Source of the DNA: Myxococcota bacterium
Lineage (GTDB): Bacteria > Myxococcota_A > UBA9042 > PHBI01 > JAWLBL01
Assembly: GCA_041687695.1 (NCBI GenBank)
Contig: JAWLBL010000002.1
Coordinates: forward strand, 318,983 to 382,982
Reading direction: 5' to 3'
Length of the DNA stretch: 64,000 nucleotides
The notes beneath the pieces were generated by a model that had not been told where the DNA came from, made no database searches, and was given only the letters and a program-made list of their open reading frames with translations. Positions 1 through 64,000 of this stretch are shown here, piece after piece (position 1 is the first letter of the stretch; every line of letters starts with the position of its first letter). Made by a program: the position numbers and the translations under genes.

Positions 1-305
1 AGCGCCAGGATGCCCGTGGCGAGCAGGGGCGGCGCGAGCAGGTGCAGGCGCGTTCGGCTGAGGGCCCAGCAGGCGACCAGGAAGGCCGTGACCATCGCGG
101 CCAGGGTGTGATGGCTGCCCCAGCCGGGCCGCTCGATGGCGAGCAGCGTCCAGGTGACGACCAGCGCGGGGGCCGAGATGGCGAGCATGACGGCGCTGAC
201 CAGGCGGGCGCGGGTGGCCTGTGCGGGGTCGGTGAGGGTGGCCGAAGGGCGGGTCAACCGCTCGCCCAGCCGAGTGAGCCCGCGCGTCCAGGAGGTGTTG
301 GCCAT
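1..305 (-). CDS. Partial membrane protein (N-terminus only; runs off the window edge)
   Basis: ATG at 305 opens a frame with no stop to position 1: MANTSWTRGL...LVSAVMLAISAPALVVTWTLL...LAAMVTAFLVACWAL, with several hydrophobic segments and GC-rich third positions. Confidence 0.7.
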   Translation of the reverse strand, partial: MANTSWTRGLTRLGERLTRPSATLTDPAQATRARLVSAVMLAISAPALVVTWTLLAIERPGWGSHHTLAAMVTAFLVACWALSRTRLHLLAPPLLATGILA

Positions 306-415
306 CGTACCCTTGCGTCGAGGGGGTGGCGCCCCGGGTCCCCCCAGGGCCGCGGCATCCTAGCCGAAAGGGTGGCCATCGGGCGACCCGGCGAGCGCGT
401 GAGGCCGTTCGGATC

Positions 416-601
416 TCAGGTCGGGGGCGGGGGCGCGGTCGGCGCGCCGTCCGACTGTGCGGCGCCCTGGTTCGGCTGGGGCCGCGGCGCGGGGGCGGGA
501 GGGCCGAGCGGCTGGGTCACCTGGTCGATGCGGCGGCGCGTGCGGGGCCGGGGCGTCGGCTCGAGGACCATGAGGCGAGGCGATGGCGCGGTCTGGTTCA
601 T
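416..601 (-). CDS. Small Pro-rich hypothetical protein (61 aa)
   Basis: Strong RBS GGAGAGGAG just upstream of the ATG; a sigma54-like promoter lies about 45 nt upstream. Confidence 0.55.
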   Translation of the reverse strand: MNQTAPSPRLMVLEPTPRPRTRRRIDQVTQPLGPPAPAPRPQPNQGAAQSDGAPTAPPPPT

Positions 602-646
602 GGCGGTCTCCTCTCCGGCGAAGGGCCGGGAACGGAGCGGCCAATT

Positions 647-662
647 TGCAAACCGCTTGCCA
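647..662 (-). promoter_or_regulatory. Sigma54 (-24/-12) promoter
   Basis: Minus strand reads TGGCAAGCGGTTTGCA, with GG and GC exactly 12 nt apart, in an AT-richer intergenic patch. Confidence 0.7.
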
Positions 663-742
663 AAGCGCGAGGGGCCGCCGCGGCGCGGCCGTACGGGGCC
701 GGGGCTGCCGCGGGCGGGGCCTGTGGACCCCAGCGGGTGGGG

Positions 743-2008
743 TCAGAGGTGCGCGCCCAGCTGCCGGAGCGTCGCGTGGAAGCTGGGGAAGCTGGTCGCG
801 ATGGTCTCGGCGCCGTCGATGACGGTGCCCGGCGGCGCGACGAGCGACAGGAGCGTCGCGCACATGGCGATGCGGTGATCGCCGTGGGCATCGATGCGGC
901 CCGGGCGCAGCGGGCGGTCGGGATCGCCGTGGACGGTCAGGCCGTCGGGGCGCTCGTCGACCGGGACGCCGAACGAGCGCAGCATCTCGGCGGTCTTGGC
1001 GACCCGGTCCGACTCCTTGACCCGCAGCTCCTCGGCGTCGCGGATGTGGGTCGGCCCCGGGGCGCGCGAGGCGAGGGTCGCGACCAGCGGCAGCTCGTCG
1101 ATGGCGCGCACCGCGAGGTCGCCGCCGATGTCGACCGGGCCGAGGTCGGTGGACCTCACCGTGAGATCGGCGATGGGCTCGCCGTTGACCTCGCGCGCGT
1201 GGGTGCGGGTGACCGGCGCCCCCATGGCCTCGAGGACGTCGAGCAGGCCGGTGCGCGTCGGGTTGACGCCGATGCCGGTCAGGGTCACCTCGCTGCCCGG
1301 GACCAGCAGCGCGGCGCCCAGGGCGAAGGCCGCGCTGGAGAGATCGCCGGGCACCACCAGGGGCTTGGCGTGCGGGGGACGACCCAGGTAGGCCAGCATG
1401 CGCTCGGTGTGGTCGCGGCTGGGGCCGGGCTCGGTGACGCGCACCGGGCCGTCGGCCCACAGGCCCGCCAGCAGGATGGCGCTCTTGACCTGGGCGCTGG
1501 CCATCGGGGCGGCGTAGTCGATGGCCTTGAGCGGCCGGCGCCCGCGGACCCGCAGCGGGGCGAAGTCGCCGTCGCGGGCCTCGAGCACCTGCAGCCCCAT
1601 CGCGGCCAGCGGCCCGAGGACCCGCCGCATCGGGCGGCGCGACAGGCTGGCGTCGCCGACCAGGGTCGCCTCGAAGGGCTGCCCGGCCAGCACTCCCAGC
1701 ATCAGGCGCATCGTGGTGCCCGAGTTGCCGCAGTCGAGCGGCCCGTCCGGCGGCCGCAGCCCGTCGAGCCCCACGCCGTGGACCAGCGCACGGGTGCCGT
1801 CCTGCTCGATCTCGACCCCCATCGCCCGCAGGATCCGGGCCGTCGAGCGGTTGTCCTCGCCCGCTCCGAGCCCGGTGATCTCGACCGGGCCGTCACACAG
1901 CGCGCCGATCATCAGCGCGCGGTGGCCGATGCTCTTGTCGCCCGGGACCGTGGCGGTCCCACGCAGCGGGCCCTGCGCCGGGGCGCCTCCGGTCCGGTCG
2001 GCGGCCAT
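743..2008 (-). CDS. aroA: 3-phosphoshikimate 1-carboxyvinyltransferase (EPSP synthase)
   Basis: Motifs PGDKSIGHR, DCGNSGTTMRL, SAQVKSA, RDHTERML, ELRVKESDR, GDHRIAM. The ATG overlaps the hisC stop (TGATG). Confidence 0.95.
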   Translation of the reverse strand: MAADRTGGAPAQGPLRGTATVPGDKSIGHRALMIGALCDGPVEITGLGAGEDNRSTARILRAMGVEIEQDGTRALVHGVGLDGLRPPDGPLDCGNSGTTMRLMLGVLAGQPFEATLVGDASLSRRPMRRVLGPLAAMGLQVLEARDGDFAPLRVRGRRPLKAIDYAAPMASAQVKSAILLAGLWADGPVRVTEPGPSRDHTERMLAYLGRPPHAKPLVVPGDLSSAAFALGAALLVPGSEVTLTGIGVNPTRTGLLDVLEAMGAPVTRTHAREVNGEPIADLTVRSTDLGPVDIGGDLAVRAIDELPLVATLASRAPGPTHIRDAEELRVKESDRVAKTAEMLRSFGVPVDERPDGLTVHGDPDRPLRPGRIDAHGDHRIAMCATLLSLVAPPGTVIDGAETIATSFPSFHATLRQLGAHL

Positions 2009-3123
2009 CAGGCGACCGCGCAGGCGTCGAGCGCCTCGAGGAAGCGCTGGTTCTGCTCGGGCGTGCCGACCGTGACGCGCAGCGTCGTCGGCAGGCCGTA
2101 GCTGGCCATCGGCCGCACGATGACGCCCTGGCGCATGAGCGCCTGGTACAGCGGGCCGGTGTCGCGCCCGAAGTCGGCCAGCAGGAAGTTGGCCTGGCTG
2201 GGGACGACCGTCACCCCGCGCCGCTCCAGCTCGCGCGTCACCAGGGCCATGCCCTCGCGGTTGAGGCGGACCACCTCGGCCAGGTACTCGCGGTCCTCGA
2301 GGGCGGCGACGCCGGCGACGAGCGCCAGGTTGCTGACGTTGAAGGGCTGGCGGACGCGGTTGACGTAGTCGACGATGTCGGCGGACGCGAAGCCGTAGCC
2401 CAGGCGGACGCCGGCGAGGCCGTAGGCCTTGGAGAAGGTGCGGAGGACCACCGTGCGCGGGCGCGTGCGCACCCAGGTCACCCCCTCGGGGTAGTCGGGG
2501 GCGTCGACGTACTCGTAGTAGGCCTCGTCGAGCACGAGGATCGGCGGGTCGTCGCCGCAGCGCGCGTCCATGCCGGCGACGAAGCGCTCGAGGGCGTCCG
2601 CCGTCACATAGGTGCCGGTGGGGTTGTTGGGGTTGGCGATGAAGACGAGGCGCGTGTTGGAGTCGATGCGCTCGAGCATCGCGTCGAGATCGTAGCCGCG
2701 GTCGGGACCGAGGGGCGCCTCGCGCAGCTCGCGGCCGCAGGCCTGCATGATGAGCTTGTAGACGATGAAGGTCGACGCGCTGGTGACCGCGTTGAGGCCC
2801 GGCGGGCTCATGAAGGTGCGGATGAGCAGCTCGATGAGCTCGTTGGAGCCGTTGCCGAGCAAAATCTCGGAGCGGCTGAAGCCGAAGCGCTCGCCCAGGG
2901 CCCCCTTCAGGTAGTAGCCGCCGCCGTCGGGGTACAGGTTGAGCCCGTCCATGGCCCGCTTCATCGCCTCGACCGCGCGCGGCGAGGGCCCGAGCGGGTT
3001 CTCGTTCGACGCGAGCTTGATGCAATCGGCGACGCCCAGCTCCCGCTGCACCTCTTCGATGGGCTTGCCGGGCGGGTAGGGCGCGAGGCTCGCGATGTGG
3101 TCGGCGACGAGCGGACGGGTCAT
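2008..3123 (-). CDS. hisC: Histidinol-phosphate aminotransferase
   Basis: Motifs KLASNENPLG, GNGSNE, NPNNPTG, DEAYYEY and RTFSKAYGLAGVRLGY (PLP lysine). Confidence 0.95.
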   Translation of the reverse strand: MTRPLVADHIASLAPYPPGKPIEEVQRELGVADCIKLASNENPLGPSPRAVEAMKRAMDGLNLYPDGGGYYLKGALGERFGFSRSEILLGNGSNELIELLIRTFMSPPGLNAVTSASTFIVYKLIMQACGRELREAPLGPDRGYDLDAMLERIDSNTRLVFIANPNNPTGTYVTADALERFVAGMDARCGDDPPILVLDEAYYEYVDAPDYPEGVTWVRTRPRTVVLRTFSKAYGLAGVRLGYGFASADIVDYVNRVRQPFNVSNLALVAGVAALEDREYLAEVVRLNREGMALVTRELERRGVTVVPSQANFLLADFGRDTGPLYQALMRQGVIVRPMASYGLPTTLRVTVGTPEQNQRFLEALDACAVA

Positions 3124-3229
3124 GACGGGGTCTCCGAGGCGGACGCAACTGCGCGGCGGGCGTCGCGACGGGCGCCGCGGGCCGTTACCTACAAGGCATC
3201 GCCGCGGCGCGCAAGGTCCCGCCGGCGGC

Positions 3230-4396
3230 TCAGGAGCAGGTGCCGCAGCCGAAGCTCACGACCTCGTCGCCGCACAGGCCGTCCCAGGCCGTGCAGCAGT
3301 AGTCGTCGCCCGCGCACACGCAGGCGCGAATCGCGCTGTCGCTGCACGTCACCTCGCCGCAGCAGTCGCCGCCGGGCGGACCGCCGCATGGGCCGCAGTC
3401 GAAGCTGCACGTCTCGCAGTCCTCGTCCCAGGCGCAGGTCCCGTCGCCGCAGCCCCCGCCGCAGGGGCCGCAGTCGGTCGGACAGGTCTCGCAGTCCTCG
3501 GTCCAGTCGCAGGTCCCGTCGCCGCAGCCGGGGCACGTGCCGCAGTCGGCCGGGCAGCTGCCGCAGGTCTCGCCGCCGGTGCACTGGAAGTCGCCGCAGG
3601 TGGGGCCGCACGGGCCGCAGTCGTTCGCGCAGGACGAGCAGGTCTCGCCGCCGTTGCACTGCCCGTCGCCGCAGGTGGGGCCGCAGGCGCCGCAGTCGCT
3701 CGGGCACGACGCGCACGTCTCGCCGCCGACGCACTCTCCGTCGCCGCACACCGGGCTGCACGCCCCGCAGTCGTTCGGGCACGACGCGCACGTCTCGCCG
3801 CCGACGCACTCTCCGTCGCCGCACACCGGGCTGCACGCCCCGCAGTCGTTCGGGCAGCTCTGGCACGTCTCGCCGAAGGCGCACTCTCCGTCGCCGCACC
3901 CGGGCGGGCACGCGCCGCAGTCGGCCGGGCAGCTCGCGCAGCTCTCGGCGCCGGCGCACTCGCCGTCGCCGCACGCGTCGGCCCCGCAGCCCGCGATGGG
4001 CGTCCCGGCGCACAGCCCCGCGACGCACTGGTCGTCCTGCGTGCACGGCTGCCCGTCGTCGCAGGCGGCGCCCGTGTCCGACGGGGTGACGACGCACTCG
4101 CCCGCGACCGGGTCGCACGCCACCGAGCGACAGGCGCCGACGAACGCGACGCAGTCGTCGTCCTGCTCGCACGCGACGGGTGTGATCGCCTGATCGCCCG
4201 CCTGAGTCGCGTCCGTGCCCTGCTTGACGTCGCCGGTCTCGACGTCCTGCAGCCAGTACCCGCCGCCGCCCCCGCTGCCGGGGGAGCCGCAGGCCGCCAT
4301 CGCCAGGGCGAGGGCGCCAGCGAAGGCGAGGGTGCCAGCAAGGGTGCGCGCCTGGACGCGCGAGCGCGCAAAGACCGCGCGACGCCGGACCTTCAT
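3230..4396 (-). CDS. Cys-rich repeat lipoprotein
   Basis: Lipobox MAAC followed by about 8 repeats of CGDGxC-x3-E-x-C-xx-CPxDCG. Confidence 0.85.
   Translation of the reverse strand: MKVRRRAVFARSRVQARTLAGTLAFAGALALAMAACGSPGSGGGGGYWLQDVETGDVKQGTDATQAGDQAITPVACEQDDDCVAFVGACRSVACDPVAGECVVTPSDTGAACDDGQPCTQDDQCVAGLCAGTPIAGCGADACGDGECAGAESCASCPADCGACPPGCGDGECAFGETCQSCPNDCGACSPVCGDGECVGGETCASCPNDCGACSPVCGDGECVGGETCASCPSDCGACGPTCGDGQCNGGETCSSCANDCGPCGPTCGDFQCTGGETCGSCPADCGTCPGCGDGTCDWTEDCETCPTDCGPCGGGCGDGTCAWDEDCETCSFDCGPCGGPPGGDCCGEVTCSDSAIRACVCAGDDYCCTAWDGLCGDEVVSFGCGTCS
3700..3856. repeat. Perfect 75-bp tandem duplication within the Cys-rich gene
   Basis: 3700-3774 equals 3775-3849, plus a partial third copy; encodes a 25-aa repeat. 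Confidence 0.9.
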
Positions 4397-4640
4397 GGGC
4401 TTGTCTCCTTGGGCGAAACACCCTGCGTGTGGGCCGGCCGGGGCGGTTGCCCTCGGGCCGAAGGCGCGAGATGCTGCAGGCGCGATCCGCCCGAGTCAAC
4501 CCTCGATGCGGATTTCGCTTGATTCGAACGGGCGCGCCGCGTAAAGGGCGCCCCTTCGATTCCATCCACCCGATGCCATAGCCGCGCGCCGCGCGCCGTC
4601 GTCGACGGCCACCGAGGGCGCACGGGCGAGGTCGTTCTCC

Positions 4641-7600
4641 ATGTCCCTGGTCTTCAAGGCAGATAGGTTCCCATTCGCCGGCGGCGCCACCGCGCTCGCC
4701 CTGACCCTCGCCCTGACCGCCGGCGCCTGCGGCGACGACGCGCAGACCGTCGACGGCGAGGTCTTCCCCGACGCGCAGTTCGTCGACACCGTCGCCGACA
4801 CCGCCGGGCCCGACGCGCCGGGCCCCGACGCCGACGACGACGCCAAGACGGCCGACGTCGCCGAGCCGCCCGACGCGACGCCCGACACCGGCGGCCCCGA
4901 CGCCGTGGGGCCGCTCTGCAAGACCAACACCGACTGCCAGGACGCCTTCGACGCGATCCCCACCTGCCAGATCGCCAGCTGCAACGTCGGCACCGGCACG
5001 TGCCAGTTGGTCGCCGCCGAGGCGGGGACCTCCTGCGACGACGGCGACCCCTGCACGACCGGCGACGTCTGCGCCGCGGGCAGCTGCGCGGGCGAGGCCA
5101 AGGTGTGCGACGACGACAACCCCTGCACGGACGACGCCTGCGAGGCGGGCGCCGGCAAGTGCGTGTTCACGCCCAACACCCAGCCGTGCAACGACGGCAG
5201 CCCGTGCACGACGGGCGACGTCTGCGCCGACGGCGTCTGCACCGGCGCGCCGAACCCCGCCTGCCAGTGCGAGGAGAACGCCGACTGCGCCCAGTTCGAG
5301 GACGCCGACCTGTGCAACGGCACGCTGATCTGCGTGGCCAACGAGTGCGTCGTCGACCCGGCGACCGTCGTGACGTGCGACGCGGAGCTGGCCGGCGAGT
5401 GCCAGGTCGTCGCCTGCGACCCCGAGACCGGCACCTGTGAGGCGGGGCCGGCGGCCGAGGGGTCGGCCTGCAGCGACAACAGCGCCTGCACCAAGCAGGA
5501 CAAGTGCGTGGCGGGCGTCTGCAAGGGCCAGACGGTCGTGTGCGACGACGACAACGCCTGCACCGACGACACCTGCGCGCCGGCGACCGGGTGCGTGTTC
5601 ACGCCGAACACGGCGCCGTGCGACGACGGGGACCCGTGCACCAAGGACGACACCTGCGCGGGCGGCGCCTGCATGGGCGAGGTGAACGAAGCCTGCGAGT
5701 GCCTGGTCGACGCGGACTGCGCGGCCAACGAGGACGGCGACCTGTGCAACGGCACGCTGGTCTGCCAGGACGGGCAGTGCGTGGTCGACGCCGCGACCGT
5801 GGTGACCTGCACGGGCTCCGCGGGCGCGTGCAACGAGCTGCGCTGCGAGAAGACGACCGGGCAGTGCGTGACCAAGCCGGTGCTCGACGGGGCCAGCTGC
5901 GACGACGGCAGCGCCTGCACGAAGAACGACCACTGCGAGAGCGGGGCGTGCGTCGGGGCGGCGGTGGCGTGCTCGGACGAGGACCCCTGCACCGATGACG
6001 ACTGCGACCCGGCCAGCGGGTGCGTGTACGCCCCGGCGACGGGCGCGCCGTGCGACGACGGCAACGCCTGCACCAGCGGCGACCAGTGCGTCGCGGGCGT
6101 CTGCCAGGGCGAGCTCGAGGTGGGCTGCGGCTGCGAGACGACCGAGGACTGCGCGCCGCTCGAGGACGGCGACGCGTGCAACGGGACGCTGGCGTGCGTG
6201 GACGGCGAGTGCGTCGTGGCGCCGGGGTCGGTCGTGACCTGCTCGCAGACGGGGCTGGGCCCGTGCTTGGTCAACACCTGCGACCCGGACACGGGCGCGT
6301 GCAACAAGATCCCGCGTCCGAACGGCGAGAGCTGCGACGACGGCAGCGTCTGCACCACCGACGACGTGTGCGCGGCCGGCGTGTGCAAGGGCAAGGACAA
6401 GAGCTGCGACGACGGCAACCTGTGCACGACCGACAGCTGCGACGCCGCGGTCGGGTGCAAGCACGCGTTCAACTCCGTGGCCTGTGACGACGGCAACGAC
6501 TGCACGTCGGGCGACGTGTGCAAGCAGGGCACCTGCGGCGGCACGCCCATCCCCGAGTGCGTCTGCGCGACGACCGCGGACTGCGCGCAGTTCGAGGACG
6601 GCAACGCGTGCAACGGCACGCTGGTCTGCAGCGCCGGCAAGTGCGTGGTCGACCCGGCGACGGTCGTGACCTGCGCGCCGGCGGCGGACGCCTGCAGCGC
6701 CAACACCTGCGACCCGGCGACGGGGCAGTGCGGGCTGGTCCCGGCGACCGACGGCAAGCCCTGCGACGACGGGGACGCCTGCACGACCGGCGACGCGTGC
6801 AGCGCGGGCGCCTGCACGTCGACGGGGACGCTGGCCTGCGACGACGGCAACCCCTGCACGACCGACAGCTGCAAGGCCGACTTCGGCTGCGTGACCGCGC
6901 CGAACGACGCGGCCTGCGACGACGGCGACCCGTGCACGGGCGGCGACACCTGCGCCGAGGGCGTCTGCCAGCCGGGCAACGAGAGCCTGTGCGCCAGCGG
7001 CTGCCAGGCCCAGTGGACGCTGACCTGCGGCAGCAGCGACAGCTGGAACACCGGCTACTTCGACGCCACCGACGAGCTGACCAGCTACGGCTGCAACTCC
7101 TTCGAGTACCCGGGCGGCGAGTACACCTACCTGTTCAACGCGCCCTACGACGGCACCTTCAAGGTCACCCTCAGCAACGAGGAGACCTTCACCGACGTCA
7201 TGATCCTCGCCGGCGGCGACGAGGGCTGCCAGCCCGACGCGTGCGTCAACTACGGCTTCTCGTCGGCCACCGAGGCGATGGAGCAGGGCGAGGTGTTCTA
7301 CCTGGTGGTCGACGGCTACCTGGACGAAGACGGCGGCTACACCATCAAGGTCGACTGCACGCCGGCCACCGAGTCGGTCTGCGACGACGGCAAGGACGAC
7401 GACGCCGACGGGCTGACCGACTGCGCCGACTCCGACTGCGCCGAGGCCGCGGCCTGCCAGGAGCCGCAGTGCGAGCCCGCCTGGGTGCTGTCCTGCGGCA
7501 GCACCGACAGCTGGAGCAACTACGGCTTCGGCTCGACCGACGTGCTGGAGACCTACTCGTGCAGCGGGTGGCCGTACCCGGGCCCCGAGTACACCTACAG

Positions 7601-8312
7601 CTTCGTCTCCAGCGTCACCGGCGACGTGACGATCTCCCTGACGGGCGAGTCGGCGTCGACCGACGTGATGGTCCTGCAGGGCGGCTCCGGCTGCTTCGCG
7701 TCGGCCTGTCTGGCCTACGGGTTCTCGTCGGTGACCTTCTCGGCCGTCGAGGGCGAGACGTACTTCGTCGTGGTCGACGGCTACAACGGCGCCGAGGGCA
7801 CCTACACCATCAGCGTGGCGTGCCCGGCCGCGGCCGAGGCGGTCTGCGACGACGGCCTCGACGACGACGAGGACGGCCTCGTGGACTGCGAGGACCCGGA
7901 CTGCTTCGGGGCGTCGGCCGCTTGCCAGCCGGCCTGCGTGCCGGACACCGATCTCGCCGCGGCGATGACCTGCCCCAGCGACGTCGACTCCTGGTCGAAC
8001 GACGGCGCCGGCTCGACCAACGTGGTCGACGGCTACGGCTGCAACAGCTTCGCCTACACCGGCCCCGAGTACGTCTACACCTACGTCGCGACGACCGACA
8101 CCTCGGTCACCGTGACCCTCAGCGACGAGTCGGCCGAGACGGACGTCCTGGTCCTCGAGGACAAGGGCCTGGGCTGCAACCCGGCCAGCTGCCTGACCGA
8201 CGGCCTGAGCTCGGCGACCTTCCAGGCGACGGCCGGCAAGACCTACTACATCGTCGTCGACGGGTACGAGGGCGCCAGCGGCGACTACGTCCTGGACTTC
8301 ACCTGCGAGTAG
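4641..8312 (+). CDS. Large Cys-rich surface lipoprotein with CDDGxxCTxDxC repeats and three C-terminal PPC-like beta domains
   Basis: Lipobox AGAC, acidic linker, many CDDG(N/D)xCT repeats, and three copies of a PG(G/P)EY...(Y/F)xVVDGY.G..G.Y domain separated by CDDGxDDDxDGLxDC motifs. Confidence 0.85.
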   Translation: MSLVFKADRFPFAGGATALALTLALTAGACGDDAQTVDGEVFPDAQFVDTVADTAGPDAPGPDADDDAKTADVAEPPDATPDTGGPDAVGPLCKTNTDCQDAFDAIPTCQIASCNVGTGTCQLVAAEAGTSCDDGDPCTTGDVCAAGSCAGEAKVCDDDNPCTDDACEAGAGKCVFTPNTQPCNDGSPCTTGDVCADGVCTGAPNPACQCEENADCAQFEDADLCNGTLICVANECVVDPATVVTCDAELAGECQVVACDPETGTCEAGPAAEGSACSDNSACTKQDKCVAGVCKGQTVVCDDDNACTDDTCAPATGCVFTPNTAPCDDGDPCTKDDTCAGGACMGEVNEACECLVDADCAANEDGDLCNGTLVCQDGQCVVDAATVVTCTGSAGACNELRCEKTTGQCVTKPVLDGASCDDGSACTKNDHCESGACVGAAVACSDEDPCTDDDCDPASGCVYAPATGAPCDDGNACTSGDQCVAGVCQGELEVGCGCETTEDCAPLEDGDACNGTLACVDGECVVAPGSVVTCSQTGLGPCLVNTCDPDTGACNKIPRPNGESCDDGSVCTTDDVCAAGVCKGKDKSCDDGNLCTTDSCDAAVGCKHAFNSVACDDGNDCTSGDVCKQGTCGGTPIPECVCATTADCAQFEDGNACNGTLVCSAGKCVVDPATVVTCAPAADACSANTCDPATGQCGLVPATDGKPCDDGDACTTGDACSAGACTSTGTLACDDGNPCTTDSCKADFGCVTAPNDAACDDGDPCTGGDTCAEGVCQPGNESLCASGCQAQWTLTCGSSDSWNTGYFDATDELTSYGCNSFEYPGGEYTYLFNAPYDGTFKVTLSNEETFTDVMILAGGDEGCQPDACVNYGFSSATEAMEQGEVFYLVVDGYLDEDGGYTIKVDCTPATESVCDDGKDDDADGLTDCADSDCAEAAACQEPQCEPAWVLSCGSTDSWSNYGFGSTDVLETYSCSGWPYPGPEYTYSFVSSVTGDVTISLTGESASTDVMVLQGGSGCFASACLAYGFSSVTFSAVEGETYFVVVDGYNGAEGTYTISVACPAAAEAVCDDGLDDDEDGLVDCEDPDCFGASAACQPACVPDTDLAAAMTCPSDVDSWSNDGAGSTNVVDGYGCNSFAYTGPEYVYTYVATTDTSVTVTLSDESAETDVLVLEDKGLGCNPASCLTDGLSSATFQATAGKTYYIVVDGYEGASGDYVLDFTCE

Positions 8313-8325
8313 GCCGATGACCCGC

Positions 8326-8361
8326 GGCGCGGGGCGCTCGATTGTCCGAGCGCTCCGCGCC
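8326..8361 (+). terminator. Strong hairpin downstream of the Cys-rich gene (no U-tract)
   Basis: GGCGCGGGGCGCTCG-attgtc-CGAGCGCTCCGCGCC, a 15-bp stem with one G-U pair. Confidence 0.4.
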
Positions 8362-8399
8362 TGCCATCATCCCCGGAGGCAAGCTCCAGGAGGTGGCGC

Positions 8400-9404
8400 G
8401 TGGGTGCGACGAGGTGGGCGCTGGCGGCGGGCGTGATGGCGGGCCTGACCGCCTGCGGCGGGACCGGGCTGAACCCCGATCAGGCCATCTTCGAGGCGAT
8501 CGCCATCGCCAAGCGGGCCAAGCAGGGGCGAGCGGCCAGCGCGCCGGTCGCGGGGCCGGCCGAGCTGCGCGCGCCCGAGGAGGCGACGTGCCCGCTCGGG
8601 CTGGTGGTGACCGCCGACGCGCCGGACGTGGTGTGCCAGTGCCCCGGGCAGCACGCGACCCAGGTGGTCTTCGAGAAGGGGCGGTGCGAGGCGCTCGAGG
8701 CCCTCGAGGGCCGGCTGCCGTGCCCCGAGGGCGCGCGGGCCGTGGCCGATCCGGAGCGGGTCAGCCTGTGGTGCGAGCGCGCGGACGGCACGCTGGACGG
8801 GCCGACCGTGCAGTACTGGCCGTACGGGCCGCCGCGCCTGGCCGGGTACTACTTCGGCGGGCGGCGCGAGGGCACGACGGTCGGGTGGCACGCCAACGGG
8901 CGGCGGCACTGGGTCGGCGAGCTGGTCGACGGGGCGCCGGACGGGGGCTGGGATTGGTTCGACGCCGAGGGGCGGCCGGTCGGGTCGGTCGAGCTGGTCG
9001 GCGGCTCGGGGGCCTGGGTCGAGTGGGGGCCCGGGGGCGAGAAGCTGATGGAGGGCGCCTACCTGGACGGCAAGCGCCACGGGCAGTGGCAGGTGTGGGG
9101 GCGCGACGGGCGGGTCGTCGGGACCAACACGCTCGAGCGAGGCACCGGGACGTGGCGGCAGTGGGACGAGGCCGGTCGGCTGGTCAGCGAGGCGACGCTG
9201 GTCGGGGACGTGCACGACGGGCCGTTCAAGGCCTGGGACGCGGACGGCTCGCTCGAGGGGATCTTCGCCCAGGGGGTGCGGGTCGGCCGGTGGCTGCAGC
9301 GCGACCCGGGCGGCGCGCTGTTGGCGGGGGCCTGCTATCGGGCGGGGCAGCAAGTGTGGCTGGCCGAGGGGGCCGACGAGGCGACGACGCGGCCCTGCCC
9401 GTGA
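8400..9404 (+). CDS. MORN-variant (YwqK-like) repeat lipoprotein
   Basis: Lipobox LTAC; repeated G.Y..G.R.G.W..W...G units; RBS GGAGG upstream of the GTG. Confidence 0.8.
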   Translation: MGATRWALAAGVMAGLTACGGTGLNPDQAIFEAIAIAKRAKQGRAASAPVAGPAELRAPEEATCPLGLVVTADAPDVVCQCPGQHATQVVFEKGRCEALEALEGRLPCPEGARAVADPERVSLWCERADGTLDGPTVQYWPYGPPRLAGYYFGGRREGTTVGWHANGRRHWVGELVDGAPDGGWDWFDAEGRPVGSVELVGGSGAWVEWGPGGEKLMEGAYLDGKRHGQWQVWGRDGRVVGTNTLERGTGTWRQWDEAGRLVSEATLVGDVHDGPFKAWDADGSLEGIFAQGVRVGRWLQRDPGGALLAGACYRAGQQVWLAEGADEATTRPCP

Positions 9405-9407
9405 GGC

Positions 9408-9905
9408 TCAGGCGGCCGGCTCGCTGGCCGCGGCGGCGATGCGAGGGTCCTGCGGGCCGGCGACGGGGACGACCTCGACGCCGTGGTCGATGAGGTACTG
9501 GCAGCCGTTGGCGCCCGCGTAGCCGCCGTCGACGACGAGGACGCGGCTGATGCCGGCGTGGTGCAGGATCTTGGCGCACATCAGGCACGGCTCGCCGGTG
9601 ACGATGAGCCAGGCGCCGCGGGTGGGCACGCCGTTGGCGGCGGCGTTGCAGATGACGTTCATCTCGGCGTGGTGGCAGCCGATCTCGATGCGGGTCCCCG
9701 AGGGGATGTGCATCGTGTCGCGCAGGCACACGTCGCCGCCGCAAAGGGCGCCGCCGCCGCGGGGGCCGCCGTTGTAGCCGTCCATCAGGATGACGTTGCG
9801 GGCCGGGTCGATGAGCAGGGCGCCGAAGGTGCGGCGGGGGCAGTTGGAGGCCTTGGCGAGCGCGAGGCACTGCTCGATGCGGATGCGGATGTGCTTTTCC
9901 TTCAC
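9408..9905 (-). CDS. dCMP deaminase / ComEB-family zinc deaminase
   Basis: Motifs SNCPRR, GYNG, HAEMN and PCLMC. GTG start at 9905 is inferred. Confidence 0.85.
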   Translation of the reverse strand: MKEKHIRIRIEQCLALAKASNCPRRTFGALLIDPARNVILMDGYNGGPRGGGALCGGDVCLRDTMHIPSGTRIEIGCHHAEMNVICNAAANGVPTRGAWLIVTGEPCLMCAKILHHAGISRVLVVDGGYAGANGCQYLIDHGVEVVPVAGPQDPRIAAAASEPAA

Positions 9906-10028
9906 GGTCCCAGCTCTCGGGTCGGGGGCGCGGCCGCGTCGCCAGGGGGCGGCGGCGCCGGGAGGCCGGCGCAGAGTACGACAGGCGCCGGCCGAGACAA
10001 ACCGGCGCGTGACGCGTACGATGCCGGC

Positions 10029-10370
10029 ATGCGTTACTTCGCCGTCATCATGAGGGACGGGCCGGGTGCCTTGAGCAGCGTCGTGGTCGAGGCCGAGCGG
10101 CACGCCGAGGTGGGCGCGGCGCACCTGTTCCACAAGGACGACCGGCTGGTGTACCGCTGTCCGGCGGCGTTCGTGGCGGACGTGGTCGGGCACGGGACGC
10201 GCGGCGAGGCCGAGCGGGCGGTGCGCGCCCACCGCGAGCGGCTCGCGGGGGCCGCGACCATCCACGTGCACGAGGCGGCGTCGCCGACCGGGCGGCGGCG
10301 GCGGCGCTCGGGGGACGGGACGGCGAACTTCGCCGAGGGCATCCGGATCGTGGTCGACGAGGGCCGCTGA
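10029..10370 (+). CDS. Hypothetical protein (113 aa)
   Basis: MRYFAVIMRDG... frame has typical codon usage and fills the gap between the deaminase and DUF924 genes. Confidence 0.6.
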   Translation: MRYFAVIMRDGPGALSSVVVEAERHAEVGAAHLFHKDDRLVYRCPAAFVADVVGHGTRGEAERAVRAHRERLAGAATIHVHEAASPTGRRRRRSGDGTANFAEGIRIVVDEGR

Positions 10371-10387
10371 GCGGCGGGGAGGGACGG

Positions 10388-10990
10388 GTGGGCGAGCGCT
10401 ACGACGAGATCCTGGAGTTCTGGTTCGGGCCGCTGCAGGACGAGGCCACCCTGGACACCAGCCGGATGCAGATGTGGTTCCAGGGCGGGCCCGAGCTGGA
10501 CCAGCGGATCCGCGAGCGCTTCGGCGCGCTGCACGACGAGGCGGCGCGCGGCGAGCACGACGCCTGGGCCGCGACGCCCTTCGGGCGCCTCGGGCTGGTC
10601 GTCGTGCTGGACCAGTTCTCACGCCACCTCCACCGCGACTCGGGGCAGGCGTTCGAGCAGGACCCCAAGGCGCTCCAGCTGGTGCTCGAGGGGCTCGACC
10701 TGGGGCACGACCGGCTGGTCTGGCCCATCCACCGGGCCTTCTTCTACCTGCCGCTCGAGCACAGCGAGGACCCCGAGATGCAGGCCCTGTCCGTCGCCCT
10801 GTACGAGCAGCTGGCCCAGGACGCGCCCGCCTCGCTGAGCGAGCTGTTCGCCGGGTTCCTGGACTACGCCCGGCGGCACAAGGTCGTCGTCGATCGCTTC
10901 GGCCGCTTCCCGCACCGCAACGCCGCCCTGGGCCGCGCCTCGACCGCCGAGGAGGAGGCGTTCCTGGCCAGCCCGCAGGCGCCGTTCTGA
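10388..10990 (+). CDS. DUF924 family protein
   Basis: Motifs ILEFWFG, LDQFSR, FFYLPLEHSE and RFGRFPHRNAALGRAST.EE. Confidence 0.9.
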   Translation: MGERYDEILEFWFGPLQDEATLDTSRMQMWFQGGPELDQRIRERFGALHDEAARGEHDAWAATPFGRLGLVVVLDQFSRHLHRDSGQAFEQDPKALQLVLEGLDLGHDRLVWPIHRAFFYLPLEHSEDPEMQALSVALYEQLAQDAPASLSELFAGFLDYARRHKVVVDRFGRFPHRNAALGRASTAEEEAFLASPQAPF

Positions 10991-11042
10991 GCGGGTAGCT
11001 GGCGCGGAGGACGGGGCGGCGGCTGAAGCTGAGGCTGGGGGA

Positions 11043-11362
11043 CCGTGGCCATGGCCGGGGAGCCGTGGGCCCGTGATCCGAGGCTGTGGTCGTGGCCGTG
11101 GCCAAGGCCGTGGGCCGTGGCCGAGGCCGTGTGTCCGTGGCCGAGGCCGTGTGTCCGTGGCCGAGGCCGTGGTCCGTGGCCGAGGCCGTGGTCCGAGGCC
11201 GTGGTCCGTGGTCCGTAATCCGTGGCCGAGGCCGTGATCCGAGGCCGTGGCCGTGGCCGAGGCCGTGGGCCGTGGCCGTGTGTCCGAGGCCGTGGTCCGT
11301 GCCGTGACCGAGGCCTGGGGCCGTGTGTCCAAGGCCGTGGTCCGTGGCCGTGGTCCGAGGCC
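11043..11362. repeat. Intergenic degenerate tandem array of CCG(T/A)GG-type 6-8 nt units
   Basis: Runs such as ccgtggccgaggccgtgtgtccgtggccgagg over about 320 bp; mixed unit lengths break any reading frame. Confidence 0.85.
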
Positions 11363-11399
11363 GAAGACGAGGGCGGGATCCGAAATCGAACGTCGGCGC

Positions 11400-11482
11400 T
11401 TGACGCGACTTCGGGCAGGGAGTAGTGATGAGACCAGGTGGTCTGAGAGTGCGGTATGTGTCTTCGGTTCAACCGTCCGGTT
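11400..11482 (+). promoter_or_regulatory. Sigma70-like promoter and two palindromic operator candidates for the TetR gene
   Basis: TTGACG-17 nt-TAGTGA at 11400-11428; palindromes AGACCAggTGGTCT (11431-11444) and AACCGtcCGGTT (11471-11482). Confidence 0.6.
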
Positions 11483-11502
11483 CAGGCCCTGGGAGTGTTG
11501 AG

Positions 11503-12183
11503 TTGCCTCGTCCTCGCTTCGAGAACCTCGAGCCCGAAAAGCGCAAGGCGATCATCGACGCCGCCGCGCGGGAGATCGCCACGCACGGCTACGACGGCGC
11601 GTCGCTCAACGCGATCCTGGTGTCCGCCGGGCTCAGCAAGGGCGCGTTCTATTACTACTTCGACGACAAGGCCGACCTGTTCGTGACGGTCATGGCGGAG
11701 ATCGAACGCGAGATGATGGAGGGGCTGCGGGACTTCCAGCCGCCCACCGGCGACGGGTTCTGGAGCATGCTCCACCGCAAGCTGGACTTCGTGATGGCCG
11801 AGGTCGACGCGCGGCCCTGGCTGCTGACCATCGGGTCGGTGGTGTTCCGGCTGTCGGACGACGCCAAGAAGCACCCGGCGCTGGCCACGCTGGCGGACCG
11901 GTTCCAGGGGCAGATGGAGGCCTTCATCGCCGCGGGTCAGGCGGTGGGCGCCATCCGAGACGACGTGCCGCAGAGCGCGCTGCTGGCGCTGCTGACGGCG
12001 ATGGACCGCGCGATGAGCGAGTGGCTGGCCGACCACCACGGCGCGCTGAGCCGGTCCGAGCTGCGGCGGTTCCTCGACACGATGACCGAGATGTTCGAGC
12101 GCTTCGCGTCCCCGCCCGGACCGCCGCCCGAGGGGGCGGCCGGGGGCGCGGCGGAAGTCGACGACAGGGAGGAGACGAGATGA
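11503..12183 (+). CDS. TetR/AcrR family transcriptional regulator
   Basis: HTH segment GYDGASLNAILVSAGLSKGAFYYYFDDKADLF; TTG start after GGAG is inferred. Confidence 0.9.
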   Translation: MPRPRFENLEPEKRKAIIDAAAREIATHGYDGASLNAILVSAGLSKGAFYYYFDDKADLFVTVMAEIEREMMEGLRDFQPPTGDGFWSMLHRKLDFVMAEVDARPWLLTIGSVVFRLSDDAKKHPALATLADRFQGQMEAFIAAGQAVGAIRDDVPQSALLALLTAMDRAMSEWLADHHGALSRSELRRFLDTMTEMFERFASPPGPPPEGAAGGAAEVDDREETR

Positions 12184-12959
12184 AGCTGTCGATGGGAGTC
12201 ATGGGCCTCGTGGCGTTGGCCGCGGTGGCCTCGATCACCACGGGCGCGATCGCCGCCGAGCCGCTGCCGACCGTCGCGGACGTGTCGCGGCACCTCGACC
12301 AGATGTACCGCTCGAGGTCGTCCCACGGGACGATGACGATGAAGGTCGTCACCGAGCGCTTCACGCGCGAGATGAAGCTCGAGCAGTGGTCGCGGGGCGA
12401 GGAGCAGGGCCTGGTGGTCATCCGCGCCCCGGCGCGCGAGGCCGGCAACGCCAGCCTGCGCACCGAGGAGGGGCTGTGGAGCTACGCCGCGCGGGCCGAC
12501 CGGCTGGTGCGCATCCCCTCGGGGCTGCTGAGCGAGAGCTGGATGGGCAGCCACTTCACCAACGACGACCTGATGCGCGAGAGCAGCTACGAGAAGGACT
12601 TCGAGAGCGTCGTCGAGCGGGTCGAGGAGGACGGGCGGTCGCTGCTGCGCATCCGGATGACGCCCCGCAAGGGGACGCCGATCGTCTGGACGCGGCTGGA
12701 CTTCCTGGTGACCGACGAGCCCGGCGCGTGGCTGCCCGTGCGCATCGACTTCTTCGACGGCGACCGGGTGGCGCGGGTCATGCGCTACGAGGCCGTCAAG
12801 GAGATCGGCGGGCGGCGCATCCCGACGCGGCTCGTGCTGGCGCCCACCGACAAGCCCAAGGAGTCGACGACCGTGGTCTATGAGGCCATGACCTTCGACG
12901 CCAAGGTCGACGCCGACGTCTTCACGCCGCGCGGGCTGCGGCGGGCGGCGCAGCGATGA
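12180..12959 (+). CDS. Periplasmic LolA-like outer-membrane lipoprotein-sorting family protein
   Basis: Signal peptide and motif SWMGSHFTNDDL; ATGA coupling to the TetR stop. Confidence 0.85.
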   Translation: MKLSMGVMGLVALAAVASITTGAIAAEPLPTVADVSRHLDQMYRSRSSHGTMTMKVVTERFTREMKLEQWSRGEEQGLVVIRAPAREAGNASLRTEEGLWSYAARADRLVRIPSGLLSESWMGSHFTNDDLMRESSYEKDFESVVERVEEDGRSLLRIRMTPRKGTPIVWTRLDFLVTDEPGAWLPVRIDFFDGDRVARVMRYEAVKEIGGRRIPTRLVLAPTDKPKESTTVVYEAMTFDAKVDADVFTPRGLRRAAQR

Positions 12960-14227
12960 ACCTGCGGCTCGCGCTTCGCAGCGTCCTGAAGAACCGCTGG
13001 CGCAGCGCCTTGACGGCCGGCGGCATCGCGGTGGGCGTCGCGCTCATCGTGTGGCTGAGCGGCATCTCCGAGGCGATGCTCGACGTCATGGTGCGCGGCG
13101 CGACCAGCGCGCAGCTGGGGCAGGTGCAGGTCCACGACGTGGCCTACGCCGAAAAGCCCGGGCTGCACGACACGCTGGCCGACGACGACGCGGCGCTGGC
13201 GGCCCTGCGCGGGCTGCCGGGCGTCGAGGGCGCGGCGCGCCGCGTGCACGGCTATGGGCTCATCGGGCACGAGACGCGCTCGCAGGTGGCGCGCATCGTC
13301 GGGGTCGAGGCCGCGCACGAGCCGCGGGTGACCACGGTGGTCAAGGGGCTGGTGGCCGGCGATTGGCTGTCCGAGGCGCCGCCCGCGCCGCCCGCCCCGC
13401 GCGAGGTCGTGCTGGGCGACGGGCTGGCGCGGCTGCTGGACGTCGCGGTGGGCGACGAGCTGGTCGTCCTGCTGCAGGGGGCCGACGGCTCGCTGGGCAA
13501 CGACCTGCTGACGGTGCGCGGCGTCATCAAGACCGGCAACGAGGGGCTCGACCGGTCGGCGGCGTGGATGCACAAGGCCGACGCGCAGTTCGTGATGGCG
13601 CTCGAGGGGCGCGTGCACGAGGTGGCCCTGCAGGTGACGCGGGACGCCAGCCCCGAGGCGGTGCGCGACGCGGCCCGCCGCGCGCTGTCGGGCGGCGCGC
13701 CGCTGAGCGAGGCGGGGGTCGCGGTGCGCACCTGGAAGGAGATCGTCCCGGAGCTGCACCAGGTCGTCGAGCTCTCGCGGCAGGGCGGGGCGGTCATGTA
13801 CCTGTTCGTGTTCGTCATCGCGGCGCTGGGCATCCTGAACGCGCAGCGGATGAGCGCCCTCGAGCGGCGCCGCGAGTTCGGGGTGCTCATCGCCATCGGC
13901 ACCGAGCCCAGGCGCCTGTTCGCGCAGGTCGTGCTGGAGGCCGTGGCCCTGAGCCTGCTGGGCGGGCTCGCGGGCGCGGGCTTCGGCGTCGCGCTGACGG
14001 CGTGGCACGGGTCGGCGGGCTTCGACATGGCGTCCTTCAGCCAGCAGCAGGGCGGGTTCTCGTACATGGGCGTGTCGTTCGCCGAGCGGCTGTACCCGGT
14101 CCTGGACTGGGCCGCGGTCGTCCCGCCCGTGGTCGCGGTCGCGGTCGTGGGCGTCCTGTGCGGGCTGTGGCCGGCGCTCGACAGCGCGCGCCTCGACGCG
14201 GTGCGCGCCATCTCGGGGAGGTCCTGA
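12956..14227 (+). CDS. ABC transporter permease, FtsX/LolCE-like
   Basis: N-terminal TM, large periplasmic domain, ERRREFGVLIAIG motif and C-terminal TMs. Confidence 0.9.
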   Translation: MNLRLALRSVLKNRWRSALTAGGIAVGVALIVWLSGISEAMLDVMVRGATSAQLGQVQVHDVAYAEKPGLHDTLADDDAALAALRGLPGVEGAARRVHGYGLIGHETRSQVARIVGVEAAHEPRVTTVVKGLVAGDWLSEAPPAPPAPREVVLGDGLARLLDVAVGDELVVLLQGADGSLGNDLLTVRGVIKTGNEGLDRSAAWMHKADAQFVMALEGRVHEVALQVTRDASPEAVRDAARRALSGGAPLSEAGVAVRTWKEIVPELHQVVELSRQGGAVMYLFVFVIAALGILNAQRMSALERRREFGVLIAIGTEPRRLFAQVVLEAVALSLLGGLAGAGFGVALTAWHGSAGFDMASFSQQQGGFSYMGVSFAERLYPVLDWAAVVPPVVAVAVVGVLCGLWPALDSARLDAVRAISGRS

Positions 14228-14228
14228 C

Positions 14229-15470
14229 ATGTGGCGGCTCGCCTGGCGCAACCTGCTGCGCAACCGGACGCGGACCTTCATCACCGTCACGGCCATCGCC
14301 CTGAGCTACGGGCTGTTCCTGGTGTCGGCCGGCATCAACGCGGGCATGTACGCCAAGATGCTGAGGTCGGCGGCCCGGACCGCCGGGGGCGACGTCCTCG
14401 TCCACGGCAAGGGCTATTGGGAGACGCGCGCCAGCGACGTCGTGCTGACGGACCCGGCGTCGGCGGTCGCCGCCCTCGAGCAGGTCGAGGGGGTCACCGC
14501 GGTCATCCCGCGGGTCGTGGCGAGCGGGCTCCTGTCGTCGCCGCGGGGCAACGCGGGCGTGCAGCTCAGCGGCATCGACGTCGAGCGCGAGGCCGCCTTG
14601 CGCGACATGCGGCGCCATGCGACCCGGGGCGTGTTCTTCGGAGTCGAGCACGACGACCCCATCGTGCTCGGCACGCGGCTGGCGAGCGACCTGGGCGTCG
14701 ACGTGGGCGATCGGGTCGTCCTGACCGGGACGGACCCGGCCGGAGAGATGGCGCGCCAGCTGTTCTACGTGACCGATCTGGTCGAGACCGGCAGCGCCAT
14801 GGCCGACGGGGCCCTGGCCTACACCACCCTCGAGGCTGCCCAGCGCGCCCTCGGCCTGGGGACGGCCGTGACGCAGATCGGGATCCTGACCGGCGACGGG
14901 CTGGCCCTCGAGGCGGTGCGCGACCGGGCCGCCCGCGCGCTGGGCGCCAGGGCCGAGGCCCTCGAGATCATGACCTGGAAGGAGGCCATGCCCGAGATGG
15001 TCGGCTTCATCGAGATGGACAAGTCCATGAACGTGGTCTTCTCGCTGGTCATCTTCCTCATCGTCGCCTTCGGCATCGCCAACACCTTTATGATGGCGGT
15101 GATGGAGCGCGTCCGTGAGCTGGGCCTGCTCAGCGCCATCGGCGTCGGGCCGTGGCGCATCGGCGGGCTGGTGCTGCGCGAGACCGTCCTGATGTGCCTC
15201 GTCGCCCTCGCGGCCGGGCTCGGGGTCGGGCTCGCGGGGCACGGCTACCTGGCGACCGAGGGGCTCGATCTCGCCGCCCTGATGGGCGGCAGCGAGCTGC
15301 AGGTCTCGGGCGTCGTGCTCGACGACATGATGATCTTCAGCCAGCTGGACCCGGTGGGCTGGGCCACCGCCGGGGCCGTCGTGCTCGGCCTCGTCCTGCT
15401 CAGCGCCCTCTACCCCGCCGTGCGCGCCACGCGCCTCGAGCCGGCCGCCGCCATGAGGACCTACGAATGA
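14229..15470 (+). CDS. ABC transporter permease, FtsX/LolCE-like
   Basis: Motifs LAWRNLLRNRTRT, ERVRELGLLSAIG and YPAVRA.RLEP. Confidence 0.9.
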   Translation: MWRLAWRNLLRNRTRTFITVTAIALSYGLFLVSAGINAGMYAKMLRSAARTAGGDVLVHGKGYWETRASDVVLTDPASAVAALEQVEGVTAVIPRVVASGLLSSPRGNAGVQLSGIDVEREAALRDMRRHATRGVFFGVEHDDPIVLGTRLASDLGVDVGDRVVLTGTDPAGEMARQLFYVTDLVETGSAMADGALAYTTLEAAQRALGLGTAVTQIGILTGDGLALEAVRDRAARALGARAEALEIMTWKEAMPEMVGFIEMDKSMNVVFSLVIFLIVAFGIANTFMMAVMERVRELGLLSAIGVGPWRIGGLVLRETVLMCLVALAAGLGVGLAGHGYLATEGLDLAALMGGSELQVSGVVLDDMMIFSQLDPVGWATAGAVVLGLVLLSALYPAVRATRLEPAAAMRTYE

Positions 15471-16207
15471 TCGCCACCGCCTCCGCCGCGACGGGCGCCG
15501 CCCCGGCCCCCGCCGCCGGCGCCCCCCTCATCACCGTCACCGACCTCCACCGCACCTACCGCCAGGGCGCCGTCGACATCCACGCCCTGCGCGGCGTCGA
15601 CCTGACCGTCGGCCAGGGCGAGTTCACCGTCCTGACCGGCCCCTCCGGCTCGGGCAAGTCCACGCTGCTCAACGTCATCGGCTGCCTCGACAAGCCGACC
15701 GCCGGCCGCGTGGTCATCGACGGCACCGACGTGACCCACCTCGGCCGCAACGCGGGCGCCCGCTTCCGCCTGGCGCGGCTCGGCTTCGTGTTCCAGGCCT
15801 ACAACCTCGTCCCGGTCCTGACCGCCTACGAGAACGCCGAGTACACGCTGGCCCTGCAGGGCGTGCCCAAGGCGCGCCGCCGCGCGCTGGTCGAGCCGCT
15901 GATGGCGCGCGTCGGCCTGGCCGATCTCATGCACCGCAAGCCCCACGAGCTCAGCGGCGGCCAGCAACAACGCGTCGCCGTGGTGCGCGCCCTGGCCTCG
16001 CGCCCGGCGCTGGTCCTGGCCGACGAGCCCACCGCCAACCTGGACAGCGCGACCTCGACCAGCCTGCTCGACCTCCTGCTCGAGCTGCAGGCCGAGCACG
16101 GCATCACCTTCCTGCTCGCCTCGCACGACGCGCTGCTGGTCGCGCGCGCCCGGCGCGTGGTGCGCCTCCTCGACGGCCGGGTCGATGCGGACGAGCGCCG
16201 TCCTTAG
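15467..16207 (+). CDS. ABC transporter ATP-binding protein (LolD/MacB-like)
   Basis: Walker [10 protein letters not shown], signature LSGGQQQR, Walker [10 protein letters not shown], and SHD. Confidence 0.95.
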
Positions 16208-17426
16208 CCTGGGCGCGGCCGCCCTGCTGCTGGCCGCCGCGCCCGCGACCGCCGCGGTCCCGCTGGCCGAGGGCGAGCGCTTCGAGCTGACCCTGGGCGG
16301 CTACGCGCGCCTGCTCAACGGCCTCCAGCTCCCCGCGCTCGAGGACCCCACCGGCGCCCTCGTCCCCGACGCCATCGGCCTCGACAGCTCCATCGCCCGC
16401 CTCGAGTGGAAGGCCCGCTTCGGCGACGCCGTCACGGTCGAGCTGCACAACCGCTTCGCCTGGCAGCTCTCCAGCAGCGCCCTGGCCGGCGACGCGCTGG
16501 GCCTGGGCGCGACCCGCCCGCCCGACCGCACCGTCGATCTGTCGACCGTGCTGGTCTCCGAGGGCGGCGCCCGCCTCGAGCACGACCTCGACCGCGCCGT
16601 GGTCCGCCTGTTCCTGGGCGACCTCGATCTCGCGCTCGGCCGCCAGGCCATCACCTGGGGCACCTCGAACCTGTTCACGGTGGCCGACGTCTGGGCGGCC
16701 TTCAGCCCGTTCGAGCTCGACACGTCGCAAAAGCGCGGCATCGACGCGGTGCGCGCCCTGACGACCCTCGGCGACGGGCTCGAGCTGGACGTGGTGGTGG
16801 CCGATCGCGGCCGCCTCGAGGACCTGTCGGCCGGCGCGCGCCTGACCTGGTACGCGGACTTCGGCGACGTGTACGTCGCGGGCGGAAAGGTCTGGGATCT
16901 GGCGCTGCTGATGGGCGGCCTGTCCACCGAGGTCGACGCCTTCAAGCTGCGCGGCGAGGCCTCGCTGCCCTACCGGCTCGACGCCGACCCCGGCCAGGAC
17001 TCGGGCCTGCTGGCCCCCCGGGTCACCCTGGGCGCCGACTGGTTCCACGGGGATCTCGTGCTCACCGCCGAAGGCCACCTCAACGGCCCCGGCGCCGACG
17101 ACCCGGCCGACTACGTCGCGACGGCCAGCGACGAGCGGCACCTGCGCGGCGAGGTCTACCTCCTCGGGCGCTGGTACGCCGGCCTGGCCGCCTCCTACCA
17201 GCTGACCGAGCTGCTCACCGCCTCGTCGGCCGTGCTCGCCAACGTCGGCGACCCCAGCGCGCTCGCCACCTGGTCGCTGCGCTACTCGCTGAGCGAGGAG
17301 GCCGAGGTCTCCCTGGGCGGCTTCCACGGCGTCGGCGCCGCGCCGACCCTCGCCCCGCCCACCCTCGACAGCGAGCTGGGCGCCTACGGGCACCTGGTGT
17401 GGCTGCAGATGGCCGCCTTCTTCTGA
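16185..17426 (+). CDS. Putative outer-membrane beta-barrel protein
   Basis: Signal peptide, alternating beta-strand pattern, GRQAITWG motif and C-terminal Phe. Confidence 0.75.
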
Positions 17427-17501
17427 GCCGCGCGCCGAGGGCCTCGCCAACCGACCGGCGCCGCGGCATCATGCGCCGGCACACCTCGGGAGGCCCCCTT
17501 C

Positions 17502-17966
17502 ATGCGTCAAGTCTTGTCCCTCGCGGTCCTGTTGACGGTCGCCTGCCTCGGCGGCGCGGCCCTGGCCGACGTCCCACCGCCGCCCGGCTACGTCGAGCAG
17601 TGCACGGTCGCAAAGCAGCAGAAGCGCGGCGCAGCCTGCGTCAGCTGCGGCGACGCCTACCACGGCGATCGCGACGCGTGCGAGCGGTCGCTCGCGCCCC
17701 AGGGCTACGAGCGCCGCTGCAAGACGCGGGGCGCCTCGGTCTGGACCGAGGTCTGGTGCCGGCCGGCCGCCGCCGCGCCCACCGAGCCGACCCCCAAGGA
17801 AGAGGGCAAGTCCGCGCAGGTCCAGCCCGCCGCCCCGGCCGACGCTCCCGCTCCGGCGCGCTCCTTCTGGGCGTGCGGTGTGGGCTCGCCCCAGGGGGCG
17901 TGGGGCGCCTGGGCGCTGGCGCTGCTGGCCCTCGGCTGGCTGCGACTGCGCCGCCGCCTCGTTTAG
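17502..17966 (+). CDS. Small secreted Cys-containing protein with MYXO-CTERM-like tail
   Basis: Signal peptide ending ALA-DVPPPP; C-terminus ACGVG...WALALLALGWLRLRRR. Confidence 0.75.
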   Translation: MRQVLSLAVLLTVACLGGAALADVPPPPGYVEQCTVAKQQKRGAACVSCGDAYHGDRDACERSLAPQGYERRCKTRGASVWTEVWCRPAAAAPTEPTPKEEGKSAQVQPAAPADAPAPARSFWACGVGSPQGAWGAWALALLALGWLRLRRRLV

Positions 17967-17968
17967 GG

Positions 17969-18916
17969 TCAGCGCGGCGCGCGCGGCTGGGGCTGGGCGC
18001 GCGCGGCGGCGTAGGCGGCGTTGGCGCGCAGGCGCGGGTCTGACGGGCGCGCGGCGGCGGCCCGCTCGTACAGGCGGGCGGCCTCGGGCCAGCGCCCCTC
18101 GTCGGCGGCGCGGGCGGCCAGCGCCTCGTCGATGGGGTAGGTCGACCTCAGCACCTCGAGCGCGCGCGCCATCTCGCGGCGGCGGTCGGGCGTGACGAGC
18201 GGGTGCGCGGCCAGCTTCCAGCGCAGCAGGATCTCGCGCTCCTCGGCCGCCAGCAGGGTGTCGGCGGGGACGGTGTCGCTGACGGCGGCCGCCCAGCGCC
18301 ACGTGAAAGCGGCGCGCACGACCGGGCCCATGCCCGCCACCACGCGCCCCGTGGCGTCGACCAGGCCCGTGGCGCGCGCCTCGCTGAGGAAGGTGCCGCC
18401 CAGGCGCTCGACCTCGGCGGCGTCGCCGGCCTCGAGCGCGGCCATGAACCGGTCGACGAAGCGCTGGCCCAGCCCCATGTACGGCTCGGCGCCGACGTGG
18501 TGCAGGAACTCGACGGCGCGCTGCTGGTAGTCGGCGGCGGCGTCGGCGAGGCCGTCGCTCTTGCGCGAGCCCTTGTGGCGCAGATCCGCCGCGTTGTAGG
18601 CCAGGTAGGCCTGCGTCAGGGTCTGGACCTGGGGCCGGTCGTCGGCCGGCGCAGCGGCCAGGCGCGCCCGGGCGACCGCCTCGAGCGCCGTCAGCTCGCG
18701 CGGCGTGGCGCGCCAGTCGGGCACCCGCAGGTCCACGTCGGCCGGGGTCGGGCCGGTCACGTCGACCCGGAACACGCGCAGCGCGGTCGCGGCGCCGCCG
18801 ACCAGCAGCAGCAGGGCCAGGACGGCCGCCGTCCCGGGCGGCAGGCGCGGCGGGGCGGGGCGCTCGTCGGCGGGCGCGGGCGCCGGGGCGGCGTCGGTCC
18901 GGGCGGGCTGGGTCAT
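17969..18916 (-). CDS. Membrane-anchored helical hypothetical protein with C-terminal TPR-like segment
   Basis: ATG at 18916 overlaps the upstream stop; one TM; ends EAARLYERAAAARPSDPRLRAN. Confidence 0.7.
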   Translation of the reverse strand: MTQPARTDAAPAPAPADERPAPPRLPPGTAAVLALLLLVGGAATALRVFRVDVTGPTPADVDLRVPDWRATPRELTALEAVARARLAAAPADDRPQVQTLTQAYLAYNAADLRHKGSRKSDGLADAAADYQQRAVEFLHHVGAEPYMGLGQRFVDRFMAALEAGDAAEVERLGGTFLSEARATGLVDATGRVVAGMGPVVRAAFTWRWAAAVSDTVPADTLLAAEEREILLRWKLAAHPLVTPDRRREMARALEVLRSTYPIDEALAARAADEGRWPEAARLYERAAAARPSDPRLRANAAYAAARAQPQPRAPR

Positions 18917-19587
18917 CGCGGCTCCGTCAGGCCTTCGAAGTAGGCGAGGATCTGCGGGTCCGTCCAGTCGCGCTCGTTGACGAAGCGCGCCAGCACGCGC
19001 CCGTCGCGGATGACGTAGGTCTCGGGCAGGCGGCGCGTGCCCAGGCGCGTGCGCATCATCTGCGCCTCGTCGGTCGCGGGGTCCCGGGCGAGGAGCAGCT
19101 CGCGCGGCAGGCCGCCCGTGGTCTTGTTGAAGAAGTCGGCGATGGTGGCCCAGTCCTCGTCGTAGCTGACGGCGACCATCAGGAACGGACGGCCGGCCAT
19201 GCGGCGGCGCAGCTCGCGCATCGAGGGCAGCTCGCGGCGGCAGGGCTCGCACCAGGTGGCCCAGAAGTTCAGGAAGACCGTGGTGCCCGGCGGGACGTCG
19301 GCCAGCCGGAAGGGCACGCCGCCCTGCTGGGGCGCGCCCTCGAGGGTCAGGGCCGCCAGATCGGCCGGCAGCTCGCGGTCGACCAGCTGCGCGCCGATGG
19401 CGGGCATCAGCTCGCGCAGGCGTCCTCCGGGGCCGCGGGCCTGGATGGCGGACCAGGTCTGCAGGAGGATGAACAGGGCGAGCGCCACCGCCGAGGCGAC
19501 GACGAAGGCCTTGCGCGCCGGTGGGGTTTGCAGTGTCTTGGGAGTGGCCTCGCCGGAGGCCGCGTTCGGTGCCGATTGCGCAGACAT
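18913..19587 (-). CDS. TlpA/ResA-family thiol-disulfide oxidoreductase
   Basis: Motifs [11 protein letters not shown] and LPETYVI; N-terminal TM. Start could instead be 19635. Confidence 0.88.
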
Positions 19588-19697
19588 CGGTTTGCGCGTA
19601 CCACGAGGCGGCTCGGGCGCCAAGTCGATCGCCATCAGGTCACGCCACCATGCCGCGGCCGGGAGCACCCGCCGCGGGCCGAAGAGGGACTGAGGAC

Positions 19698-20726
19698 ATG
19701 CTCATCGTCATGCAACCCGACGCCACGCAGGCCGACATCGACGCGGTCATCGCGCGTGTGCAGAGCCTGGGTTACGAGGCCAAGCCCCTGCCGGGGGCGC
19801 AGCGCACGGCCGTCGCCATCACGGGCAACAAGGGGCCGGTGCCGGCCGACCGCTTCGAGAGCCTGTCGGGCGTGCGCGAGGTGGTCCGCGTCTCGGCGCC
19901 CTACAAGCTGGTCAGCCGCGAGGTCAAGCCGGAGCCGACGATCATCCGCTTCGCGAACGGCGTCGCGCTGGGTGGCGGCAACTTCCATGTGATGGCGGGC
20001 CCCTGTTCGGTCGAGAGCCGCGAGCAGGTCCTCGAGACGGCGCACGCGGTCAAGGCGGCCGGCGCGACGTTCTTGCGCGGCGGTGCCTACAAACCCCGCA
20101 CGAGCCCCTACGAATTCCAGGGCCTCAAGGAGGACGGCCTGGCGCTGCTCGCCGAGGCGCGCGAGGCGACGGGCCTGCTGGTCGTCACCGAGGTCAAGGA
20201 CACCGAGACGGTCCCCCTGGTCGCCGAGTACGCCGACGTCCTGCAGATCGGCGCCCGCAACATGCAGAACCACTCGCTCCTCGAGAAGGTCGGCCGCCAG
20301 GGCAAGCCCGTCATGCTCAAGCGCGGCCTGTCGGCGACCATCAAGGAGCTGCTGATGAGCGCCGAGTACATCGTCAACGCGGGCAACCCCAACGTCATCC
20401 TGTGCGAGCGCGGCATCCGCACCTTCGAGACGATGACCCGCAACACCTTCGACGTCGGCGCGCTGCACATGATGCGCCAGCTCAGCCACCTGCCGGTCAT
20501 CGCCGACCCCTCCCACGGCATCGGCCTGTGGCACGGCGTCCCGGCCCTGGCCCGCGCCGCCGTGGTCGCCGGCGCCCACGGCCTCATCATCGAGGTCCAC
20601 CCGCGCCCCGCCGACGCCCTGTCCGACGGCCCGCAGTCCCTCAAGCCCAAGCGCTTCGCCAAGCTGATGCGCGAGGTCGCCGCCCTCCGCGCCGTCATGG
20701 AGGCCTCCGAGCGCGACGAGGCCTGA
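19698..20726 (+). CDS. aroF: DAHP synthase class I-beta with N-terminal regulatory domain
   Basis: Motifs [39 protein letters not shown] and DPSHG. Confidence 0.93.
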
Positions 20727-20849
20727 GCCAGGTAATCGGTTCCTGCTCGCCTCGCGCGGGAAAATGGCATCGATTCCGGCGCACCGAGCTGCGTCGCCTG
20801 CCGGGGCGCGTGCGAGATCAGGTTGCTCGCGCGTCGTACGGCCCCTAAG

Positions 20850-20922
20850 CCACGGACCACCGCCCCGGCCCCCGGCTACCGCCCCGGCCCCGGCCACCGC
20901 CCCGGCCCACGGCCCACGGCTA
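20850..20922. repeat. Short degenerate CC(A/C)CGG tandem array
   Basis: ccacggaccaccgccccggcccccgg...cccacggcccacggc; reverse-complement relative of the 11.0-11.4 kb array. Confidence 0.55.
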
Positions 20923-21120
20923 CACCCACCGCCCTCCTACGCCCTAACGGCTCAGCCTCGGCCACTTGGCTCGTGGTCAGCGCGACCTTGCTCGGCTTGC
21001 TCCCTGCCTACCAAGCGCAGCTTGCTGCACGTAGACCGGCGGACAGCGGTACAGTCATGCCCTGAGACCGGCCCGACCCTTGCCCGGCCAGGTCCGCGGC
21101 GCTCCCGAGGTTCGTAGTCG

Positions 21121-21438
21121 ATGGCCTCCAACTCGTGCGTTCATTTCGGTCAGGCGCCAGACGGTGTGTCGAGCTTCGTGATCCAGTCCCTGGCCGGTGA
21201 CGCCGTCGCTGCCCATCTGCTTGCAAGGAATGCCCTTCAGCCAAGCATCCTGCAGCGGCAGCCTGTGGCTCTCGACTTCCGCGGGATCGAGGTGGCCACG
21301 CAGAGCTTCCTCCATGCGCTGCTGTTCGAAACGCTTCGGCTCGCCTGGGCGCTTCAGGTCGAGGTGTGGGTCACCAACGCCGACCCGGCGGTCGAGAGCG
21401 GTCTCAAGCTGGTCGAGAACTACGCGCTGTCGGGCTGA
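21121..21438 (+). CDS. STAS-like (DUF4325-type) domain protein, possibly a C-terminal remnant
   Basis: Motif VALDFRGIEVATQSFLHALL; the 5' part has atypical codon usage and no clear RBS. Confidence 0.6.
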   Translation: MASNSCVHFGQAPDGVSSFVIQSLAGDAVAAHLLARNALQPSILQRQPVALDFRGIEVATQSFLHALLFETLRLAWALQVEVWVTNADPAVESGLKLVENYALSG

Positions 21439-21443
21439 CGCGC

Positions 21444-22211
21444 TCAGGCGTCGAGCAGCACGCTCAGGCAGGTGGGGCCGGCCTCGGCCTTGGCCAGCTC
21501 GGACAGATCGACGGTGACCACGTCCAAACCGCGGGCCTCGAGCAGGGCCGCGGTCCGGGGGTGGGCGGCGGGGACGAGGACGCCCGCGGGGCCGGCGAGG
21601 ACGTTGGCGGCCCAGGGCTCGGCGGCGGGGACCGGTTCGATCGGCAGGCCGGCGAGTCGGTCGACCTCGATCCAGGCCGGGTTGACCAGCAGGACCCCGT
21701 CGCCGGTGGCCGCGCAGGCGGTCTTGAGGTGCAGGCAGCCGTGGACCCCGACCGGGACGACCTGATAACCCAGCGGCCGGGCGACGGCGGCCAGGGCGGC
21801 GATCCCCGCGTCGTTGGTGCGGGTCGAGCGGCCGACGAACAGGCGCCGGCCGACGCGCAGCACGTCGCCGCCCTCGAGGGTGGCGGGCGCCTCGAGCACG
21901 ACCCGCGGGCGGTCGTCGGGCAGCGTCTGGGCCAGGGCGTCGACCTCGGGCCGGCGCGAGGCGGCGCCGGGGCGGGTCAGGACGAAGACCTCGGGCAGCG
22001 CGACCAGGGCGTCCTCGACGAAGACGCTGTCGGGCAGCGCCTCGAGCGGCGGCAGGCAGGTGACCTCGAGGCCCAGCGCGTCGAGGCCGGCCGCGTAGCC
22101 GGCGTGCTGCAGCGCGGCGAGATCCGGGTCGATGGCCACGCGGTCGAGGTAGGTCAGCTCGCAGGCCGCCAGCGAGCGCGCCGGGCGGCGGATCAGCGCG
22201 CGCGCGGCCAT
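21444..22211 (-). CDS. Dimethylarginine dimethylaminohydrolase / amidinotransferase family
   Basis: Motifs PDSVFVED, LEGGDVL, STRTN, LHLKT and KAEAGPTCLS. Confidence 0.9.
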   Translation of the reverse strand: MAARALIRRPARSLAACELTYLDRVAIDPDLAALQHAGYAAGLDALGLEVTCLPPLEALPDSVFVEDALVALPEVFVLTRPGAASRRPEVDALAQTLPDDRPRVVLEAPATLEGGDVLRVGRRLFVGRSTRTNDAGIAALAAVARPLGYQVVPVGVHGCLHLKTACAATGDGVLLVNPAWIEVDRLAGLPIEPVPAAEPWAANVLAGPAGVLVPAAHPRTAALLEARGLDVVTVDLSELAKAEAGPTCLSVLLDA

Positions 22212-23092
22212 CGGGCCTCGGCGGCGGGCGTGGGCTCGGCGGGCGCGGTCTCGGCGGGCGGAGCCAGATCGGGCAGGCCGGCCTGGGCGCGCCAGGTGCG
22301 CTCGCTCTCGCCGAGCTCGGCGATACGGTCCTTGATGCGCTCGGCGATGCGGACGTAGGTGCGCTGCTCGGCCGGCTCGGCGTACAGCTCGGCGAGGTCC
22401 ATCGGCGCGCCGAAGACGATGGTCACGGGGTCGGCTTGGCCGGTGAAGTTGCCCACGACCTGCCGCGGGAAGTCGTTGGACAGGCCCAGGATGAAGGCCG
22501 GCAGCACGGTGGGGCGGGCGCCGTGGGTCAGGCGGCCGATGCCCGGGTTGGCCGGCAGCAGCGTGTAGGGGTCGGGCGTCTTGTTGCGCGTGCCCTCGGG
22601 GTGGTAGCCGACGACCGCGCCGCGGCGGGTGGCGACCTGGGTCAGCGCGTCCATCGTGTAGCGGTTGAAGGCGCGCTTGTCGGGGGCGCGCAGGACGGGC
22701 GGGTACATGGCCAGGCCCGCCATGACGGCGTTGACGACGACCCCGCCGGCGCCCTCGTAGAAGTAGTTGCTGCGGACGGGGAAGTACATCTCGCGCACGA
22801 AGTCGGTCCGGCGCAGCAGGACCGAGGCGATGACGTACATGTCGAAGAAGCTGCGGTGGTTGGACGCGATGACCAGGCCGCCCGCGGGATCGAGCGACGT
22901 CAGGTGCTCGGCGCCCTGCACGTGCAGGATGTTCTTGGTGCAGTGGTGCACCCAGGCGGCGCCGGCGGTGCGCAGGAAGGCGTGCGAGGCGCGCTTGAGG
23001 CGCGGATCGCGGTTGAAGCGGTCGGCGACCTCGAAGGTCAGGCGTTCCCGCAGGTTCAGGAGGCGGAGCTCGTCGGGGGTGGGGCGGCGCAT
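22193..23092 (-). CDS. Lysophospholipid acyltransferase (PlsC family)
   Basis: NHRSFFD (HX4D) and HPEGTR motifs. Confidence 0.88.
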   Translation of the reverse strand: MRRPTPDELRLLNLRERLTFEVADRFNRDPRLKRASHAFLRTAGAAWVHHCTKNILHVQGAEHLTSLDPAGGLVIASNHRSFFDMYVIASVLLRRTDFVREMYFPVRSNYFYEGAGGVVVNAVMAGLAMYPPVLRAPDKRAFNRYTMDALTQVATRRGAVVGYHPEGTRNKTPDPYTLLPANPGIGRLTHGARPTVLPAFILGLSNDFPRQVVGNFTGQADPVTIVFGAPMDLAELYAEPAEQRTYVRIAERIKDRIAELGESERTWRAQAGLPDLAPPAETAPAEPTPAAEARWPRAR

Positions 23093-23226
23093 GGCGCCAA
23101 GGTGCACCCAAACGGGCGGCGCGTCGAGGGGGTTGCCGACGCGGGCCCGGCGTCCGAGTTCGCGGGGGGCTCGCGGGGGGCGCGCGGCGCGCGTATGATG
23201 CGCGGCCTGTGTGATGGGCGAGCGAC

Positions 23227-24966
23227 GTGGGGTGGGACGTGGGGCGTGGGTTGTGGACACGGCCGTGGCTGGCCGGGCTCTTGGTGGTGGTCGGGGCCTG
23301 CTCGGACCCCGGCGGGGCCGGCCCGGTCGAGGAGGACATCGGCGCGGGCTTCCCGGACGCGTTCCCGACGGCCGACCCGGGCGGACCGGCGCCCGTGGAC
23401 GCGGCGCCCGAGACCAAGGAGCCGGGGCCGGACGTCGCGACCGCCGACGTACCGCCGGGAGACGTGGCGGGGCCGGCGTGCGTCGAGGGGCTGGTGTGCA
23501 ACGACGGGGACCCGTGCACGGTCAACGACCAGTGCAAGGGCGGCGTGTGCGTGGGGGCACAGCTGGGCTGCGACGACGGGGTGCCGTGCACGGCCGACAA
23601 GTGCATCGGGGGGACCTGTCACAACGACGTCGTCTTCGGCAACTGCCTCATCGGCGGGGTCTGCTACTCCGATCAGCAGCCGAACCCGCAGAACGGCTGT
23701 GAGCGCTGCGTGGCCGCGGCCGCGAGCGGGGCCTGGACCACCGACGCGGCGGCCTGCGACGACGGCGACCCGTGCACGACCGACGGCTGCGTGGGCGGCG
23801 CCTGCCAGTCGACGCCGGTGAGCTGCCCGGACGACGGCAACCCGTGCACCAGCCACGCCTGCGTGGGCGGCGGGTGCGTCGCGCAGCCGCTCAACGCGGT
23901 GCCCTGCGACGACGGCGACCCGTGCACGGTCGGCGACACCTGCCTGCAGGGTGTGTGTTACGCCGGCGGCGACACGCCGGCCGAGGTGTGTGGCGACGGC
24001 AAGGACAACGACTGCGACGGGCTGACCGACGGGCAGGACGACGACTGCTCGGTGGTGACCCCGCCGGGCGGGTCCTGCGCCTATCACACCGACTGCTACC
24101 CCGAGGGGGTCTGCGCGAAGTGGAAGTCGACCGGCCAGACGGTCTGCAGCGTCCCCTGCGCCGGCGACTCGGACTGCGCGGCCGGGCACATGTGCTCGAA
24201 GGTGCCGGGCAGCGCGCAGGTGGGCTTCTGCGAGGCCGTCCCGACCGGCCTGTCGCCCGCCGGCGTCGCCTGCACGTCGGGCACGCAGTGCGCCAGCGGC
24301 CTGTGCACCGGCGTGTGCGTGTCGGTCTGCATGGACGCTGCGCACTGCCCGGGCGCGACCCTGGCCTGCCAGCCGGCCGGCGACAAGGCCTCGGACACCC
24401 TGGTCACCGTCTGCAGCGCGGTGGTCGGCGGCAGCCAGCCGACTGGCCTCGCCTGCACGGCGGACGGCGTGCAGTTCCACAGCGGCCACTGCACGACCAA
24501 GCACTGCGATCTGCTGCCCTGGCCGGCCAACGCCTGGTACTGCGCCAACCTGTGCAAGAGCGATCTGGACTGCCCGACCCACATGGAGTGCAACATCTTC
24601 ATGTACGCGGCCTGGCCCAACGCCGCCTCGGTGCCCTACGACCCGCTGTTTTCGGCCAAGACCCACGACACGGTCACCGGCTGCTACACCTCGGCCAACG
24701 CCGGCGGCGCCAAGAAGATCGGCACGCCCTGCGCGCACCCCAGCGAGTGCGCCAGCCAGATGTGCCTGCCGCTGCTCCCGGGCGACCCGACCCAGTACTG
24801 CACGTCCTACTGCGCCTATGACGCCGAGTGCGGCAGCGGCATGGCCTGCAAGCTCGAGGCGACCACCCTGGTCAGCCCCTGGCTCAACGAGAGCTTCGGG
24901 ACCCCCGACGATCAGGCCCCGGTCCCCAGCGCCTGGACCCTGGCCCGCCTCTGCAAGTTCGAGTGA
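23227..24966 (+). CDS. Cys-rich lipoprotein
   Basis: Lipobox VGAC, CDDGDPCT repeats, EVCGDGKDNDCDGLTD motif and a Cys-rich C-terminal region. Confidence 0.85.
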   Translation: MGWDVGRGLWTRPWLAGLLVVVGACSDPGGAGPVEEDIGAGFPDAFPTADPGGPAPVDAAPETKEPGPDVATADVPPGDVAGPACVEGLVCNDGDPCTVNDQCKGGVCVGAQLGCDDGVPCTADKCIGGTCHNDVVFGNCLIGGVCYSDQQPNPQNGCERCVAAAASGAWTTDAAACDDGDPCTTDGCVGGACQSTPVSCPDDGNPCTSHACVGGGCVAQPLNAVPCDDGDPCTVGDTCLQGVCYAGGDTPAEVCGDGKDNDCDGLTDGQDDDCSVVTPPGGSCAYHTDCYPEGVCAKWKSTGQTVCSVPCAGDSDCAAGHMCSKVPGSAQVGFCEAVPTGLSPAGVACTSGTQCASGLCTGVCVSVCMDAAHCPGATLACQPAGDKASDTLVTVCSAVVGGSQPTGLACTADGVQFHSGHCTTKHCDLLPWPANAWYCANLCKSDLDCPTHMECNIFMYAAWPNAASVPYDPLFSAKTHDTVTGCYTSANAGGAKKIGTPCAHPSECASQMCLPLLPGDPTQYCTSYCAYDAECGSGMACKLEATTLVSPWLNESFGTPDDQAPVPSAWTLARLCKFE

Positions 24967-26318
24967 TGAAGGTCCAGCGCGTCCTGGAATCGGACTGGTG
25001 GGCCGGCCCCGGCGGCCCGGACGTCGCCCCGACGCCCGAGCAGGACGATGCCTTCCGCCAGCACGCCAACGAGGTCACCACCCGCAACGGCCGCCTGTGC
25101 GCCGTCGGCATCCTGCTGGCGGCCATCCTCTTCTGGCCCACCGACCCGCTGCTCTTCCACGGCGAGCCCGAGATCCTCTACCACTTCGCCTGGGCGCGCG
25201 GCCTGACCGTCGCCTGGGCCCTGCTGACGCTCGCCGCCCTGCACCGCGCCAGCCCCCTGCGCCGCCGCGCGGCCCTGGTCCTGCTGCTCGGCGCCTGCGG
25301 CGGCGCCGCCTCGGGCGCCTGGCACTTCGCCGCCATCACCGACATCCCCGTGGCCCTGTACTACATCATCTACCCGGTCACCCCGCTGTCGACCATCGTG
25401 CTGGTCGGCTTCTGGTGGCGCCTCGCCGGCACCGCCGCCCTCGGGATCGCCTGGACCCTCACCTACCTCGCGCCCAACCCCGAGGTCTTCGCCGACCGCT
25501 TCTCCTGGTCGATGGTCGCCTTCGAGGCCTTCGTCGTCGTCTTCACGGCCTTCCTTGGCCACACCATCTACGCCCTGAGCCGCGAGAACTTCCTGCAGCG
25601 CCTGCGGCTGGCCACCCAGACCGTCGCCCTCGACGAGGCCCGCGCCCGCTCGGACGAGCTGCTGCTCAACGTCCTGCCGCCTCCCATCGCCGAGCGCTTG
25701 AAGCACGGCGAGCGCCCCATCGCCGACGGCCACGCCGAGGTCACCGTCCTGTTCGCCGACGTCTGCGGCTTCACGCCCATGTCCGAGCGTCTCACCCCGG
25801 CCGAGCTCGTCCAGCTCCTCAACCGCGTCTTCACCGAGTTCGACCGCCTCGCCGCCCGCCACGGCCTCGAGAAGGTCAAGACCATCGGCGACGCCTACAT
25901 GCTGGCCGCCGGCCTGCCCGATCCGCACCCCCACTCCGCCCGCGCCGCCGCCGAGATGGCCCTGGACATGCGCCGCGTCGCCCGCGCCGTCCGCGGCCCC
26001 GACGGGCGCCCGCTGGCGATGCGCATCGGCCTGCACACCGGCCCGGTGGTCGCCGGCGTCATCGGCCTCAAGAAGTTCGCCTACGACCTGTGGGGCGACA
26101 CCGTGAACACGGCCAGCCGCATGGAGTCCCACGGGCCGCCCGGGTCCATCCAGGTCAGCGAGGCGACCTACCGACACCTCGAGGGCGAGTACGTCTTCGA
26201 GGCCCGCGGCCTCGTCGAGGTCAAGGGCAAGGGGCGCATGCCGGTCTACCTGCTCCAGGCCCGCCGCGACGCCGCGACCCGCCGCGCCGACGAGCTCGCC
26301 GACGCCGCCGAGGCTTGA
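24966..26318 (+). CDS. Membrane-bound class III adenylate/guanylate cyclase
   Basis: About 6 TMs followed by VTVLFADVCGFT, KTIGDAYM and YDLWGDTVNTASRMES. ATG overlaps the upstream TGA. Confidence 0.93.
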   Translation: MKVQRVLESDWWAGPGGPDVAPTPEQDDAFRQHANEVTTRNGRLCAVGILLAAILFWPTDPLLFHGEPEILYHFAWARGLTVAWALLTLAALHRASPLRRRAALVLLLGACGGAASGAWHFAAITDIPVALYYIIYPVTPLSTIVLVGFWWRLAGTAALGIAWTLTYLAPNPEVFADRFSWSMVAFEAFVVVFTAFLGHTIYALSRENFLQRLRLATQTVALDEARARSDELLLNVLPPPIAERLKHGERPIADGHAEVTVLFADVCGFTPMSERLTPAELVQLLNRVFTEFDRLAARHGLEKVKTIGDAYMLAAGLPDPHPHSARAAAEMALDMRRVARAVRGPDGRPLAMRIGLHTGPVVAGVIGLKKFAYDLWGDTVNTASRMESHGPPGSIQVSEATYRHLEGEYVFEARGLVEVKGKGRMPVYLLQARRDAATRRADELADAAEA

Positions 26319-26325
26319 CCCCCGG

Positions 26326-27795
26326 TCACCCGGCGCGCGGCCGCTGGGCGGCGTAGCGGCCGACCAGCTCGACCAGCTCCTGCACGGCGACCGGCTTCTT
26401 CAGGACCCCGGCCAGGCGGCGCGGGTCGGTCTTGCGGGCGATGTTGGGGTCGGCGGTGATGACGGCGACCGGGATCTCGGCCAGCTGGTCGTTCTGGCGC
26501 AGCTCGCTCAGCAGCGCGCCGCCGTCCACCCGGGGCATCCACCAGTCGGTCAGGATGAGGGCCGGCCGCGGCTCTCGGTACAGCCACGCCAAGGCGGGCG
26601 CGCCGTCGTCGACCGCGACCGCGTGGAACCGCTCGTCGGTCAGGACCTCGAGCAGCTGCTGGCGCACGTCGGGATCGTCCTCGACGATCAGCACGACGTC
26701 GCTGCAGGCGCCGCCCAGGGCGTGGCCGATGACGCCGTGGCGCTGCGAGGGCTGGCGCCGGCGCGCCGCGTCGACCCGGGCCCGGGGGGCCGTCGCGCAG
26801 GGGCGAGGCGCGGCGACGGCGAGCCGCGAGCCGCCGAGGTCCCAGGGCGCGGTGGTCTGCAGCGCGCGCGGGCGGGTCGCGGCCAGGGCTCCGAGCCCGG
26901 ACGGGCGGGGGCGAGGGTCGGGCGGTGAGATCGCCTCGGGGCGGGCCATCCGGACGAGGCCGCGTCGCACCTCGCGCAGGGCGCGGGCGTAGCTGCGGGC
27001 GCTGCCGGGGCGGGCGTCGGGCTGGGGAGACAGGGCCGCGTGGACCGCTTGCGCGAGGCCGCTGGGCAGCGGGGGCAGGCCGGGCGGCGGCAGGGGCGCG
27101 CTGGGGTGACGCTGGGTGCGCTCGAGCAGCGCGGCCAGGGTGTCGGTGTCGAAGGGGAGGGCGCCGGCGACCAGCTCGTGGAACAGCAGGGTCGCCGAGT
27201 ACAGGTCGGAGCGCGCGTCGAGCGGCCCGCCGAAGAGCTGCTCGGGCGAGGCGTAGGCGGGGGTCCCGACGAACGAGCCGACGCGCGTCAGGCCGGGCCC
27301 CTCGTCGTCGATGGCCTTGGCGATGCCGAAGTCGAGCAGCTTGGGGCGTGGCTGGCCGGTCGCCGAGGGCACCAGCAGGACGTTGCCCGGCTTGAGGTCG
27401 CGATGCAGGACCGCCTGCGCGTGGATGGCGTCGAGCCCGTCGAGGATGCCTACCAGGATGTCGAGCGCCTCGGCCCAGGGCACCGCGCCGGTCGCGGCCA
27501 GGCGCTCGTCGAGCAGCTGGCCGTCGACGTGCTCCATCGCGATGCACGGCCGACCGTCGCCCAGCAGCCCGTAGTCCAGTAGAGCCACGACGTTCGGGTG
27601 ACGCACCCGCGCCATCAGCTCGGCCTCGCGCTCGAAGCGCGCGGCGGTCTGGGGCCGCACCTGATGGAGGACCTTCAGCGCGACGCGGTGGCCGAGCCGC
27701 GCGTGGCGCGCGCGATAGACCCGGCCCATCCCCCCCTCACCGATGAGCCCTTCGACCTCGTAGCGTCCCAGGACGGTCTCGCCCGGCTGCAGCAT
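26326..27795 (-). CDS. Ser/Thr protein kinase with C-terminal receiver domain
   Basis: Kinase motifs GEGGMG, VALK, HRDLKPGN, DFG, YASPE; receiver motifs VLIVEDD, LILTDWWMP, VITA, KKP. Confidence 0.9.
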   Translation of the reverse strand: MLQPGETVLGRYEVEGLIGEGGMGRVYRARHARLGHRVALKVLHQVRPQTAARFEREAELMARVRHPNVVALLDYGLLGDGRPCIAMEHVDGQLLDERLAATGAVPWAEALDILVGILDGLDAIHAQAVLHRDLKPGNVLLVPSATGQPRPKLLDFGIAKAIDDEGPGLTRVGSFVGTPAYASPEQLFGGPLDARSDLYSATLLFHELVAGALPFDTDTLAALLERTQRHPSAPLPPPGLPPLPSGLAQAVHAALSPQPDARPGSARSYARALREVRRGLVRMARPEAISPPDPRPRPSGLGALAATRPRALQTTAPWDLGGSRLAVAAPRPCATAPRARVDAARRRQPSQRHGVIGHALGGACSDVVLIVEDDPDVRQQLLEVLTDERFHAVAVDDGAPALAWLYREPRPALILTDWWMPRVDGGALLSELRQNDQLAEIPVAVITADPNIARKTDPRRLAGVLKKPVAVQELVELVGRYAAQRPRAG

Positions 27796-28020
27796 GTGTG
27801 CCGCCCTCGTCCAAATGCCTGCCTGAATGGAAGCGCCCCGCGCGCTTGGAGGCAGCGCCGCGCGCCGGCCGCCGAAGCGCTGGGGAACACCGCTCGAAGC
27901 GTCGTCACGTTCGTGACGGGCCGAGCCTCCGACGGTTCGCCCCCGGCGGGCAACGTCCCGGGCGTAACCGTGGCGGAGGCCCGACGACGTCACCCGCACC
28001 CGGGGCGTCGTCCCTGGACG

Positions 28021-29097
28021 TCAGCGCGGCGGCGGCGCTACGACGCCACCGGCCTGCGTGGCCGCCAGGGTGCCGCAGGCGGCGCCGATCTCCTTGCCAC
28101 CCGAGTAGCGGCGGGCGACGGGCGCAGGCAGCAGCTCGCGCAGGTGATCGCGGAAGCGGGCCAGCTCCTCCGGGCCCGGCGGCAGGTAGCGGCCGGTCGG
28201 GTCGGTGACGTCGATGAGGTCGAGCTTGATGGGCACGCCCTCGAAGGCGCGGGCGAGGGCCTCGGCGTCGTCGCGGCCGGTGTTGAAGCCGGCGATGAGG
28301 ACGTAGGCCAGCATGACCCGCTGGCGGCGCGCGGCGGCGTGCTCGCGGACGGCGTCGACCAGCGTCGGCAGCGGGTGGGTGCGCTCGACGGGCAGGAGGC
28401 GGCCGCGCTTTTCGGGGATCGCCGAGGTCAGCGAGACGACGAGGCGATAGGGCTGCCCCTCGCGCGTGTAGCGGCGCATGGCGGGGACCACGCCGACGGT
28501 CGACACGCTGATGGCCTTGGCGCCGATGGCGGGGCCGGCGGGGTCGCGCAGGATCTCGGCGGCGCGCATGACCTCGGCGTAGTTGAGCAGGGGCTCGCCC
28601 ATGCCCATGAAGACGACGCCGCGGACGGGGATCGGGCTCTCGGCGCGGACCCGCAGCACCTGATCGACGATCTCCCAGGTGCGCAGGTTCCGCGAGAAGC
28701 CCAGGTGACCGGTGGCGCAGAAGTCGCAGCCCATCGCGCAGCCGACCTGCGACGAGACGCAGACGACCGCCTTGTCGCCCAGGATGGGGATGCGCACCGC
28801 CTCGAAGCGGCCGCCCAGGGGCGAGGCGAACAGGTACTTGACGAAGCCGTCGGCGGCGACGCGGCGCTCGACCACCTCGAGCTCGGGCAGAGTCGAGCGG
28901 CGCAGGAGCGCCAGCACGGGCGAGGGGACCTGCGGGGTGGCCAGGACCTCGTCGAGCGTGCGGGCGCCGTGGGCGAAGACGCTGGCGAACAGCTTGCGGA
29001 CGCCGATGGGCGGCGGCGAGAACGGCGCGAGCCGGGCCTCGAGCTCGGCGAAGGAGAGGTCCTTGAGGTTCAGGCCGTCGGGGTCGGGGGCGTGCAT
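28021..29097 (-). CDS. RlmN/Cfr-family radical SAM RNA methyltransferase
   Basis: Motifs CVSSQVGCAMGCDFC, FMGMGEP and C-terminal AACG. Confidence 0.88.
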   Translation of the reverse strand: MHAPDPDGLNLKDLSFAELEARLAPFSPPPIGVRKLFASVFAHGARTLDEVLATPQVPSPVLALLRRSTLPELEVVERRVAADGFVKYLFASPLGGRFEAVRIPILGDKAVVCVSSQVGCAMGCDFCATGHLGFSRNLRTWEIVDQVLRVRAESPIPVRGVVFMGMGEPLLNYAEVMRAAEILRDPAGPAIGAKAISVSTVGVVPAMRRYTREGQPYRLVVSLTSAIPEKRGRLLPVERTHPLPTLVDAVREHAAARRQRVMLAYVLIAGFNTGRDDAEALARAFEGVPIKLDLIDVTDPTGRYLPPGPEELARFRDHLRELLPAPVARRYSGGKEIGAACGTLAATQAGGVVAPPPR

Positions 29098-29226
29098 CGG
29101 GGCGGACTGTAACCGGGTTGAGCGCCCGCGGGCAGCTGGGATCGTCAGGCCGCCCGATCCGGTGACCGGGCGGGCGGACCGCGGTACGGTCGGGGCGAGC
29201 ATCAACGAGCGGCGTGCGAGGTCGGC

Positions 29227-30201
29227 GTGAGCTGGCGAGACGAGCAGGCGGGCGAGCGGTCGGGCGGGCTGCGCGTCGGGGTGACCGGGGCGACCGGGGT
29301 CATCGGGCGGGCGCTGGTGGCGTTCCTCAAGAGCCACGGGCACCACGTGCAGCGGCTGGTGCGGCGGCCGAGCGCGGGCGGAACGGAGGACGTGTTCTGG
29401 GATCCCGCGCGCGGCGAGATCGACGCGCCGGCGCTCGAGGGGTTCGACGCCTTCGTGCACCTGGCGGGGGCCAACGTCGGCGAAGGGCGGTGGACCGAGG
29501 CGCGCAAGGCCGAGATCCTGGGCAGCCGGCGCGACGGGACGCGGCTGCTGGCGCGGACGCTGGCGGGGCTCGAGCGGCGGCCGAGGGTGCTGGTGTCGGC
29601 GTCCGGGGTCGGCGTGTACGGCGACCGCGGCGACGAGGTGCTCGACGAGGACAGCGCGCCGGGGCGGGGCTTCCTGGCCGAGGTGTGCAAGGTCTGGGAG
29701 GCCGAGACCGAGGCGGCGGCGCAGGCTGGGATACGAGTGGTGCGGACGCGCATGGGGGTGGTGCTGGCGCCCGAGGGCGGCGCGCTGGCGCGCATGGTGA
29801 CGCCGGTGAAGCTGGGTGTGGGCGGGCGGCTGGGGTCGGGGCGGCAGTACATGAGCTGGGTCGCGCTGGACGACGTGCTGGGCGCGATGCTGTTCGCGCT
29901 GACCCGCGAGACGCTGAGCGGGCCGGTGAACGTGGTCGCGCCCAACCCGGTGACCAACGCCGCCTTCGTCCGGACGCTGGCGGGGCTCCTGCATCGGCCG
30001 GCGATCCTGCCGGTGCCGGCGGCGGCGCTGAAGCTGGCGGTCGGCCCCGAGATGGCCGAGGAGCTGGTGCTGGCCAGCCAGCGTGTCGTGCCGCGGCGCC
30101 TCGAGGCGGCTGGCTTCCGCTTCGCGCATCCGCACCTCGAGGTCGCGCTGGCGAGGGCGCTCGGGATGCACGCGCCGGAGCCCGGATCGGCCTGGGCGTG
30201 A
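29227..30201 (+). CDS. TIGR01777/YfcH-family NAD-dependent epimerase
   Basis: Motifs GATGVIG, HLAGANV, SASGVGVYG, GFLAEVC..WE and GSGRQYMSW. Confidence 0.9.
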   Translation: MSWRDEQAGERSGGLRVGVTGATGVIGRALVAFLKSHGHHVQRLVRRPSAGGTEDVFWDPARGEIDAPALEGFDAFVHLAGANVGEGRWTEARKAEILGSRRDGTRLLARTLAGLERRPRVLVSASGVGVYGDRGDEVLDEDSAPGRGFLAEVCKVWEAETEAAAQAGIRVVRTRMGVVLAPEGGALARMVTPVKLGVGGRLGSGRQYMSWVALDDVLGAMLFALTRETLSGPVNVVAPNPVTNAAFVRTLAGLLHRPAILPVPAAALKLAVGPEMAEELVLASQRVVPRRLEAAGFRFAHPHLEVALARALGMHAPEPGSAWA

Positions 30202-30258
30202 CCCGGGCGTGACGGTCTCGCTTGTCACGGCCGCGCGCGCCTTCTACCGTGCCCGGCC

Positions 30259-31920
30259 ATGAGCAAGCGCACGCTATTGGTGATGGGGCTGGTCGGCGCG
30301 ATGGGCGCCGGCTGTGGGGACACGGGCGAGACGCCGCCGGCGGACACCGCCGTGACGGACGTGGCCGACGTCGGCAAGGGCGACGCTGCGGACGACGCCG
30401 AGCCGGACACCGCCGAGCCGGACGCCGCGGGCGACGTGGACGTCACGCCGGCGCCCGCGTTGCAGGCCGTCGAGGGCGAGCCCAACTTCGCGGTCGCCGC
30501 CGCCGGCTGGTACCGCGGCGACTTCCACTACCACACCAACTACAGCGGTGACGCCAAGGAGCAGGGCGGCGACGATCTGGCGGTGGCCATCGCCATCGCC
30601 GACGCCTACCGCGACCCGGTCTTCCTGGCGGCCAACCCGGACAAGGCGGGCAACGGCCTGGACTTCGTCGCCATCACGGACCACCGCACCGACGCGGCCT
30701 TCGCCGACCCGGACTTCACCCACGACCACCTCATCCTGGTCCCCGGCGAGGAGTACGGCGGCGGCGGACACGCCATCATCGCCGGCCTCGACCACCACAT
30801 CCCGCACGACGCGGCGGCCGGTCAGGCCCAGGACGCGCGCCACCTCGAGGCGATGGCCGAGGCGCACGCCCAGGGGGCCTTCTTCAGCATCAACCACCCG
30901 TGCCAGGAGAACATGTGGAACTGGTCGGTGGACCTGGTCGACGCCATCGAGCTCTGGAACGGGCCGTGGGCCTCGTTCTACACCGGCGCGTCCCCCGAGC
31001 ACGTCGAGGCCGAGGCGGCCGGCGCCGGCTTCATGAACCCCTTCCTGCCCGACGCGATCGCCAACGGCGGGACGGGTCACAACGACAAGGCGATGCGGTA
31101 CTGGCAGAACATGCTGACCGCCGGCCTGCACGTCGCACCCATCGGCGGCAGCGACCGCCACATGATCGTCCCGGCCGCCCTGCCGACCACCTACGTGCGC
31201 CGCCCGGCGAACCCGGCCTTCGAGGGCCTCGAGGGGCCGGCCCTGGGCTCCGACGGCATCGTCGCGGGGGTGCGTGAGGGCGGGACGTTCGTGTCGCGCT
31301 CGCCCTTCGGGGCGCAGATCGAGCTGACGGCGGTCAGCGCCGACGGGCAGGTCTTCCCGATGGGCGCCGAGCTGCCCGGCGCCGGCACCTACACGGTGCA
31401 GATGCGCGTCGGGCGCGCCGAGGGCGGCCGCCTGCGCCTGCTCAGCGGGCCGCTGAAGGCGCCGGTCGACGGGCACGTCAGCGCCGACGTGGCCGTGGTC
31501 TTCGACGAACCCATCCCCTCCGACCTCGCCAAAGGCGAGTTCACCTGGGAGGTCCCCGCCGAGGGCGCCTGGCTGCACGCGGTCGTCCTCGAGGACCTGA
31601 CGCCCGACCCGCTGCCGGAGGCCGTCCAGGAGGCGCTCGCCCACTTCCAGGTGGCCAGCGAGGGCAACGCCCTGGTGGTCATGGCCGGCGCCCTGGCGCC
31701 CCTGCTCGACATCAACATCCTGCTCGACCCCACCCTGTGCGATCCCGCGGCCTGGGACCCCTGGATGGGCCAGTGCATGCCGGTCGATCAAGGCACCCTG
31801 GCGACCTTCTACCTGCCCGATCGCATCGAGCGCCTCGTGCAGATCGTCTTCGAGGACGGCGCCGCGACCGACTGGGCCATGGGCGCCATCAGCTCGGCCT
31901 TCCTGGCGCGTCCCCAGTAG
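30259..31920 (+). CDS. PHP-domain (CehA/McbA-like) metallohydrolase lipoprotein
   Basis: Lipobox GAGC; motifs GDFHYHTNYS, AITDH, GEE, INHP, ELWNG and GGSDRH. Confidence 0.85.
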   Translation: MSKRTLLVMGLVGAMGAGCGDTGETPPADTAVTDVADVGKGDAADDAEPDTAEPDAAGDVDVTPAPALQAVEGEPNFAVAAAGWYRGDFHYHTNYSGDAKEQGGDDLAVAIAIADAYRDPVFLAANPDKAGNGLDFVAITDHRTDAAFADPDFTHDHLILVPGEEYGGGGHAIIAGLDHHIPHDAAAGQAQDARHLEAMAEAHAQGAFFSINHPCQENMWNWSVDLVDAIELWNGPWASFYTGASPEHVEAEAAGAGFMNPFLPDAIANGGTGHNDKAMRYWQNMLTAGLHVAPIGGSDRHMIVPAALPTTYVRRPANPAFEGLEGPALGSDGIVAGVREGGTFVSRSPFGAQIELTAVSADGQVFPMGAELPGAGTYTVQMRVGRAEGGRLRLLSGPLKAPVDGHVSADVAVVFDEPIPSDLAKGEFTWEVPAEGAWLHAVVLEDLTPDPLPEAVQEALAHFQVASEGNALVVMAGALAPLLDINILLDPTLCDPAAWDPWMGQCMPVDQGTLATFYLPDRIERLVQIVFEDGAATDWAMGAISSAFLARPQ

Positions 31921-31955
31921 CGGCCAGGCGGGCGGCGCTGGGCTATCCTGACCCC

Positions 31956-33911
31956 ATGCCGCCCGCCGCCCCCGTCCCCGCGCCGGCCGATCCCGCCGCG
32001 CTCCTCGCCGCCCTGGGCTCCCGCCCGCGCGTGGTCCTGGTCGGCGACGTGGGCAGCGGCAAGTCGACCCTCTCCGCCGCCCTCGCCGACGCCCTGGCCG
32101 CCTCCGGCGCCCCGGCGACCGGGATCTGCGCCGACCCCGGCCAGCCCGCCTTCGGCCCGCCCGGCGCCGCCTCCCTCGCCGCCCGCCGCGGCGGCGCCTG
32201 GCACCTCACCGCCCTCGAAGGCCTCGCCACCCTCGACGCCGGCCGCTACCGCCTCCCGCTGATCGAGGCCGTCCGCCGCCTGGCCGCCGCCACCGACGAC
32301 CAGCCCCTGGTCCTCGACGCCCCCGGCGTCGCCCGCGGCGCCCCGGCCGCCGAGCTGCTCCCCGCCCTGGTCGGTGCCGCCGGCGCCACCCACGTCCTCG
32401 CCCTCACCCAGGACGACGCCCCGCTCCCGGTCGCCGCCGAGCTCCTCGCCACCCCGGCCACCGTCCTGCACGTCCGCGCCGCCGCCGCCGCCGCCCCCCG
32501 GCCCCCCGCCGACCGCGTCACCTTCCGCACCGCCGCCTGGGACGCCTGGCTCACGGGCGCCCGTCCGCTCGCCCTGCCGCGCCTCGCCTTCGTCCTCGCC
32601 GGCCGCCCCGCCCTCGGCGACCCCGCCGCCTGGCCCGGCCGCCAGGTCGCCCTCCTCGACGCCTCCGGCGCCACGCTGACCCTCGCCCAGGTCGTCTCCC
32701 TCGCCCCCTCGCACCTCCACCTCCTCTCGCCTCCGGTCGACCCCGCCCGCGTCGCCGTCGTCCTCGTCCGCGACGCCGGCCGCGCCCCCGACGCCACGCT
32801 CGCGACCCGGCCCTGGCCCTCCCCGCGCCCGCCCCGCCCGCCCCCGCCGCGCCCCGGCGCCCGCCCCGACCTGCGCCTCGACCTCGGCCCGCCCCCCGCC
32901 GACCGCGTCACCCGCTTCGCCCCGGCCTTCCTCGGCGGCCTGTGGGACGACCCGACCCTGCACCTGCGCCACGACCTCGCGCGCCGCGGCGTCCTGTTCG
33001 ACCTGGGCGATCTGGGCGCCCTGCCGGCCAAGCTGGTCCACCAGCTCTCCGACGTCTTCGTCACCCACGCCCACATGGACCACTTCTCGGGCATGCTCGC
33101 GCTGCTCCGCCGCCGCCTCGGCGCCACCGCCCCCTGCCGCCTGTACGGCCCTCCCGGCCTCGCCGCCCGCGTCGCCGCCGCCATCGCCGCCTTCACCTGG
33201 GACCGCATCGGCGACGACGGCCCGCGCTTCCACGTCGCCGAGCTGCACGACGCCACCTTGCGCTGGACCGCCCTGCAGCCCGGCCGGCCCGCGGCCCCGC
33301 TCCCCGACACCCCGGCCCCCGCCGGCCAGCTCCTCGCCGACCGCGACCTCACCGTCCGCGCCGCGCCCCTCGACCACGCCGGCCTGCCCGTCCTCGCCTT
33401 CGCCCTGCGCGAGCGCGACCGCCACCTCGTCCGCCCCGACCGCCTCGCCGCCGCCCCGCACGCCCCCGGGCCCTGGGTCGGCGCCCTGGTGGCCGCCATG
33501 GACGCCGGCGCCGCCGACACCCTCATCCGCCTGCCCGACGGCGCCTCCGCCCCGGCCGCCCGCCTCGCCGCCGACCTCCTCACCCGCGAGCCGGGCCAGA
33601 CCGTCGCCTACGCCACCGACCTCGGCGACACCCCGAGCAACCGCGCCGCCCTCATCGCCCTCGCCCGCGGCGCCGATCTGCTGGTCTGCGAGGCGTCCTT
33701 CGCCCAGGCCGACGCCCCCCGCGCCGCCCGCACCGGCCACCTGACCGCCCGCGCCTGCGGCGAGATCGCCGCCGCCGCCGCCGTCCGCCGCCTCGCCCCC
33801 TTCCACCCCTCGCACCGCTACGAGGCCGACCCCGCGCCCCTGTACGCCGAGGTGCGCGCCGCCTTCTCCAACGCCCTCGCTCCGACCGGCCTCGACCTCA
33901 CCGCGCGCTGA
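31956..33911 (+). CDS. Fusion of a Clp1-family polynucleotide kinase and an RNase Z-type MBL hydrolase
   Basis: N-terminal half: GDVGSGKST, ADPGQ, LVLDAPG, RVTFR. C-terminal half: LFDLG, THAHMDH, LDH, PGPW, YATD, CEASF, GHLT, FHPSHRY. Confidence 0.85.
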   Translation: MPPAAPVPAPADPAALLAALGSRPRVVLVGDVGSGKSTLSAALADALAASGAPATGICADPGQPAFGPPGAASLAARRGGAWHLTALEGLATLDAGRYRLPLIEAVRRLAAATDDQPLVLDAPGVARGAPAAELLPALVGAAGATHVLALTQDDAPLPVAAELLATPATVLHVRAAAAAAPRPPADRVTFRTAAWDAWLTGARPLALPRLAFVLAGRPALGDPAAWPGRQVALLDASGATLTLAQVVSLAPSHLHLLSPPVDPARVAVVLVRDAGRAPDATLATRPWPSPRPPRPPPPRPGARPDLRLDLGPPPADRVTRFAPAFLGGLWDDPTLHLRHDLARRGVLFDLGDLGALPAKLVHQLSDVFVTHAHMDHFSGMLALLRRRLGATAPCRLYGPPGLAARVAAAIAAFTWDRIGDDGPRFHVAELHDATLRWTALQPGRPAAPLPDTPAPAGQLLADRDLTVRAAPLDHAGLPVLAFALRERDRHLVRPDRLAAAPHAPGPWVGALVAAMDAGAADTLIRLPDGASAPAARLAADLLTREPGQTVAYATDLGDTPSNRAALIALARGADLLVCEASFAQADAPRAARTGHLTARACGEIAAAAAVRRLAPFHPSHRYEADPAPLYAEVRAAFSNALAPTGLDLTAR

Positions 33912-35070
33912 CCTCGGGCGCGGCCCGCCAGCGCAGCGTGTCGCCGACCCGCTCCAGCGGCGTCTCGAACCGCGCCCGCGACCCCTGCGCCAGCGGGTCC
34001 AGGATGGCGTCCGCCTCGGCCCCCGTCGCCAGCGCAGGCGCGCCGCCGGGCCGTCGCGTCAGCAGCGGGTGGACCACCAGCGCCTCGGCCCGCCACCCCG
34101 CCGCGCCCGGCGCGCGCGCCAGCGTCAGTTCGAAGGCGGCGCCGCGCCGTCCGTCGATCCGCACCATGTCGAACACCAGGTTGCCCATGTTGTACAGGAT
34201 GATCCCGTCGCCCCAGGCCTCGACCGGCTGCAGCACGTGCGCGTGGTGGCCCAGCACGGCCGTCGCCCCTGCGTCCACCAGGGCCCGCGCCAGCTGCTGC
34301 TGCCTCCGGTTGGGCCACGCCGTGAACTCGCCGCCCCAGTGCAGGGTCACCAGCACGACCTCCGCGCCGCCCTCCCGCAGCGCCCGCACCCGCGCCGGCA
34401 GGACCTCCAGCATCTCGCTCGTCGTCAGGAACGCCACCGGCACCGACTGCCCCGGCTTGGGCGTCCCGCGGTTGCGGCGCGTCGTGGCCGCCAGCACCGC
34501 GACCCGGACGCCGGACACGTCCAGCACCAGCGGCGCCAGCGGATCGCCCCCGACCGACGCCCCTACCGCCCCGACGCCGGCCCCCTCCAGGGCCAGCAGC
34601 GTCTCGGCCAGCCCCGCCTCGCCGCAGTCCTCGGCATGGTTGTTGGCCAGCACGGCCACGTCCACGCCCGCGTCCGCCAGGGCCCCCGCGTAGCGCGTGG
34701 GCGCCCGAAAGCGCAGGTGCCGCAGCGGCAGCTTCCGCGCCCGCACCAGCTCGTCGGGATCCACGTCCGACAGCGGCGTCTCCAGGTTCACCAGGGCCAG
34801 GTCGGCGGCGCGGGTCACCGGCGCGAGCTGCTCGAACGGGCGGTCGCCTCCGCTCGGGACCAGCGTGCGAAAGACGTACCGTCCGAACATGACGTCACCG
34901 CCGGCCACCACCCGCAGCCGCGCCGCACCCGCCTCGGTCGGGACCCGCTCGCGCCCGCGCTCGACCGCCGGGGGGCGCCGCATCGGCGTCGGCACCTCGG
35001 GGAGGCTGGCGCACGCCGCGGCCATCGAGACCCCCAGCCACGCGATCACGCTCGTCCACGCCGCCCTCAT
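33898..35070 (-). CDS. CapA/PgsA-family metallophosphoesterase lipoprotein
   Basis: Motifs GGDVMFGR, NLETP, LANNH, HWG, GHHAH and YNMGN; lipobox AAAC. Start 35070 or 35082. Confidence 0.88.
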   Translation of the reverse strand: MRAAWTSVIAWLGVSMAAACASLPEVPTPMRRPPAVERGRERVPTEAGAARLRVVAGGDVMFGRYVFRTLVPSGGDRPFEQLAPVTRAADLALVNLETPLSDVDPDELVRARKLPLRHLRFRAPTRYAGALADAGVDVAVLANNHAEDCGEAGLAETLLALEGAGVGAVGASVGGDPLAPLVLDVSGVRVAVLAATTRRNRGTPKPGQSVPVAFLTTSEMLEVLPARVRALREGGAEVVLVTLHWGGEFTAWPNRRQQQLARALVDAGATAVLGHHAHVLQPVEAWGDGIILYNMGNLVFDMVRIDGRRGAAFELTLARAPGAAGWRAEALVVHPLLTRRPGGAPALATGAEADAILDPLAQGSRARFETPLERVGDTLRWRAAPEVSAR

Positions 35071-35444
35071 GGCGCGCAGCATAGGGCTGCGGCGCGCGCC
35101 GTACAGAAAGCCGCCGTCCCGCGCGCCCGTCGCCGCTTGCGGCCTCAGGATGGGCGGCGCCCCCTCGCGCGTTGAAGCTGTAACCGCCGTGAGTCGCTCG
35201 CGCCGCGTGGCCGGCGAGCCTGGCACTTCGTGTTGCGATGCGGGAGGCCCACCGTGAAACATTCCGCGTTGTCCGACCCCGAGGTGCCTCCTATCCTCGC
35301 GCCATTTCGCACAGGCCCCACGGCCGGACGGGCGGCCCTCGGCCGCTCGAGCCCTCGCCTGCCCCTGGCGCCGCCAGCGCATCGGGGCCCCGGGTCGCCC
35401 CCTGACCTCCTCAGTCGACCGCTCGACGGGTCCGCCTATCCCGA

Positions 35445-37682
35445 ATGACGCCTCGTCCCCTCCGCCTGGTGCAGCGCCTCGCCCCCCGCTTCGCGGCGCT
35501 CCTCGTGCTCGTCCTCGGGCTGTCGTCGACGCTCGCCGCCTGGATGTACGTGTCCGAGAACGAACAGGCGCGCGCCAACCGCCGCTTCTACGACGCGGTC
35601 GAGCAGGTCACCCAGACCATCGAGCACCGCCTGGCCGCCTACATCTCCGTGCTGCTGGCGACCCGCGGGTTCCTCGACGCCAGCGAGACCATCACGCGCG
35701 ACGAGTTCCAGACTTTCATCCAGAGCGTCGAGGTCGGCACGCGCTTCCCCGGCGTGCAGGGGCTGGGGTTCGCGGCCTGGATCTCCGAGGACGAGCGCCC
35801 GGCCTTCGAGGCCCGCCTCCGCGCGCAGGGCCTGCCCGACTACCGGGTCTGGCCCGAAGGCCCCCGTGCGCGCTACGCGCCCATCGCCTTCATCGAGCCG
35901 CAGGACTGGCGCAACCGCCGCGCCATGGGCTTCGACATGTACTCCGACCCGGTGCGACGCGACGCCATGGATCGCGCCCGCGAGCACGCGCTGCCGGCCG
36001 CCACCGCCCAGGTCCGCCTCGTCCAGGAGACCGACGTCGAGCCCCAGGCGGGCTTCCTCATCTACGTGCCGGTCTACACCCGCGCGGCGACCGACGTGGG
36101 CGAGCCCAGCGACCAGCGGCTGCGCGGGTTCGTCTATGCCCCCTTCCGCACCGGCGATCTCTTCGGGACGCTGCTCGGCCCCGCGGCCGCCCGCGCCGTC
36201 TCGCTGGCCATCTATGACGGGTCCCCGCACGAGGGGCAGCCCCCGCTCTTCATCAACGGCACGCAGCCCGAAACGGGCTCGCCCGTCCTCACCGCCACGC
36301 GGCACCTCGACGTCGCCGGCCGTCGCTGGACCCTGGTCTTCCGCAGCACCGAGCGGCTCACCGATCTGGGCAGCGACCTCCCCCTCTGGGTCGCCCTGGG
36401 CGGCGTCCTCATCAGCTTGCTCCTGTTCGTCATCACCCGCGCGCAGGTGCGCGCCCGCGCCGCCGCCGAGGAGTCCGACCGCCGCTCCGCGCTGCTCGCC
36501 GAGGTGGCCGGCGTGCTGTCCAGCTCGCTCGACGGCACCGAGATGCTCACCGGCGCCGCCGCCCTCGTCAGCCTGGGGACGGACGCCGCCTGCGCCGTCG
36601 AGCTGCTCGAACCGGACGGCGCGGTGCGCTCGTTCCTGGCCGTCCCCGGGCCCGATGAGCCGCGGATCGAGACCCGACGCCGGCCGGGTCACCCCGAGCA
36701 CATCGGCCTCGACCGCGCCATCACCGCCGACCGCTCACGGATGCTGGCGCACACCGATCCGGCCCTCGATCGCCTGCTGCCCGAGGACTTCCTAGCCCTG
36801 CTCGGGGCCGCCGCGCGCTCGGCCGTGCTCGTCCCGCTCCGCGCCCGGGGCCGCGCCATCGGCTCACTGAGCCTCGTCTGGACCGCGCCCCGCCGCCGCC
36901 AGCTCCCCGCCGACCTGGCCACCGCCCAGGACCTCGGCCGCCTCATCGCGGCCGCCGCCGACAACGCGCAGCTCTACCGCGACGCCCAGGACGCCATCCG
37001 CGTGCGGGACGAGTTCCTGTCGGTCGCCTCCCACGAGCTCAAGACGCCGCTGACCTCGCTGCAGCTGCAGGTCCAGAGCATCTTGCGCGCCCTCGAGCGC
37101 GGCCGCGCCGCCGCCCTGACCCCCGACGCCCTGCGCGACAAGGCCGGCCTCATCGACAGCAGCGTCCAGCGCATGAGCAACCTCATCTCGAGCCTGCTCG
37201 ACATCGCGCGCATCACCTCGGGTCGCCTCGTCCTGTCGCCGGCCGACACCGATCTCAGCGCCCTGGCCCGCGACGTGTGCGCGCGCTTCTCCGACGAGGC
37301 GCGCGCGGCCGACGTGCCGCTGGTCGCGTCCATCGAGGACGGCGTCGTCGGGCGTTGGGACGCGCAGCGCCTGGACCAGATCGTCTCGAACCTGCTGTCC
37401 AACGCCATCAAGTACGGGCCGGGGCAGCCGGTCGACGTCACGCTCGAGCGGCGCGGCGACGTGGCGCGGCTCGAGGTGCGCGACCGCGGCATCGGCGTGC
37501 CCCCCGAGGACCAGGCGCGCATCTTCGACCAGTTCGAGCGCGCCGTCTCGACCCGCAACTACGGCGGCTTCGGCCTGGGGCTGTGGATCTCGCGGCAGAT
37601 CGTCGAGGCCCACGGCGGCAGCATCGCCGTCACCAGCGAGCCCGGTCAGGGCGCGACGTTTACGGTGACGCTGCCGCTGTGA
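35445..37682 (+). CDS. CHASE-GAF sensor histidine kinase
   Basis: CHASE segment (YAPIAFIEP..RNRRAMGFDM), GAF-like middle, and SHELKTPL, NLLSNAIKY, DRGIG, GFGLGL. Confidence 0.93.
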   Translation: MTPRPLRLVQRLAPRFAALLVLVLGLSSTLAAWMYVSENEQARANRRFYDAVEQVTQTIEHRLAAYISVLLATRGFLDASETITRDEFQTFIQSVEVGTRFPGVQGLGFAAWISEDERPAFEARLRAQGLPDYRVWPEGPRARYAPIAFIEPQDWRNRRAMGFDMYSDPVRRDAMDRAREHALPAATAQVRLVQETDVEPQAGFLIYVPVYTRAATDVGEPSDQRLRGFVYAPFRTGDLFGTLLGPAAARAVSLAIYDGSPHEGQPPLFINGTQPETGSPVLTATRHLDVAGRRWTLVFRSTERLTDLGSDLPLWVALGGVLISLLLFVITRAQVRARAAAEESDRRSALLAEVAGVLSSSLDGTEMLTGAAALVSLGTDAACAVELLEPDGAVRSFLAVPGPDEPRIETRRRPGHPEHIGLDRAITADRSRMLAHTDPALDRLLPEDFLALLGAAARSAVLVPLRARGRAIGSLSLVWTAPRRRQLPADLATAQDLGRLIAAAADNAQLYRDAQDAIRVRDEFLSVASHELKTPLTSLQLQVQSILRALERGRAAALTPDALRDKAGLIDSSVQRMSNLISSLLDIARITSGRLVLSPADTDLSALARDVCARFSDEARAADVPLVASIEDGVVGRWDAQRLDQIVSNLLSNAIKYGPGQPVDVTLERRGDVARLEVRDRGIGVPPEDQARIFDQFERAVSTRNYGGFGLGLWISRQIVEAHGGSIAVTSEPGQGATFTVTLPL

Positions 37683-37716
37683 GGCGCGGTGACGCGGCCG
37701 ACGTGACCCGCTCGCC

Positions 37717-38298
37717 TCAGACGCCCGTGCGGCACAGCAGGAAGTAGTTGTTGGTCTCCTTGCCCTGGCGCACGGCGCGGCCGATGGTGACGTGGCGCGA
37801 GACCTTGCGCATGTAGTCGACCATGCGGGCGAAGACGAAGCGCTGCAGCCCCGACTCGTTCGGCTTGATCGACGGCCACCCCTCGGGCAGGCGCGCGTCG
37901 GCCGGCGGGACCTGGAAGTAGTCGATGCCGACCTCGCCGCGCTCGGGGAAGAAGCGCGCGACGAAGTAGCCGGGGCCGATGAGGGGGCGGGTCGAGCCCT
38001 CATTGTAGCCGTACAGGGCGTCGTCGCGGCCCTCGACCCGGCAGAAGCGCTTCTCGAAGACGTTGAAGATGGGCAGCGAGTTGCGGCCCGCGTGGATGAC
38101 CTGGGTCGCCGGGGCGACCTCGGGCGGGACGAAGTCGTCGAGGCTGGTCGCGCGCCCCGCGGCCAGATCCCACAGCCGGGCCTGCAGGCGGGCGCCCATC
38201 CCGCGCACCGCGGCCACGCGCGCCTCGTCGGTCATCTGGTCGAGCGTGTCGGCGAGCCGGTCGAGGTCGACGGCGTCCGGGGTCCAGGTCGTCTCCAT
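37717..38298 (-). CDS. Conserved-looking hypothetical protein (193 aa)
   Basis: RBS GGAGG, typical codon usage, and aromatic-rich globular sequence (FEKRF, GPGYF, DYMRKVS). Confidence 0.8.
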   Translation of the reverse strand: METTWTPDAVDLDRLADTLDQMTDEARVAAVRGMGARLQARLWDLAAGRATSLDDFVPPEVAPATQVIHAGRNSLPIFNVFEKRFCRVEGRDDALYGYNEGSTRPLIGPGYFVARFFPERGEVGIDYFQVPPADARLPEGWPSIKPNESGLQRFVFARMVDYMRKVSRHVTIGRAVRQGKETNNYFLLCRTGV

Positions 38299-38376
38299 GG
38301 GGTCTGCCTCCGTCAGGGGGCGGCCAGCCTACATCCCGAGCGGCCGCTCTGCCAACCCGCCCGGCTCAGCGCCGGC

Positions 38377-39474
38377 TCAGAGCTGCAGCCGCAGCGCCAC
38401 GGTGCCGACCAGGGCCGCCGCGCTCTGCGAGCTCTTGGACGCCTGGTTGTACAGCAGCCCGCCCTGGCCGGGGTCGAAGCTGCCCGGCGCGTCGCCCAGA
38501 TCGGCCGAGATCTCGTCCTGGCTCATCACCGCGAGATCCAGCTGCGCGGTCAGCGCGACGGGGCCCATCACCAGATCCAGCCCGACGTGCGGCCGGATGG
38601 TGAAGCGCGCCGGCGGCGTCTCGTAGTGGTTGGTGCGGTCCTCGAACACCACCGGGTCCTGGTCGACCTCCTCGCCGGCGACCCGGTCGATGGTGGCCGT
38701 CGCGCGAAGGCGCGTGCCGCCCGTGACGCTGCCGTCCGCGATGACCAGACCAACGCCGGTGAACGGGCGCAGCGGCCCCCACTTCCAGGCGACGCGCAGC
38801 TCGGGCGTGAAGGCGTACAGGCTCCACGCCATGCGCGGCGCGCCCGAGAACGTGTAGGTCCCCTCGACCGTGCCCTGGTCGGTCTCGACCGTGTAGGGGC
38901 TCTCGAAGCCGGCGCCGACCTCCATGTGGCCGCCGTAGTAGGACCCGCCGACGCCGATGATGAAGGCGGGCAGGGCGCCCTTGGCCTCGTTGATGCGGAA
39001 GCGGAACTGCCCGGCGACCTGCACGAGGCCCACCGAGACGCTGATGTCCTCGCCCGCGATGTCGAGATCGGGCAGGAAGTGGACGTCCAGGCCCAGCTCG
39101 AAGCCGTGGCCGAAGCCGATGCCGGTCGTGATGCCGAACTGCGGCCACGGGAAGTTGCCGGGCAGCGCCTCCTCGAGGTTGAGCAGATCGGTCCCGCGGC
39201 CCACCTGGTTGAACTGGTTCATCAAGCCGACGCGCAGCGGGACCACGCCGAACGAGAAGCCCTGGGTGTCGTCCTGCAGATCGATGCCGGCGCCCAGGCC
39301 CGACTGCGCCATCATCGACGGCAGGTGCTGCGCCAGCCAGATGGGCGTGTTGACCGTCAGGGCCGTCACGTCGTTGGTCAGCCGATCGAGGATGTCGGCG
39401 CTCTGGGCCAGGGCGGGCCCGGTCGGGGCGGCGGCGAGGCCCAGCGTGAGCAGGGCGGCGAGGCGGCTACGCAT
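38377..39474 (-). CDS. Secreted protein, probable outer-membrane beta-barrel
   Basis: Signal peptide ALA-Q, amphipathic beta strands and C-terminal VALRLQL. Confidence 0.75.
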   Translation of the reverse strand: MRSRLAALLTLGLAAAPTGPALAQSADILDRLTNDVTALTVNTPIWLAQHLPSMMAQSGLGAGIDLQDDTQGFSFGVVPLRVGLMNQFNQVGRGTDLLNLEEALPGNFPWPQFGITTGIGFGHGFELGLDVHFLPDLDIAGEDISVSVGLVQVAGQFRFRINEAKGALPAFIIGVGGSYYGGHMEVGAGFESPYTVETDQGTVEGTYTFSGAPRMAWSLYAFTPELRVAWKWGPLRPFTGVGLVIADGSVTGGTRLRATATIDRVAGEEVDQDPVVFEDRTNHYETPPARFTIRPHVGLDLVMGPVALTAQLDLAVMSQDEISADLGDAPGSFDPGQGGLLYNQASKSSQSAAALVGTVALRLQL

Positions 39475-39540
39475 TCAGCAGCTCCGAGAGGTCGTTGAGG
39501 AACGCAAGACTAGCCGCATGGAGATCCGGATGCCACCCGC

Positions 39541-41727
39541 TCACAGCCGCAGCTCGAGGCCGCCCGTCAGGCTCCAGCCGCGCCCGACGGCCGCCGCGCC
39601 CTCGCGCTCGAAGCCCTCGCGCCACCACAGCGCGCGCGCCAGCAGCCCCAGCGGCCCCAGCGCCGCCGTCAACATCGCCCGGTGCTCGAGCCGCGACACG
39701 TCCCGCGCCCGCTCGCTCAGCACCAGCGCCGCCGGCGCCAGCGCGTAGTCCAGCTCGAAGCGCAGCGCCCCGCCCGACGCGAAGGCCGCCCGCAGCCCGA
39801 CCAGCGGCGACAGCCGCAGCGCCTCGACGTCCACGCTGGCCCCGCCCGTGGCCAGCTCGCCCGACACGTGCAGCGCCGCCATCCCCAGCAGCGGGTCGTT
39901 CCACGTCGCGAAGCGCACTGGCACGCCCAGGCGCGCCTGCAGATCGACCCCGACCGGCCCGCCGCCGTCCGGCTGCACCACCCCCAGCCCCAGCTGGTAG
40001 TCCAGCCCGACCTGCGCGCCCAGCCCGCCCGGCCCATCCCACACGCGGTCCCGCCCGACCGCCCCGCCCCGCAGGTGCACGCCGTAGGCCCACCAGCCAC
40101 CCGCCGCCGCGCCGCCCGGCCCCTCGGCCAGCGCGCCCACCGTCGCCCCGCGGGTGCCGACCAGGCCCAGCGCCGTGTCGTGCCCCAGGGCGATGGCGCT
40201 CGGGTTCGGCCCTTCCGTCTCCCGCGGGGTCCGCAGCGGCGCCAGCGCGCTCAGGGCCTCGGCCGCCGCCGCGTCGGGCGCGGGCAGCGGCGGGTCCGCG
40301 GGCACGGCCAGGGCCTGCGGCGTGTGCCGATCCCCGCGCACGGCCCGCTCCAGCTCGGCCGGCGTCAGCCCGTAGCGCCTGTGGAACGCCGCGCCCGCGG
40401 CCGCCGGCACGTACCCGAGCAGCCGCAGGGCCAGCACGAAGTGGTGCTCGGCCTCGAACGGCCGGGCCTCGGCGCCCGCCGAGAAGGCCCGCACCAGGTG
40501 CTCCTTGCCCCACCAGGTCGTCACGTCGCGGGCGCGCGCCTGCACCGCCTCGCGGGCCCGCCCGACCGCCTCGGCGCGCAGGGCCCCGGGCGAGGCCGTC
40601 CCGTCGAAGGCCCGCTCGCCGTGCGGCGTCTTCCAGGCGCGGTCCTCGCGCTCGAGCTCGACCTCGACGGGCAGCGTCAGGCTCTGGTCGCCCCAGGTCA
40701 GCACCGCCCGTCCGATCAGCGCGTAGCTGACCCGGACGTGCTGCACGTCGCGCTGGCCGGACCGCTCGACCAGCCGGTGGCGGGTCACCTTCAGCACCTC
40801 GTGCTTGGGCTGGCCGGCCTTGTCGGTCCCCACCTGGACCTTCTCCTCGGCCACGAACGGCTCGCGCTCCTGGTAGGTGTAGGCCTCCGAGGTCGTCCAG
40901 CGCTCCTCGCGGGGCGCGCAGCGGCGCAGCGTCAACCGCAGCGCGACCGGCAGCCCCGGGCCCCGAGGCAGGGCGTCGGCCAGCGCGCGCCCCTCGGCGG
41001 CGCAGGGGCCCTCGGCGGTCACCTGCCAGCTCAGGCGCGTGGCGGCCTCGACCTCGCGCCGCGTGGCCTCGAGCGCGGCGCCCGGGTCGGCGCCGAAGCG
41101 GGTGGCCAGTGACAGGTGCAGCAGCGCGGCCGCCGGGTGGGCCGAGGCGCGGTAGGCCAGGCTCAGGTGGTGGCGGGCGGCGGCCTCGGCGGCCTCGGCC
41201 AGGCGGCGCAGGACCGGGTGGTCGGCGGGGACGGCCGGAGCGTCCGGCGACCGGAAGGGCGAGGCGATGCGCTCGGCGCGGGCCAGCGCGCGCGCGTAGG
41301 CCGTCGGGTCGAGCAGGCGGGCGACCTCGGGCCACAGGGCCTCGGCCGCTTCGGTCATCGCGCTGAGGACCGCCGCCTCGGCGCGGGGGCTGGCCTGCCA
41401 CGCGGCGACCTGCCGCCGCAGGCTGGCCAGCTCGGCCAGGGCGGCCTCGGCCTCGCCGCCGGCGACGCGGGCCCGGGCGTGGGTCAGGCGCTGCTCGACC
41501 AGGGCCTCGGCGGCGCGGGCCAGGCGCTCGCGCAGCGCGGCGCCGGCCTCGGAGCGTGGCGGCACCTCGCGATCGAGGGCGGCGCGGTAGTTCGACACGG
41601 CGTGATCCCAGCGGCCGGCGGCGGCGTGGGCGTCGGCGGCGCGGCCGTACCACGAGGCCTGGCAACCCAGGGCGGCCCAAGCGGCGAGGAGCACGGCGAT
41701 CGGGGCGAGCGCGAGGCGTCGGTGCAC
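39541..41727 (-). CDS. Lipoprotein with helical N-terminus and beta-barrel-like C-terminus
   Basis: Lipobox ALGC, TPR-like start, and about 230 C-terminal aa of alternating strands ending GGLELRL. Confidence 0.65.
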   Translation of the reverse strand: MHRRLALAPIAVLLAAWAALGCQASWYGRAADAHAAAGRWDHAVSNYRAALDREVPPRSEAGAALRERLARAAEALVEQRLTHARARVAGGEAEAALAELASLRRQVAAWQASPRAEAAVLSAMTEAAEALWPEVARLLDPTAYARALARAERIASPFRSPDAPAVPADHPVLRRLAEAAEAAARHHLSLAYRASAHPAAALLHLSLATRFGADPGAALEATRREVEAATRLSWQVTAEGPCAAEGRALADALPRGPGLPVALRLTLRRCAPREERWTTSEAYTYQEREPFVAEEKVQVGTDKAGQPKHEVLKVTRHRLVERSGQRDVQHVRVSYALIGRAVLTWGDQSLTLPVEVELEREDRAWKTPHGERAFDGTASPGALRAEAVGRAREAVQARARDVTTWWGKEHLVRAFSAGAEARPFEAEHHFVLALRLLGYVPAAAGAAFHRRYGLTPAELERAVRGDRHTPQALAVPADPPLPAPDAAAAEALSALAPLRTPRETEGPNPSAIALGHDTALGLVGTRGATVGALAEGPGGAAAGGWWAYGVHLRGGAVGRDRVWDGPGGLGAQVGLDYQLGLGVVQPDGGGPVGVDLQARLGVPVRFATWNDPLLGMAALHVSGELATGGASVDVEALRLSPLVGLRAAFASGGALRFELDYALAPAALVLSERARDVSRLEHRAMLTAALGPLGLLARALWWREGFEREGAAAVGRGWSLTGGLELRL

Positions 41728-41782
41728 GGCCGCGGAGGGTAGCCGGTCGCGGGGGGCGATGCACGCGCGGCGGCGCGTCCGG

Positions 41783-43123
41783 TCAGGCGAGGTGTGCGAA
41801 CAGGATGGAGCAGATCCATGCGGCGGCGACGGCGCCGGCGACGTCGGCCGAGAGGCCGGCCACCAGGGCGTGGCGGACGCGGGTGACGCCGACCGCGCCG
41901 AAGTAGACGGCCAGCACGTAGAAGGTGGTCTCGGTCGAGCCGTTGAGCACGCCGACCAGGGTGCCGACGTAGGAGTCGGGGCCGTGGGTGTGGATGATCT
42001 CGGTCATCAGGCCGAAGGCGCCCGAGCCCGACAGGGGGCGGACGATGGCCATGGGGAGGGCCTCGGCGGGCATGCCGAGGGGCTCGGTGGCCAGGCCCAG
42101 GGTCGCGGTGAGGGCGTCCATGGCGCCGGAGGCGCGGAACATGCCGACGGCGACCAGCACCGCGACCAGGTAGGGGATGATGCGGACGGCGGTCTCGAAG
42201 CCCTCGCGGGCGCCGGCGACGAAGACCTCGTAGACCTTGACGCGGCGGGCGGCGCCGAAGAGGACCAGGGCGACGACCAGGACGGGGATGACCCAGTCGC
42301 CGGCGGTCTGGGTGAAGGCGCGCAGATCCTGGCCGGTCGGGTCGCCGCCGGGGAGCAGGGCCGACCAGACGGCGGGGACGGTGAGGGCGCCCAGGCCAAG
42401 GACCAGGAAGGCGCCCAGGGCGTAGTGGCCCCAGCCGCGCTCGGGGGTGGTGGGCAGGTCGAGGGCGGGGACGGGCGGCTCGGGCAGCGCCGCGGCGGGG
42501 GTGTCGGGCGCGGTGGCGGCGGCGCCGGGGTCGACGGGGGGCGGGGCGAAGGCGCGCAGGCGGGCCAGGGACTTGGCGACCAGCACGCCGACCACGGTCG
42601 CGCAGGCGGTGGCGAACAGGCTCGGGGCGACGATGGACCAGGGGTCGGCCGACCCGGCGGCGGCGCGGACCGAGACGACGCCGCTAGGCAGCAGGGCGAG
42701 GCCGCTCGTGTTGATCGCCAGGAACAGGACCATGGCGTTGGAGGCGACGCCGGGGGTCGGGTTGAGGCGGTTCAGCTCCTGCATCGCCTTGATGCCCAGC
42801 GGGGTCGCGGCGTTGCCGAGGCCCAGCATGTTGGCGGCGATGTTGAGGATCATCGCGCCCATGGCCGGGTGATCGGGCGGCACGTCCGGGAACAGGCGGA
42901 CCATCACGGGGCGGATGGCGCGGGCCAGAAGCTTGAGCAGGCCCCCTTCCTCCGCGACCTTCATCAGGCCCAGGAACAGCGCCATGTAGCCGATGAGGCT
43001 CAGGGCCAGATCGACGGCGCCCCGGGCCGAGGTGAAGATGGCCTGCGACACGGCGCCCATGTCCCCGACCACCGCGGCGACCAGGAACGAGACGACGACG
43101 ATGGCGGCGAAGACCTGGTTCAC
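41783..43123 (-). CDS. Fused SpmA/SpmB (nucleoside recognition gate) membrane protein
   Basis: Motifs ANMLGLGNAATPLGIKAM, RPLSGSGA and STETTFYVLAVYFGAVG. GTG start is inferred. Confidence 0.9.
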   Translation of the reverse strand: MNQVFAAIVVVSFLVAAVVGDMGAVSQAIFTSARGAVDLALSLIGYMALFLGLMKVAEEGGLLKLLARAIRPVMVRLFPDVPPDHPAMGAMILNIAANMLGLGNAATPLGIKAMQELNRLNPTPGVASNAMVLFLAINTSGLALLPSGVVSVRAAAGSADPWSIVAPSLFATACATVVGVLVAKSLARLRAFAPPPVDPGAAATAPDTPAAALPEPPVPALDLPTTPERGWGHYALGAFLVLGLGALTVPAVWSALLPGGDPTGQDLRAFTQTAGDWVIPVLVVALVLFGAARRVKVYEVFVAGAREGFETAVRIIPYLVAVLVAVGMFRASGAMDALTATLGLATEPLGMPAEALPMAIVRPLSGSGAFGLMTEIIHTHGPDSYVGTLVGVLNGSTETTFYVLAVYFGAVGVTRVRHALVAGLSADVAGAVAAAWICSILFAHLA

Positions 43124-43204
43124 GGCCCGCACCCTACTCGATGGGCGCCCGCGGGCAACTTGCGCGGCCGATCGCCCCAGCGCCCGCGGGGTGGCGCCGG
43201 GCGG

Positions 43205-43259
43205 GGAATCGATTCCTGGCAACTCCACTCTTGCTCCCGCCGGGCCTTTCGCATACAAG
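43205..43259 (+). promoter_or_regulatory. Palindrome plus sigma70-like promoter in the spmAB / small-ORF divergent region
   Basis: Perfect palindrome GGAATCGATTCC (43205-43216); TTGCTC-17 nt-TACAAG (43231-43259). Confidence 0.4.
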
Positions 43260-43293
43260 GCCTCGGCTCGGAACGAAGCCAGAGGGAAGCAAC

Positions 43294-43464
43294 GTGGCGA
43301 ACACCAAGAACGTCGGCGATCGCAGCAAGCGCAAGGAACTCAAGCGCGAGCTCCGCAAGAAGCTCAAGGAGACCTTCGCGGGTCTCGGCAAGAAGGAAAA
43401 GCGCGAGTTCGGCAAGAGCGAGACCAAGGGTCTGCGCGCCTGGATCGCCGAAAAGAAGTCCTGA
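43294..43464 (+). CDS. Small Lys/Arg-rich protein (56 aa)
   Basis: RBS AGAGGGA before the GTG; consistent G/C-ending codons (AAG, GAG, CGC); sequence MANTKNVGDRSKRKELKRELRKKLKE... Confidence 0.75.
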   Translation: MANTKNVGDRSKRKELKRELRKKLKETFAGLGKKEKREFGKSETKGLRAWIAEKKS

Positions 43465-43515
43465 TCCTGGTCGCGCGCGCCCAGCGCGTGACCGAGCGGG
43501 TCGAGGGAGAGCTCC

Positions 43516-44382
43516 GTGCGCATCCGTAAGGCTGTGATCCCTGCGGCGGGGCTCGGCACCCGCCTGCTCCCGGCCACCAAGGCCGTCCCCAAAGAGATGA
43601 TGCCCATCGGGATCAAGCCGGCCATCCAGCTGATCGTCGAGGAGTGCGTCAACAGCGGGATCGAGACGGTCGTCCTGGTCAACGGGCGCTACAAGGGCGC
43701 GCTCGAGGACCACTTCGACGTGGCCTACGAGGTCGAGGACACGCTGCGCCAGAGCGGCAAGACCGAGCTGCTCGAGCGCATCGAGCCGCTCAGCCGCATG
43801 GTCGACCTCGTCAGCGTCCGCCAGAACCGCCCGCTCGGCCTGGGTCACGCGGTGCTGTGCGCGCGCCCCATCCTGGGTGACGACGAGCCGTTCGCCGTGC
43901 TGCTGCCCGACGACATCGTCGACGCCGAGCGGCCCGCGACGCGGCAGCTGGTCGACGTCTACGAAGAGACGGGCCTCGGCGCCATCGCGCTGGTCGAGGT
44001 CCCGCCGGGCAACGAGCACATGTACGGCATCATCACCGGCGATCCGGTGGCGGCCGGGCGCTTCCGCTGCTCGTCGATGGTCGAAAAACCCCGCCCCGGC
44101 ACGGCGCCCAGCAACCTGGGCATCGTCGGCCGCTACGTCCTGCCGGGCGCCATCTTCCGCCACCTGGCCGAGACGAACCCCGGCCACGGCGGCGAGATCC
44201 AGCTGACCGACGCCCTCATCAAGCTGATGGAGACGCAAGGCCTGTACGGCCACGTCCTCGAGGGCACCCGCTTCGACACCGGCGAGTCGGCCGGCCTCAT
44301 CGAGGCCAACATCGCCTACGCGATGAAGGACCCGGCCATCCGCGACCGCCTGCGCCGCTTCATGGCCCAGTACGTCGGCTGA
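43516..44382 (+). CDS. galU: UTP--glucose-1-phosphate uridylyltransferase
   Basis: Motifs KAVIPAAGLGTRLLPATKAVPKEM, LGLGHAV, VEKP and GEIQLTDA. Confidence 0.95.
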   Translation: MRIRKAVIPAAGLGTRLLPATKAVPKEMMPIGIKPAIQLIVEECVNSGIETVVLVNGRYKGALEDHFDVAYEVEDTLRQSGKTELLERIEPLSRMVDLVSVRQNRPLGLGHAVLCARPILGDDEPFAVLLPDDIVDAERPATRQLVDVYEETGLGAIALVEVPPGNEHMYGIITGDPVAAGRFRCSSMVEKPRPGTAPSNLGIVGRYVLPGAIFRHLAETNPGHGGEIQLTDALIKLMETQGLYGHVLEGTRFDTGESAGLIEANIAYAMKDPAIRDRLRRFMAQYVG

Positions 44383-44397
44383 TCGCGCGGCACCGGC

Positions 44398-46209
44398 TCA
44401 CCACACGCGCGTGAACTCCTCGACCCTCAGTCGAGCCCGCGCCAGCACCCGGTCCAGTCGCGCCAACGTGCGCGTCCGTTCGGCGTCGCCCGCAGAGTCC
44501 CCCGAGAGCACGGCGAGGCGGACTACTTCGGCCACCCCCGCGACCGGGAGTGGCTGCGCTGCCAGGGCGCGGAGCAGGCCTTCCCGACCCAGCCCGGCCG
44601 GAGCGATACGCAGAGCCGTGTCGACGGCCGCGGCTTCGGAATCGGGAGCGATGTCGCCTAGCCATCGCAAGTCGGAGTCGAGGTCGGATGGCGTACGCCA
44701 CCCGGGCTCGTCGTCGCCAATGAGGGCCCATAGCCTCTCGATCCGATCCCGGGCGTCGCCCTCGTAGCGCTCCTCGCCACCTCCCTCGCGTTCGCCCAGG
44801 GCGAGGCCCACCACGAACTTCAGGGCCTGCAGCGCCTCGCGCTCCCGCTGGGATGGGCTGCCGTGCTCCAGCACGGCCCTCACGTACCGAAGCGCTTCGT
44901 CGAGTTTCCCTGCCCGGATGAGCAGGCGCGCCTGGAGCGCGAGTGGGACCTGCCCAACGCAAAGCTCGCTCTCCTCGATCCATGCGATTGTAGCGTCGGC
45001 ACCTGTCGTGATCGCCATCAGCTCTGCAAGGGCTGCGCAGTCGCTGTCGTCGAGCGCGAGGGCCGTCGCTCGCTCGAGGAGCCGCCGCGCGCTCGCCCTA
45101 CGACCGACGATCGCCTCCCGCTCCGCCCGGAGCCGCAGGATCCGAGCCAACTCACCCGCCAGCCACGGCTTGTCACCGCCGCGCACGATCTCCTCCTCGA
45201 GCGCCGTCTGGTAGAGCGCGGTGGGCCCGTCTGGCGCCACCTTGGCGTGCGTCGCGCGCCCCGTCCCCGGCAGGGGCCAGGGACTGCGCTCGCCACCGAC
45301 CATCGACTGGCGCACCACCTCCCACCGCCCGCGCCAAGCCAGCGCCGCAAGCCCTTCGAAGTCGTCAGGCGCGACATCACCCAGCGCGTCGGTACCGGCT
45401 CCGAAGGCGTCCAGATCCTCTGCCAGCCCCGCGACAGCGGCGGCCGACCCGCAATGCGGTTCGTCAGCGAGCGCCTGCAGCCCTTCCGCAGCCAGGACCA
45501 GCGAGCAATGCTGTCTCTGCAGCCCGCCACGCTCGAGCGCGCGAGCCGCTTGCACGGTGCGCCCCACGGCCATGGCCGCTTCGATGTGTCGTCGCGCCGG
45601 CCTGGCCAGCTCGGCTTCCCACGCGGCGCGTTCGAGCAGCCCCGCGCGAAGCAGCCGGTCGATGTTCGAGCCACCCCCTTCGCCCGTGACCTGGCGCTGG
45701 CGCCAGTCCCCTGGCATCCCCCACGGCGGGAACTCGAGGATCACGAAATCCTCATCGGGCTTCAGCACCCACGCCAGGCCCAGCGCGCGCCGGCCGCCGT
45801 CCGGCGCCATGGCCGCCGCACCCCGTAGCGCCCGGCTCGCCGCGGAGGCGACCCACCTCATACGCCTCTCGGCCGCGTCACGGTGGCCTGGCAGCCTCGC
45901 AATCCAGCCCAGCTGCGCCAGGCTGGCCAATGCGAGCCGCTCGATCTCGGCGGCTCGCTCCGCGCTCGCGCCCTGTGGCGCCTCGGTCATCGCGTCGATC
46001 GCGTCCGACACGTCCGCCCCGTCGAGCAGCGCCCGCGGCACGCCCGCGTACGCCCCGCCCAGCACCGCCACGCCCAGCACCGCCCACAGGACCCACACGC
46101 GCCGCCTCCGGGGCCGCGGGAGCGGGGGCCCAGACGGACCCGCGTGCTCGGCCTCGCCGACGTCGGGCCGGTCCACCGCGTCGTGCTTCGGCAGGTCCAA
46201 CGCGGTCAT
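44398..46209 (-). CDS. Membrane-anchored helical hypothetical protein
   Basis: 603-aa ORF with one N-terminal TM, coupled (ATGA) to the upstream HEAT-repeat gene; less biased codon usage than the flanking genes. Confidence 0.65.
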   Translation of the reverse strand: MTALDLPKHDAVDRPDVGEAEHAGPSGPPLPRPRRRRVWVLWAVLGVAVLGGAYAGVPRALLDGADVSDAIDAMTEAPQGASAERAAEIERLALASLAQLGWIARLPGHRDAAERRMRWVASAASRALRGAAAMAPDGGRRALGLAWVLKPDEDFVILEFPPWGMPGDWRQRQVTGEGGGSNIDRLLRAGLLERAAWEAELARPARRHIEAAMAVGRTVQAARALERGGLQRQHCSLVLAAEGLQALADEPHCGSAAAVAGLAEDLDAFGAGTDALGDVAPDDFEGLAALAWRGRWEVVRQSMVGGERSPWPLPGTGRATHAKVAPDGPTALYQTALEEEIVRGGDKPWLAGELARILRLRAEREAIVGRRASARRLLERATALALDDSDCAALAELMAITTGADATIAWIEESELCVGQVPLALQARLLIRAGKLDEALRYVRAVLEHGSPSQREREALQALKFVVGLALGEREGGGEERYEGDARDRIERLWALIGDDEPGWRTPSDLDSDLRWLGDIAPDSEAAAVDTALRIAPAGLGREGLLRALAAQPLPVAGVAEVVRLAVLSGDSAGDAERTRTLARLDRVLARARLRVEEFTRVW

Positions 46210-48806
46210 CGCTCATCCTCCTCGAACCCGGTCGCCGGCTGTCCGGCCAGGTACTTGCGCAGCCGCTTCGCCATCCCTTCGTCGTGGGGCACGGCTCGCA
46301 GCGCCCTCTGCTGCACCGCGAACGCCTGCCCCCGCGTCTCGGGTCTGCGACTCATCACCGCCGCCAGGGTGTCCAGGACGGCTCCGTCCGGTGTGGCCTT
46401 CGCGGCCGCCAGCGCCCACGCGAGCGCGCGATCCAGCTGCTCCGGCGTCGCCCTCGGGCACCTCACGACCGCCCACGCCAGGGTGTTCAGGTCCGACGCG
46501 CGTCGATGCACCGCGACCGCCTCGGCTTCGCGCGTCAGCAGGTCGCACTTGCCCGCCTCCGCGGCTGCTCCCAGCAGCTCGGGCGTGACCACACCGGACT
46601 CCAACGGCTCCGACGCCAGCCTGGCGACCAGCCGACGCACCACGTCCCGACGCTCCAGCTCGTCCGCGCGGACGATCAGCGCCGCCAGCGTCTCCTGCCG
46701 CTGTCGCCGCGTGCGCTCGGGGGCTCGGGTCAGCGCCAGCCACGCCGCCAAGGCGCCGCTGGGCTCCGGCGGGTCGAAGTCCTCGGCGCGCACGAGGTGC
46801 GTCATGGCGTCGAACAGCGCCTGCGCCGTTGAGGCCTCCTCGGCCTCGACGTGGGCGTTCGCCAGCTGGGCACCCACGACGAGGCGAGCCTCGTCCGTCA
46901 ACGCGGCGAGCCGCTGCCGGGCATACCACGGCTGCCACTCGCCCAGGGCCTCGGCGAGACGGAGCGCGCTGTCGCGATCTCGCCGGCTCCCAGCCTCTTG
47001 CACCAGCAAGGCCAGTTCGACCCGCTTGGTCACGGCCGCTCCCGGAAGCTCGGCGCGGCGCACGGCGCCCTGATCGACCAGCGCCATCGTCAGCGGCTCG
47101 CCGATGGCCTCGCAAGCGATGAGTCGCGCCTTGGCCTCGGCGATGGCCACCTCGTCGCCCACTCGGACCAGCCCCTCCTCGAAGTCGGCGCGGGCCTCGG
47201 AGCTGGTCGCGCCGTCTCGCCATCGGCGCACGTGCGCGATGACAGCCGCGCGGTCACGGCACGCCGTGAGCCACTCCAGCAACTGGCGTCGCCACGGGGC
47301 GTCCAGGGTGACTGCCACGGCGTCCCACAGCGCGAGGCGCCGGGCTTCGGGATAGGCCGGCGACAGCTTCATGACCAGCTTGCCGTAGTCGGGCGCTTCG
47401 GCCGCCAACTCCAAGCTACGCGCCACGAGCGCGTCGCTCGCCCCCAACGGCGCCACCCGGGCGAGCGCATAGGACGCAGCCTTGGCGTGGTGCGAGTCGG
47501 CCGGCCCGTCCAACGCGCTCCTCAGGGATGCGGCCAGGCGGTCGTCCCCCAACCACCCGGCCAGCTCGGCCGCCGCCTGGACGTACCGCCACCAGCGATC
47601 CAGGTCGTCTTCGGTCGACAACGCCGCTGCGAGCGCTTCGGACGTCCCGCCGGGCCCCGGCGTATACCGGCCGAAGCGCCACTCCAGCCAGCGTTGGCTC
47701 GCCAGCGCCGCCGGGCCGCCCCCCTCGGCCAGCGGCGCGAGCGCGTCCAGACCGAACCACGGCTTCGTGTCCGGCTGCTCGACCTGCTCCTCCAGCGCCA
47801 ACAACGCCGCCAACCGCGCGGCCGCCGGGGCCCGCGCCAGCCGCTCGAGCATCGGCGTATGGGAACGCCAGGACACCGCGCGCATCAAGGCACCGGCGCT
47901 GGTCGCGTCCAGCCCCGACACCTCGCGCTCGGCAAGCGCCAGGAGCTCTTCGTCGTAGGTGCGGCCCCACAAGGCGGTCAGATCGGCACCACGCACCCCG
48001 CCGATCTCCAGCACCATCGCGACGGCCTCGTCCCTCGGCGCCAGCGCCGCCAGCGCCCGCCCCGCCGCGAGCCGGACGTCGGCCTCTTCGGAGGCCAGCC
48101 CCTTCGCGAGGGCCTCGCGCGCCTCGGGCCAGGTCCCGGTCGCCCGCAGGCGCGCCAGCTGGCCGAACTCGCTATCCAGCCACGCCGGCCAGTCCTGGAT
48201 GACGTCACCCGTGATGGTCGTCAAGGCCCGGCGCAGGCGCCTGGCGCGCTCAGGGTCGGCGCCGGGCAGCCCCGCGACCATCGCGTCGACCACCGACCAG
48301 CCCAGCTCGACCAGCGTGTCCTGGGCGCCCTGGGCGACCGCGACCTCCTCGTCGCCCAGCCGGCCGACGACCCGCCCCGCCAGCGGCTCCGGCACCGTCT
48401 CCCACAGCCCCAGCCCCCGTACGGCCGCCAGCCGCACCCTGGGGCTCTCGTCGGCCATCAGCAGCTCGAGCAGCGCGACCGCCCCGGCGTCCGTCCGCTC
48501 GCGCTCCAGCAGCGTCACCAGCAGCTCGCGCCGCCAGGGCTCGTCGGCGCCGACCACCCAGTCCCGCAGCGCCCGGCTCGCCTCCGGCTCCGGCCGCGCC
48601 GCCAACCCCCTGACCGCGGTCAGCCGCGTGACCTCGTCACTATCCTGCAGCGCGGCCACCAGCGCGCCCACGTCGCCCGCCTCCGCCGCCTCGAAGGCCT
48701 GCAGCCGCCGCACCGTCTCGGGCGGCTCGCAACCCCCGGCGCCCACCAGCAGCACGACACACGCGATGACTCCAACCCAGCCCCGACCCGATCCGATGAC
48801 TCGCAT
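46206..48806 (-). CDS. HEAT-repeat lipoprotein with C-terminal TPR-like segment
   Basis: Lipobox AGGC; repeats LQDSDEVTRLTAVRGL, MADESPRVRLAAVRGLG, ASEEADVRLAAGRAL; C-terminal LNTLAW...LDTLA. Confidence 0.75.
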   Translation of the reverse strand: MRVIGSGRGWVGVIACVVLLVGAGGCEPPETVRRLQAFEAAEAGDVGALVAALQDSDEVTRLTAVRGLAARPEPEASRALRDWVVGADEPWRRELLVTLLERERTDAGAVALLELLMADESPRVRLAAVRGLGLWETVPEPLAGRVVGRLGDEEVAVAQGAQDTLVELGWSVVDAMVAGLPGADPERARRLRRALTTITGDVIQDWPAWLDSEFGQLARLRATGTWPEAREALAKGLASEEADVRLAAGRALAALAPRDEAVAMVLEIGGVRGADLTALWGRTYDEELLALAEREVSGLDATSAGALMRAVSWRSHTPMLERLARAPAAARLAALLALEEQVEQPDTKPWFGLDALAPLAEGGGPAALASQRWLEWRFGRYTPGPGGTSEALAAALSTEDDLDRWWRYVQAAAELAGWLGDDRLAASLRSALDGPADSHHAKAASYALARVAPLGASDALVARSLELAAEAPDYGKLVMKLSPAYPEARRLALWDAVAVTLDAPWRRQLLEWLTACRDRAAVIAHVRRWRDGATSSEARADFEEGLVRVGDEVAIAEAKARLIACEAIGEPLTMALVDQGAVRRAELPGAAVTKRVELALLVQEAGSRRDRDSALRLAEALGEWQPWYARQRLAALTDEARLVVGAQLANAHVEAEEASTAQALFDAMTHLVRAEDFDPPEPSGALAAWLALTRAPERTRRQRQETLAALIVRADELERRDVVRRLVARLASEPLESGVVTPELLGAAAEAGKCDLLTREAEAVAVHRRASDLNTLAWAVVRCPRATPEQLDRALAWALAAAKATPDGAVLDTLAAVMSRRPETRGQAFAVQQRALRAVPHDEGMAKRLRKYLAGQPATGFEEDER

Positions 48807-48877
48807 CCAACCAAGCTAGACCTGCCCCTGCGCGGCTGTAAACCCGACCTCGCGGGTGCGACGCCCCGACCCACGCG

Positions 48878-50491
48878 TCACGGCGCGGTCGAGAACACCT
48901 CGCAGGCCGCCTCGGCCTGCTCGTGCGGCGGGAAGACCAGCAGCTTGGCGTCCTTGCTCGCCGGCGGCAGCTCCCAGCGCCAGGCGGGCTCGGCCGGCCA
49001 TTGGCAGACGCCGTCTCCGCCCATGTCCACGAACCACGCCAGGGTGTAGGGCTCGCCCTTCGTCAGGAGATCCTGCCAGCCGGCCGCCCAGGCGCCGTCT
49101 TCGATGGTGACCGCCGTCTGCGCCGCGATGTCGCCGTCGGGCGCGACCACCGCGACGTGCATCAGCTTGCCCTCTTCGTTGGTGAACCCGGCGCCCTCCA
49201 CCGTCAGGTCGTAAGGCCCGTCGTCGGGGGCCGGGGCCGCGAACGTGGCGCAGGCCGCGGCCGACGGCGGCGTCTGCCCCGAGAACACGAAGGCGACGTC
49301 TCCCATGACCTTGCCGGTCTCGAGGCGCCAGGCGACGTCGACACCCGGCTGGCAGACCAGATCCTCGTCGGGATCGACCAGCAGGTCGAGGAAGTACTTC
49401 TGCCCGCCCTTGAGCAACGCCGGCCAGGTCAGGGCGACCTCGCCGCCCGACACGGTCGCCGCGCCGGTCCCGAGCACCTCGCCGGTCGCGGCGAGCGTCA
49501 GGCGGAAGGCGATCTTCTGGCCCTCCCAGGCGTCGAGCGCTCCGCCGGTGAGCGTGGCGTCGACCCAGTCGGTCATCGGGTCGAAGACGGCGCACGCCAG
49601 GGGCTCGTAGGCCTCGGAGTGGGCGACCTGGGCGGAGACCGGCCCGGTGACCTCGCCGAGCGGATGCCGCCACACCGGGTCGACGTCCCAGTCGCACAGG
49701 TCGTCCCCATCGACGTCGAAGAAGTAGTCGACCTGGTAGCTCTTGCCCTCGGTCAGCACGCCCGGCCAGAAGTAGGTGAACCCGTCGCCGCTCAGCTCCA
49801 TGCTACCGGTGGCCACCGGCGTGGCGTGACCCACCTCGACCACGGCCAGCTGGAGCGGCTGGCCGACCAGCGCGCCGAAGCCCGAGCCCTCGACGGTCAG
49901 CCCCACCTTGCCGCCGGGGCCGGCACCGCCGAACGCCTGGCAACCGGCGCCGTTCATCGGCACCTCCGCGTCGACCTCGAGCTCGACATCGCCGGTCGCC
50001 TCGACGGGCACCCACCAGACCGCGTCGGCGGGCGGCTCGTCGCAGGTCCCGCTGTCATCCACGTCGAAGTAGAACGCCAGGGCGTAGCCCTCGCCGGCCT
50101 CGAGCACCGAGTCCAGGCCGAACTGGAACTCGCCCGAGCCCAGCGGCAGCGCGCTCATCCCGCCCAGCAGCGACCCGCTCGCCTCGTGCACCAGCTCCGC
50201 GTGGAAGGCCGTGCCCGCGAAGGCCTCGAACCCCGTCCCGTGCACGCTGAGCGAGAACGGCCCCTCGACCGGCGGCAGCTCGGGCCCGGGATCCTCGCCG
50301 TCCGGCGTGGCGTCCAGCGGCCCATCGCCGTCGAGCGCGGCGTCCAGCGGCTCCTCACCATCGGGCTCGCCCTCGTCCGAGCCGACGTCCTCGAACAGGT
50401 CGGCCGTGGGCGGCGTGCCGTCGTCGCCACACCCGCCCCCCAGCGACCCGACCAGCCACAGCCCAGCGCACACCACCCAGCAGGCTCTCAT
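48878..50491 (-). CDS. Lipoprotein with four tandem ~110-aa beta-rich repeats
   Basis: Lipobox GGGC and acidic linker; each repeat has L.V.G.GF...G, Y....(F/V)D.D.D..C...D..W and a terminal AC..F. Confidence 0.85.
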   Translation of the reverse strand: MRACWVVCAGLWLVGSLGGGCGDDGTPPTADLFEDVGSDEGEPDGEEPLDAALDGDGPLDATPDGEDPGPELPPVEGPFSLSVHGTGFEAFAGTAFHAELVHEASGSLLGGMSALPLGSGEFQFGLDSVLEAGEGYALAFYFDVDDSGTCDEPPADAVWWVPVEATGDVELEVDAEVPMNGAGCQAFGGAGPGGKVGLTVEGSGFGALVGQPLQLAVVEVGHATPVATGSMELSGDGFTYFWPGVLTEGKSYQVDYFFDVDGDDLCDWDVDPVWRHPLGEVTGPVSAQVAHSEAYEPLACAVFDPMTDWVDATLTGGALDAWEGQKIAFRLTLAATGEVLGTGAATVSGGEVALTWPALLKGGQKYFLDLLVDPDEDLVCQPGVDVAWRLETGKVMGDVAFVFSGQTPPSAAACATFAAPAPDDGPYDLTVEGAGFTNEEGKLMHVAVVAPDGDIAAQTAVTIEDGAWAAGWQDLLTKGEPYTLAWFVDMGGDGVCQWPAEPAWRWELPPASKDAKLLVFPPHEQAEAACEVFSTAP

Positions 50492-50721
50492 CGACCCTCC
50501 GCCGTCCCTTCGCGTCCGGCGAGCCCGCCCGCCGGCCTTCGGCCACGCGGTCACGACCCCGTTTGGGGGAGCCCGGGCGAGGCCCGCGTCGTCTACCCGC
50601 CGGCCCCGTTGGATGCAATCTCCACGGTCGCCCCCGCGACCGCGGGCGGGGCTCACTCACCCCGTCCCCAGCGCGACAGAGCTGGCTTGACCGGGGCTGG
50701 CGGCCCGTCGATCATCGCGCG

Positions 50722-51582
50722 ATGCGCTCACGCTTCGCTCGTCTGCTCTCCTTGCTCCTCGCGCTCTCCGGCTGCGCGTCCACCTCCGAGGTGCAGCCCA
50801 AGCAGGGCCTCCCGCCGGCCCCTCGGGCGGAGGAGGCCGCGGGGGTCCATCTGGCCTTCATCCTGCTCGACGCGCCGACGCTGCCCTCTGCGGATCGCGT
50901 TCAGGCGGCCTGGCGCCGCATCTCACCGGAGGCGGGTCCGCTGACCGTGGGCGCCCCGAAGCAGGAGGGGGCACTGGAGCTGAGGGCCTCCGGCGGCGGC
51001 GGGGTCGTCCTGGCGCTCATTCCGGCGCCCATCCCGGGAGGCGAAGCCGAAGCGGCGAGTCAGCGCTCCATCGCCTACCTCGCCGGAGCTTTCGAACCGA
51101 GCAGCCATCAGGCGCACCTCGTCGCGGCTGGCACCGCTGAGGATCGGTCTGCGCAGGCTTTGGCCCGCTTCACACGGCTGGTGGCGGCGGTCGCGGAGGC
51201 CAGCGAGGCCACCGCCGTCTATTGGGGGGAGGGGCAGGTGACGCACCCCCTCGCGTTCTTCGTGGAGGTGGCGCGCGAGCAGGCGGTCCCGGCTGTGCTC
51301 TGGAACGGCGTCAGCATCGCGCGGGATGGAGACCGGGTGAGTCTTCTGTCGCTGGGCATGGCGCAGCTCGGGCTCCGTGATCTGGAGATCACGGCCCCGG
51401 TGTCCCGCTCGGTCGAAGCGATGGAGTGGCTCTTCCACCTCCTTGGCTATGTCGCTGGTCGCGGTGAGGACATCCCAGACGGCGACACGGTGGGGCGCAG
51501 CGCAAACGAGCGCATCCGCGTGCAGCACCGGGTCCACCCCGTCGAGGCCGGATCGCAGGTGGTCCACATCGCCATGCCCTGA
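50722..51582 (+). CDS. DUF4261-like domain lipoprotein
   Basis: Lipobox LSGC; C-terminal GMAQLGLRDLE...YV...G..IPDGDTVG. Confidence 0.75.
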   Translation: MRSRFARLLSLLLALSGCASTSEVQPKQGLPPAPRAEEAAGVHLAFILLDAPTLPSADRVQAAWRRISPEAGPLTVGAPKQEGALELRASGGGGVVLALIPAPIPGGEAEAASQRSIAYLAGAFEPSSHQAHLVAAGTAEDRSAQALARFTRLVAAVAEASEATAVYWGEGQVTHPLAFFVEVAREQAVPAVLWNGVSIARDGDRVSLLSLGMAQLGLRDLEITAPVSRSVEAMEWLFHLLGYVAGRGEDIPDGDTVGRSANERIRVQHRVHPVEAGSQVVHIAMP

Positions 51583-51613
51583 GGCGAGCGGCCCGGCCGC
51601 GCGAAGCTCCGGC

Positions 51614-52060
51614 TCACGGCCGGCGGCGCGGGAAGCTCGGCCTGGCGGGTTCGGCAGCGATGGGGTCGCCCGAGTCGCGCTCGCGGACGGCGGTGGCGAA
51701 GCCGGCCTCCTCGGCGCGCCGCTTGAACCACAGGCCCTTGGTGTCCATGGCGAGCCTCGGCGGGTGGAGCAGGGCGACCCCGGCACCCTGCGGCAGGCCG
51801 TGGGTGCAGGTTTTTTTTATCCCATCGTCGCCGACCAGCTCGCCGCCCGGGCGCCGCCCGTCGAAGCCCGTCGCGAGCAGCACGAACCCGACCTCCAGCG
51901 CGCCCAGGCTGGTCTGTAGCCGACAGCCGCGCTCGACGGCGGCCAGCTCGCGCATCAAGCTCCTCCGCGCCGACCCGGCCGACTGCTGCTCGGCCGACTG
52001 CCACATCGATCATTGCCACTGAGCCGCGGGTCTGCGCCCGCGCCCCTCGCGGCCACGGAC
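51614..52060 (-). pseudogene. Probable fragment of an FAD/NAD-binding oxidoreductase
   Basis: Segment LEVGFVLLATGFDGRRPGGELV resembles the ATG motif of flavoprotein oxidoreductases. There is no N-terminal GxGxxG, and similarity ends at an 8-nt A-tract (51811-51818). Confidence 0.35.
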
Positions 52061-52298
52061 AGGCCGCGAGCGCCGCCCTCGAAGGCGGGGCGCTCTGGCG
52101 GCGGCTTCCGCGCGTCCGGGCCGGATCGACGACGAGGGCGCCTCGAAGATCCGACCTCATGGGAGGCGCCCGTCGCGCTCACTCGACCGAGACCGCGCCA
52201 AACCTGGGCCTCGATGGGTTGACCGCACCGCACGACGGCCCCGAAAATGAAGCCCGGGGTGTGGCCGGGGGGTCGGCTCAATCCACTCGAAGGGGGGC

Positions 52299-55200
52299 GT
52301 GGTGCTCAGGTCGATGTGTAGGGTCTTGGCGGTGCTGCTCGTGCTCTTGGAAGGCGTCGCGGTGGCGCAGGATCTGGGCCCCGTCCATGTCACTGAGCTG
52401 GGCGCGACCTCCTTCCGCCTCGATGACGGGTTCGAGCAGGTCACGGGCGCCACCTTCGGGAAGGCGCTGGCGACGTACGGGGACCGCCTCATCGTGGGCA
52501 AGCCGCACTACAAGGCGGGGGGCGTCTACATCGTTGGCCAGGATGGCCAGCCGGAGCTCTTCCTTCCCGATCCCGAGCCCGATGGCAGAGCCCGCTTCGG
52601 CAGCGGCCTCGCCATCGGGGGCGGCGGGCTGCTCTACGTGACCGCACCACCCAACCGGATCGTCGTCTACGACCTCCATCAGCTGCTGATGCGATCGCCG
52701 GCCGGCGTGGTGGCGGACCATCCGGCGGTGCGGCCGATTCGTACCCTGGTCCACCCGGAGGTGGGCCCGTGGCTCCTCACGTCTCACGCGTCGTTGGTCA
52801 CCGGCAGGAGCCACCGAGAGGTCGCGGGGACGAAGAACGCCGGCCAGGTCGTCGTGCTCGATCCCACCGGCCGAGAGCTGCGCAGCCTGGTCTCTCCGAA
52901 CCCGACCGAGAAGGGGAGGTTCGGCGCCGCAGCGACCCGCCATGGGCGACACCTCTGGATAGGCGCGCCGGGCGAACATGATGGGCGAGGCGCGGTCTAC
53001 GTCTTCGAGGAGCGAAGCGGGAAGCTGGTGAAGGAGATCCGCAGCCCCGACGCTCGCCTGAAGGCCTTCGGCCGCGACATCGCGGTCGCCGCGGGCAAGG
53101 TCGCCGTCGCCGCCGAGTTCGGAGTCTTCCTCTACGCGCCCGGCTCCTTCGAACGCGTCGACGCCATCGGCCCGCAGACCTATGACACGCGCAGGGCAGA
53201 GCCTCCGGGGACGGTGCCCTCCTATACGCCGCGGCGGTTCGCGACGGCCATCGACGGCAAGGGCGACCTGCTCGCCGTCGCCTCCGCCACGACGGCGTTC
53301 GTCTTCAACATCCGGACGATGAAGGTCATCGGCATCCACTATGTCGAGGAGTCGACCGTAAGCAGCAGACAGATCGCCCTGGGACGCACCCGTGTGTTCA
53401 TGAGCAATCCGTACGCCCACCGGCTCGCTGGGGCCGTCTACTCGTTCCCGAGGGGCTGGAAGAGCCCGACGCGGCACGACCCGCGGAAGCTCGCGGCACC
53501 GCACGTCGTGGCGCCGCCACCCGGGCCGTGGGTGAGCGCGAAGCTGGTGGCGCAGCGCCCCCCGGCCATCCCGCCGCTCGAGCGGTGCACCGACGAGCAG
53601 CTCGGGCCCCACTGCGCCAAGGGGGACCTCGCCCGGTGCGTCGAGACGCTCGCGCGACTCGACGAGCGCGGGGAGGCGACCGTCCACGCGTGCCGTGCGC
53701 AGGAGGCCTGTCGGCGCGACTCGCTCGAGGGGTGCCGGGCCGTCGCCAAGCTGGCCGGGCGCCACCAGGGCAAGCTCATCCCCGACGACGCGTTGGCGCT
53801 CGCCGCCAACCGACGCGCTTGCGCGCTGGGAGGGACGACCGAGTGTTCGACCGCCCTCGTGACGCTGGACAGCCGTCCGGACTTGATCCCCGACGAGGCC
53901 GAACGCGACCAGGCGATGTGGGAGCTGAACCTGGCCACCTGCGTGAACGCGAAGAGCAGCTGCGGGGCGCTCGACCGCCTGTACGTCCTCGGCCAGCTCG
54001 ACGAGACACGGATGGCGCAGGCCAAGAAGGCGCTGACGGCCTCCTGTAGCAACGGTGGCAAGCACGCGTGCGACAGCCTGGAAGCGCGAAAGCAGAGCGT
54101 CGCGCGTGAGGCGGCCTGCCGCAAGCGGGACGCGGCGGCGTGTCTGGCGATCGCCAAGACGTTCGGCAAAGACGACGCGCGGGTGCTCCCGCTCGTGAGG
54201 CAGGCTTGTCAGCACGGCGATTGCGCGAGCTGTCTCGACCTGGCCGCTCGGCAGGCCAAGTCCCCTGACGAACAGGCGGCAGCGTGGACGCGCAACCTCG
54301 AGCGCGACACCCGAACGTCCTGCGAGGCGACGTGCTTCAAGGGCGACGGGGAGGCCGCGGCCTCCGCCTGCCGATGGGTCAGCGAGGAGCGGTCCCGAAG
54401 CACCGACGCGCGGAGCGTTCGGGCGAGCGCCGAGGCGGACCTCCAACAGTGCGCCCATAGCCGCTGCGAGCCCGAGGCGCTCGCCGCAGCGCTCATGGCG
54501 CTGGTCGGTTCGAAGCGCGTGGTCCGCTGGGCGGAGGAGGCCGTCGAGGCGGCATGCGCGAAGGCCGACGAGCCGGTCTCGCCGTCGGAGCGGACCGAGG
54601 CCATGTGCCGGGACTTCCGGGCTCATCGGAAGGTGCTACCCGCCGCCAGCGCCGACTGCGCGCGCGGAAAGGCCAACCGCTGCGTGCAAGCCGGCCTGAT
54701 GCTGGAGATGTGGAGCGCCGGAGCGGCCGGCGCGCACTATGCGACCGCGTGCAAGAAGGGCTCGGGCGTGGCTTGTGTGCACCTGGCGCGGATGGAGGCC
54801 CGGGTCGGCTCTACCGTCGACGTGGTGCCGCTGCTCGGCAAGGGCGAGGCCGCGTGCCAGCGCGGCGACGTCGAGGCGTGCGAGGCGGTGAGCGACATGG
54901 ACGAGCGTGTCTATCGGAGGGCCGTGTGGGACTCGGGCAGCACGGCGCGCGAGGAGGCGATGTGGCGCAAGGTGCGCAAGGAGAGCCTGGTGAATCGCCG
55001 CGCGGCCCTGGAGCAGGTGGCGACGATCCATCGCGAGGCGTGTGACGCCGGACGAGGCGTGTCGTGCTCGCGCGCCGCACGGGCCGCCGACATGGTCTGG
55101 AGGGACTACGTCGCGGACAAGAAGGATCCCGACCGCGACGTGGCCGAGCGCAGGCACCTCGCCTCGCACGTGGCGATGCTCGCCAAGGGCTGTGAAGCCG

Positions 55201-55451
55201 CCGAGCCGGATCCCGAGGCGTGCGCGGAGATGGGCACCCGCCTCGAGCACGGGACGGGCGGCGGCGATCCGGACCTGCCGGGAGCCATGGCGGCGTACCT
55301 GCGGGCGTGTCAGCTCGGGGCCGCGCACAGCTGCCGGCATCTCCACGCGTCGCTCACCGACGGCCGCGTGCCGGCCGACCAGCGTGGCCGGGTCGAAGAA
55401 GGACTCCAAAAGGCGTGCGAGCGGGGCCGACCGGGAGCCTGCCGAAACTAG
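52299..55451 (+). CDS. Secreted protein: FG-GAP-like propeller plus Cys-rich Sel1-like repeats
   Basis: Signal peptide AVA-Q; FGKALA, FGSGLA, FG.....IGAPG..GAVYVF repeats; then Y..AC..G...AC..L repeats. Confidence 0.8.
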   Translation: MVLRSMCRVLAVLLVLLEGVAVAQDLGPVHVTELGATSFRLDDGFEQVTGATFGKALATYGDRLIVGKPHYKAGGVYIVGQDGQPELFLPDPEPDGRARFGSGLAIGGGGLLYVTAPPNRIVVYDLHQLLMRSPAGVVADHPAVRPIRTLVHPEVGPWLLTSHASLVTGRSHREVAGTKNAGQVVVLDPTGRELRSLVSPNPTEKGRFGAAATRHGRHLWIGAPGEHDGRGAVYVFEERSGKLVKEIRSPDARLKAFGRDIAVAAGKVAVAAEFGVFLYAPGSFERVDAIGPQTYDTRRAEPPGTVPSYTPRRFATAIDGKGDLLAVASATTAFVFNIRTMKVIGIHYVEESTVSSRQIALGRTRVFMSNPYAHRLAGAVYSFPRGWKSPTRHDPRKLAAPHVVAPPPGPWVSAKLVAQRPPAIPPLERCTDEQLGPHCAKGDLARCVETLARLDERGEATVHACRAQEACRRDSLEGCRAVAKLAGRHQGKLIPDDALALAANRRACALGGTTECSTALVTLDSRPDLIPDEAERDQAMWELNLATCVNAKSSCGALDRLYVLGQLDETRMAQAKKALTASCSNGGKHACDSLEARKQSVAREAACRKRDAAACLAIAKTFGKDDARVLPLVRQACQHGDCASCLDLAARQAKSPDEQAAAWTRNLERDTRTSCEATCFKGDGEAAASACRWVSEERSRSTDARSVRASAEADLQQCAHSRCEPEALAAALMALVGSKRVVRWAEEAVEAACAKADEPVSPSERTEAMCRDFRAHRKVLPAASADCARGKANRCVQAGLMLEMWSAGAAGAHYATACKKGSGVACVHLARMEARVGSTVDVVPLLGKGEAACQRGDVEACEAVSDMDERVYRRAVWDSGSTAREEAMWRKVRKESLVNRRAALEQVATIHREACDAGRGVSCSRAARAADMVWRDYVADKKDPDRDVAERRHLASHVAMLAKGCEAAEPDPEACAEMGTRLEHGTGGGDPDLPGAMAAYLRACQLGAAHSCRHLHASLTDGRVPADQRGRVEEGLQKACERGRPGACRN

Positions 55452-55485
55452 CCACCCTCCGGCCGTCGAAGGTCGGGGGACCTGG

Positions 55486-57177
55486 TCAGGGGCAGGGCGC
55501 GCGCACGTCGCGGCCGACGGCGGTGACGCGCGGGGTGGTCATCGCCGGGCGGTCCTTGCTGTTCAAGACGAAGCGGCGCTCGCGCAGCAGGCTGGCCAGG
55601 GCGTCGCGCAGGGGCAGGCTGCCGGACAGGACGCGGACGCGGTCGGGGTGGACGCGCGACAGGGCGGGGCCCCAGCCGTCGCCGCCCAGGGCGAGGAAGC
55701 TGCTGGTGACGACCCGGTAGGTGCGCTGGGGGTCGATGGGGCGGCCGTCCCACAGGCGCGCCTCGAGCAGGCGGTCGCGGTCGGCGCGGTCGACGTCGCC
55801 GTCGCCGTCGCGGTCGATGGTGGGGCAGCGGTCGCGCTCGCGGTCGTAGGTCAGCTGGAGGCCGGCGACCTGCACGACGCCGAAGGCGCCCGAGGTGCCG
55901 ACGCGCAGCAGCTCGAGCAGGACGGCGCCGGTGATGTCCAGGTAGGCGGGCTGGTTCGAGAACGGCATCGCGTCGTACAGCGCGCCGTAGGTCAGCTCGC
56001 CCGCCGGGAGATCGGCGCGCAGGCCGCCGCTGTTGGTCAGGCAGATCTCGCGGTCGGGGTGCTGGGCCAGCATCATGTCGCACAGGAAGCTCCCCAGGGC
56101 CGAGCTCTGCGCCCAGTCGCGGGTCAGCGGCTCGATGAGGCGCGTACCCAGCGGCTCGGCCCGCAGCGCGGCGACCTCACCCTCGAGCGGGGCGAGCAGG
56201 TCGCCGACCGCGCGCGAGGTCGAGGTCTCGGCCGCGGCGGCGATGGGCGCCGGCGGGTGGATGGTCAGCGTCCGGCGCCCGTCCGGCTCGACGCGGACGT
56301 CCAGGCGCGAGACCAGCTGCCCGTAGGCGCCGCCCTGCAGGACCGGCACGCCGTAGACCCAGTGCGCGACCTGCTGGTGGGTGTGCCCGCCGAAGACGGC
56401 GTCGAACGAGCGGTCCGGCAGCGCCTTGACCAGCTGGAAGAGCGGCGAGGCCGGGTCGCAGGACGCGGTGTCGTGCGGGTCCGAGAGGTCCTCGCAGCGC
56501 CCGCCGACGTGGGCGAGCAGGAAGACGAAGTCGACCTTGTGCTCACGGCGCAGGCGGGCGGCCTCGGCGGCGGCGGCGGCGGCCGGGTCGGTGAAGTCCA
56601 GGCGCTGCCGGACGTGGGGGAAGGTGAGGGCCGGCGTGTCGGGGGTGGCGACGCCGACCAGGCCGAAGCGCAGGTCCCCGCGCTCGACGACGGCCGAGGG
56701 GGCCAGGTTGGGCCAGGCGGGCGGGGCGCCGGTGGCCTTGTCGGTGACGTTGGCGGCCAGGACCGGGAAGGTGGCCTCGGACAGGCGCGCCTCGAGGGCG
56801 CCGAAGGGGCGGTCGGTGCCGGTCTCGGCCGGGCCGATGGGGCCGTAGTCGAGCTCGTGGTTGCCCAGGGCCGCCGCGTCGTAACGCAGCAGGTTGAAGG
56901 CGGCGACGCCCGGGGCGCCCTCGCGGCGGTCGGCCAGCAGGGTGCCCGACCACATGTCGCCCGAGTCGATGAGCAGGACCGGGCCCTGGGCGCGCGCCTG
57001 GTCGACCAGGGCCGCCAGCTGGCGCAGGCCGCCGGGGCGGGCGTCGGGGGCGGGGGCGTCGCCCGAGTAGAAGCCGTGGACGTCGGTGGTGTGCAGGACC
57101 TGGACCTGGCGCAGGCCGGGGCCGCAGGCGGAGGCGAGCAGGGCGAGGACGGCGAGGGCGGCGAGGCGAGGGTTCAA
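55486..57177 (-). CDS. Bifunctional metallophosphatase / 5'-nucleotidase lipoprotein
   Basis: Motifs HTTDVHG, DSGD, GNHELD, GGHTH, NSGGLR, MPFSN and GGDGW. TTG start overlaps the crcB stop. Confidence 0.9.
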   Translation of the reverse strand: MNPRLAALAVLALLASACGPGLRQVQVLHTTDVHGFYSGDAPAPDARPGGLRQLAALVDQARAQGPVLLIDSGDMWSGTLLADRREGAPGVAAFNLLRYDAAALGNHELDYGPIGPAETGTDRPFGALEARLSEATFPVLAANVTDKATGAPPAWPNLAPSAVVERGDLRFGLVGVATPDTPALTFPHVRQRLDFTDPAAAAAAEAARLRREHKVDFVFLLAHVGGRCEDLSDPHDTASCDPASPLFQLVKALPDRSFDAVFGGHTHQQVAHWVYGVPVLQGGAYGQLVSRLDVRVEPDGRRTLTIHPPAPIAAAAETSTSRAVGDLLAPLEGEVAALRAEPLGTRLIEPLTRDWAQSSALGSFLCDMMLAQHPDREICLTNSGGLRADLPAGELTYGALYDAMPFSNQPAYLDITGAVLLELLRVGTSGAFGVVQVAGLQLTYDRERDRCPTIDRDGDGDVDRADRDRLLEARLWDGRPIDPQRTYRVVTSSFLALGGDGWGPALSRVHPDRVRVLSGSLPLRDALASLLRERRFVLNSKDRPAMTTPRVTAVGRDVRAPCP

Positions 57178-57566
57178 GGGCGCGTGACCAACGTGAGGGT
57201 GAGGGCGAAGGCGGCGGCGGTGCCGGCGAGGCACAGGCCGAGGTTCAGGGCGACGTAGGTCAGGGCCGGGGCGACGAAGCCGCCGCGGGCGAGCAGGACG
57301 GTCTCGAGGGAGAAGGTCGAGAAGGTGGTGAAGGCGCCGCAGAAGCCGGTGGCCAGCAGGGCCTGCAGGGGCGCGTGGCCCAGGCGGCCGGCGGCGGCGA
57401 GGGCGGCGAGGGCGCCCAGGGCGAGGGAGCCGAGCACGTTGACCAGCAGCGTGGCCCAGGGCAGGCCGCCGTCGGGGCGGGGCGGCAGGGCCAGGGCGAC
57501 GCCGTAGCGGGCGAGGGCGCCCAGGGCGCCTCCGAGGGCGACGGCCAGTAGGACTCGGGCGCTCAC
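57174..57566 (-). CDS. crcB: Fluoride efflux channel Fluc/CrcB
   Basis: Motifs GGALGALARY, PWATLLVNVLGS and TGFCGAFTTFSTF; RBS GGAGGA before the GTG. Confidence 0.93.
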   Translation of the reverse strand: MSARVLLAVALGGALGALARYGVALALPPRPDGGLPWATLLVNVLGSLALGALAALAAAGRLGHAPLQALLATGFCGAFTTFSTFSLETVLLARGGFVAPALTYVALNLGLCLAGTAAAFALTLTLVTRP

Positions 57567-57725
57567 GGCTCCTCCGGTCAGCGGCCGGATGATGCCGAGC
57601 GCGCCCGGCGGTGTCGAGCGCCGAGGGGCGTCGGCGGGGCGCGGGTGGGGGCGCGGCGCCTCTGTGGTTGCCACGGCGGCGCGCGTGAGTACCATGCGCC
57701 CATCCTCGACCCGGGAGAACGCACG

Positions 57726-58851
57726 ATGGCCAGCTTCAACGCCGAGAAGGAACTGCTCAAGGACCTCACCGGACGGCTCGAGACGCTACGGAGGCATCTT
57801 TGACGTCCCGGGCAAGCTGGCGAGGCTGAGCGAGCTGGAGATGCTGTTGAGCCAGCCCGACCTGTGGAACGATCAGGGGCGGGCGCAGCAGCTGATGAAG
57901 GAGCGCACCGGGCTTCAGGCGGACGTGGACCGCGTGAACGCCCTGGGCAAGGCGCTCGAGGACGCGGGCGTCCTCATCGAGCTGGGCGAGCTCGAGGACG
58001 ACGCCTCGGTGACCGACGAGGTGCGCGAGTCGCTCTCGGGCGTCGAGGCGACGCTGGACCGGGCGGAATTCACCCGCATGCTCTCGGGCGAGCAGGACCA
58101 CGCCGACGCCATCCTGACCATCAACGCGGGCGCGGGCGGCACCGACAGCCAGGACTGGGCCGAGATGCTGCTGCGCATGTACTCGCGCTTTTGCGAGCGG
58201 CAGGGCTGGGAGGTCGAGCTGGTCGACCGGCACGACGGCGAAGAGGCGGGCATCAAGTCGGCGTCGCTCACCATCAAGGGCGAGTACGCCTACGGGATGC
58301 TCAAGGCCGAGGCGGGCGTGCACCGCCTGGTCCGCATCTCGCCCTTCGACGCCAACGCGCGCCGGCAGACCGCCTTCGCGGCGGCCTTCGTCTACCCGGA
58401 CATCGAGGACGACATCGACGTCGAGGTGAACGACAAGGATCTGCGCGTCGACACCTACCGCGCCTCGGGCGCGGGCGGGCAGCACATCAACAAGACCTCC
58501 AGCGCCATCCGCATCACCCACATCCCGACCGGCGTCGTGGTGACCTGCCAGGCCGAGCGCTCGCAGCACAAAAACCGCGACACCGCGATGAAGATGCTGC
58601 GCGCGCGCCTGTACGACCTCGAGGTCCAGGCCCGCAACGCCGAGAAGGACAAGATCGAGGCGAACAAGGCCGACATCGAGTTCGGCTCGCAGATCCGCAA
58701 CTACGTCATGCACCCCTACCGGATGGTCAAAGACGTCCGCACGGCGCACGAGACGGCGCAGATCGACGCGGTCCTCGACGGCGACATCGAGGACTTCATC
58801 AAGGCCTACCTCATCGCCCAGCCCGGCAACGAGCAGGCCGCCAGCGCCTAG
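57726..58851 (+). CDS. prfB: Peptide chain release factor 2 (programmed +1 frameshift after codon 25)
   Basis: ATG 57726 reads 25 codons to CTT-TGA-C; the +1 frame has GVHRLVRISPF and GAGGQH. Confidence 0.97.
57789..57804 (+). promoter_or_regulatory. RF2 autoregulatory frameshift site
   Basis: CGGAGG-CAT-CTT-TGA-C: internal SD, 3-nt spacer and slippery CTT TGA. Confidence 0.95.
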
Positions 58852-58893
58852 CTTCGCCCCAGCGGGCGCGGCGCTCGTCGCCCGGCCCGTGCT

Positions 58894-58992
58894 CTAGGGT
58901 GTCGTACGTCGCGCCACGGCCTCGAAGCGCTCCAGCGCCTCGAGGCCGACCGGCAGCTCGCGCCACATCCGCTCCAGGTCGACGCTGGCGTA
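58894..58992 (-). pseudogene. 3' remnant of a HEPN (DUF86/HepT-like) gene
   Basis: YASVDLERMWRELPVGLEALERF matches what follows the RX4H motif in HepT-like proteins; the motif itself is missing. Confidence 0.55.
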
Positions 58993-59278
58993 GAGGGCAC
59001 TCCGATGGGGGCCGCTAGCTTCTGCGGGCGCGCGAGCATCCGCGGGCGCCGCGAGCGGCGCCGATCCAACGAGCCCTCGCGAGCGAGGGCACTCCAACGG
59101 CTCGCCACCCGTTCACGCGCCAGCCGCGCTCGGGAATCCAGCACCTCCACCGCCGTCAGCCCATGCGGCAGCTCCTGAGCGTCCTGGAGTGCACCCGCTC
59201 GCGGGTGCTCGTTGGATCAGCGCCGCTGGCGGCGCTCGGGAATCCAGCACCTCCACCGCCGTCAGCCCATGCGGCAGC
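58993..59278. repeat. REP/BIME-like cluster: inverted 43-bp palindromic units and 47-bp direct repeats
   Basis: 59054-59096 matches the reverse complement of 59185-59227 at 38/43; 59126-59172 equals 59232-59278; a truncated third unit lies at 58993-59003. Confidence 0.85.
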
Positions 59279-59372
59279 GCTTGGTTTGGGGTGCGAGCGA
59301 CCCGGCCCACCCCCGTGAGGAGGGCCGCTTTGCCAAGTACCTCGACGGGCGCGTGGAGAAGTTGGCCACCTG

Positions 59373-59458
59373 ACACCGAACAGCACGGCGAGCCGCAGCG
59401 CCGGCCCGGCCGCGAGGACCGGACCGGCGGCGCGCGTGATGTCGTCCAGGGTGGTCAC
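59373..59458 (-). pseudogene. 5' remnant of a minimal nucleotidyltransferase (MntA-like) gene
   Basis: MTTLDDITRAAGPVLAAGPALRLAVLFG breaks exactly where the GS...DxD motif should follow. Confidence 0.55.
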
Positions 59459-59502
59459 ACGGTCAGTATGACGACCGCGCAGACCTCGGGCGACGCGCGG
59501 CG

Positions 59503-60102
59503 TCAGCCGGCCAGCGAGAACGAGAAGCTGTGGGTGTGGGCGTTGACCAGCGTGGTCTCCTTGACCACGGTCTGGCCCGCCTCGATCTGGTCCAGCTCGG
59601 CCTCGGTCAGCTCGACGACGTGCGTGTGGCCCAGATCCAGCGTCGTCTCGCGCGAGAGGCCGGCGCTGGGCGAGTCGACGATCTCGGCCCCGGTCAGGGT
59701 CAGGTCGTGGGTGTGGCCCACGGCGACCGTCGACGTGAAGGTGATCTGGGCCGGGATGACGTCGTCGTCGACGTCGGCCACGTCGTTGGCGTCGGCGACA
59801 TCGTCCGCGTCCGCCACGTCGTCGACCGCATCGGCCGCGTCGTCGTCGGCGTCGGCCACGTCATCGACCGCGTCGGCCACGTCGTCATCGACGTCCGCCA
59901 CGTCATCGACCGCGTCGGCCACGTCCTCGACCACGTCGGCCACATCGCCGTCGATGACGTCGGGCACGTCCGCCACGTCGGTCACCGCGGTGTCCTGCGG
60001 CTTGACCTCGCCGTCATCGTCGTCGCAGGCCACGAACACGCGGCCCGCGGGCACCACCAGCATCACGCCGCCCAGCAGGCGGATGAATTGCCGTCTCTCC
60101 AT
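59503..60102 (-). CDS. Tat-signal lipoprotein with acidic heptad repeats and HxH metal-binding motifs
   Basis: MERRQFI...VFVAC signal; about 8 DVAD(A/V)(V/D)D repeats; GHTH, GHTH and AHTH. Start could instead be 60108. Confidence 0.8.
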   Translation of the reverse strand: MERRQFIRLLGGVMLVVPAGRVFVACDDDDGEVKPQDTAVTDVADVPDVIDGDVADVVEDVADAVDDVADVDDDVADAVDDVADADDDAADAVDDVADADDVADANDVADVDDDVIPAQITFTSTVAVGHTHDLTLTGAEIVDSPSAGLSRETTLDLGHTHVVELTEAELDQIEAGQTVVKETTLVNAHTHSFSFSLAG

Positions 60103-60214
60103 TCCCATGGCACGGACTCCAGCAGGTTGTCGGGGGACCGCGCCATCCTCCGCCCCACCCCGGCGCCGCACAACCTAGCGTGCGCTTGCCGCGACCTGCC
60201 CGCGACGCCGGACC

Positions 60215-61027
60215 TCAGAGCCGTCCGTTGAGCACCAGCACGGCCACGATGCCGGCCGCCGCGATGCGCCACCAGGCGAAGACGCCCAGGCCCCGCCGCT
60301 CGAGCCAAGAGACCATCCAGCGCACGGCGATGACCGCCGACACCCACGCCGTCAGCAGCCCCACCAGCAGCGGCACGGCCCCATAGGCCTCGAGCATCGT
60401 GTCACCCTGCTGCAGCGCCTTGTAGGCCGTGGCCGCGCCCAGGGTGATGACCCCCAGCAAGAACGACAGCTCGACCGCGGCGATGAGCGACAGCCCGACC
60501 CCCAGCCCGCCCAGGATGGTCACCAGGCTCCGGCTGGTCCCGGGCCACATCGCCAGGCACTGCATGAACCCGACGAGCAGCGCCCCGCGCCAGGAGAGCG
60601 CCTCGAGCCCCAGCCCCTCGCGCCCCCCGGTCAACCGCTTGCGCAGCGCCAGCAGCAGCACGCCGCCGGCCGCCCAGGCCGCCACGATGGGCCACGGCCC
60701 GAACAGGTGCTCCTCGATCTTCTCGTCGAAGGCCAGCCCGAACACGGCCGCCGGCAAGAAGGCCAGCATCAGCAGCCCCCCCAGCCGCGCCCCCGCCGGG
60801 TCCTTGCCCAAGAATCCCAGCCCGATGCGCGCCACCCGCTGCCGGTACAGCCCCAGCACCGCCAGGATGGCGCCCGCCTGGATGGCGATGGCGAAGGCGT
60901 TGGCCGCCGGATCGCCGCCGATGCCCAGCAGGCCCTGCACGACCAGCAGGTGCCCGGTCGAGCTGACCGGCAGGTACTCGGTCAGCCCCTCGACGAGGCC
61001 CAGCACGACCGCTTCCCAGACTTCCAT
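60215..61027 (-). CDS. uppP: Undecaprenyl-diphosphate phosphatase
   Basis: Motifs EGLTEYLPVSSTGH, IQAGAILA and PGTSRS. Confidence 0.95.
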   Translation of the reverse strand: MEVWEAVVLGLVEGLTEYLPVSSTGHLLVVQGLLGIGGDPAANAFAIAIQAGAILAVLGLYRQRVARIGLGFLGKDPAGARLGGLLMLAFLPAAVFGLAFDEKIEEHLFGPWPIVAAWAAGGVLLLALRKRLTGGREGLGLEALSWRGALLVGFMQCLAMWPGTSRSLVTILGGLGVGLSLIAAVELSFLLGVITLGAATAYKALQQGDTMLEAYGAVPLLVGLLTAWVSAVIAVRWMVSWLERRGLGVFAWWRIAAAGIVAVLVLNGRL

Positions 61028-61130
61028 CGAGCGACTCCTGGCGGCTGGTGGCGCGAGCGGGTCCGCCGCCCACGCGACGGAACCGCTATAAGGTAGGCGC
61101 GCCGCGCCGCCAAGCTTCCCGCCCGGACGG

Positions 61131-62666
61131 TCAGTGCCCCGCGGTCGGCAGGGCGGCTCCCGGCTTGTCGTGGGTGCCGATCCGCTCGATGAGGCTCGCG
61201 CAGCGCGGGCTCAGGCCGACCAGCTCGACCTCGGCGCCGCGGGCGCGGAACTTCAGGACCGCGCGGTCGATGGCGGCCACCGCCGAGGCGTCCCAGACCG
61301 AGGCGTCGGTGACGTCGATGACCACGCGCTCGACCGCCTCCTTGAAGTCGAACGCGTCGCCGAAGTCCTCGGCCGACACGAAGAACAGCGCGCCGGTGAC
61401 CGTGTAGGTGCGCGTGCGGCCGTCCTCGGACAGCGCCGACTCGACGATGAACAGCTTGGCGACCCGCCGGGCGAACAGCAGCGCGCTGAGCAGCACGCCG
61501 ACCATGACACCCAGCGCCAGGTCGTGGGTCAGGACGACCGTCGCGACGGTCACGGCCATGATGAGGGTCTCGCTGAAGGGCAGCACGCGGATGGCGGCGA
61601 GCGACCTCCAGTCGAAGGTGCTGAACGAGACCATGAACATCACGGCGACCAGGGCGCCCATCGGGATGAGCGCGACCTGCTCGCCGAGGACCAGGATCAT
61701 GAAGAGGAGGAAGACGCCGGCCAGGAAGGTCGACAGGCGCCCGCGGCCGCCCGACTGCACGTTGATGACCGACTGGCCGATCATCGCGCAGCCGGCCATG
61801 CCGCCGAAGAAGCCGGCGACGATGTTGCCGGCGCCCTGGCCGGCCGCCTCGGAGTGCTTGCAGCTGGGGGTGTCGGTCAGGTCGTCGACCACCTTGGCGG
61901 TCAGCAGCGACTCGATGAGGCCGACCATCGCCAGCGCGAGGGCGTAGGGGGCGATGATGCGGAAGGTCTCGAGGGTGAAGGGCACGGCCGGGATGTGGAA
62001 CCAGGGCAGCGACTCGGGCAGGGCGCCCATGTCGCCGACGGTGCGCACGTCGAAGCCAGTCAGGACCGAGACGCCGGTCAGGACCACGATGGCGACCAGC
62101 GGCGAGGGGACCGCCTTCGTGAACCTGGGCAGGCCGTAGATGATGGCCAGGCCGGCGGCGACGAAGCCGTACATGGCCAGGCCGGCGCCCTCGAACTGAG
62201 GCAGCTGCGCCATGAAGATGAGGATGGCCAGCGCGTTGACGAAGCCGGTCATGACGGGCCGCGGCACGAACTTCATGTAGCGGCTGAGCCGGAACAGGCG
62301 AAAGACCAGCTGGAAGACGCCGGTCAGGACCGTGGCAGCGAACAGGTACTCGACGCCGTGCTGGGCGACGAGGGTGATCATCAGCAGCGCCATGGCGCCG
62401 GTGGCGGCCGAGATCATGCCGGTGCGGCCGCCGAAGACGGCCGTGGTCACGGCGATGATGAACGAGGCGTATAGGCCGACCTTGGGGTCGACGCCGGCGA
62501 TGATCGAGAAGGCGATGGCCTCGGGGATGAGGGCCAGGGCGACCGTGACGGCGGCCAGCACGTCCCCACGGACGTTGCCGAGCCACTCCTCGCGCAGCCG
62601 CGCCCGGTCGGGGCGGGGAAAGCGCAAGGTGAGGTGTCGGCCGAGGGCTTGGGTGAACGATTGCAA
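61131..62666 (-). CDS. SulP-family anion transporter with C-terminal STAS domain
   Basis: Motifs [34 protein letters not shown] and GALFF. Start uncertain (TTG 62666 assumed). Confidence 0.92.
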
Positions 62667-62684
62667 AACCAGACTTCCGTAGAG

Positions 62685-62717
62685 CAAAAGAAGGCCGGGC
62701 CTCCGCTGGGGGGGCCT
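62685..62717 (-). terminator. Terminator-like hairpin in the SulP leader
   Basis: AGGCC...GGCCT followed by TCTTTT, immediately upstream of the presumed start. Confidence 0.4.
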
Positions 62718-63027
62718 GACTGGTGAGTGGAGCAGCCGCCGTAGGCGCGTCGTCTCACAGGCCGTCGTCACGACGGGCCGAGACCGGTTGTCTGCGCGTG
62801 AGCTGCCCTGAACACCGGCGCGCAGAGAACCTGCCCGCCGCGAGGCGGCTTCTGACACGGCGCGTCAGAGGGCGCAAGCCAATAAAGCGGCGTCACCTTC
62901 CGTGCTTACGCGGGATCGGGGGCTCAGGCGGCGCCTGGGCTGGGTGGGTCATTTCGCCCGCGTCACACCGCCGCGGCGGACGTGCTACCCTCGCCAGCCC
63001 CGCCCATCCCCCCCGTCCGGAGCCCCC

Positions 63028-63735
63028 ATGAGCCCCTCGAACCTGAAGATCCTGGCCTGGGAGGAGACCCCGCTCGGCGTGTTCTGCCTGAGGCAGCGGC
63101 GCCTGCTGAGCGACCCCGGGCGCGTGGTCACCGACATCACCGTCGACCACGAGCTGCTGATGACGGACCTGGTGACCGACTCCGAGGAGGCGCTGTCGGG
63201 CGGCGCCCTCGCGCGGCACCCTGGCCGCGACCTGCGCGTCCTGGTCGGCGGCCTGGGCCTGGGCCACACCGCCCACGCCGTCCTGGCCAGCGACCGCGTC
63301 GCCCAGCTGACCGTCGTCGAGTACGTGCCGCAGGTCGTCGACTGGCTGAGGTCCGGCCTCATCCCTCTGTCGGCCGCGCTGCTGGCCGACCCGCGCCTCG
63401 CCGTCGTCCAGGGCGACGTCTACGCTCGCCTCGCCCAGCCGCCCTCCACGATGCATGGGGACCGCTGGGACCTCGTCCTCATCGACGTCGACCACTCCCC
63501 CGACGAGCAGCTCTCGGGCGCCAACGCCCCCTTCTACACCGACGAAGGCCTCACCCGCGCCCGCGCCCACCTCGCCCCCGGCGGCCTGTTGGGCGTCTGG
63601 TCCCACGCCGCCAGCTCGCCCTTCGCCGACGCCCTCCGCCGCGTCTTCCCCGAGGTCACCCTCCACCCCGTGACCGCCCACGACCCCGCGGCCGACGAGA
63701 CCCTGACCCACTGGCTCTTCTTCGCCCGCGCCTGA
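63028..63735 (+). CDS. Spermidine synthase-like SAM-dependent protein
   Basis: Motifs VLVGGLGLGHT, VVE, LIDVDHSP and LAPGGLLGVWS. Confidence 0.85.
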   Translation: MSPSNLKILAWEETPLGVFCLRQRRLLSDPGRVVTDITVDHELLMTDLVTDSEEALSGGALARHPGRDLRVLVGGLGLGHTAHAVLASDRVAQLTVVEYVPQVVDWLRSGLIPLSAALLADPRLAVVQGDVYARLAQPPSTMHGDRWDLVLIDVDHSPDEQLSGANAPFYTDEGLTRARAHLAPGGLLGVWSHAASSPFADALRRVFPEVTLHPVTAHDPAADETLTHWLFFARA

Positions 63736-63780
63736 CCCCACCGGCCCCGAGCTGGCGCCACCCCCGGCAGGTCGCCGCCT

Positions 63781-63877
63781 GGGACCGCCCGCTTCCAGGG
63801 ACCGCCGGCTTCCAGCCGGCCCGGGCTCTGCCCCCACCCCCGGGCTTCCGCCGCCTGGCAGGCTTCCAGCCGGCCCG
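63781..63877. repeat. REP-like palindromes (GCCGGCTTCCAGCCGGC family)
   Basis: gggaccgcccgcttccag, gggaccgccggcttccagccggccc and ggcaggcttccagccggccc, clustered after the stop codon. Confidence 0.6.
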
Positions 63878-64000
63878 CGCTCACGACGCTCCCGGCGACC
63901 GGGCCTAGGAGCCTGTAGGGAATTGCACCGAGGCGCTCGGCTTGTGGGGCCGCCCGGCTAGCGAAGCGAGGCGTCAGCCGTGCTCGTGTGGCCCAGTAGA

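Follow-up and report, generated by a model that had tools for sequence, protein, structure and literature searches.

A predicted Clp1-type polynucleotide kinase fused to an RNase Z-type metallo-beta-lactamase is a recurrent, accessory bacterial protein without a linked RNA ligase

The gene at positions 31956-33911 of the window (the whole 64,000-nucleotide stretch of DNA analysed here) encodes a single chain in which residues 8-280 are, by profile score and fold, a Clp1-type polynucleotide kinase with predicted activity, and residues 321-644 are, on the same grounds, an RNase Z with its arm included, likewise with predicted activity. The fusion recurs in other genomes with the catalytic residues of both halves conserved, it is sporadically distributed as an accessory gene, and no RNA ligase is linked to it. 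We propose, giving the idea an even chance, that the protein is a ligase-independent, dimeric, accessory bifunctional enzyme that would provide tRNA or other RNA with 5'-phosphate and 3'-OH ends, for CCA re-addition or for decay. The domain identities and the reality of the fusion, as read by the first-pass annotation, therefore stand, whereas its proposal that the enzyme heals RNA ends for ligation finds no support: no ligase gene lies near the fusion at the loci surveyed, and PF09414 ligases do not co-occur with it.

Translation of the forward strand gave the one uninterrupted frame that had been described, and every motif reported earlier lies where it had been placed (Table 1). The GC content by codon position in this frame is 0.845/0.612/0.985, resembling the other genes of the window, and the long opposite-strand open reading frames 31809-33815 and 32246-33583 matched no Pfam family. 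An assembly artefact or a wrong frame is excluded by the Pfam matches, the codon-position GC and the recurrence of the fusion in protein clusters and loci. An alternative in-frame GTG at 31737 would place the start inside the preceding gene, whose last position is 31920, and homolog alignments to the fusion protein begin at residue 1-33; the ATG at 31956 is therefore the likely start codon. The AF2 model of the whole protein has a mean pLDDT of 87.6. The protein looks soluble and is of modest size.

Table 1. Positions in the window of the fusion gene, its domains and its motifs, with the supporting observation
Feature	Positions	Strand	Observation
Whole gene (Clp1-type kinase, linker, RNase Z-type MBL)	31956..33911	+	651 aa plus stop; frame without internal stop
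P-loop polynucleotide-kinase domain (predicted), about residues 8-198	31977..32549	+	CLP1_P match over residues 30-198; Clp1 superposition
P-loop GDVGSGKST (G30, G35-K36-S37)	32043..32069	+	GxxxxGK[ST] in 59/62 full-length homologs
Walker B-like D60-P-G-Q63 (DPGQ)	32133..32144	+	D60, P61 and G62 invariant; Gln after DPG in only 13/61 homologs
Clasp-position motif D121-A-P-G124, followed by V125, not Trp	32316..32327	+	D121, P123 and G124 invariant
Lid arginines R187 and R191 (RVTFR)	32514..32528	+	Invariant in both homolog alignments
Beta-rich domain, about residues 199-280, matching the Clp1 C-terminal domain	32550..32795	+	Inside the Z 27 superposition, to chain residue 422/423
Pro-rich flexible linker, about residues 285-317	32808..32906	+	pLDDT <50 at 290-302 and 312-317; length and sequence vary among homologs
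RNase Z-type metallo-beta-lactamase (MBL) domain (predicted), residues 321-644	32916..33887	+	Fold and profile matches
Metal-binding motif H371-A-H373-M-D375-H376 (HAHMDH)	33066..33083	+	Invariant; HxHxDH in 62/62 homologs
L-D-H474, motif III histidine	33369..33377	+	H474 invariant
Flexible-arm (exosite) region with P504-G-P-W507; approximate boundaries	33414..33578	+	Alignment to E. coli RNase Z
Y-A-T-D555 (YATD), Asp at strand end, candidate bridging ligand	33609..33620	+	D555 invariant
C-E579-A-S-F (33687-33701) and G-H595-L-T (33735-33746)	33687..33746	+	E579 and H595-L-T invariant
H617-P-S-H-R-Y (HPSHRY), motif V histidine	33804..33821	+	H617, S619 and R621 invariant; aligned to tHvSsRY in RNase Z

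The N-terminal half had been called Clp1, and both profile and fold bear this out. Its score with Pfam CLP1_P (PF16575), a family with a cut-off of 26.6 bits, is 44.7 bits, and the match spans profile positions 1-185 of 188; the fusion is the only match to this family above the cut-off in the host genome. Superposition of the model of residues 8-280 onto residues 88-422 of human CLP1 revealed a Z-score of 27.3 and an rmsd of 2.8 over 262 aligned residues; the same model gave Z-scores of 27.1 with C. elegans Clp1 and 23.1 with Grc3. The matched Clp1 structures carry RNA and an ATP analogue. Mapping of sequence profiles onto Clp1 gave chiefly generic P-loop matches, with the Grc3 and Clp1 matches extending past the P-loop. 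The P-loop follows the definition GxxxxGK[T/S] (PMC5900568). The Walker B motif is described as [D/E]hhQ with catalytic Asp and Gln; here the Asp is invariant and the Gln varies across homologs. The clasp [T/S/L]xGW is altered: the protein reads A122-P-G124-V125, a Trp follows the Gly in 0 of 62 homologs, and a Val stands there in 52 of 60. Kinase activity should therefore not be assumed, as the clasp tryptophan of Clp1 is missing; the invariant Walker B aspartate and both lid arginines in turn favour catalysis over mere nucleotide binding. W195, G216, W226, R272 and D273 are also invariant in the homolog alignment.

The C-terminal half, which had been assigned to the RNase Z-type MBL proteins, scores 59.6 bits with Pfam Lactamase_B_2, above the cut-off of 27. 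Against the NCBIfam model PRK02126 ('ribonuclease Z') it reached 262.4 bits over profile positions 5-338 of 345, below the cut-off of 315, and against TIGR02651 (RNase Z equivalog) 94.5 bits, below the cut-off of 292.95. Structural comparison of the modelled MBL half with B. subtilis RNase Z yielded a Z-score of 27.8 over 244 aligned residues for 1y44 and 27.5-27.6 over 280 aligned residues for the tRNA-bound structures 2fk6/4gcw; the Z-score with E. coli ZiPD was 26.6, and the sequence match to 2cbn has an E-value of 1.2e-11 (HMMER). Residues 448-549 align to residues 116-207 of E. coli RNase Z, including its PPGP (HMMER), with the PGPW at 33465-33476 falling within the arm region. A pattern search detected the arm motif in 49 of 62 homologs, and one homolog (P0057) has no arm. 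In RNase Z this flexible arm, or exosite, binds the tRNA elbow. D558, conserved at 90% or more, is placed by HMMER against the GDT motif in the E. coli enzyme, making both D555 and D558 candidate metal ligands, and the CEASF and GHLT motifs have aligned counterparts, hEAt and gHst, in the E. coli and B. subtilis enzymes. Prediction of a homodimer of the MBL half gave an ipSAE of 0.81 against 0.20 for the best control, a value that may only mirror the likeness to RNase Z, of which solved dimers exist. Of 30 proteins with solved structures of same-chain pairs, 20 reached the mark for a dimer, as did 1 of 23 whose solved structures are single chains; the predicted dimer shows contact agreement of 100% and a partner pLDDT of at least 89. 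Between the halves lies the Pro-rich linker that had been noted, with its Pro-rich motif at 32808-32870, 39% proline over residues 285-320 and disorder in the AF2 model.

Absence from other genomes had been named as a sign of an artefact, and the fusion proved to be widespread. Of 66 other protein clusters, 61 contain both domains, and at 71 of 80 genomic loci the match extends over both halves; among the best 149 kinase-domain relatives, 54 are at least 590 aa long, and all 54 carry HxHxDH. The catalytic residues of both halves are invariant or nearly so among homologs at 39-50% identity, indicating that both sites are under selection. A search for shorter forms returned five matches, some of them incomplete. 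Loss of the kinase does occur, since three genuine MBL-only forms (L005, L039 and L052) branch within the fusions or next to them; L003 was rejected as such a form, having 100 N just upstream and 99.7% identity to a fusion protein. Five loci end at contig ends (L001, L015, L026, L053 and L056). The fusion was found in 0 of 40 relatives, while an RNase Z-like gene of 287 aa, separate from the fusion, is present in the host and in 33 of the 40. The fusion occurs in 7 of 61 Halomonadaceae genomes, and 38 of the 61 have neither the fusion nor the separate form. Our literature search found no published description of a Clp1-RNase Z or Clp1-MBL fusion, the survey likeliest to hold one (Burroughs & Aravind 2016, PMC5062991) lying outside its reach; the available part of Saito et al. 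2019 (PMC6777427), including one text supplement, mentions neither RNase Z/MBL nor the fusion.

The genomic surroundings give no link to RNA damage through neighbourhood, phage or plasmid. BLAST clustering of open reading frames of at least 90 aa at 80 loci showed recurring partners to be confined to about 26 Halomonadaceae that are close relatives of one another, and a conserved operon partner was rejected on this account. Outside that family no conserved neighbour of any kind was found among the 80 loci; the best one occurs at 8 of about 54 loci and at variable distance. Pfam analysis of 86 of 147 neighbouring frames, picked from 20 loci, revealed mixed housekeeping genes. A radical-SAM neighbour at L047, considered as RlmN, is an AmmeMemoRadiSam enzyme. 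A defence system was likewise rejected, since PADLOC yielded weak P-loop matches only. No phage match was obtained, and plasmid matches cover the MBL half only, at 30-41% identity. A tRNA was predicted within 10 kb at 8 of 53 loci, seven of them at least 2.1 kb away and the eighth called inside the coding sequence itself, and the Rfam scan of window positions 26000-38000 gave nothing at E <= 0.1; a dedicated RNA gene beside the fusion was rejected on these results.

The most economical reading of the two domains, judged from their sequences, would be a chemistry that converts a 5'-OH into a 5'-phosphate and a cyclic phosphate or a trailer into a 3'-OH. In the mechanism that we propose, the likely substrate is tRNA or a tRNA-like RNA. 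The RNase Z-type domain would dimerise and its arm grip the tRNA elbow, and the two-metal site would then produce a 3'-OH, either by trimming a 3' trailer or an aberrant extension or by hydrolysing a 2',3'-cyclic phosphate. The Clp1-type kinase, on a flexible tether some 30 residues long, would convert 5'-OH RNA into 5'-phosphate RNA with ATP as the phosphate donor. No dedicated ligase would take part in the pathway. The products would go to decay machinery dependent on 5'-P/3'-OH ends or, in a recycling of tRNA like that served by ELAC1 and TMS5, to the CCA-adding enzyme. As far as the available parts of the sources go, short-form RNase Z strips the 2',3'-cyclic phosphate off CCA-less tRNA and thereby permits CCA re-addition (10.64898/2026.10.07.757187, PMC11897441, 10.1101/2021.08.05.455008), and Ts-Clp1, a bacterial Clp1, is a proven RNA 5'-kinase (PMC6777427, in part). 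Several points were counted against this proposal: the absent clasp tryptophan, the variable Walker B glutamine, MBL scores below both NCBIfam cut-offs and the existence of kinase-less forms. RNase Z cleavage gives a trailer with a 5'-phosphate, and the nuclease itself thus makes no substrate for the kinase. We know of no bacterial process that leaves a 5'-OH beside a tRNA 3' end, and in the canonical mode of tRNA binding by RNase Z an anticodon-loop break would be beyond the reach of the MBL site. A bolder version of the proposal, which we hold only tentatively and consider somewhat improbable, makes the protein the first prokaryotic covalent nuclease-kinase machine, serving ligase-independent tRNA recycling or triage and joining ELAC1-type repair to the logic of TSEN-CLP1 and Las1-Grc3. 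The dimer would dock on the tRNA elbow and clear a blocked 3' end, the tethered kinases would add a phosphate to the 5'-OH at a nick or on a fragment, and the RNA would either return to CCA addition or enter 5'-P-dependent decay, its 5'-phosphate keeping it from RtcB.

The first-pass annotation had the enzyme making ends ligatable in the manner of Pnkp. On the pattern of Pnkp/Hen1-Rnl or HD-Pnk/LIG, it would heal both ends of a toxin-made break to 5'-P/3'-OH, and a classical ATP-dependent RNA ligase, its gene lying elsewhere, would seal them. Pnkp, HD-Pnk and the healing domains of Trl1 do indeed combine kinase and phosphoesterase in a single chain, according to the available part of PMC6097658, and bacterial tRNA halves with cyclic-phosphate ends build up under stress (PMC7790460). 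At one of the 20 diverse loci (L016) an RtcA cyclase gene is placed divergently, and at another one (L008) HigB/HicB toxin-antitoxin genes lie upstream. However, the survey of homolog neighbourhoods for ligase genes that had been suggested found an RNA ligase within 3 kb at 0 of these 20 loci, unlike the known healing enzymes, which cluster with their own ligase (PMC6097658, in part). A PF09414 ligase (at least 90 bits) is encoded in 1 of 7 genomes with the fusion and in 4 of 54 without it, that is, with no co-occurrence, and in the host genome there is none; a search for longer relatives gave no form with a fused ligase, which is weak evidence. The sealing genes of the host are RtcB, at three loci, and RtcA. 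RtcB joins 3'-phosphate or cyclic-phosphate ends to 5'-OH ends, not 5'-P/3'-OH ends, and thus needs the very ends that the fusion enzyme would remove. Healing for ligation is accordingly quite unlikely in our judgement.

Ordinary or back-up maturation of tRNA 3' ends appears unlikely as well, to a slightly smaller degree. Here the MBL half would be an RNase Z for CCA-less pre-tRNAs and the P-loop half a regulatory or assembly ATPase, as the P-loop of yeast Clp1 is, rather than an RNA kinase. In its favour, 28 of 60 predicted host tRNA genes lack an encoded CCA, and the absent clasp tryptophan is in line with a non-catalytic P-loop. No host protein passes the TIGR02651 cut-off, and the highest score there belongs to the fusion, as it also does in each of the 5 further genomes with the fusion that were tested, again with nothing above the cut-off. 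None of the 7 Halomonadaceae fusion genomes has the near-canonical RNase Z that is present in 16 others, but for groups of 7 and 16 drawn from 61 genomes such a lack of overlap has, by our own calculation, a probability of about 1 in 10 by chance, and these related genomes are not independent. The separate RNase Z-like gene of the host, kept in most of its fusion-free relatives, also speaks against this role; so do the Halomonadaceae with neither form, in which RNase Z is dispensable, and the invariant Walker B and lid residues, which argue for catalysis. Processing of DNA ends, a PNKP-like healing of breaks with 5'-OH and blocked 3' ends, is highly improbable. HD-Pnk is called a DNA/RNA end-healing enzyme in a title cited in the available part of PMC6097658, but the MBL half is nearest to tRNA-bound RNase Z structures with the arm kept, and no DNA-repair gene recurs beside the fusion in the loci surveyed.

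If the ligase-independent bifunctional enzyme proposed above is real, it would represent a third, structurally unrelated design for RNA end healing in bacteria, one without a ligase, whereas Pnkp and HD-Pnk both travel with one. The partnership of Clp1 kinase and RNA nuclease, to date a matter of eukaryotic complexes (TSEN-CLP1 and Las1-Grc3), would then exist as a single chain in bacteria, offering a route into their little-studied handling of RNAs with 5'-OH and cyclic-phosphate ends.

Comparison with Clp1, Grc3 and Nol9, including Ts-Clp1, shows that the fusion shares the CLP1_P domain, the P-loop, the Walker B aspartate, the lid arginines and the fold of the kinase and C-terminal domains, at a Z-score of about 27. 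It differs in missing the eukaryotic N-terminal domain, the model aligning from chain residue 82-88 on, and in the clasp tryptophan, which is mostly valine in the fusion family. Clp1 with TSEN and Grc3 with Las1 couple a kinase to an RNA nuclease as the fusion does, whereas here the two are joined covalently, with a metal-dependent RNase Z in the place of a HEPN-type or splicing endonuclease. With RNase Z, ELAC1 and TMS5 the MBL half has in common the fold, the arm, HxHxDH and the His/Asp/Glu motifs that come after it, and it may form a homodimer as well, by prediction; it stands apart by scoring far below the TIGR02651 cut-off, by lying nearest to the PRK02126 subfamily, by its N-terminal kinase and by its sporadic occurrence. 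The stand-alone PRK02126-type 'ribonuclease Z' proteins have an MBL domain 30-41% identical and are also lone genes in mixed contexts; they lack the kinase and form a separate clade (98% SH-aLRT in a quick tree), and one of them has a GXWXG domain at its C-terminus instead. Pnkp, Runella HD-Pnk and the KIN-CPD part of Trl1 likewise unite a 5'-kinase and a 2',3'-phosphoesterase in one chain with an expected 5'-P/3'-OH output (PMC6097658, in part), the corresponding activities of the fusion being predicted. The gene of HD-Pnk overlaps a ligase gene, according to the same partial source, whereas the fusion has no linked ligase, and in place of the folds of these enzymes it combines a Clp1-type kinase with an MBL phosphoesterase.

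Translation of the window confirmed the uninterrupted frame that the first-pass annotation had read, and every motif it had named was recovered in place. Long chance ORFs are to be expected here, because the GC content is 70-79% in the window and up to 81% in the fusion stretch. The frame is a true gene, as marked by its codon-position GC of 0.845/0.612/0.985, a pattern as in the real genes of the window, by Pfam matches, which two long opposite-strand ORFs lack, and by homolog alignments that begin at residue 1-33. With the in-frame GTG at 31737 as the start, the frame would overlap its upstream neighbour, whose end is at 31920.

Both Pfam domains were found in 61 of the 66 other protein clusters, whose source records carry generic names ('MBL fold metallo-hydrolase', 'Clp1/GlmU family protein', 'ribonuclease BN/Z'). 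Searching species-representative genomes with the MBL half revealed 379 stretches encoding a relative, some possibly without the kinase, and at 71 of the best 80 of these loci the match begins no later than residue 33 and runs at least to residue 632. The fusion is therefore not an assembly artefact absent from other genomes, which the first-pass annotation had named as grounds for refutation. The best 80 loci belong chiefly to Gammaproteobacteria (Halomonas, Billgrantia, Chromatiales, Ectothiorhodospiraceae, methanotrophs, Sedimenticola, Photobacterium, Motiliproteus), with a few MAGs labelled Desulfobia, Desulfobacteraceae, Nitrospiraceae or Chloroflexia. Searched against 1.84 billion representatives, the first 290 residues gave just 355 matches at E ≤ 0.001; among the best 149 of them, 54 are at least 590 aa long, all 54 with HxHxDH, and 48 are 260-399 aa long, partly truncated fusions and partly stand-alone kinases of more distant kinship. 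The fusion was not found in 50,697 phage records, and none of 72,556 plasmid records has it at full length. It is real and recurrent, yet rare.

Genuine MBL-only forms among the best 80 loci are L005 (5'-truncated), L039 and L052, and five more loci are cut by contig ends. Locus L003 was rejected as a stand-alone RNase Z, since a run of 100 Ns lies directly upstream of its MBL half (L003:8500-10100, MAG chromosome). In a quick, unfinished maximum-likelihood tree of the MBL domain, L005 and L039 are placed inside fusion clades, the alphaproteobacterial plasmid-borne stand-alone forms make up a clade of their own (SH-aLRT 98), and the window protein, of atypical composition, clusters with three proteins from metagenomes (SH-aLRT 91). 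On a Limimaricola variabilis plasmid (L105), the MBL half has a stand-alone relative annotated as a 'GXWXG domain-containing protein', so the RNase Z subfamily of the fusion also occurs with another C-terminal domain.

Pfam CLP1_P matches residues 30-198 of the fusion with 44.7 bits (cut-off 26.6; profile 1-185 of 188). Modelled by AlphaFold2 from 26 family members, the protein reaches a mean pLDDT of 87.6, with disorder at residues 290-302 and 312-317. In fold comparisons, also run by Foldseek, model residues 8-280 superpose on residues 88-422 of human CLP1 as seen in the complex of TSEN with pre-tRNA (Z 27.3, rmsd 2.8 Å, 262 aligned), on RNA- and ATP analogue-bound C. elegans Clp1 (Z 27.1) and on the Grc3 chain of Las1-Grc3 (Z 23.1), indicating that the modelled N-terminal half comprises the kinase and C-terminal domains of Clp1 without the eukaryotic N-terminal domain. 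The HMM scan and the structure prediction, with Z of about 27, thus uphold the assignment of this half to Clp1. Over 26 fusion proteins 39-50% identical to the window protein, with a separate alignment for the N-terminal part, residues Gly30, Gly33, Asp60-Pro-Gly, Asp121, Pro123, Arg187 and Arg191 are invariant and Lys36 is conserved at 90% or more. The P-loop is present in 59/62 full-length homologs and DPG in 61/62. Judged by the four Clp1/Grc3 motifs (the P-loop, the Walker B motif, the clasp and the lid) as defined in the available part of Pillon et al. 2018 (PMC5900568), the kinase half matches at the P-loop and in the lid arginines. The Walker-B Asp is present and the Gln variable (13/61 homologs); the clasp Trp is found in 0/62 homologs, with Val at its position in 52/60. 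With the clasp Trp missing, the predicted kinase activity has to be regarded with genuine caution, and RNA recognition may have passed from the kinase to the RNase Z half.

Lactamase_B_2 covers residues 360-617 with 59.6 bits (cut-off 27), and model residues 321-644 match B. subtilis RNase Z, free and tRNA-bound (Z 27.5-27.8), and E. coli ZiPD (Z 26.6). The C-terminal half is thus an RNase Z-type MBL, as first read, with NCBIfam scores under the cut-offs: 262 bits for the top model, PRK02126 'ribonuclease Z' (profile 5-338 of 345; cut-off 315), and 94.5 bits for the canonical RNase Z equivalog TIGR02651 (cut-off 292.95). HMMER aligns residues 448-549, including the PPGP stretch, to residues 116-207 of E. 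coli RNase Z, which we take to be the flexible arm gripping the tRNA elbow. Residues His371, His373, Asp375, His376, His474, Asp555, Glu579, His595-Leu-Thr, His617, Ser619 and Arg621 are invariant in the 26 fusion proteins; HxHxDH occurs in 62/62 full-length homologs, and HLT and HxSxR each in 60/62. The predicted homodimer of this half, with an interface at residues 371-385, 404-417 and 475-477, reached an ipSAE of 0.81 in three runs against 0.20 for the best control, with 100% contact agreement and a partner pLDDT of at least 89; the ipSAE mark was passed by 20/30 proteins solved as same-chain pairs and 1/23 solved as single chains. As RNase Z dimers have already been solved, the prediction indicates likeness and is not proof.

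The host genome (7.97 Mb, 99% complete) should need an RNase Z-type activity, because 28 of its 60 predicted tRNA genes, some of them doubtful calls of odd length, lack an encoded CCA. ARAGORN gave CCA-less calls of 89-100 nt on several contigs (e.g. Arg-CCG, Gly-CCC, Gly-GCC), which may be false or intron-bearing genes. The fusion is the top TIGR02651 match in the host, where none exceeds the cut-off, and it could possibly serve as a back-up RNase Z. An RNase Z-like MBL of 287 aa on contig C6, which has a GP stretch, scores just 64 bits on the RNase Z equivalog (cut-off 293). This gene is kept, at 33-66% identity, in 33/40 relatives from the order or class of the host, whereas the fusion was found in 0/40, which argues that the C6 gene is probably the lineage's own tRNase Z, a better candidate than the fusion, and that the fusion would be an acquired extra. 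Its acquisition appears not to be recent, since its GC3 matches the host. Being far from the curated model, the probable tRNase Z of this lineage would carry a generic MBL hydrolase annotation. Among 61 Halomonadaceae genomes sampled, a near-canonical RNase Z (about 330 aa, 251-283 bits) occurs in 16 and a fusion-type match (79-106 bits, open frame of at least 513 aa) in 7, the latter a class assigned by score and frame length and checked directly for G001 only. Both forms occur together in 0/61 and neither in 38/61; the zero overlap has a chance expectation of about 1 in 10 by our own calculation, and related genomes are not independent. In 5/5 fusion genomes of four genera the best RNase Z-like gene is the fusion. 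Taken together, these counts show that the fusion gene is dispensable and sporadic.

No conserved neighbour of the fusion was found outside Halomonadaceae. Pfam on 86 neighbour ORFs at 20 diverse loci revealed unrelated housekeeping genes, and neither a tRNA gene nor an Rfam family lies beside the fusion. An RtcA 3'-phosphate cyclase gene (L016) and toxin-antitoxin genes (L008) each adjoin it at one locus of the 20 and are single cases without a pattern. None of the four window neighbours, which are the RlmN-type, YfcH-family, CehA/McbA-family and PGA_cap genes, recurs at other loci. The CehA/McbA gene, whose protein has its nearest Atlas clusters mainly in Myxococcota, may be co-transcribed with the fusion. 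The radical-SAM gene beside the fusion in L047 was rejected as an RlmN counterpart, being an AmmeMemoRadiSam enzyme and a coincidence. At three unrelated loci the fusion or a stand-alone relative has a gene for a protein-L-isoaspartate O-methyltransferase no more than about 3 kb away, which may be chance.

Features of the window and of related loci
Sequence	Positions	Strand	Feature	Remark
Window	23215-24966	+	ORF, 583 aa	GC3 0.95-0.97, coding-like; no Pfam family (E ≤ 0.001)
Window	24822-27999 and 35445-37682		Clustered signalling genes	Adenylate/guanylate cyclase, Ser/Thr kinase-receiver fusion, CHASE-GAF histidine kinase
Window	28021-29112	-	RlmN-type radical-SAM rRNA/tRNA methyltransferase	PRK14470, 492 bits (cut-off 441); two genes upstream, opposite strand
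Window	29227-30201	+	YfcH-family oxidoreductase	
Window	30259-31920	+	CehA/McbA-family (PHP-like) metallohydrolase, 553 aa	116 bits (cut-off 80); 3' end 35 nt upstream of fusion
Window	31956-33911	+	Fusion, 651 aa	
Window	33898-35382	-	PGA_cap protein	
Window	38377-39474	-	ORF, 365 aa	As for 583-aa ORF
Window	39541-42003	-	ORF, 820 aa	As for 583-aa ORF
Window	40001-42000		GC-rich stretch	GC up to 79%
Host contig C6 (G000)	249287-250147	-	RNase Z-like MBL, 287 aa	Same as L083:1396-2259 (-)
L016	8388-9413	-	RtcA	Divergent from fusion
L008	7410-9309	-	HicB-like and HigB-like genes	Directly upstream of fusion
L105	5956-7605		MBL-half relative, 549 aa	Plasmid
L047	5522-6223		Isoaspartate methyltransferase	
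L014	12456-13115		Isoaspartate methyltransferase	
L105	2917-3561		Isoaspartate methyltransferase	

The proposal of the first-pass annotation that the ends are made for ligation was not borne out, as no RNA ligase was found beside the fusion among the Pfam-searched neighbour ORFs of the 20 loci, the host genome has no PF09414 ligase, and a convincing one occurs in 1/7 fusion genomes of Halomonadaceae against 4/54 others. Three RtcB loci are present in the host, one of them adjoined by RtcA. RtcB seals 3'-phosphate or cyclic-phosphate ends onto 5'-OH ends, so an enzyme making 5'-phosphate and 3'-OH ends would move RNAs beyond its reach.

In the most economical model, the dimeric RNase Z core would dock a tRNA-like RNA and leave a 3'-OH, either by trailer cutting or by removing a 2',3'-cyclic phosphate after opening it. 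The latter is reported for ELAC1 and rice TMS5 in the available parts of the sources (10.64898/2026.10.07.757187; PMC11897441; 10.1101/2021.08.05.455008). The phosphorylation of 5'-OH ends would fall to two flexibly tethered Clp1-type kinases. The product might then be repaired by CCA re-addition, or cleared by decay that depends on 5'-phosphate and 3'-OH ends; such ligase-independent fates are favoured because no ligase is linked to the fusion. Against this mechanism, RNase Z is not known to make 5'-OH ends, and we know of no bacterial process that leaves a 5'-OH beside the tRNA 3' end. A further weak point is that, with tRNA bound in the canonical mode, the MBL site is out of reach of an anticodon-loop break.

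The two domain families are already known, as is the concept of a bifunctional healing enzyme. No description of a Clp1 kinase and RNase Z in one chain without a ligase was found in the searched literature, where an earlier listing is possible, and the available part of the survey of Clp1 by Saito et al. 2019 (PMC6777427) makes no mention of this architecture. Both domains are already tagged in databases, leaving the architecture open to anyone who looks. The fusion is a real, conserved and uncharacterised predicted enzyme. Whereas no ligase lies beside its gene in the 20 loci, known healing enzymes adjoin their ligase, and the HD-Pnk gene, as described in the available part of PMC6097658, overlaps the ligase gene.
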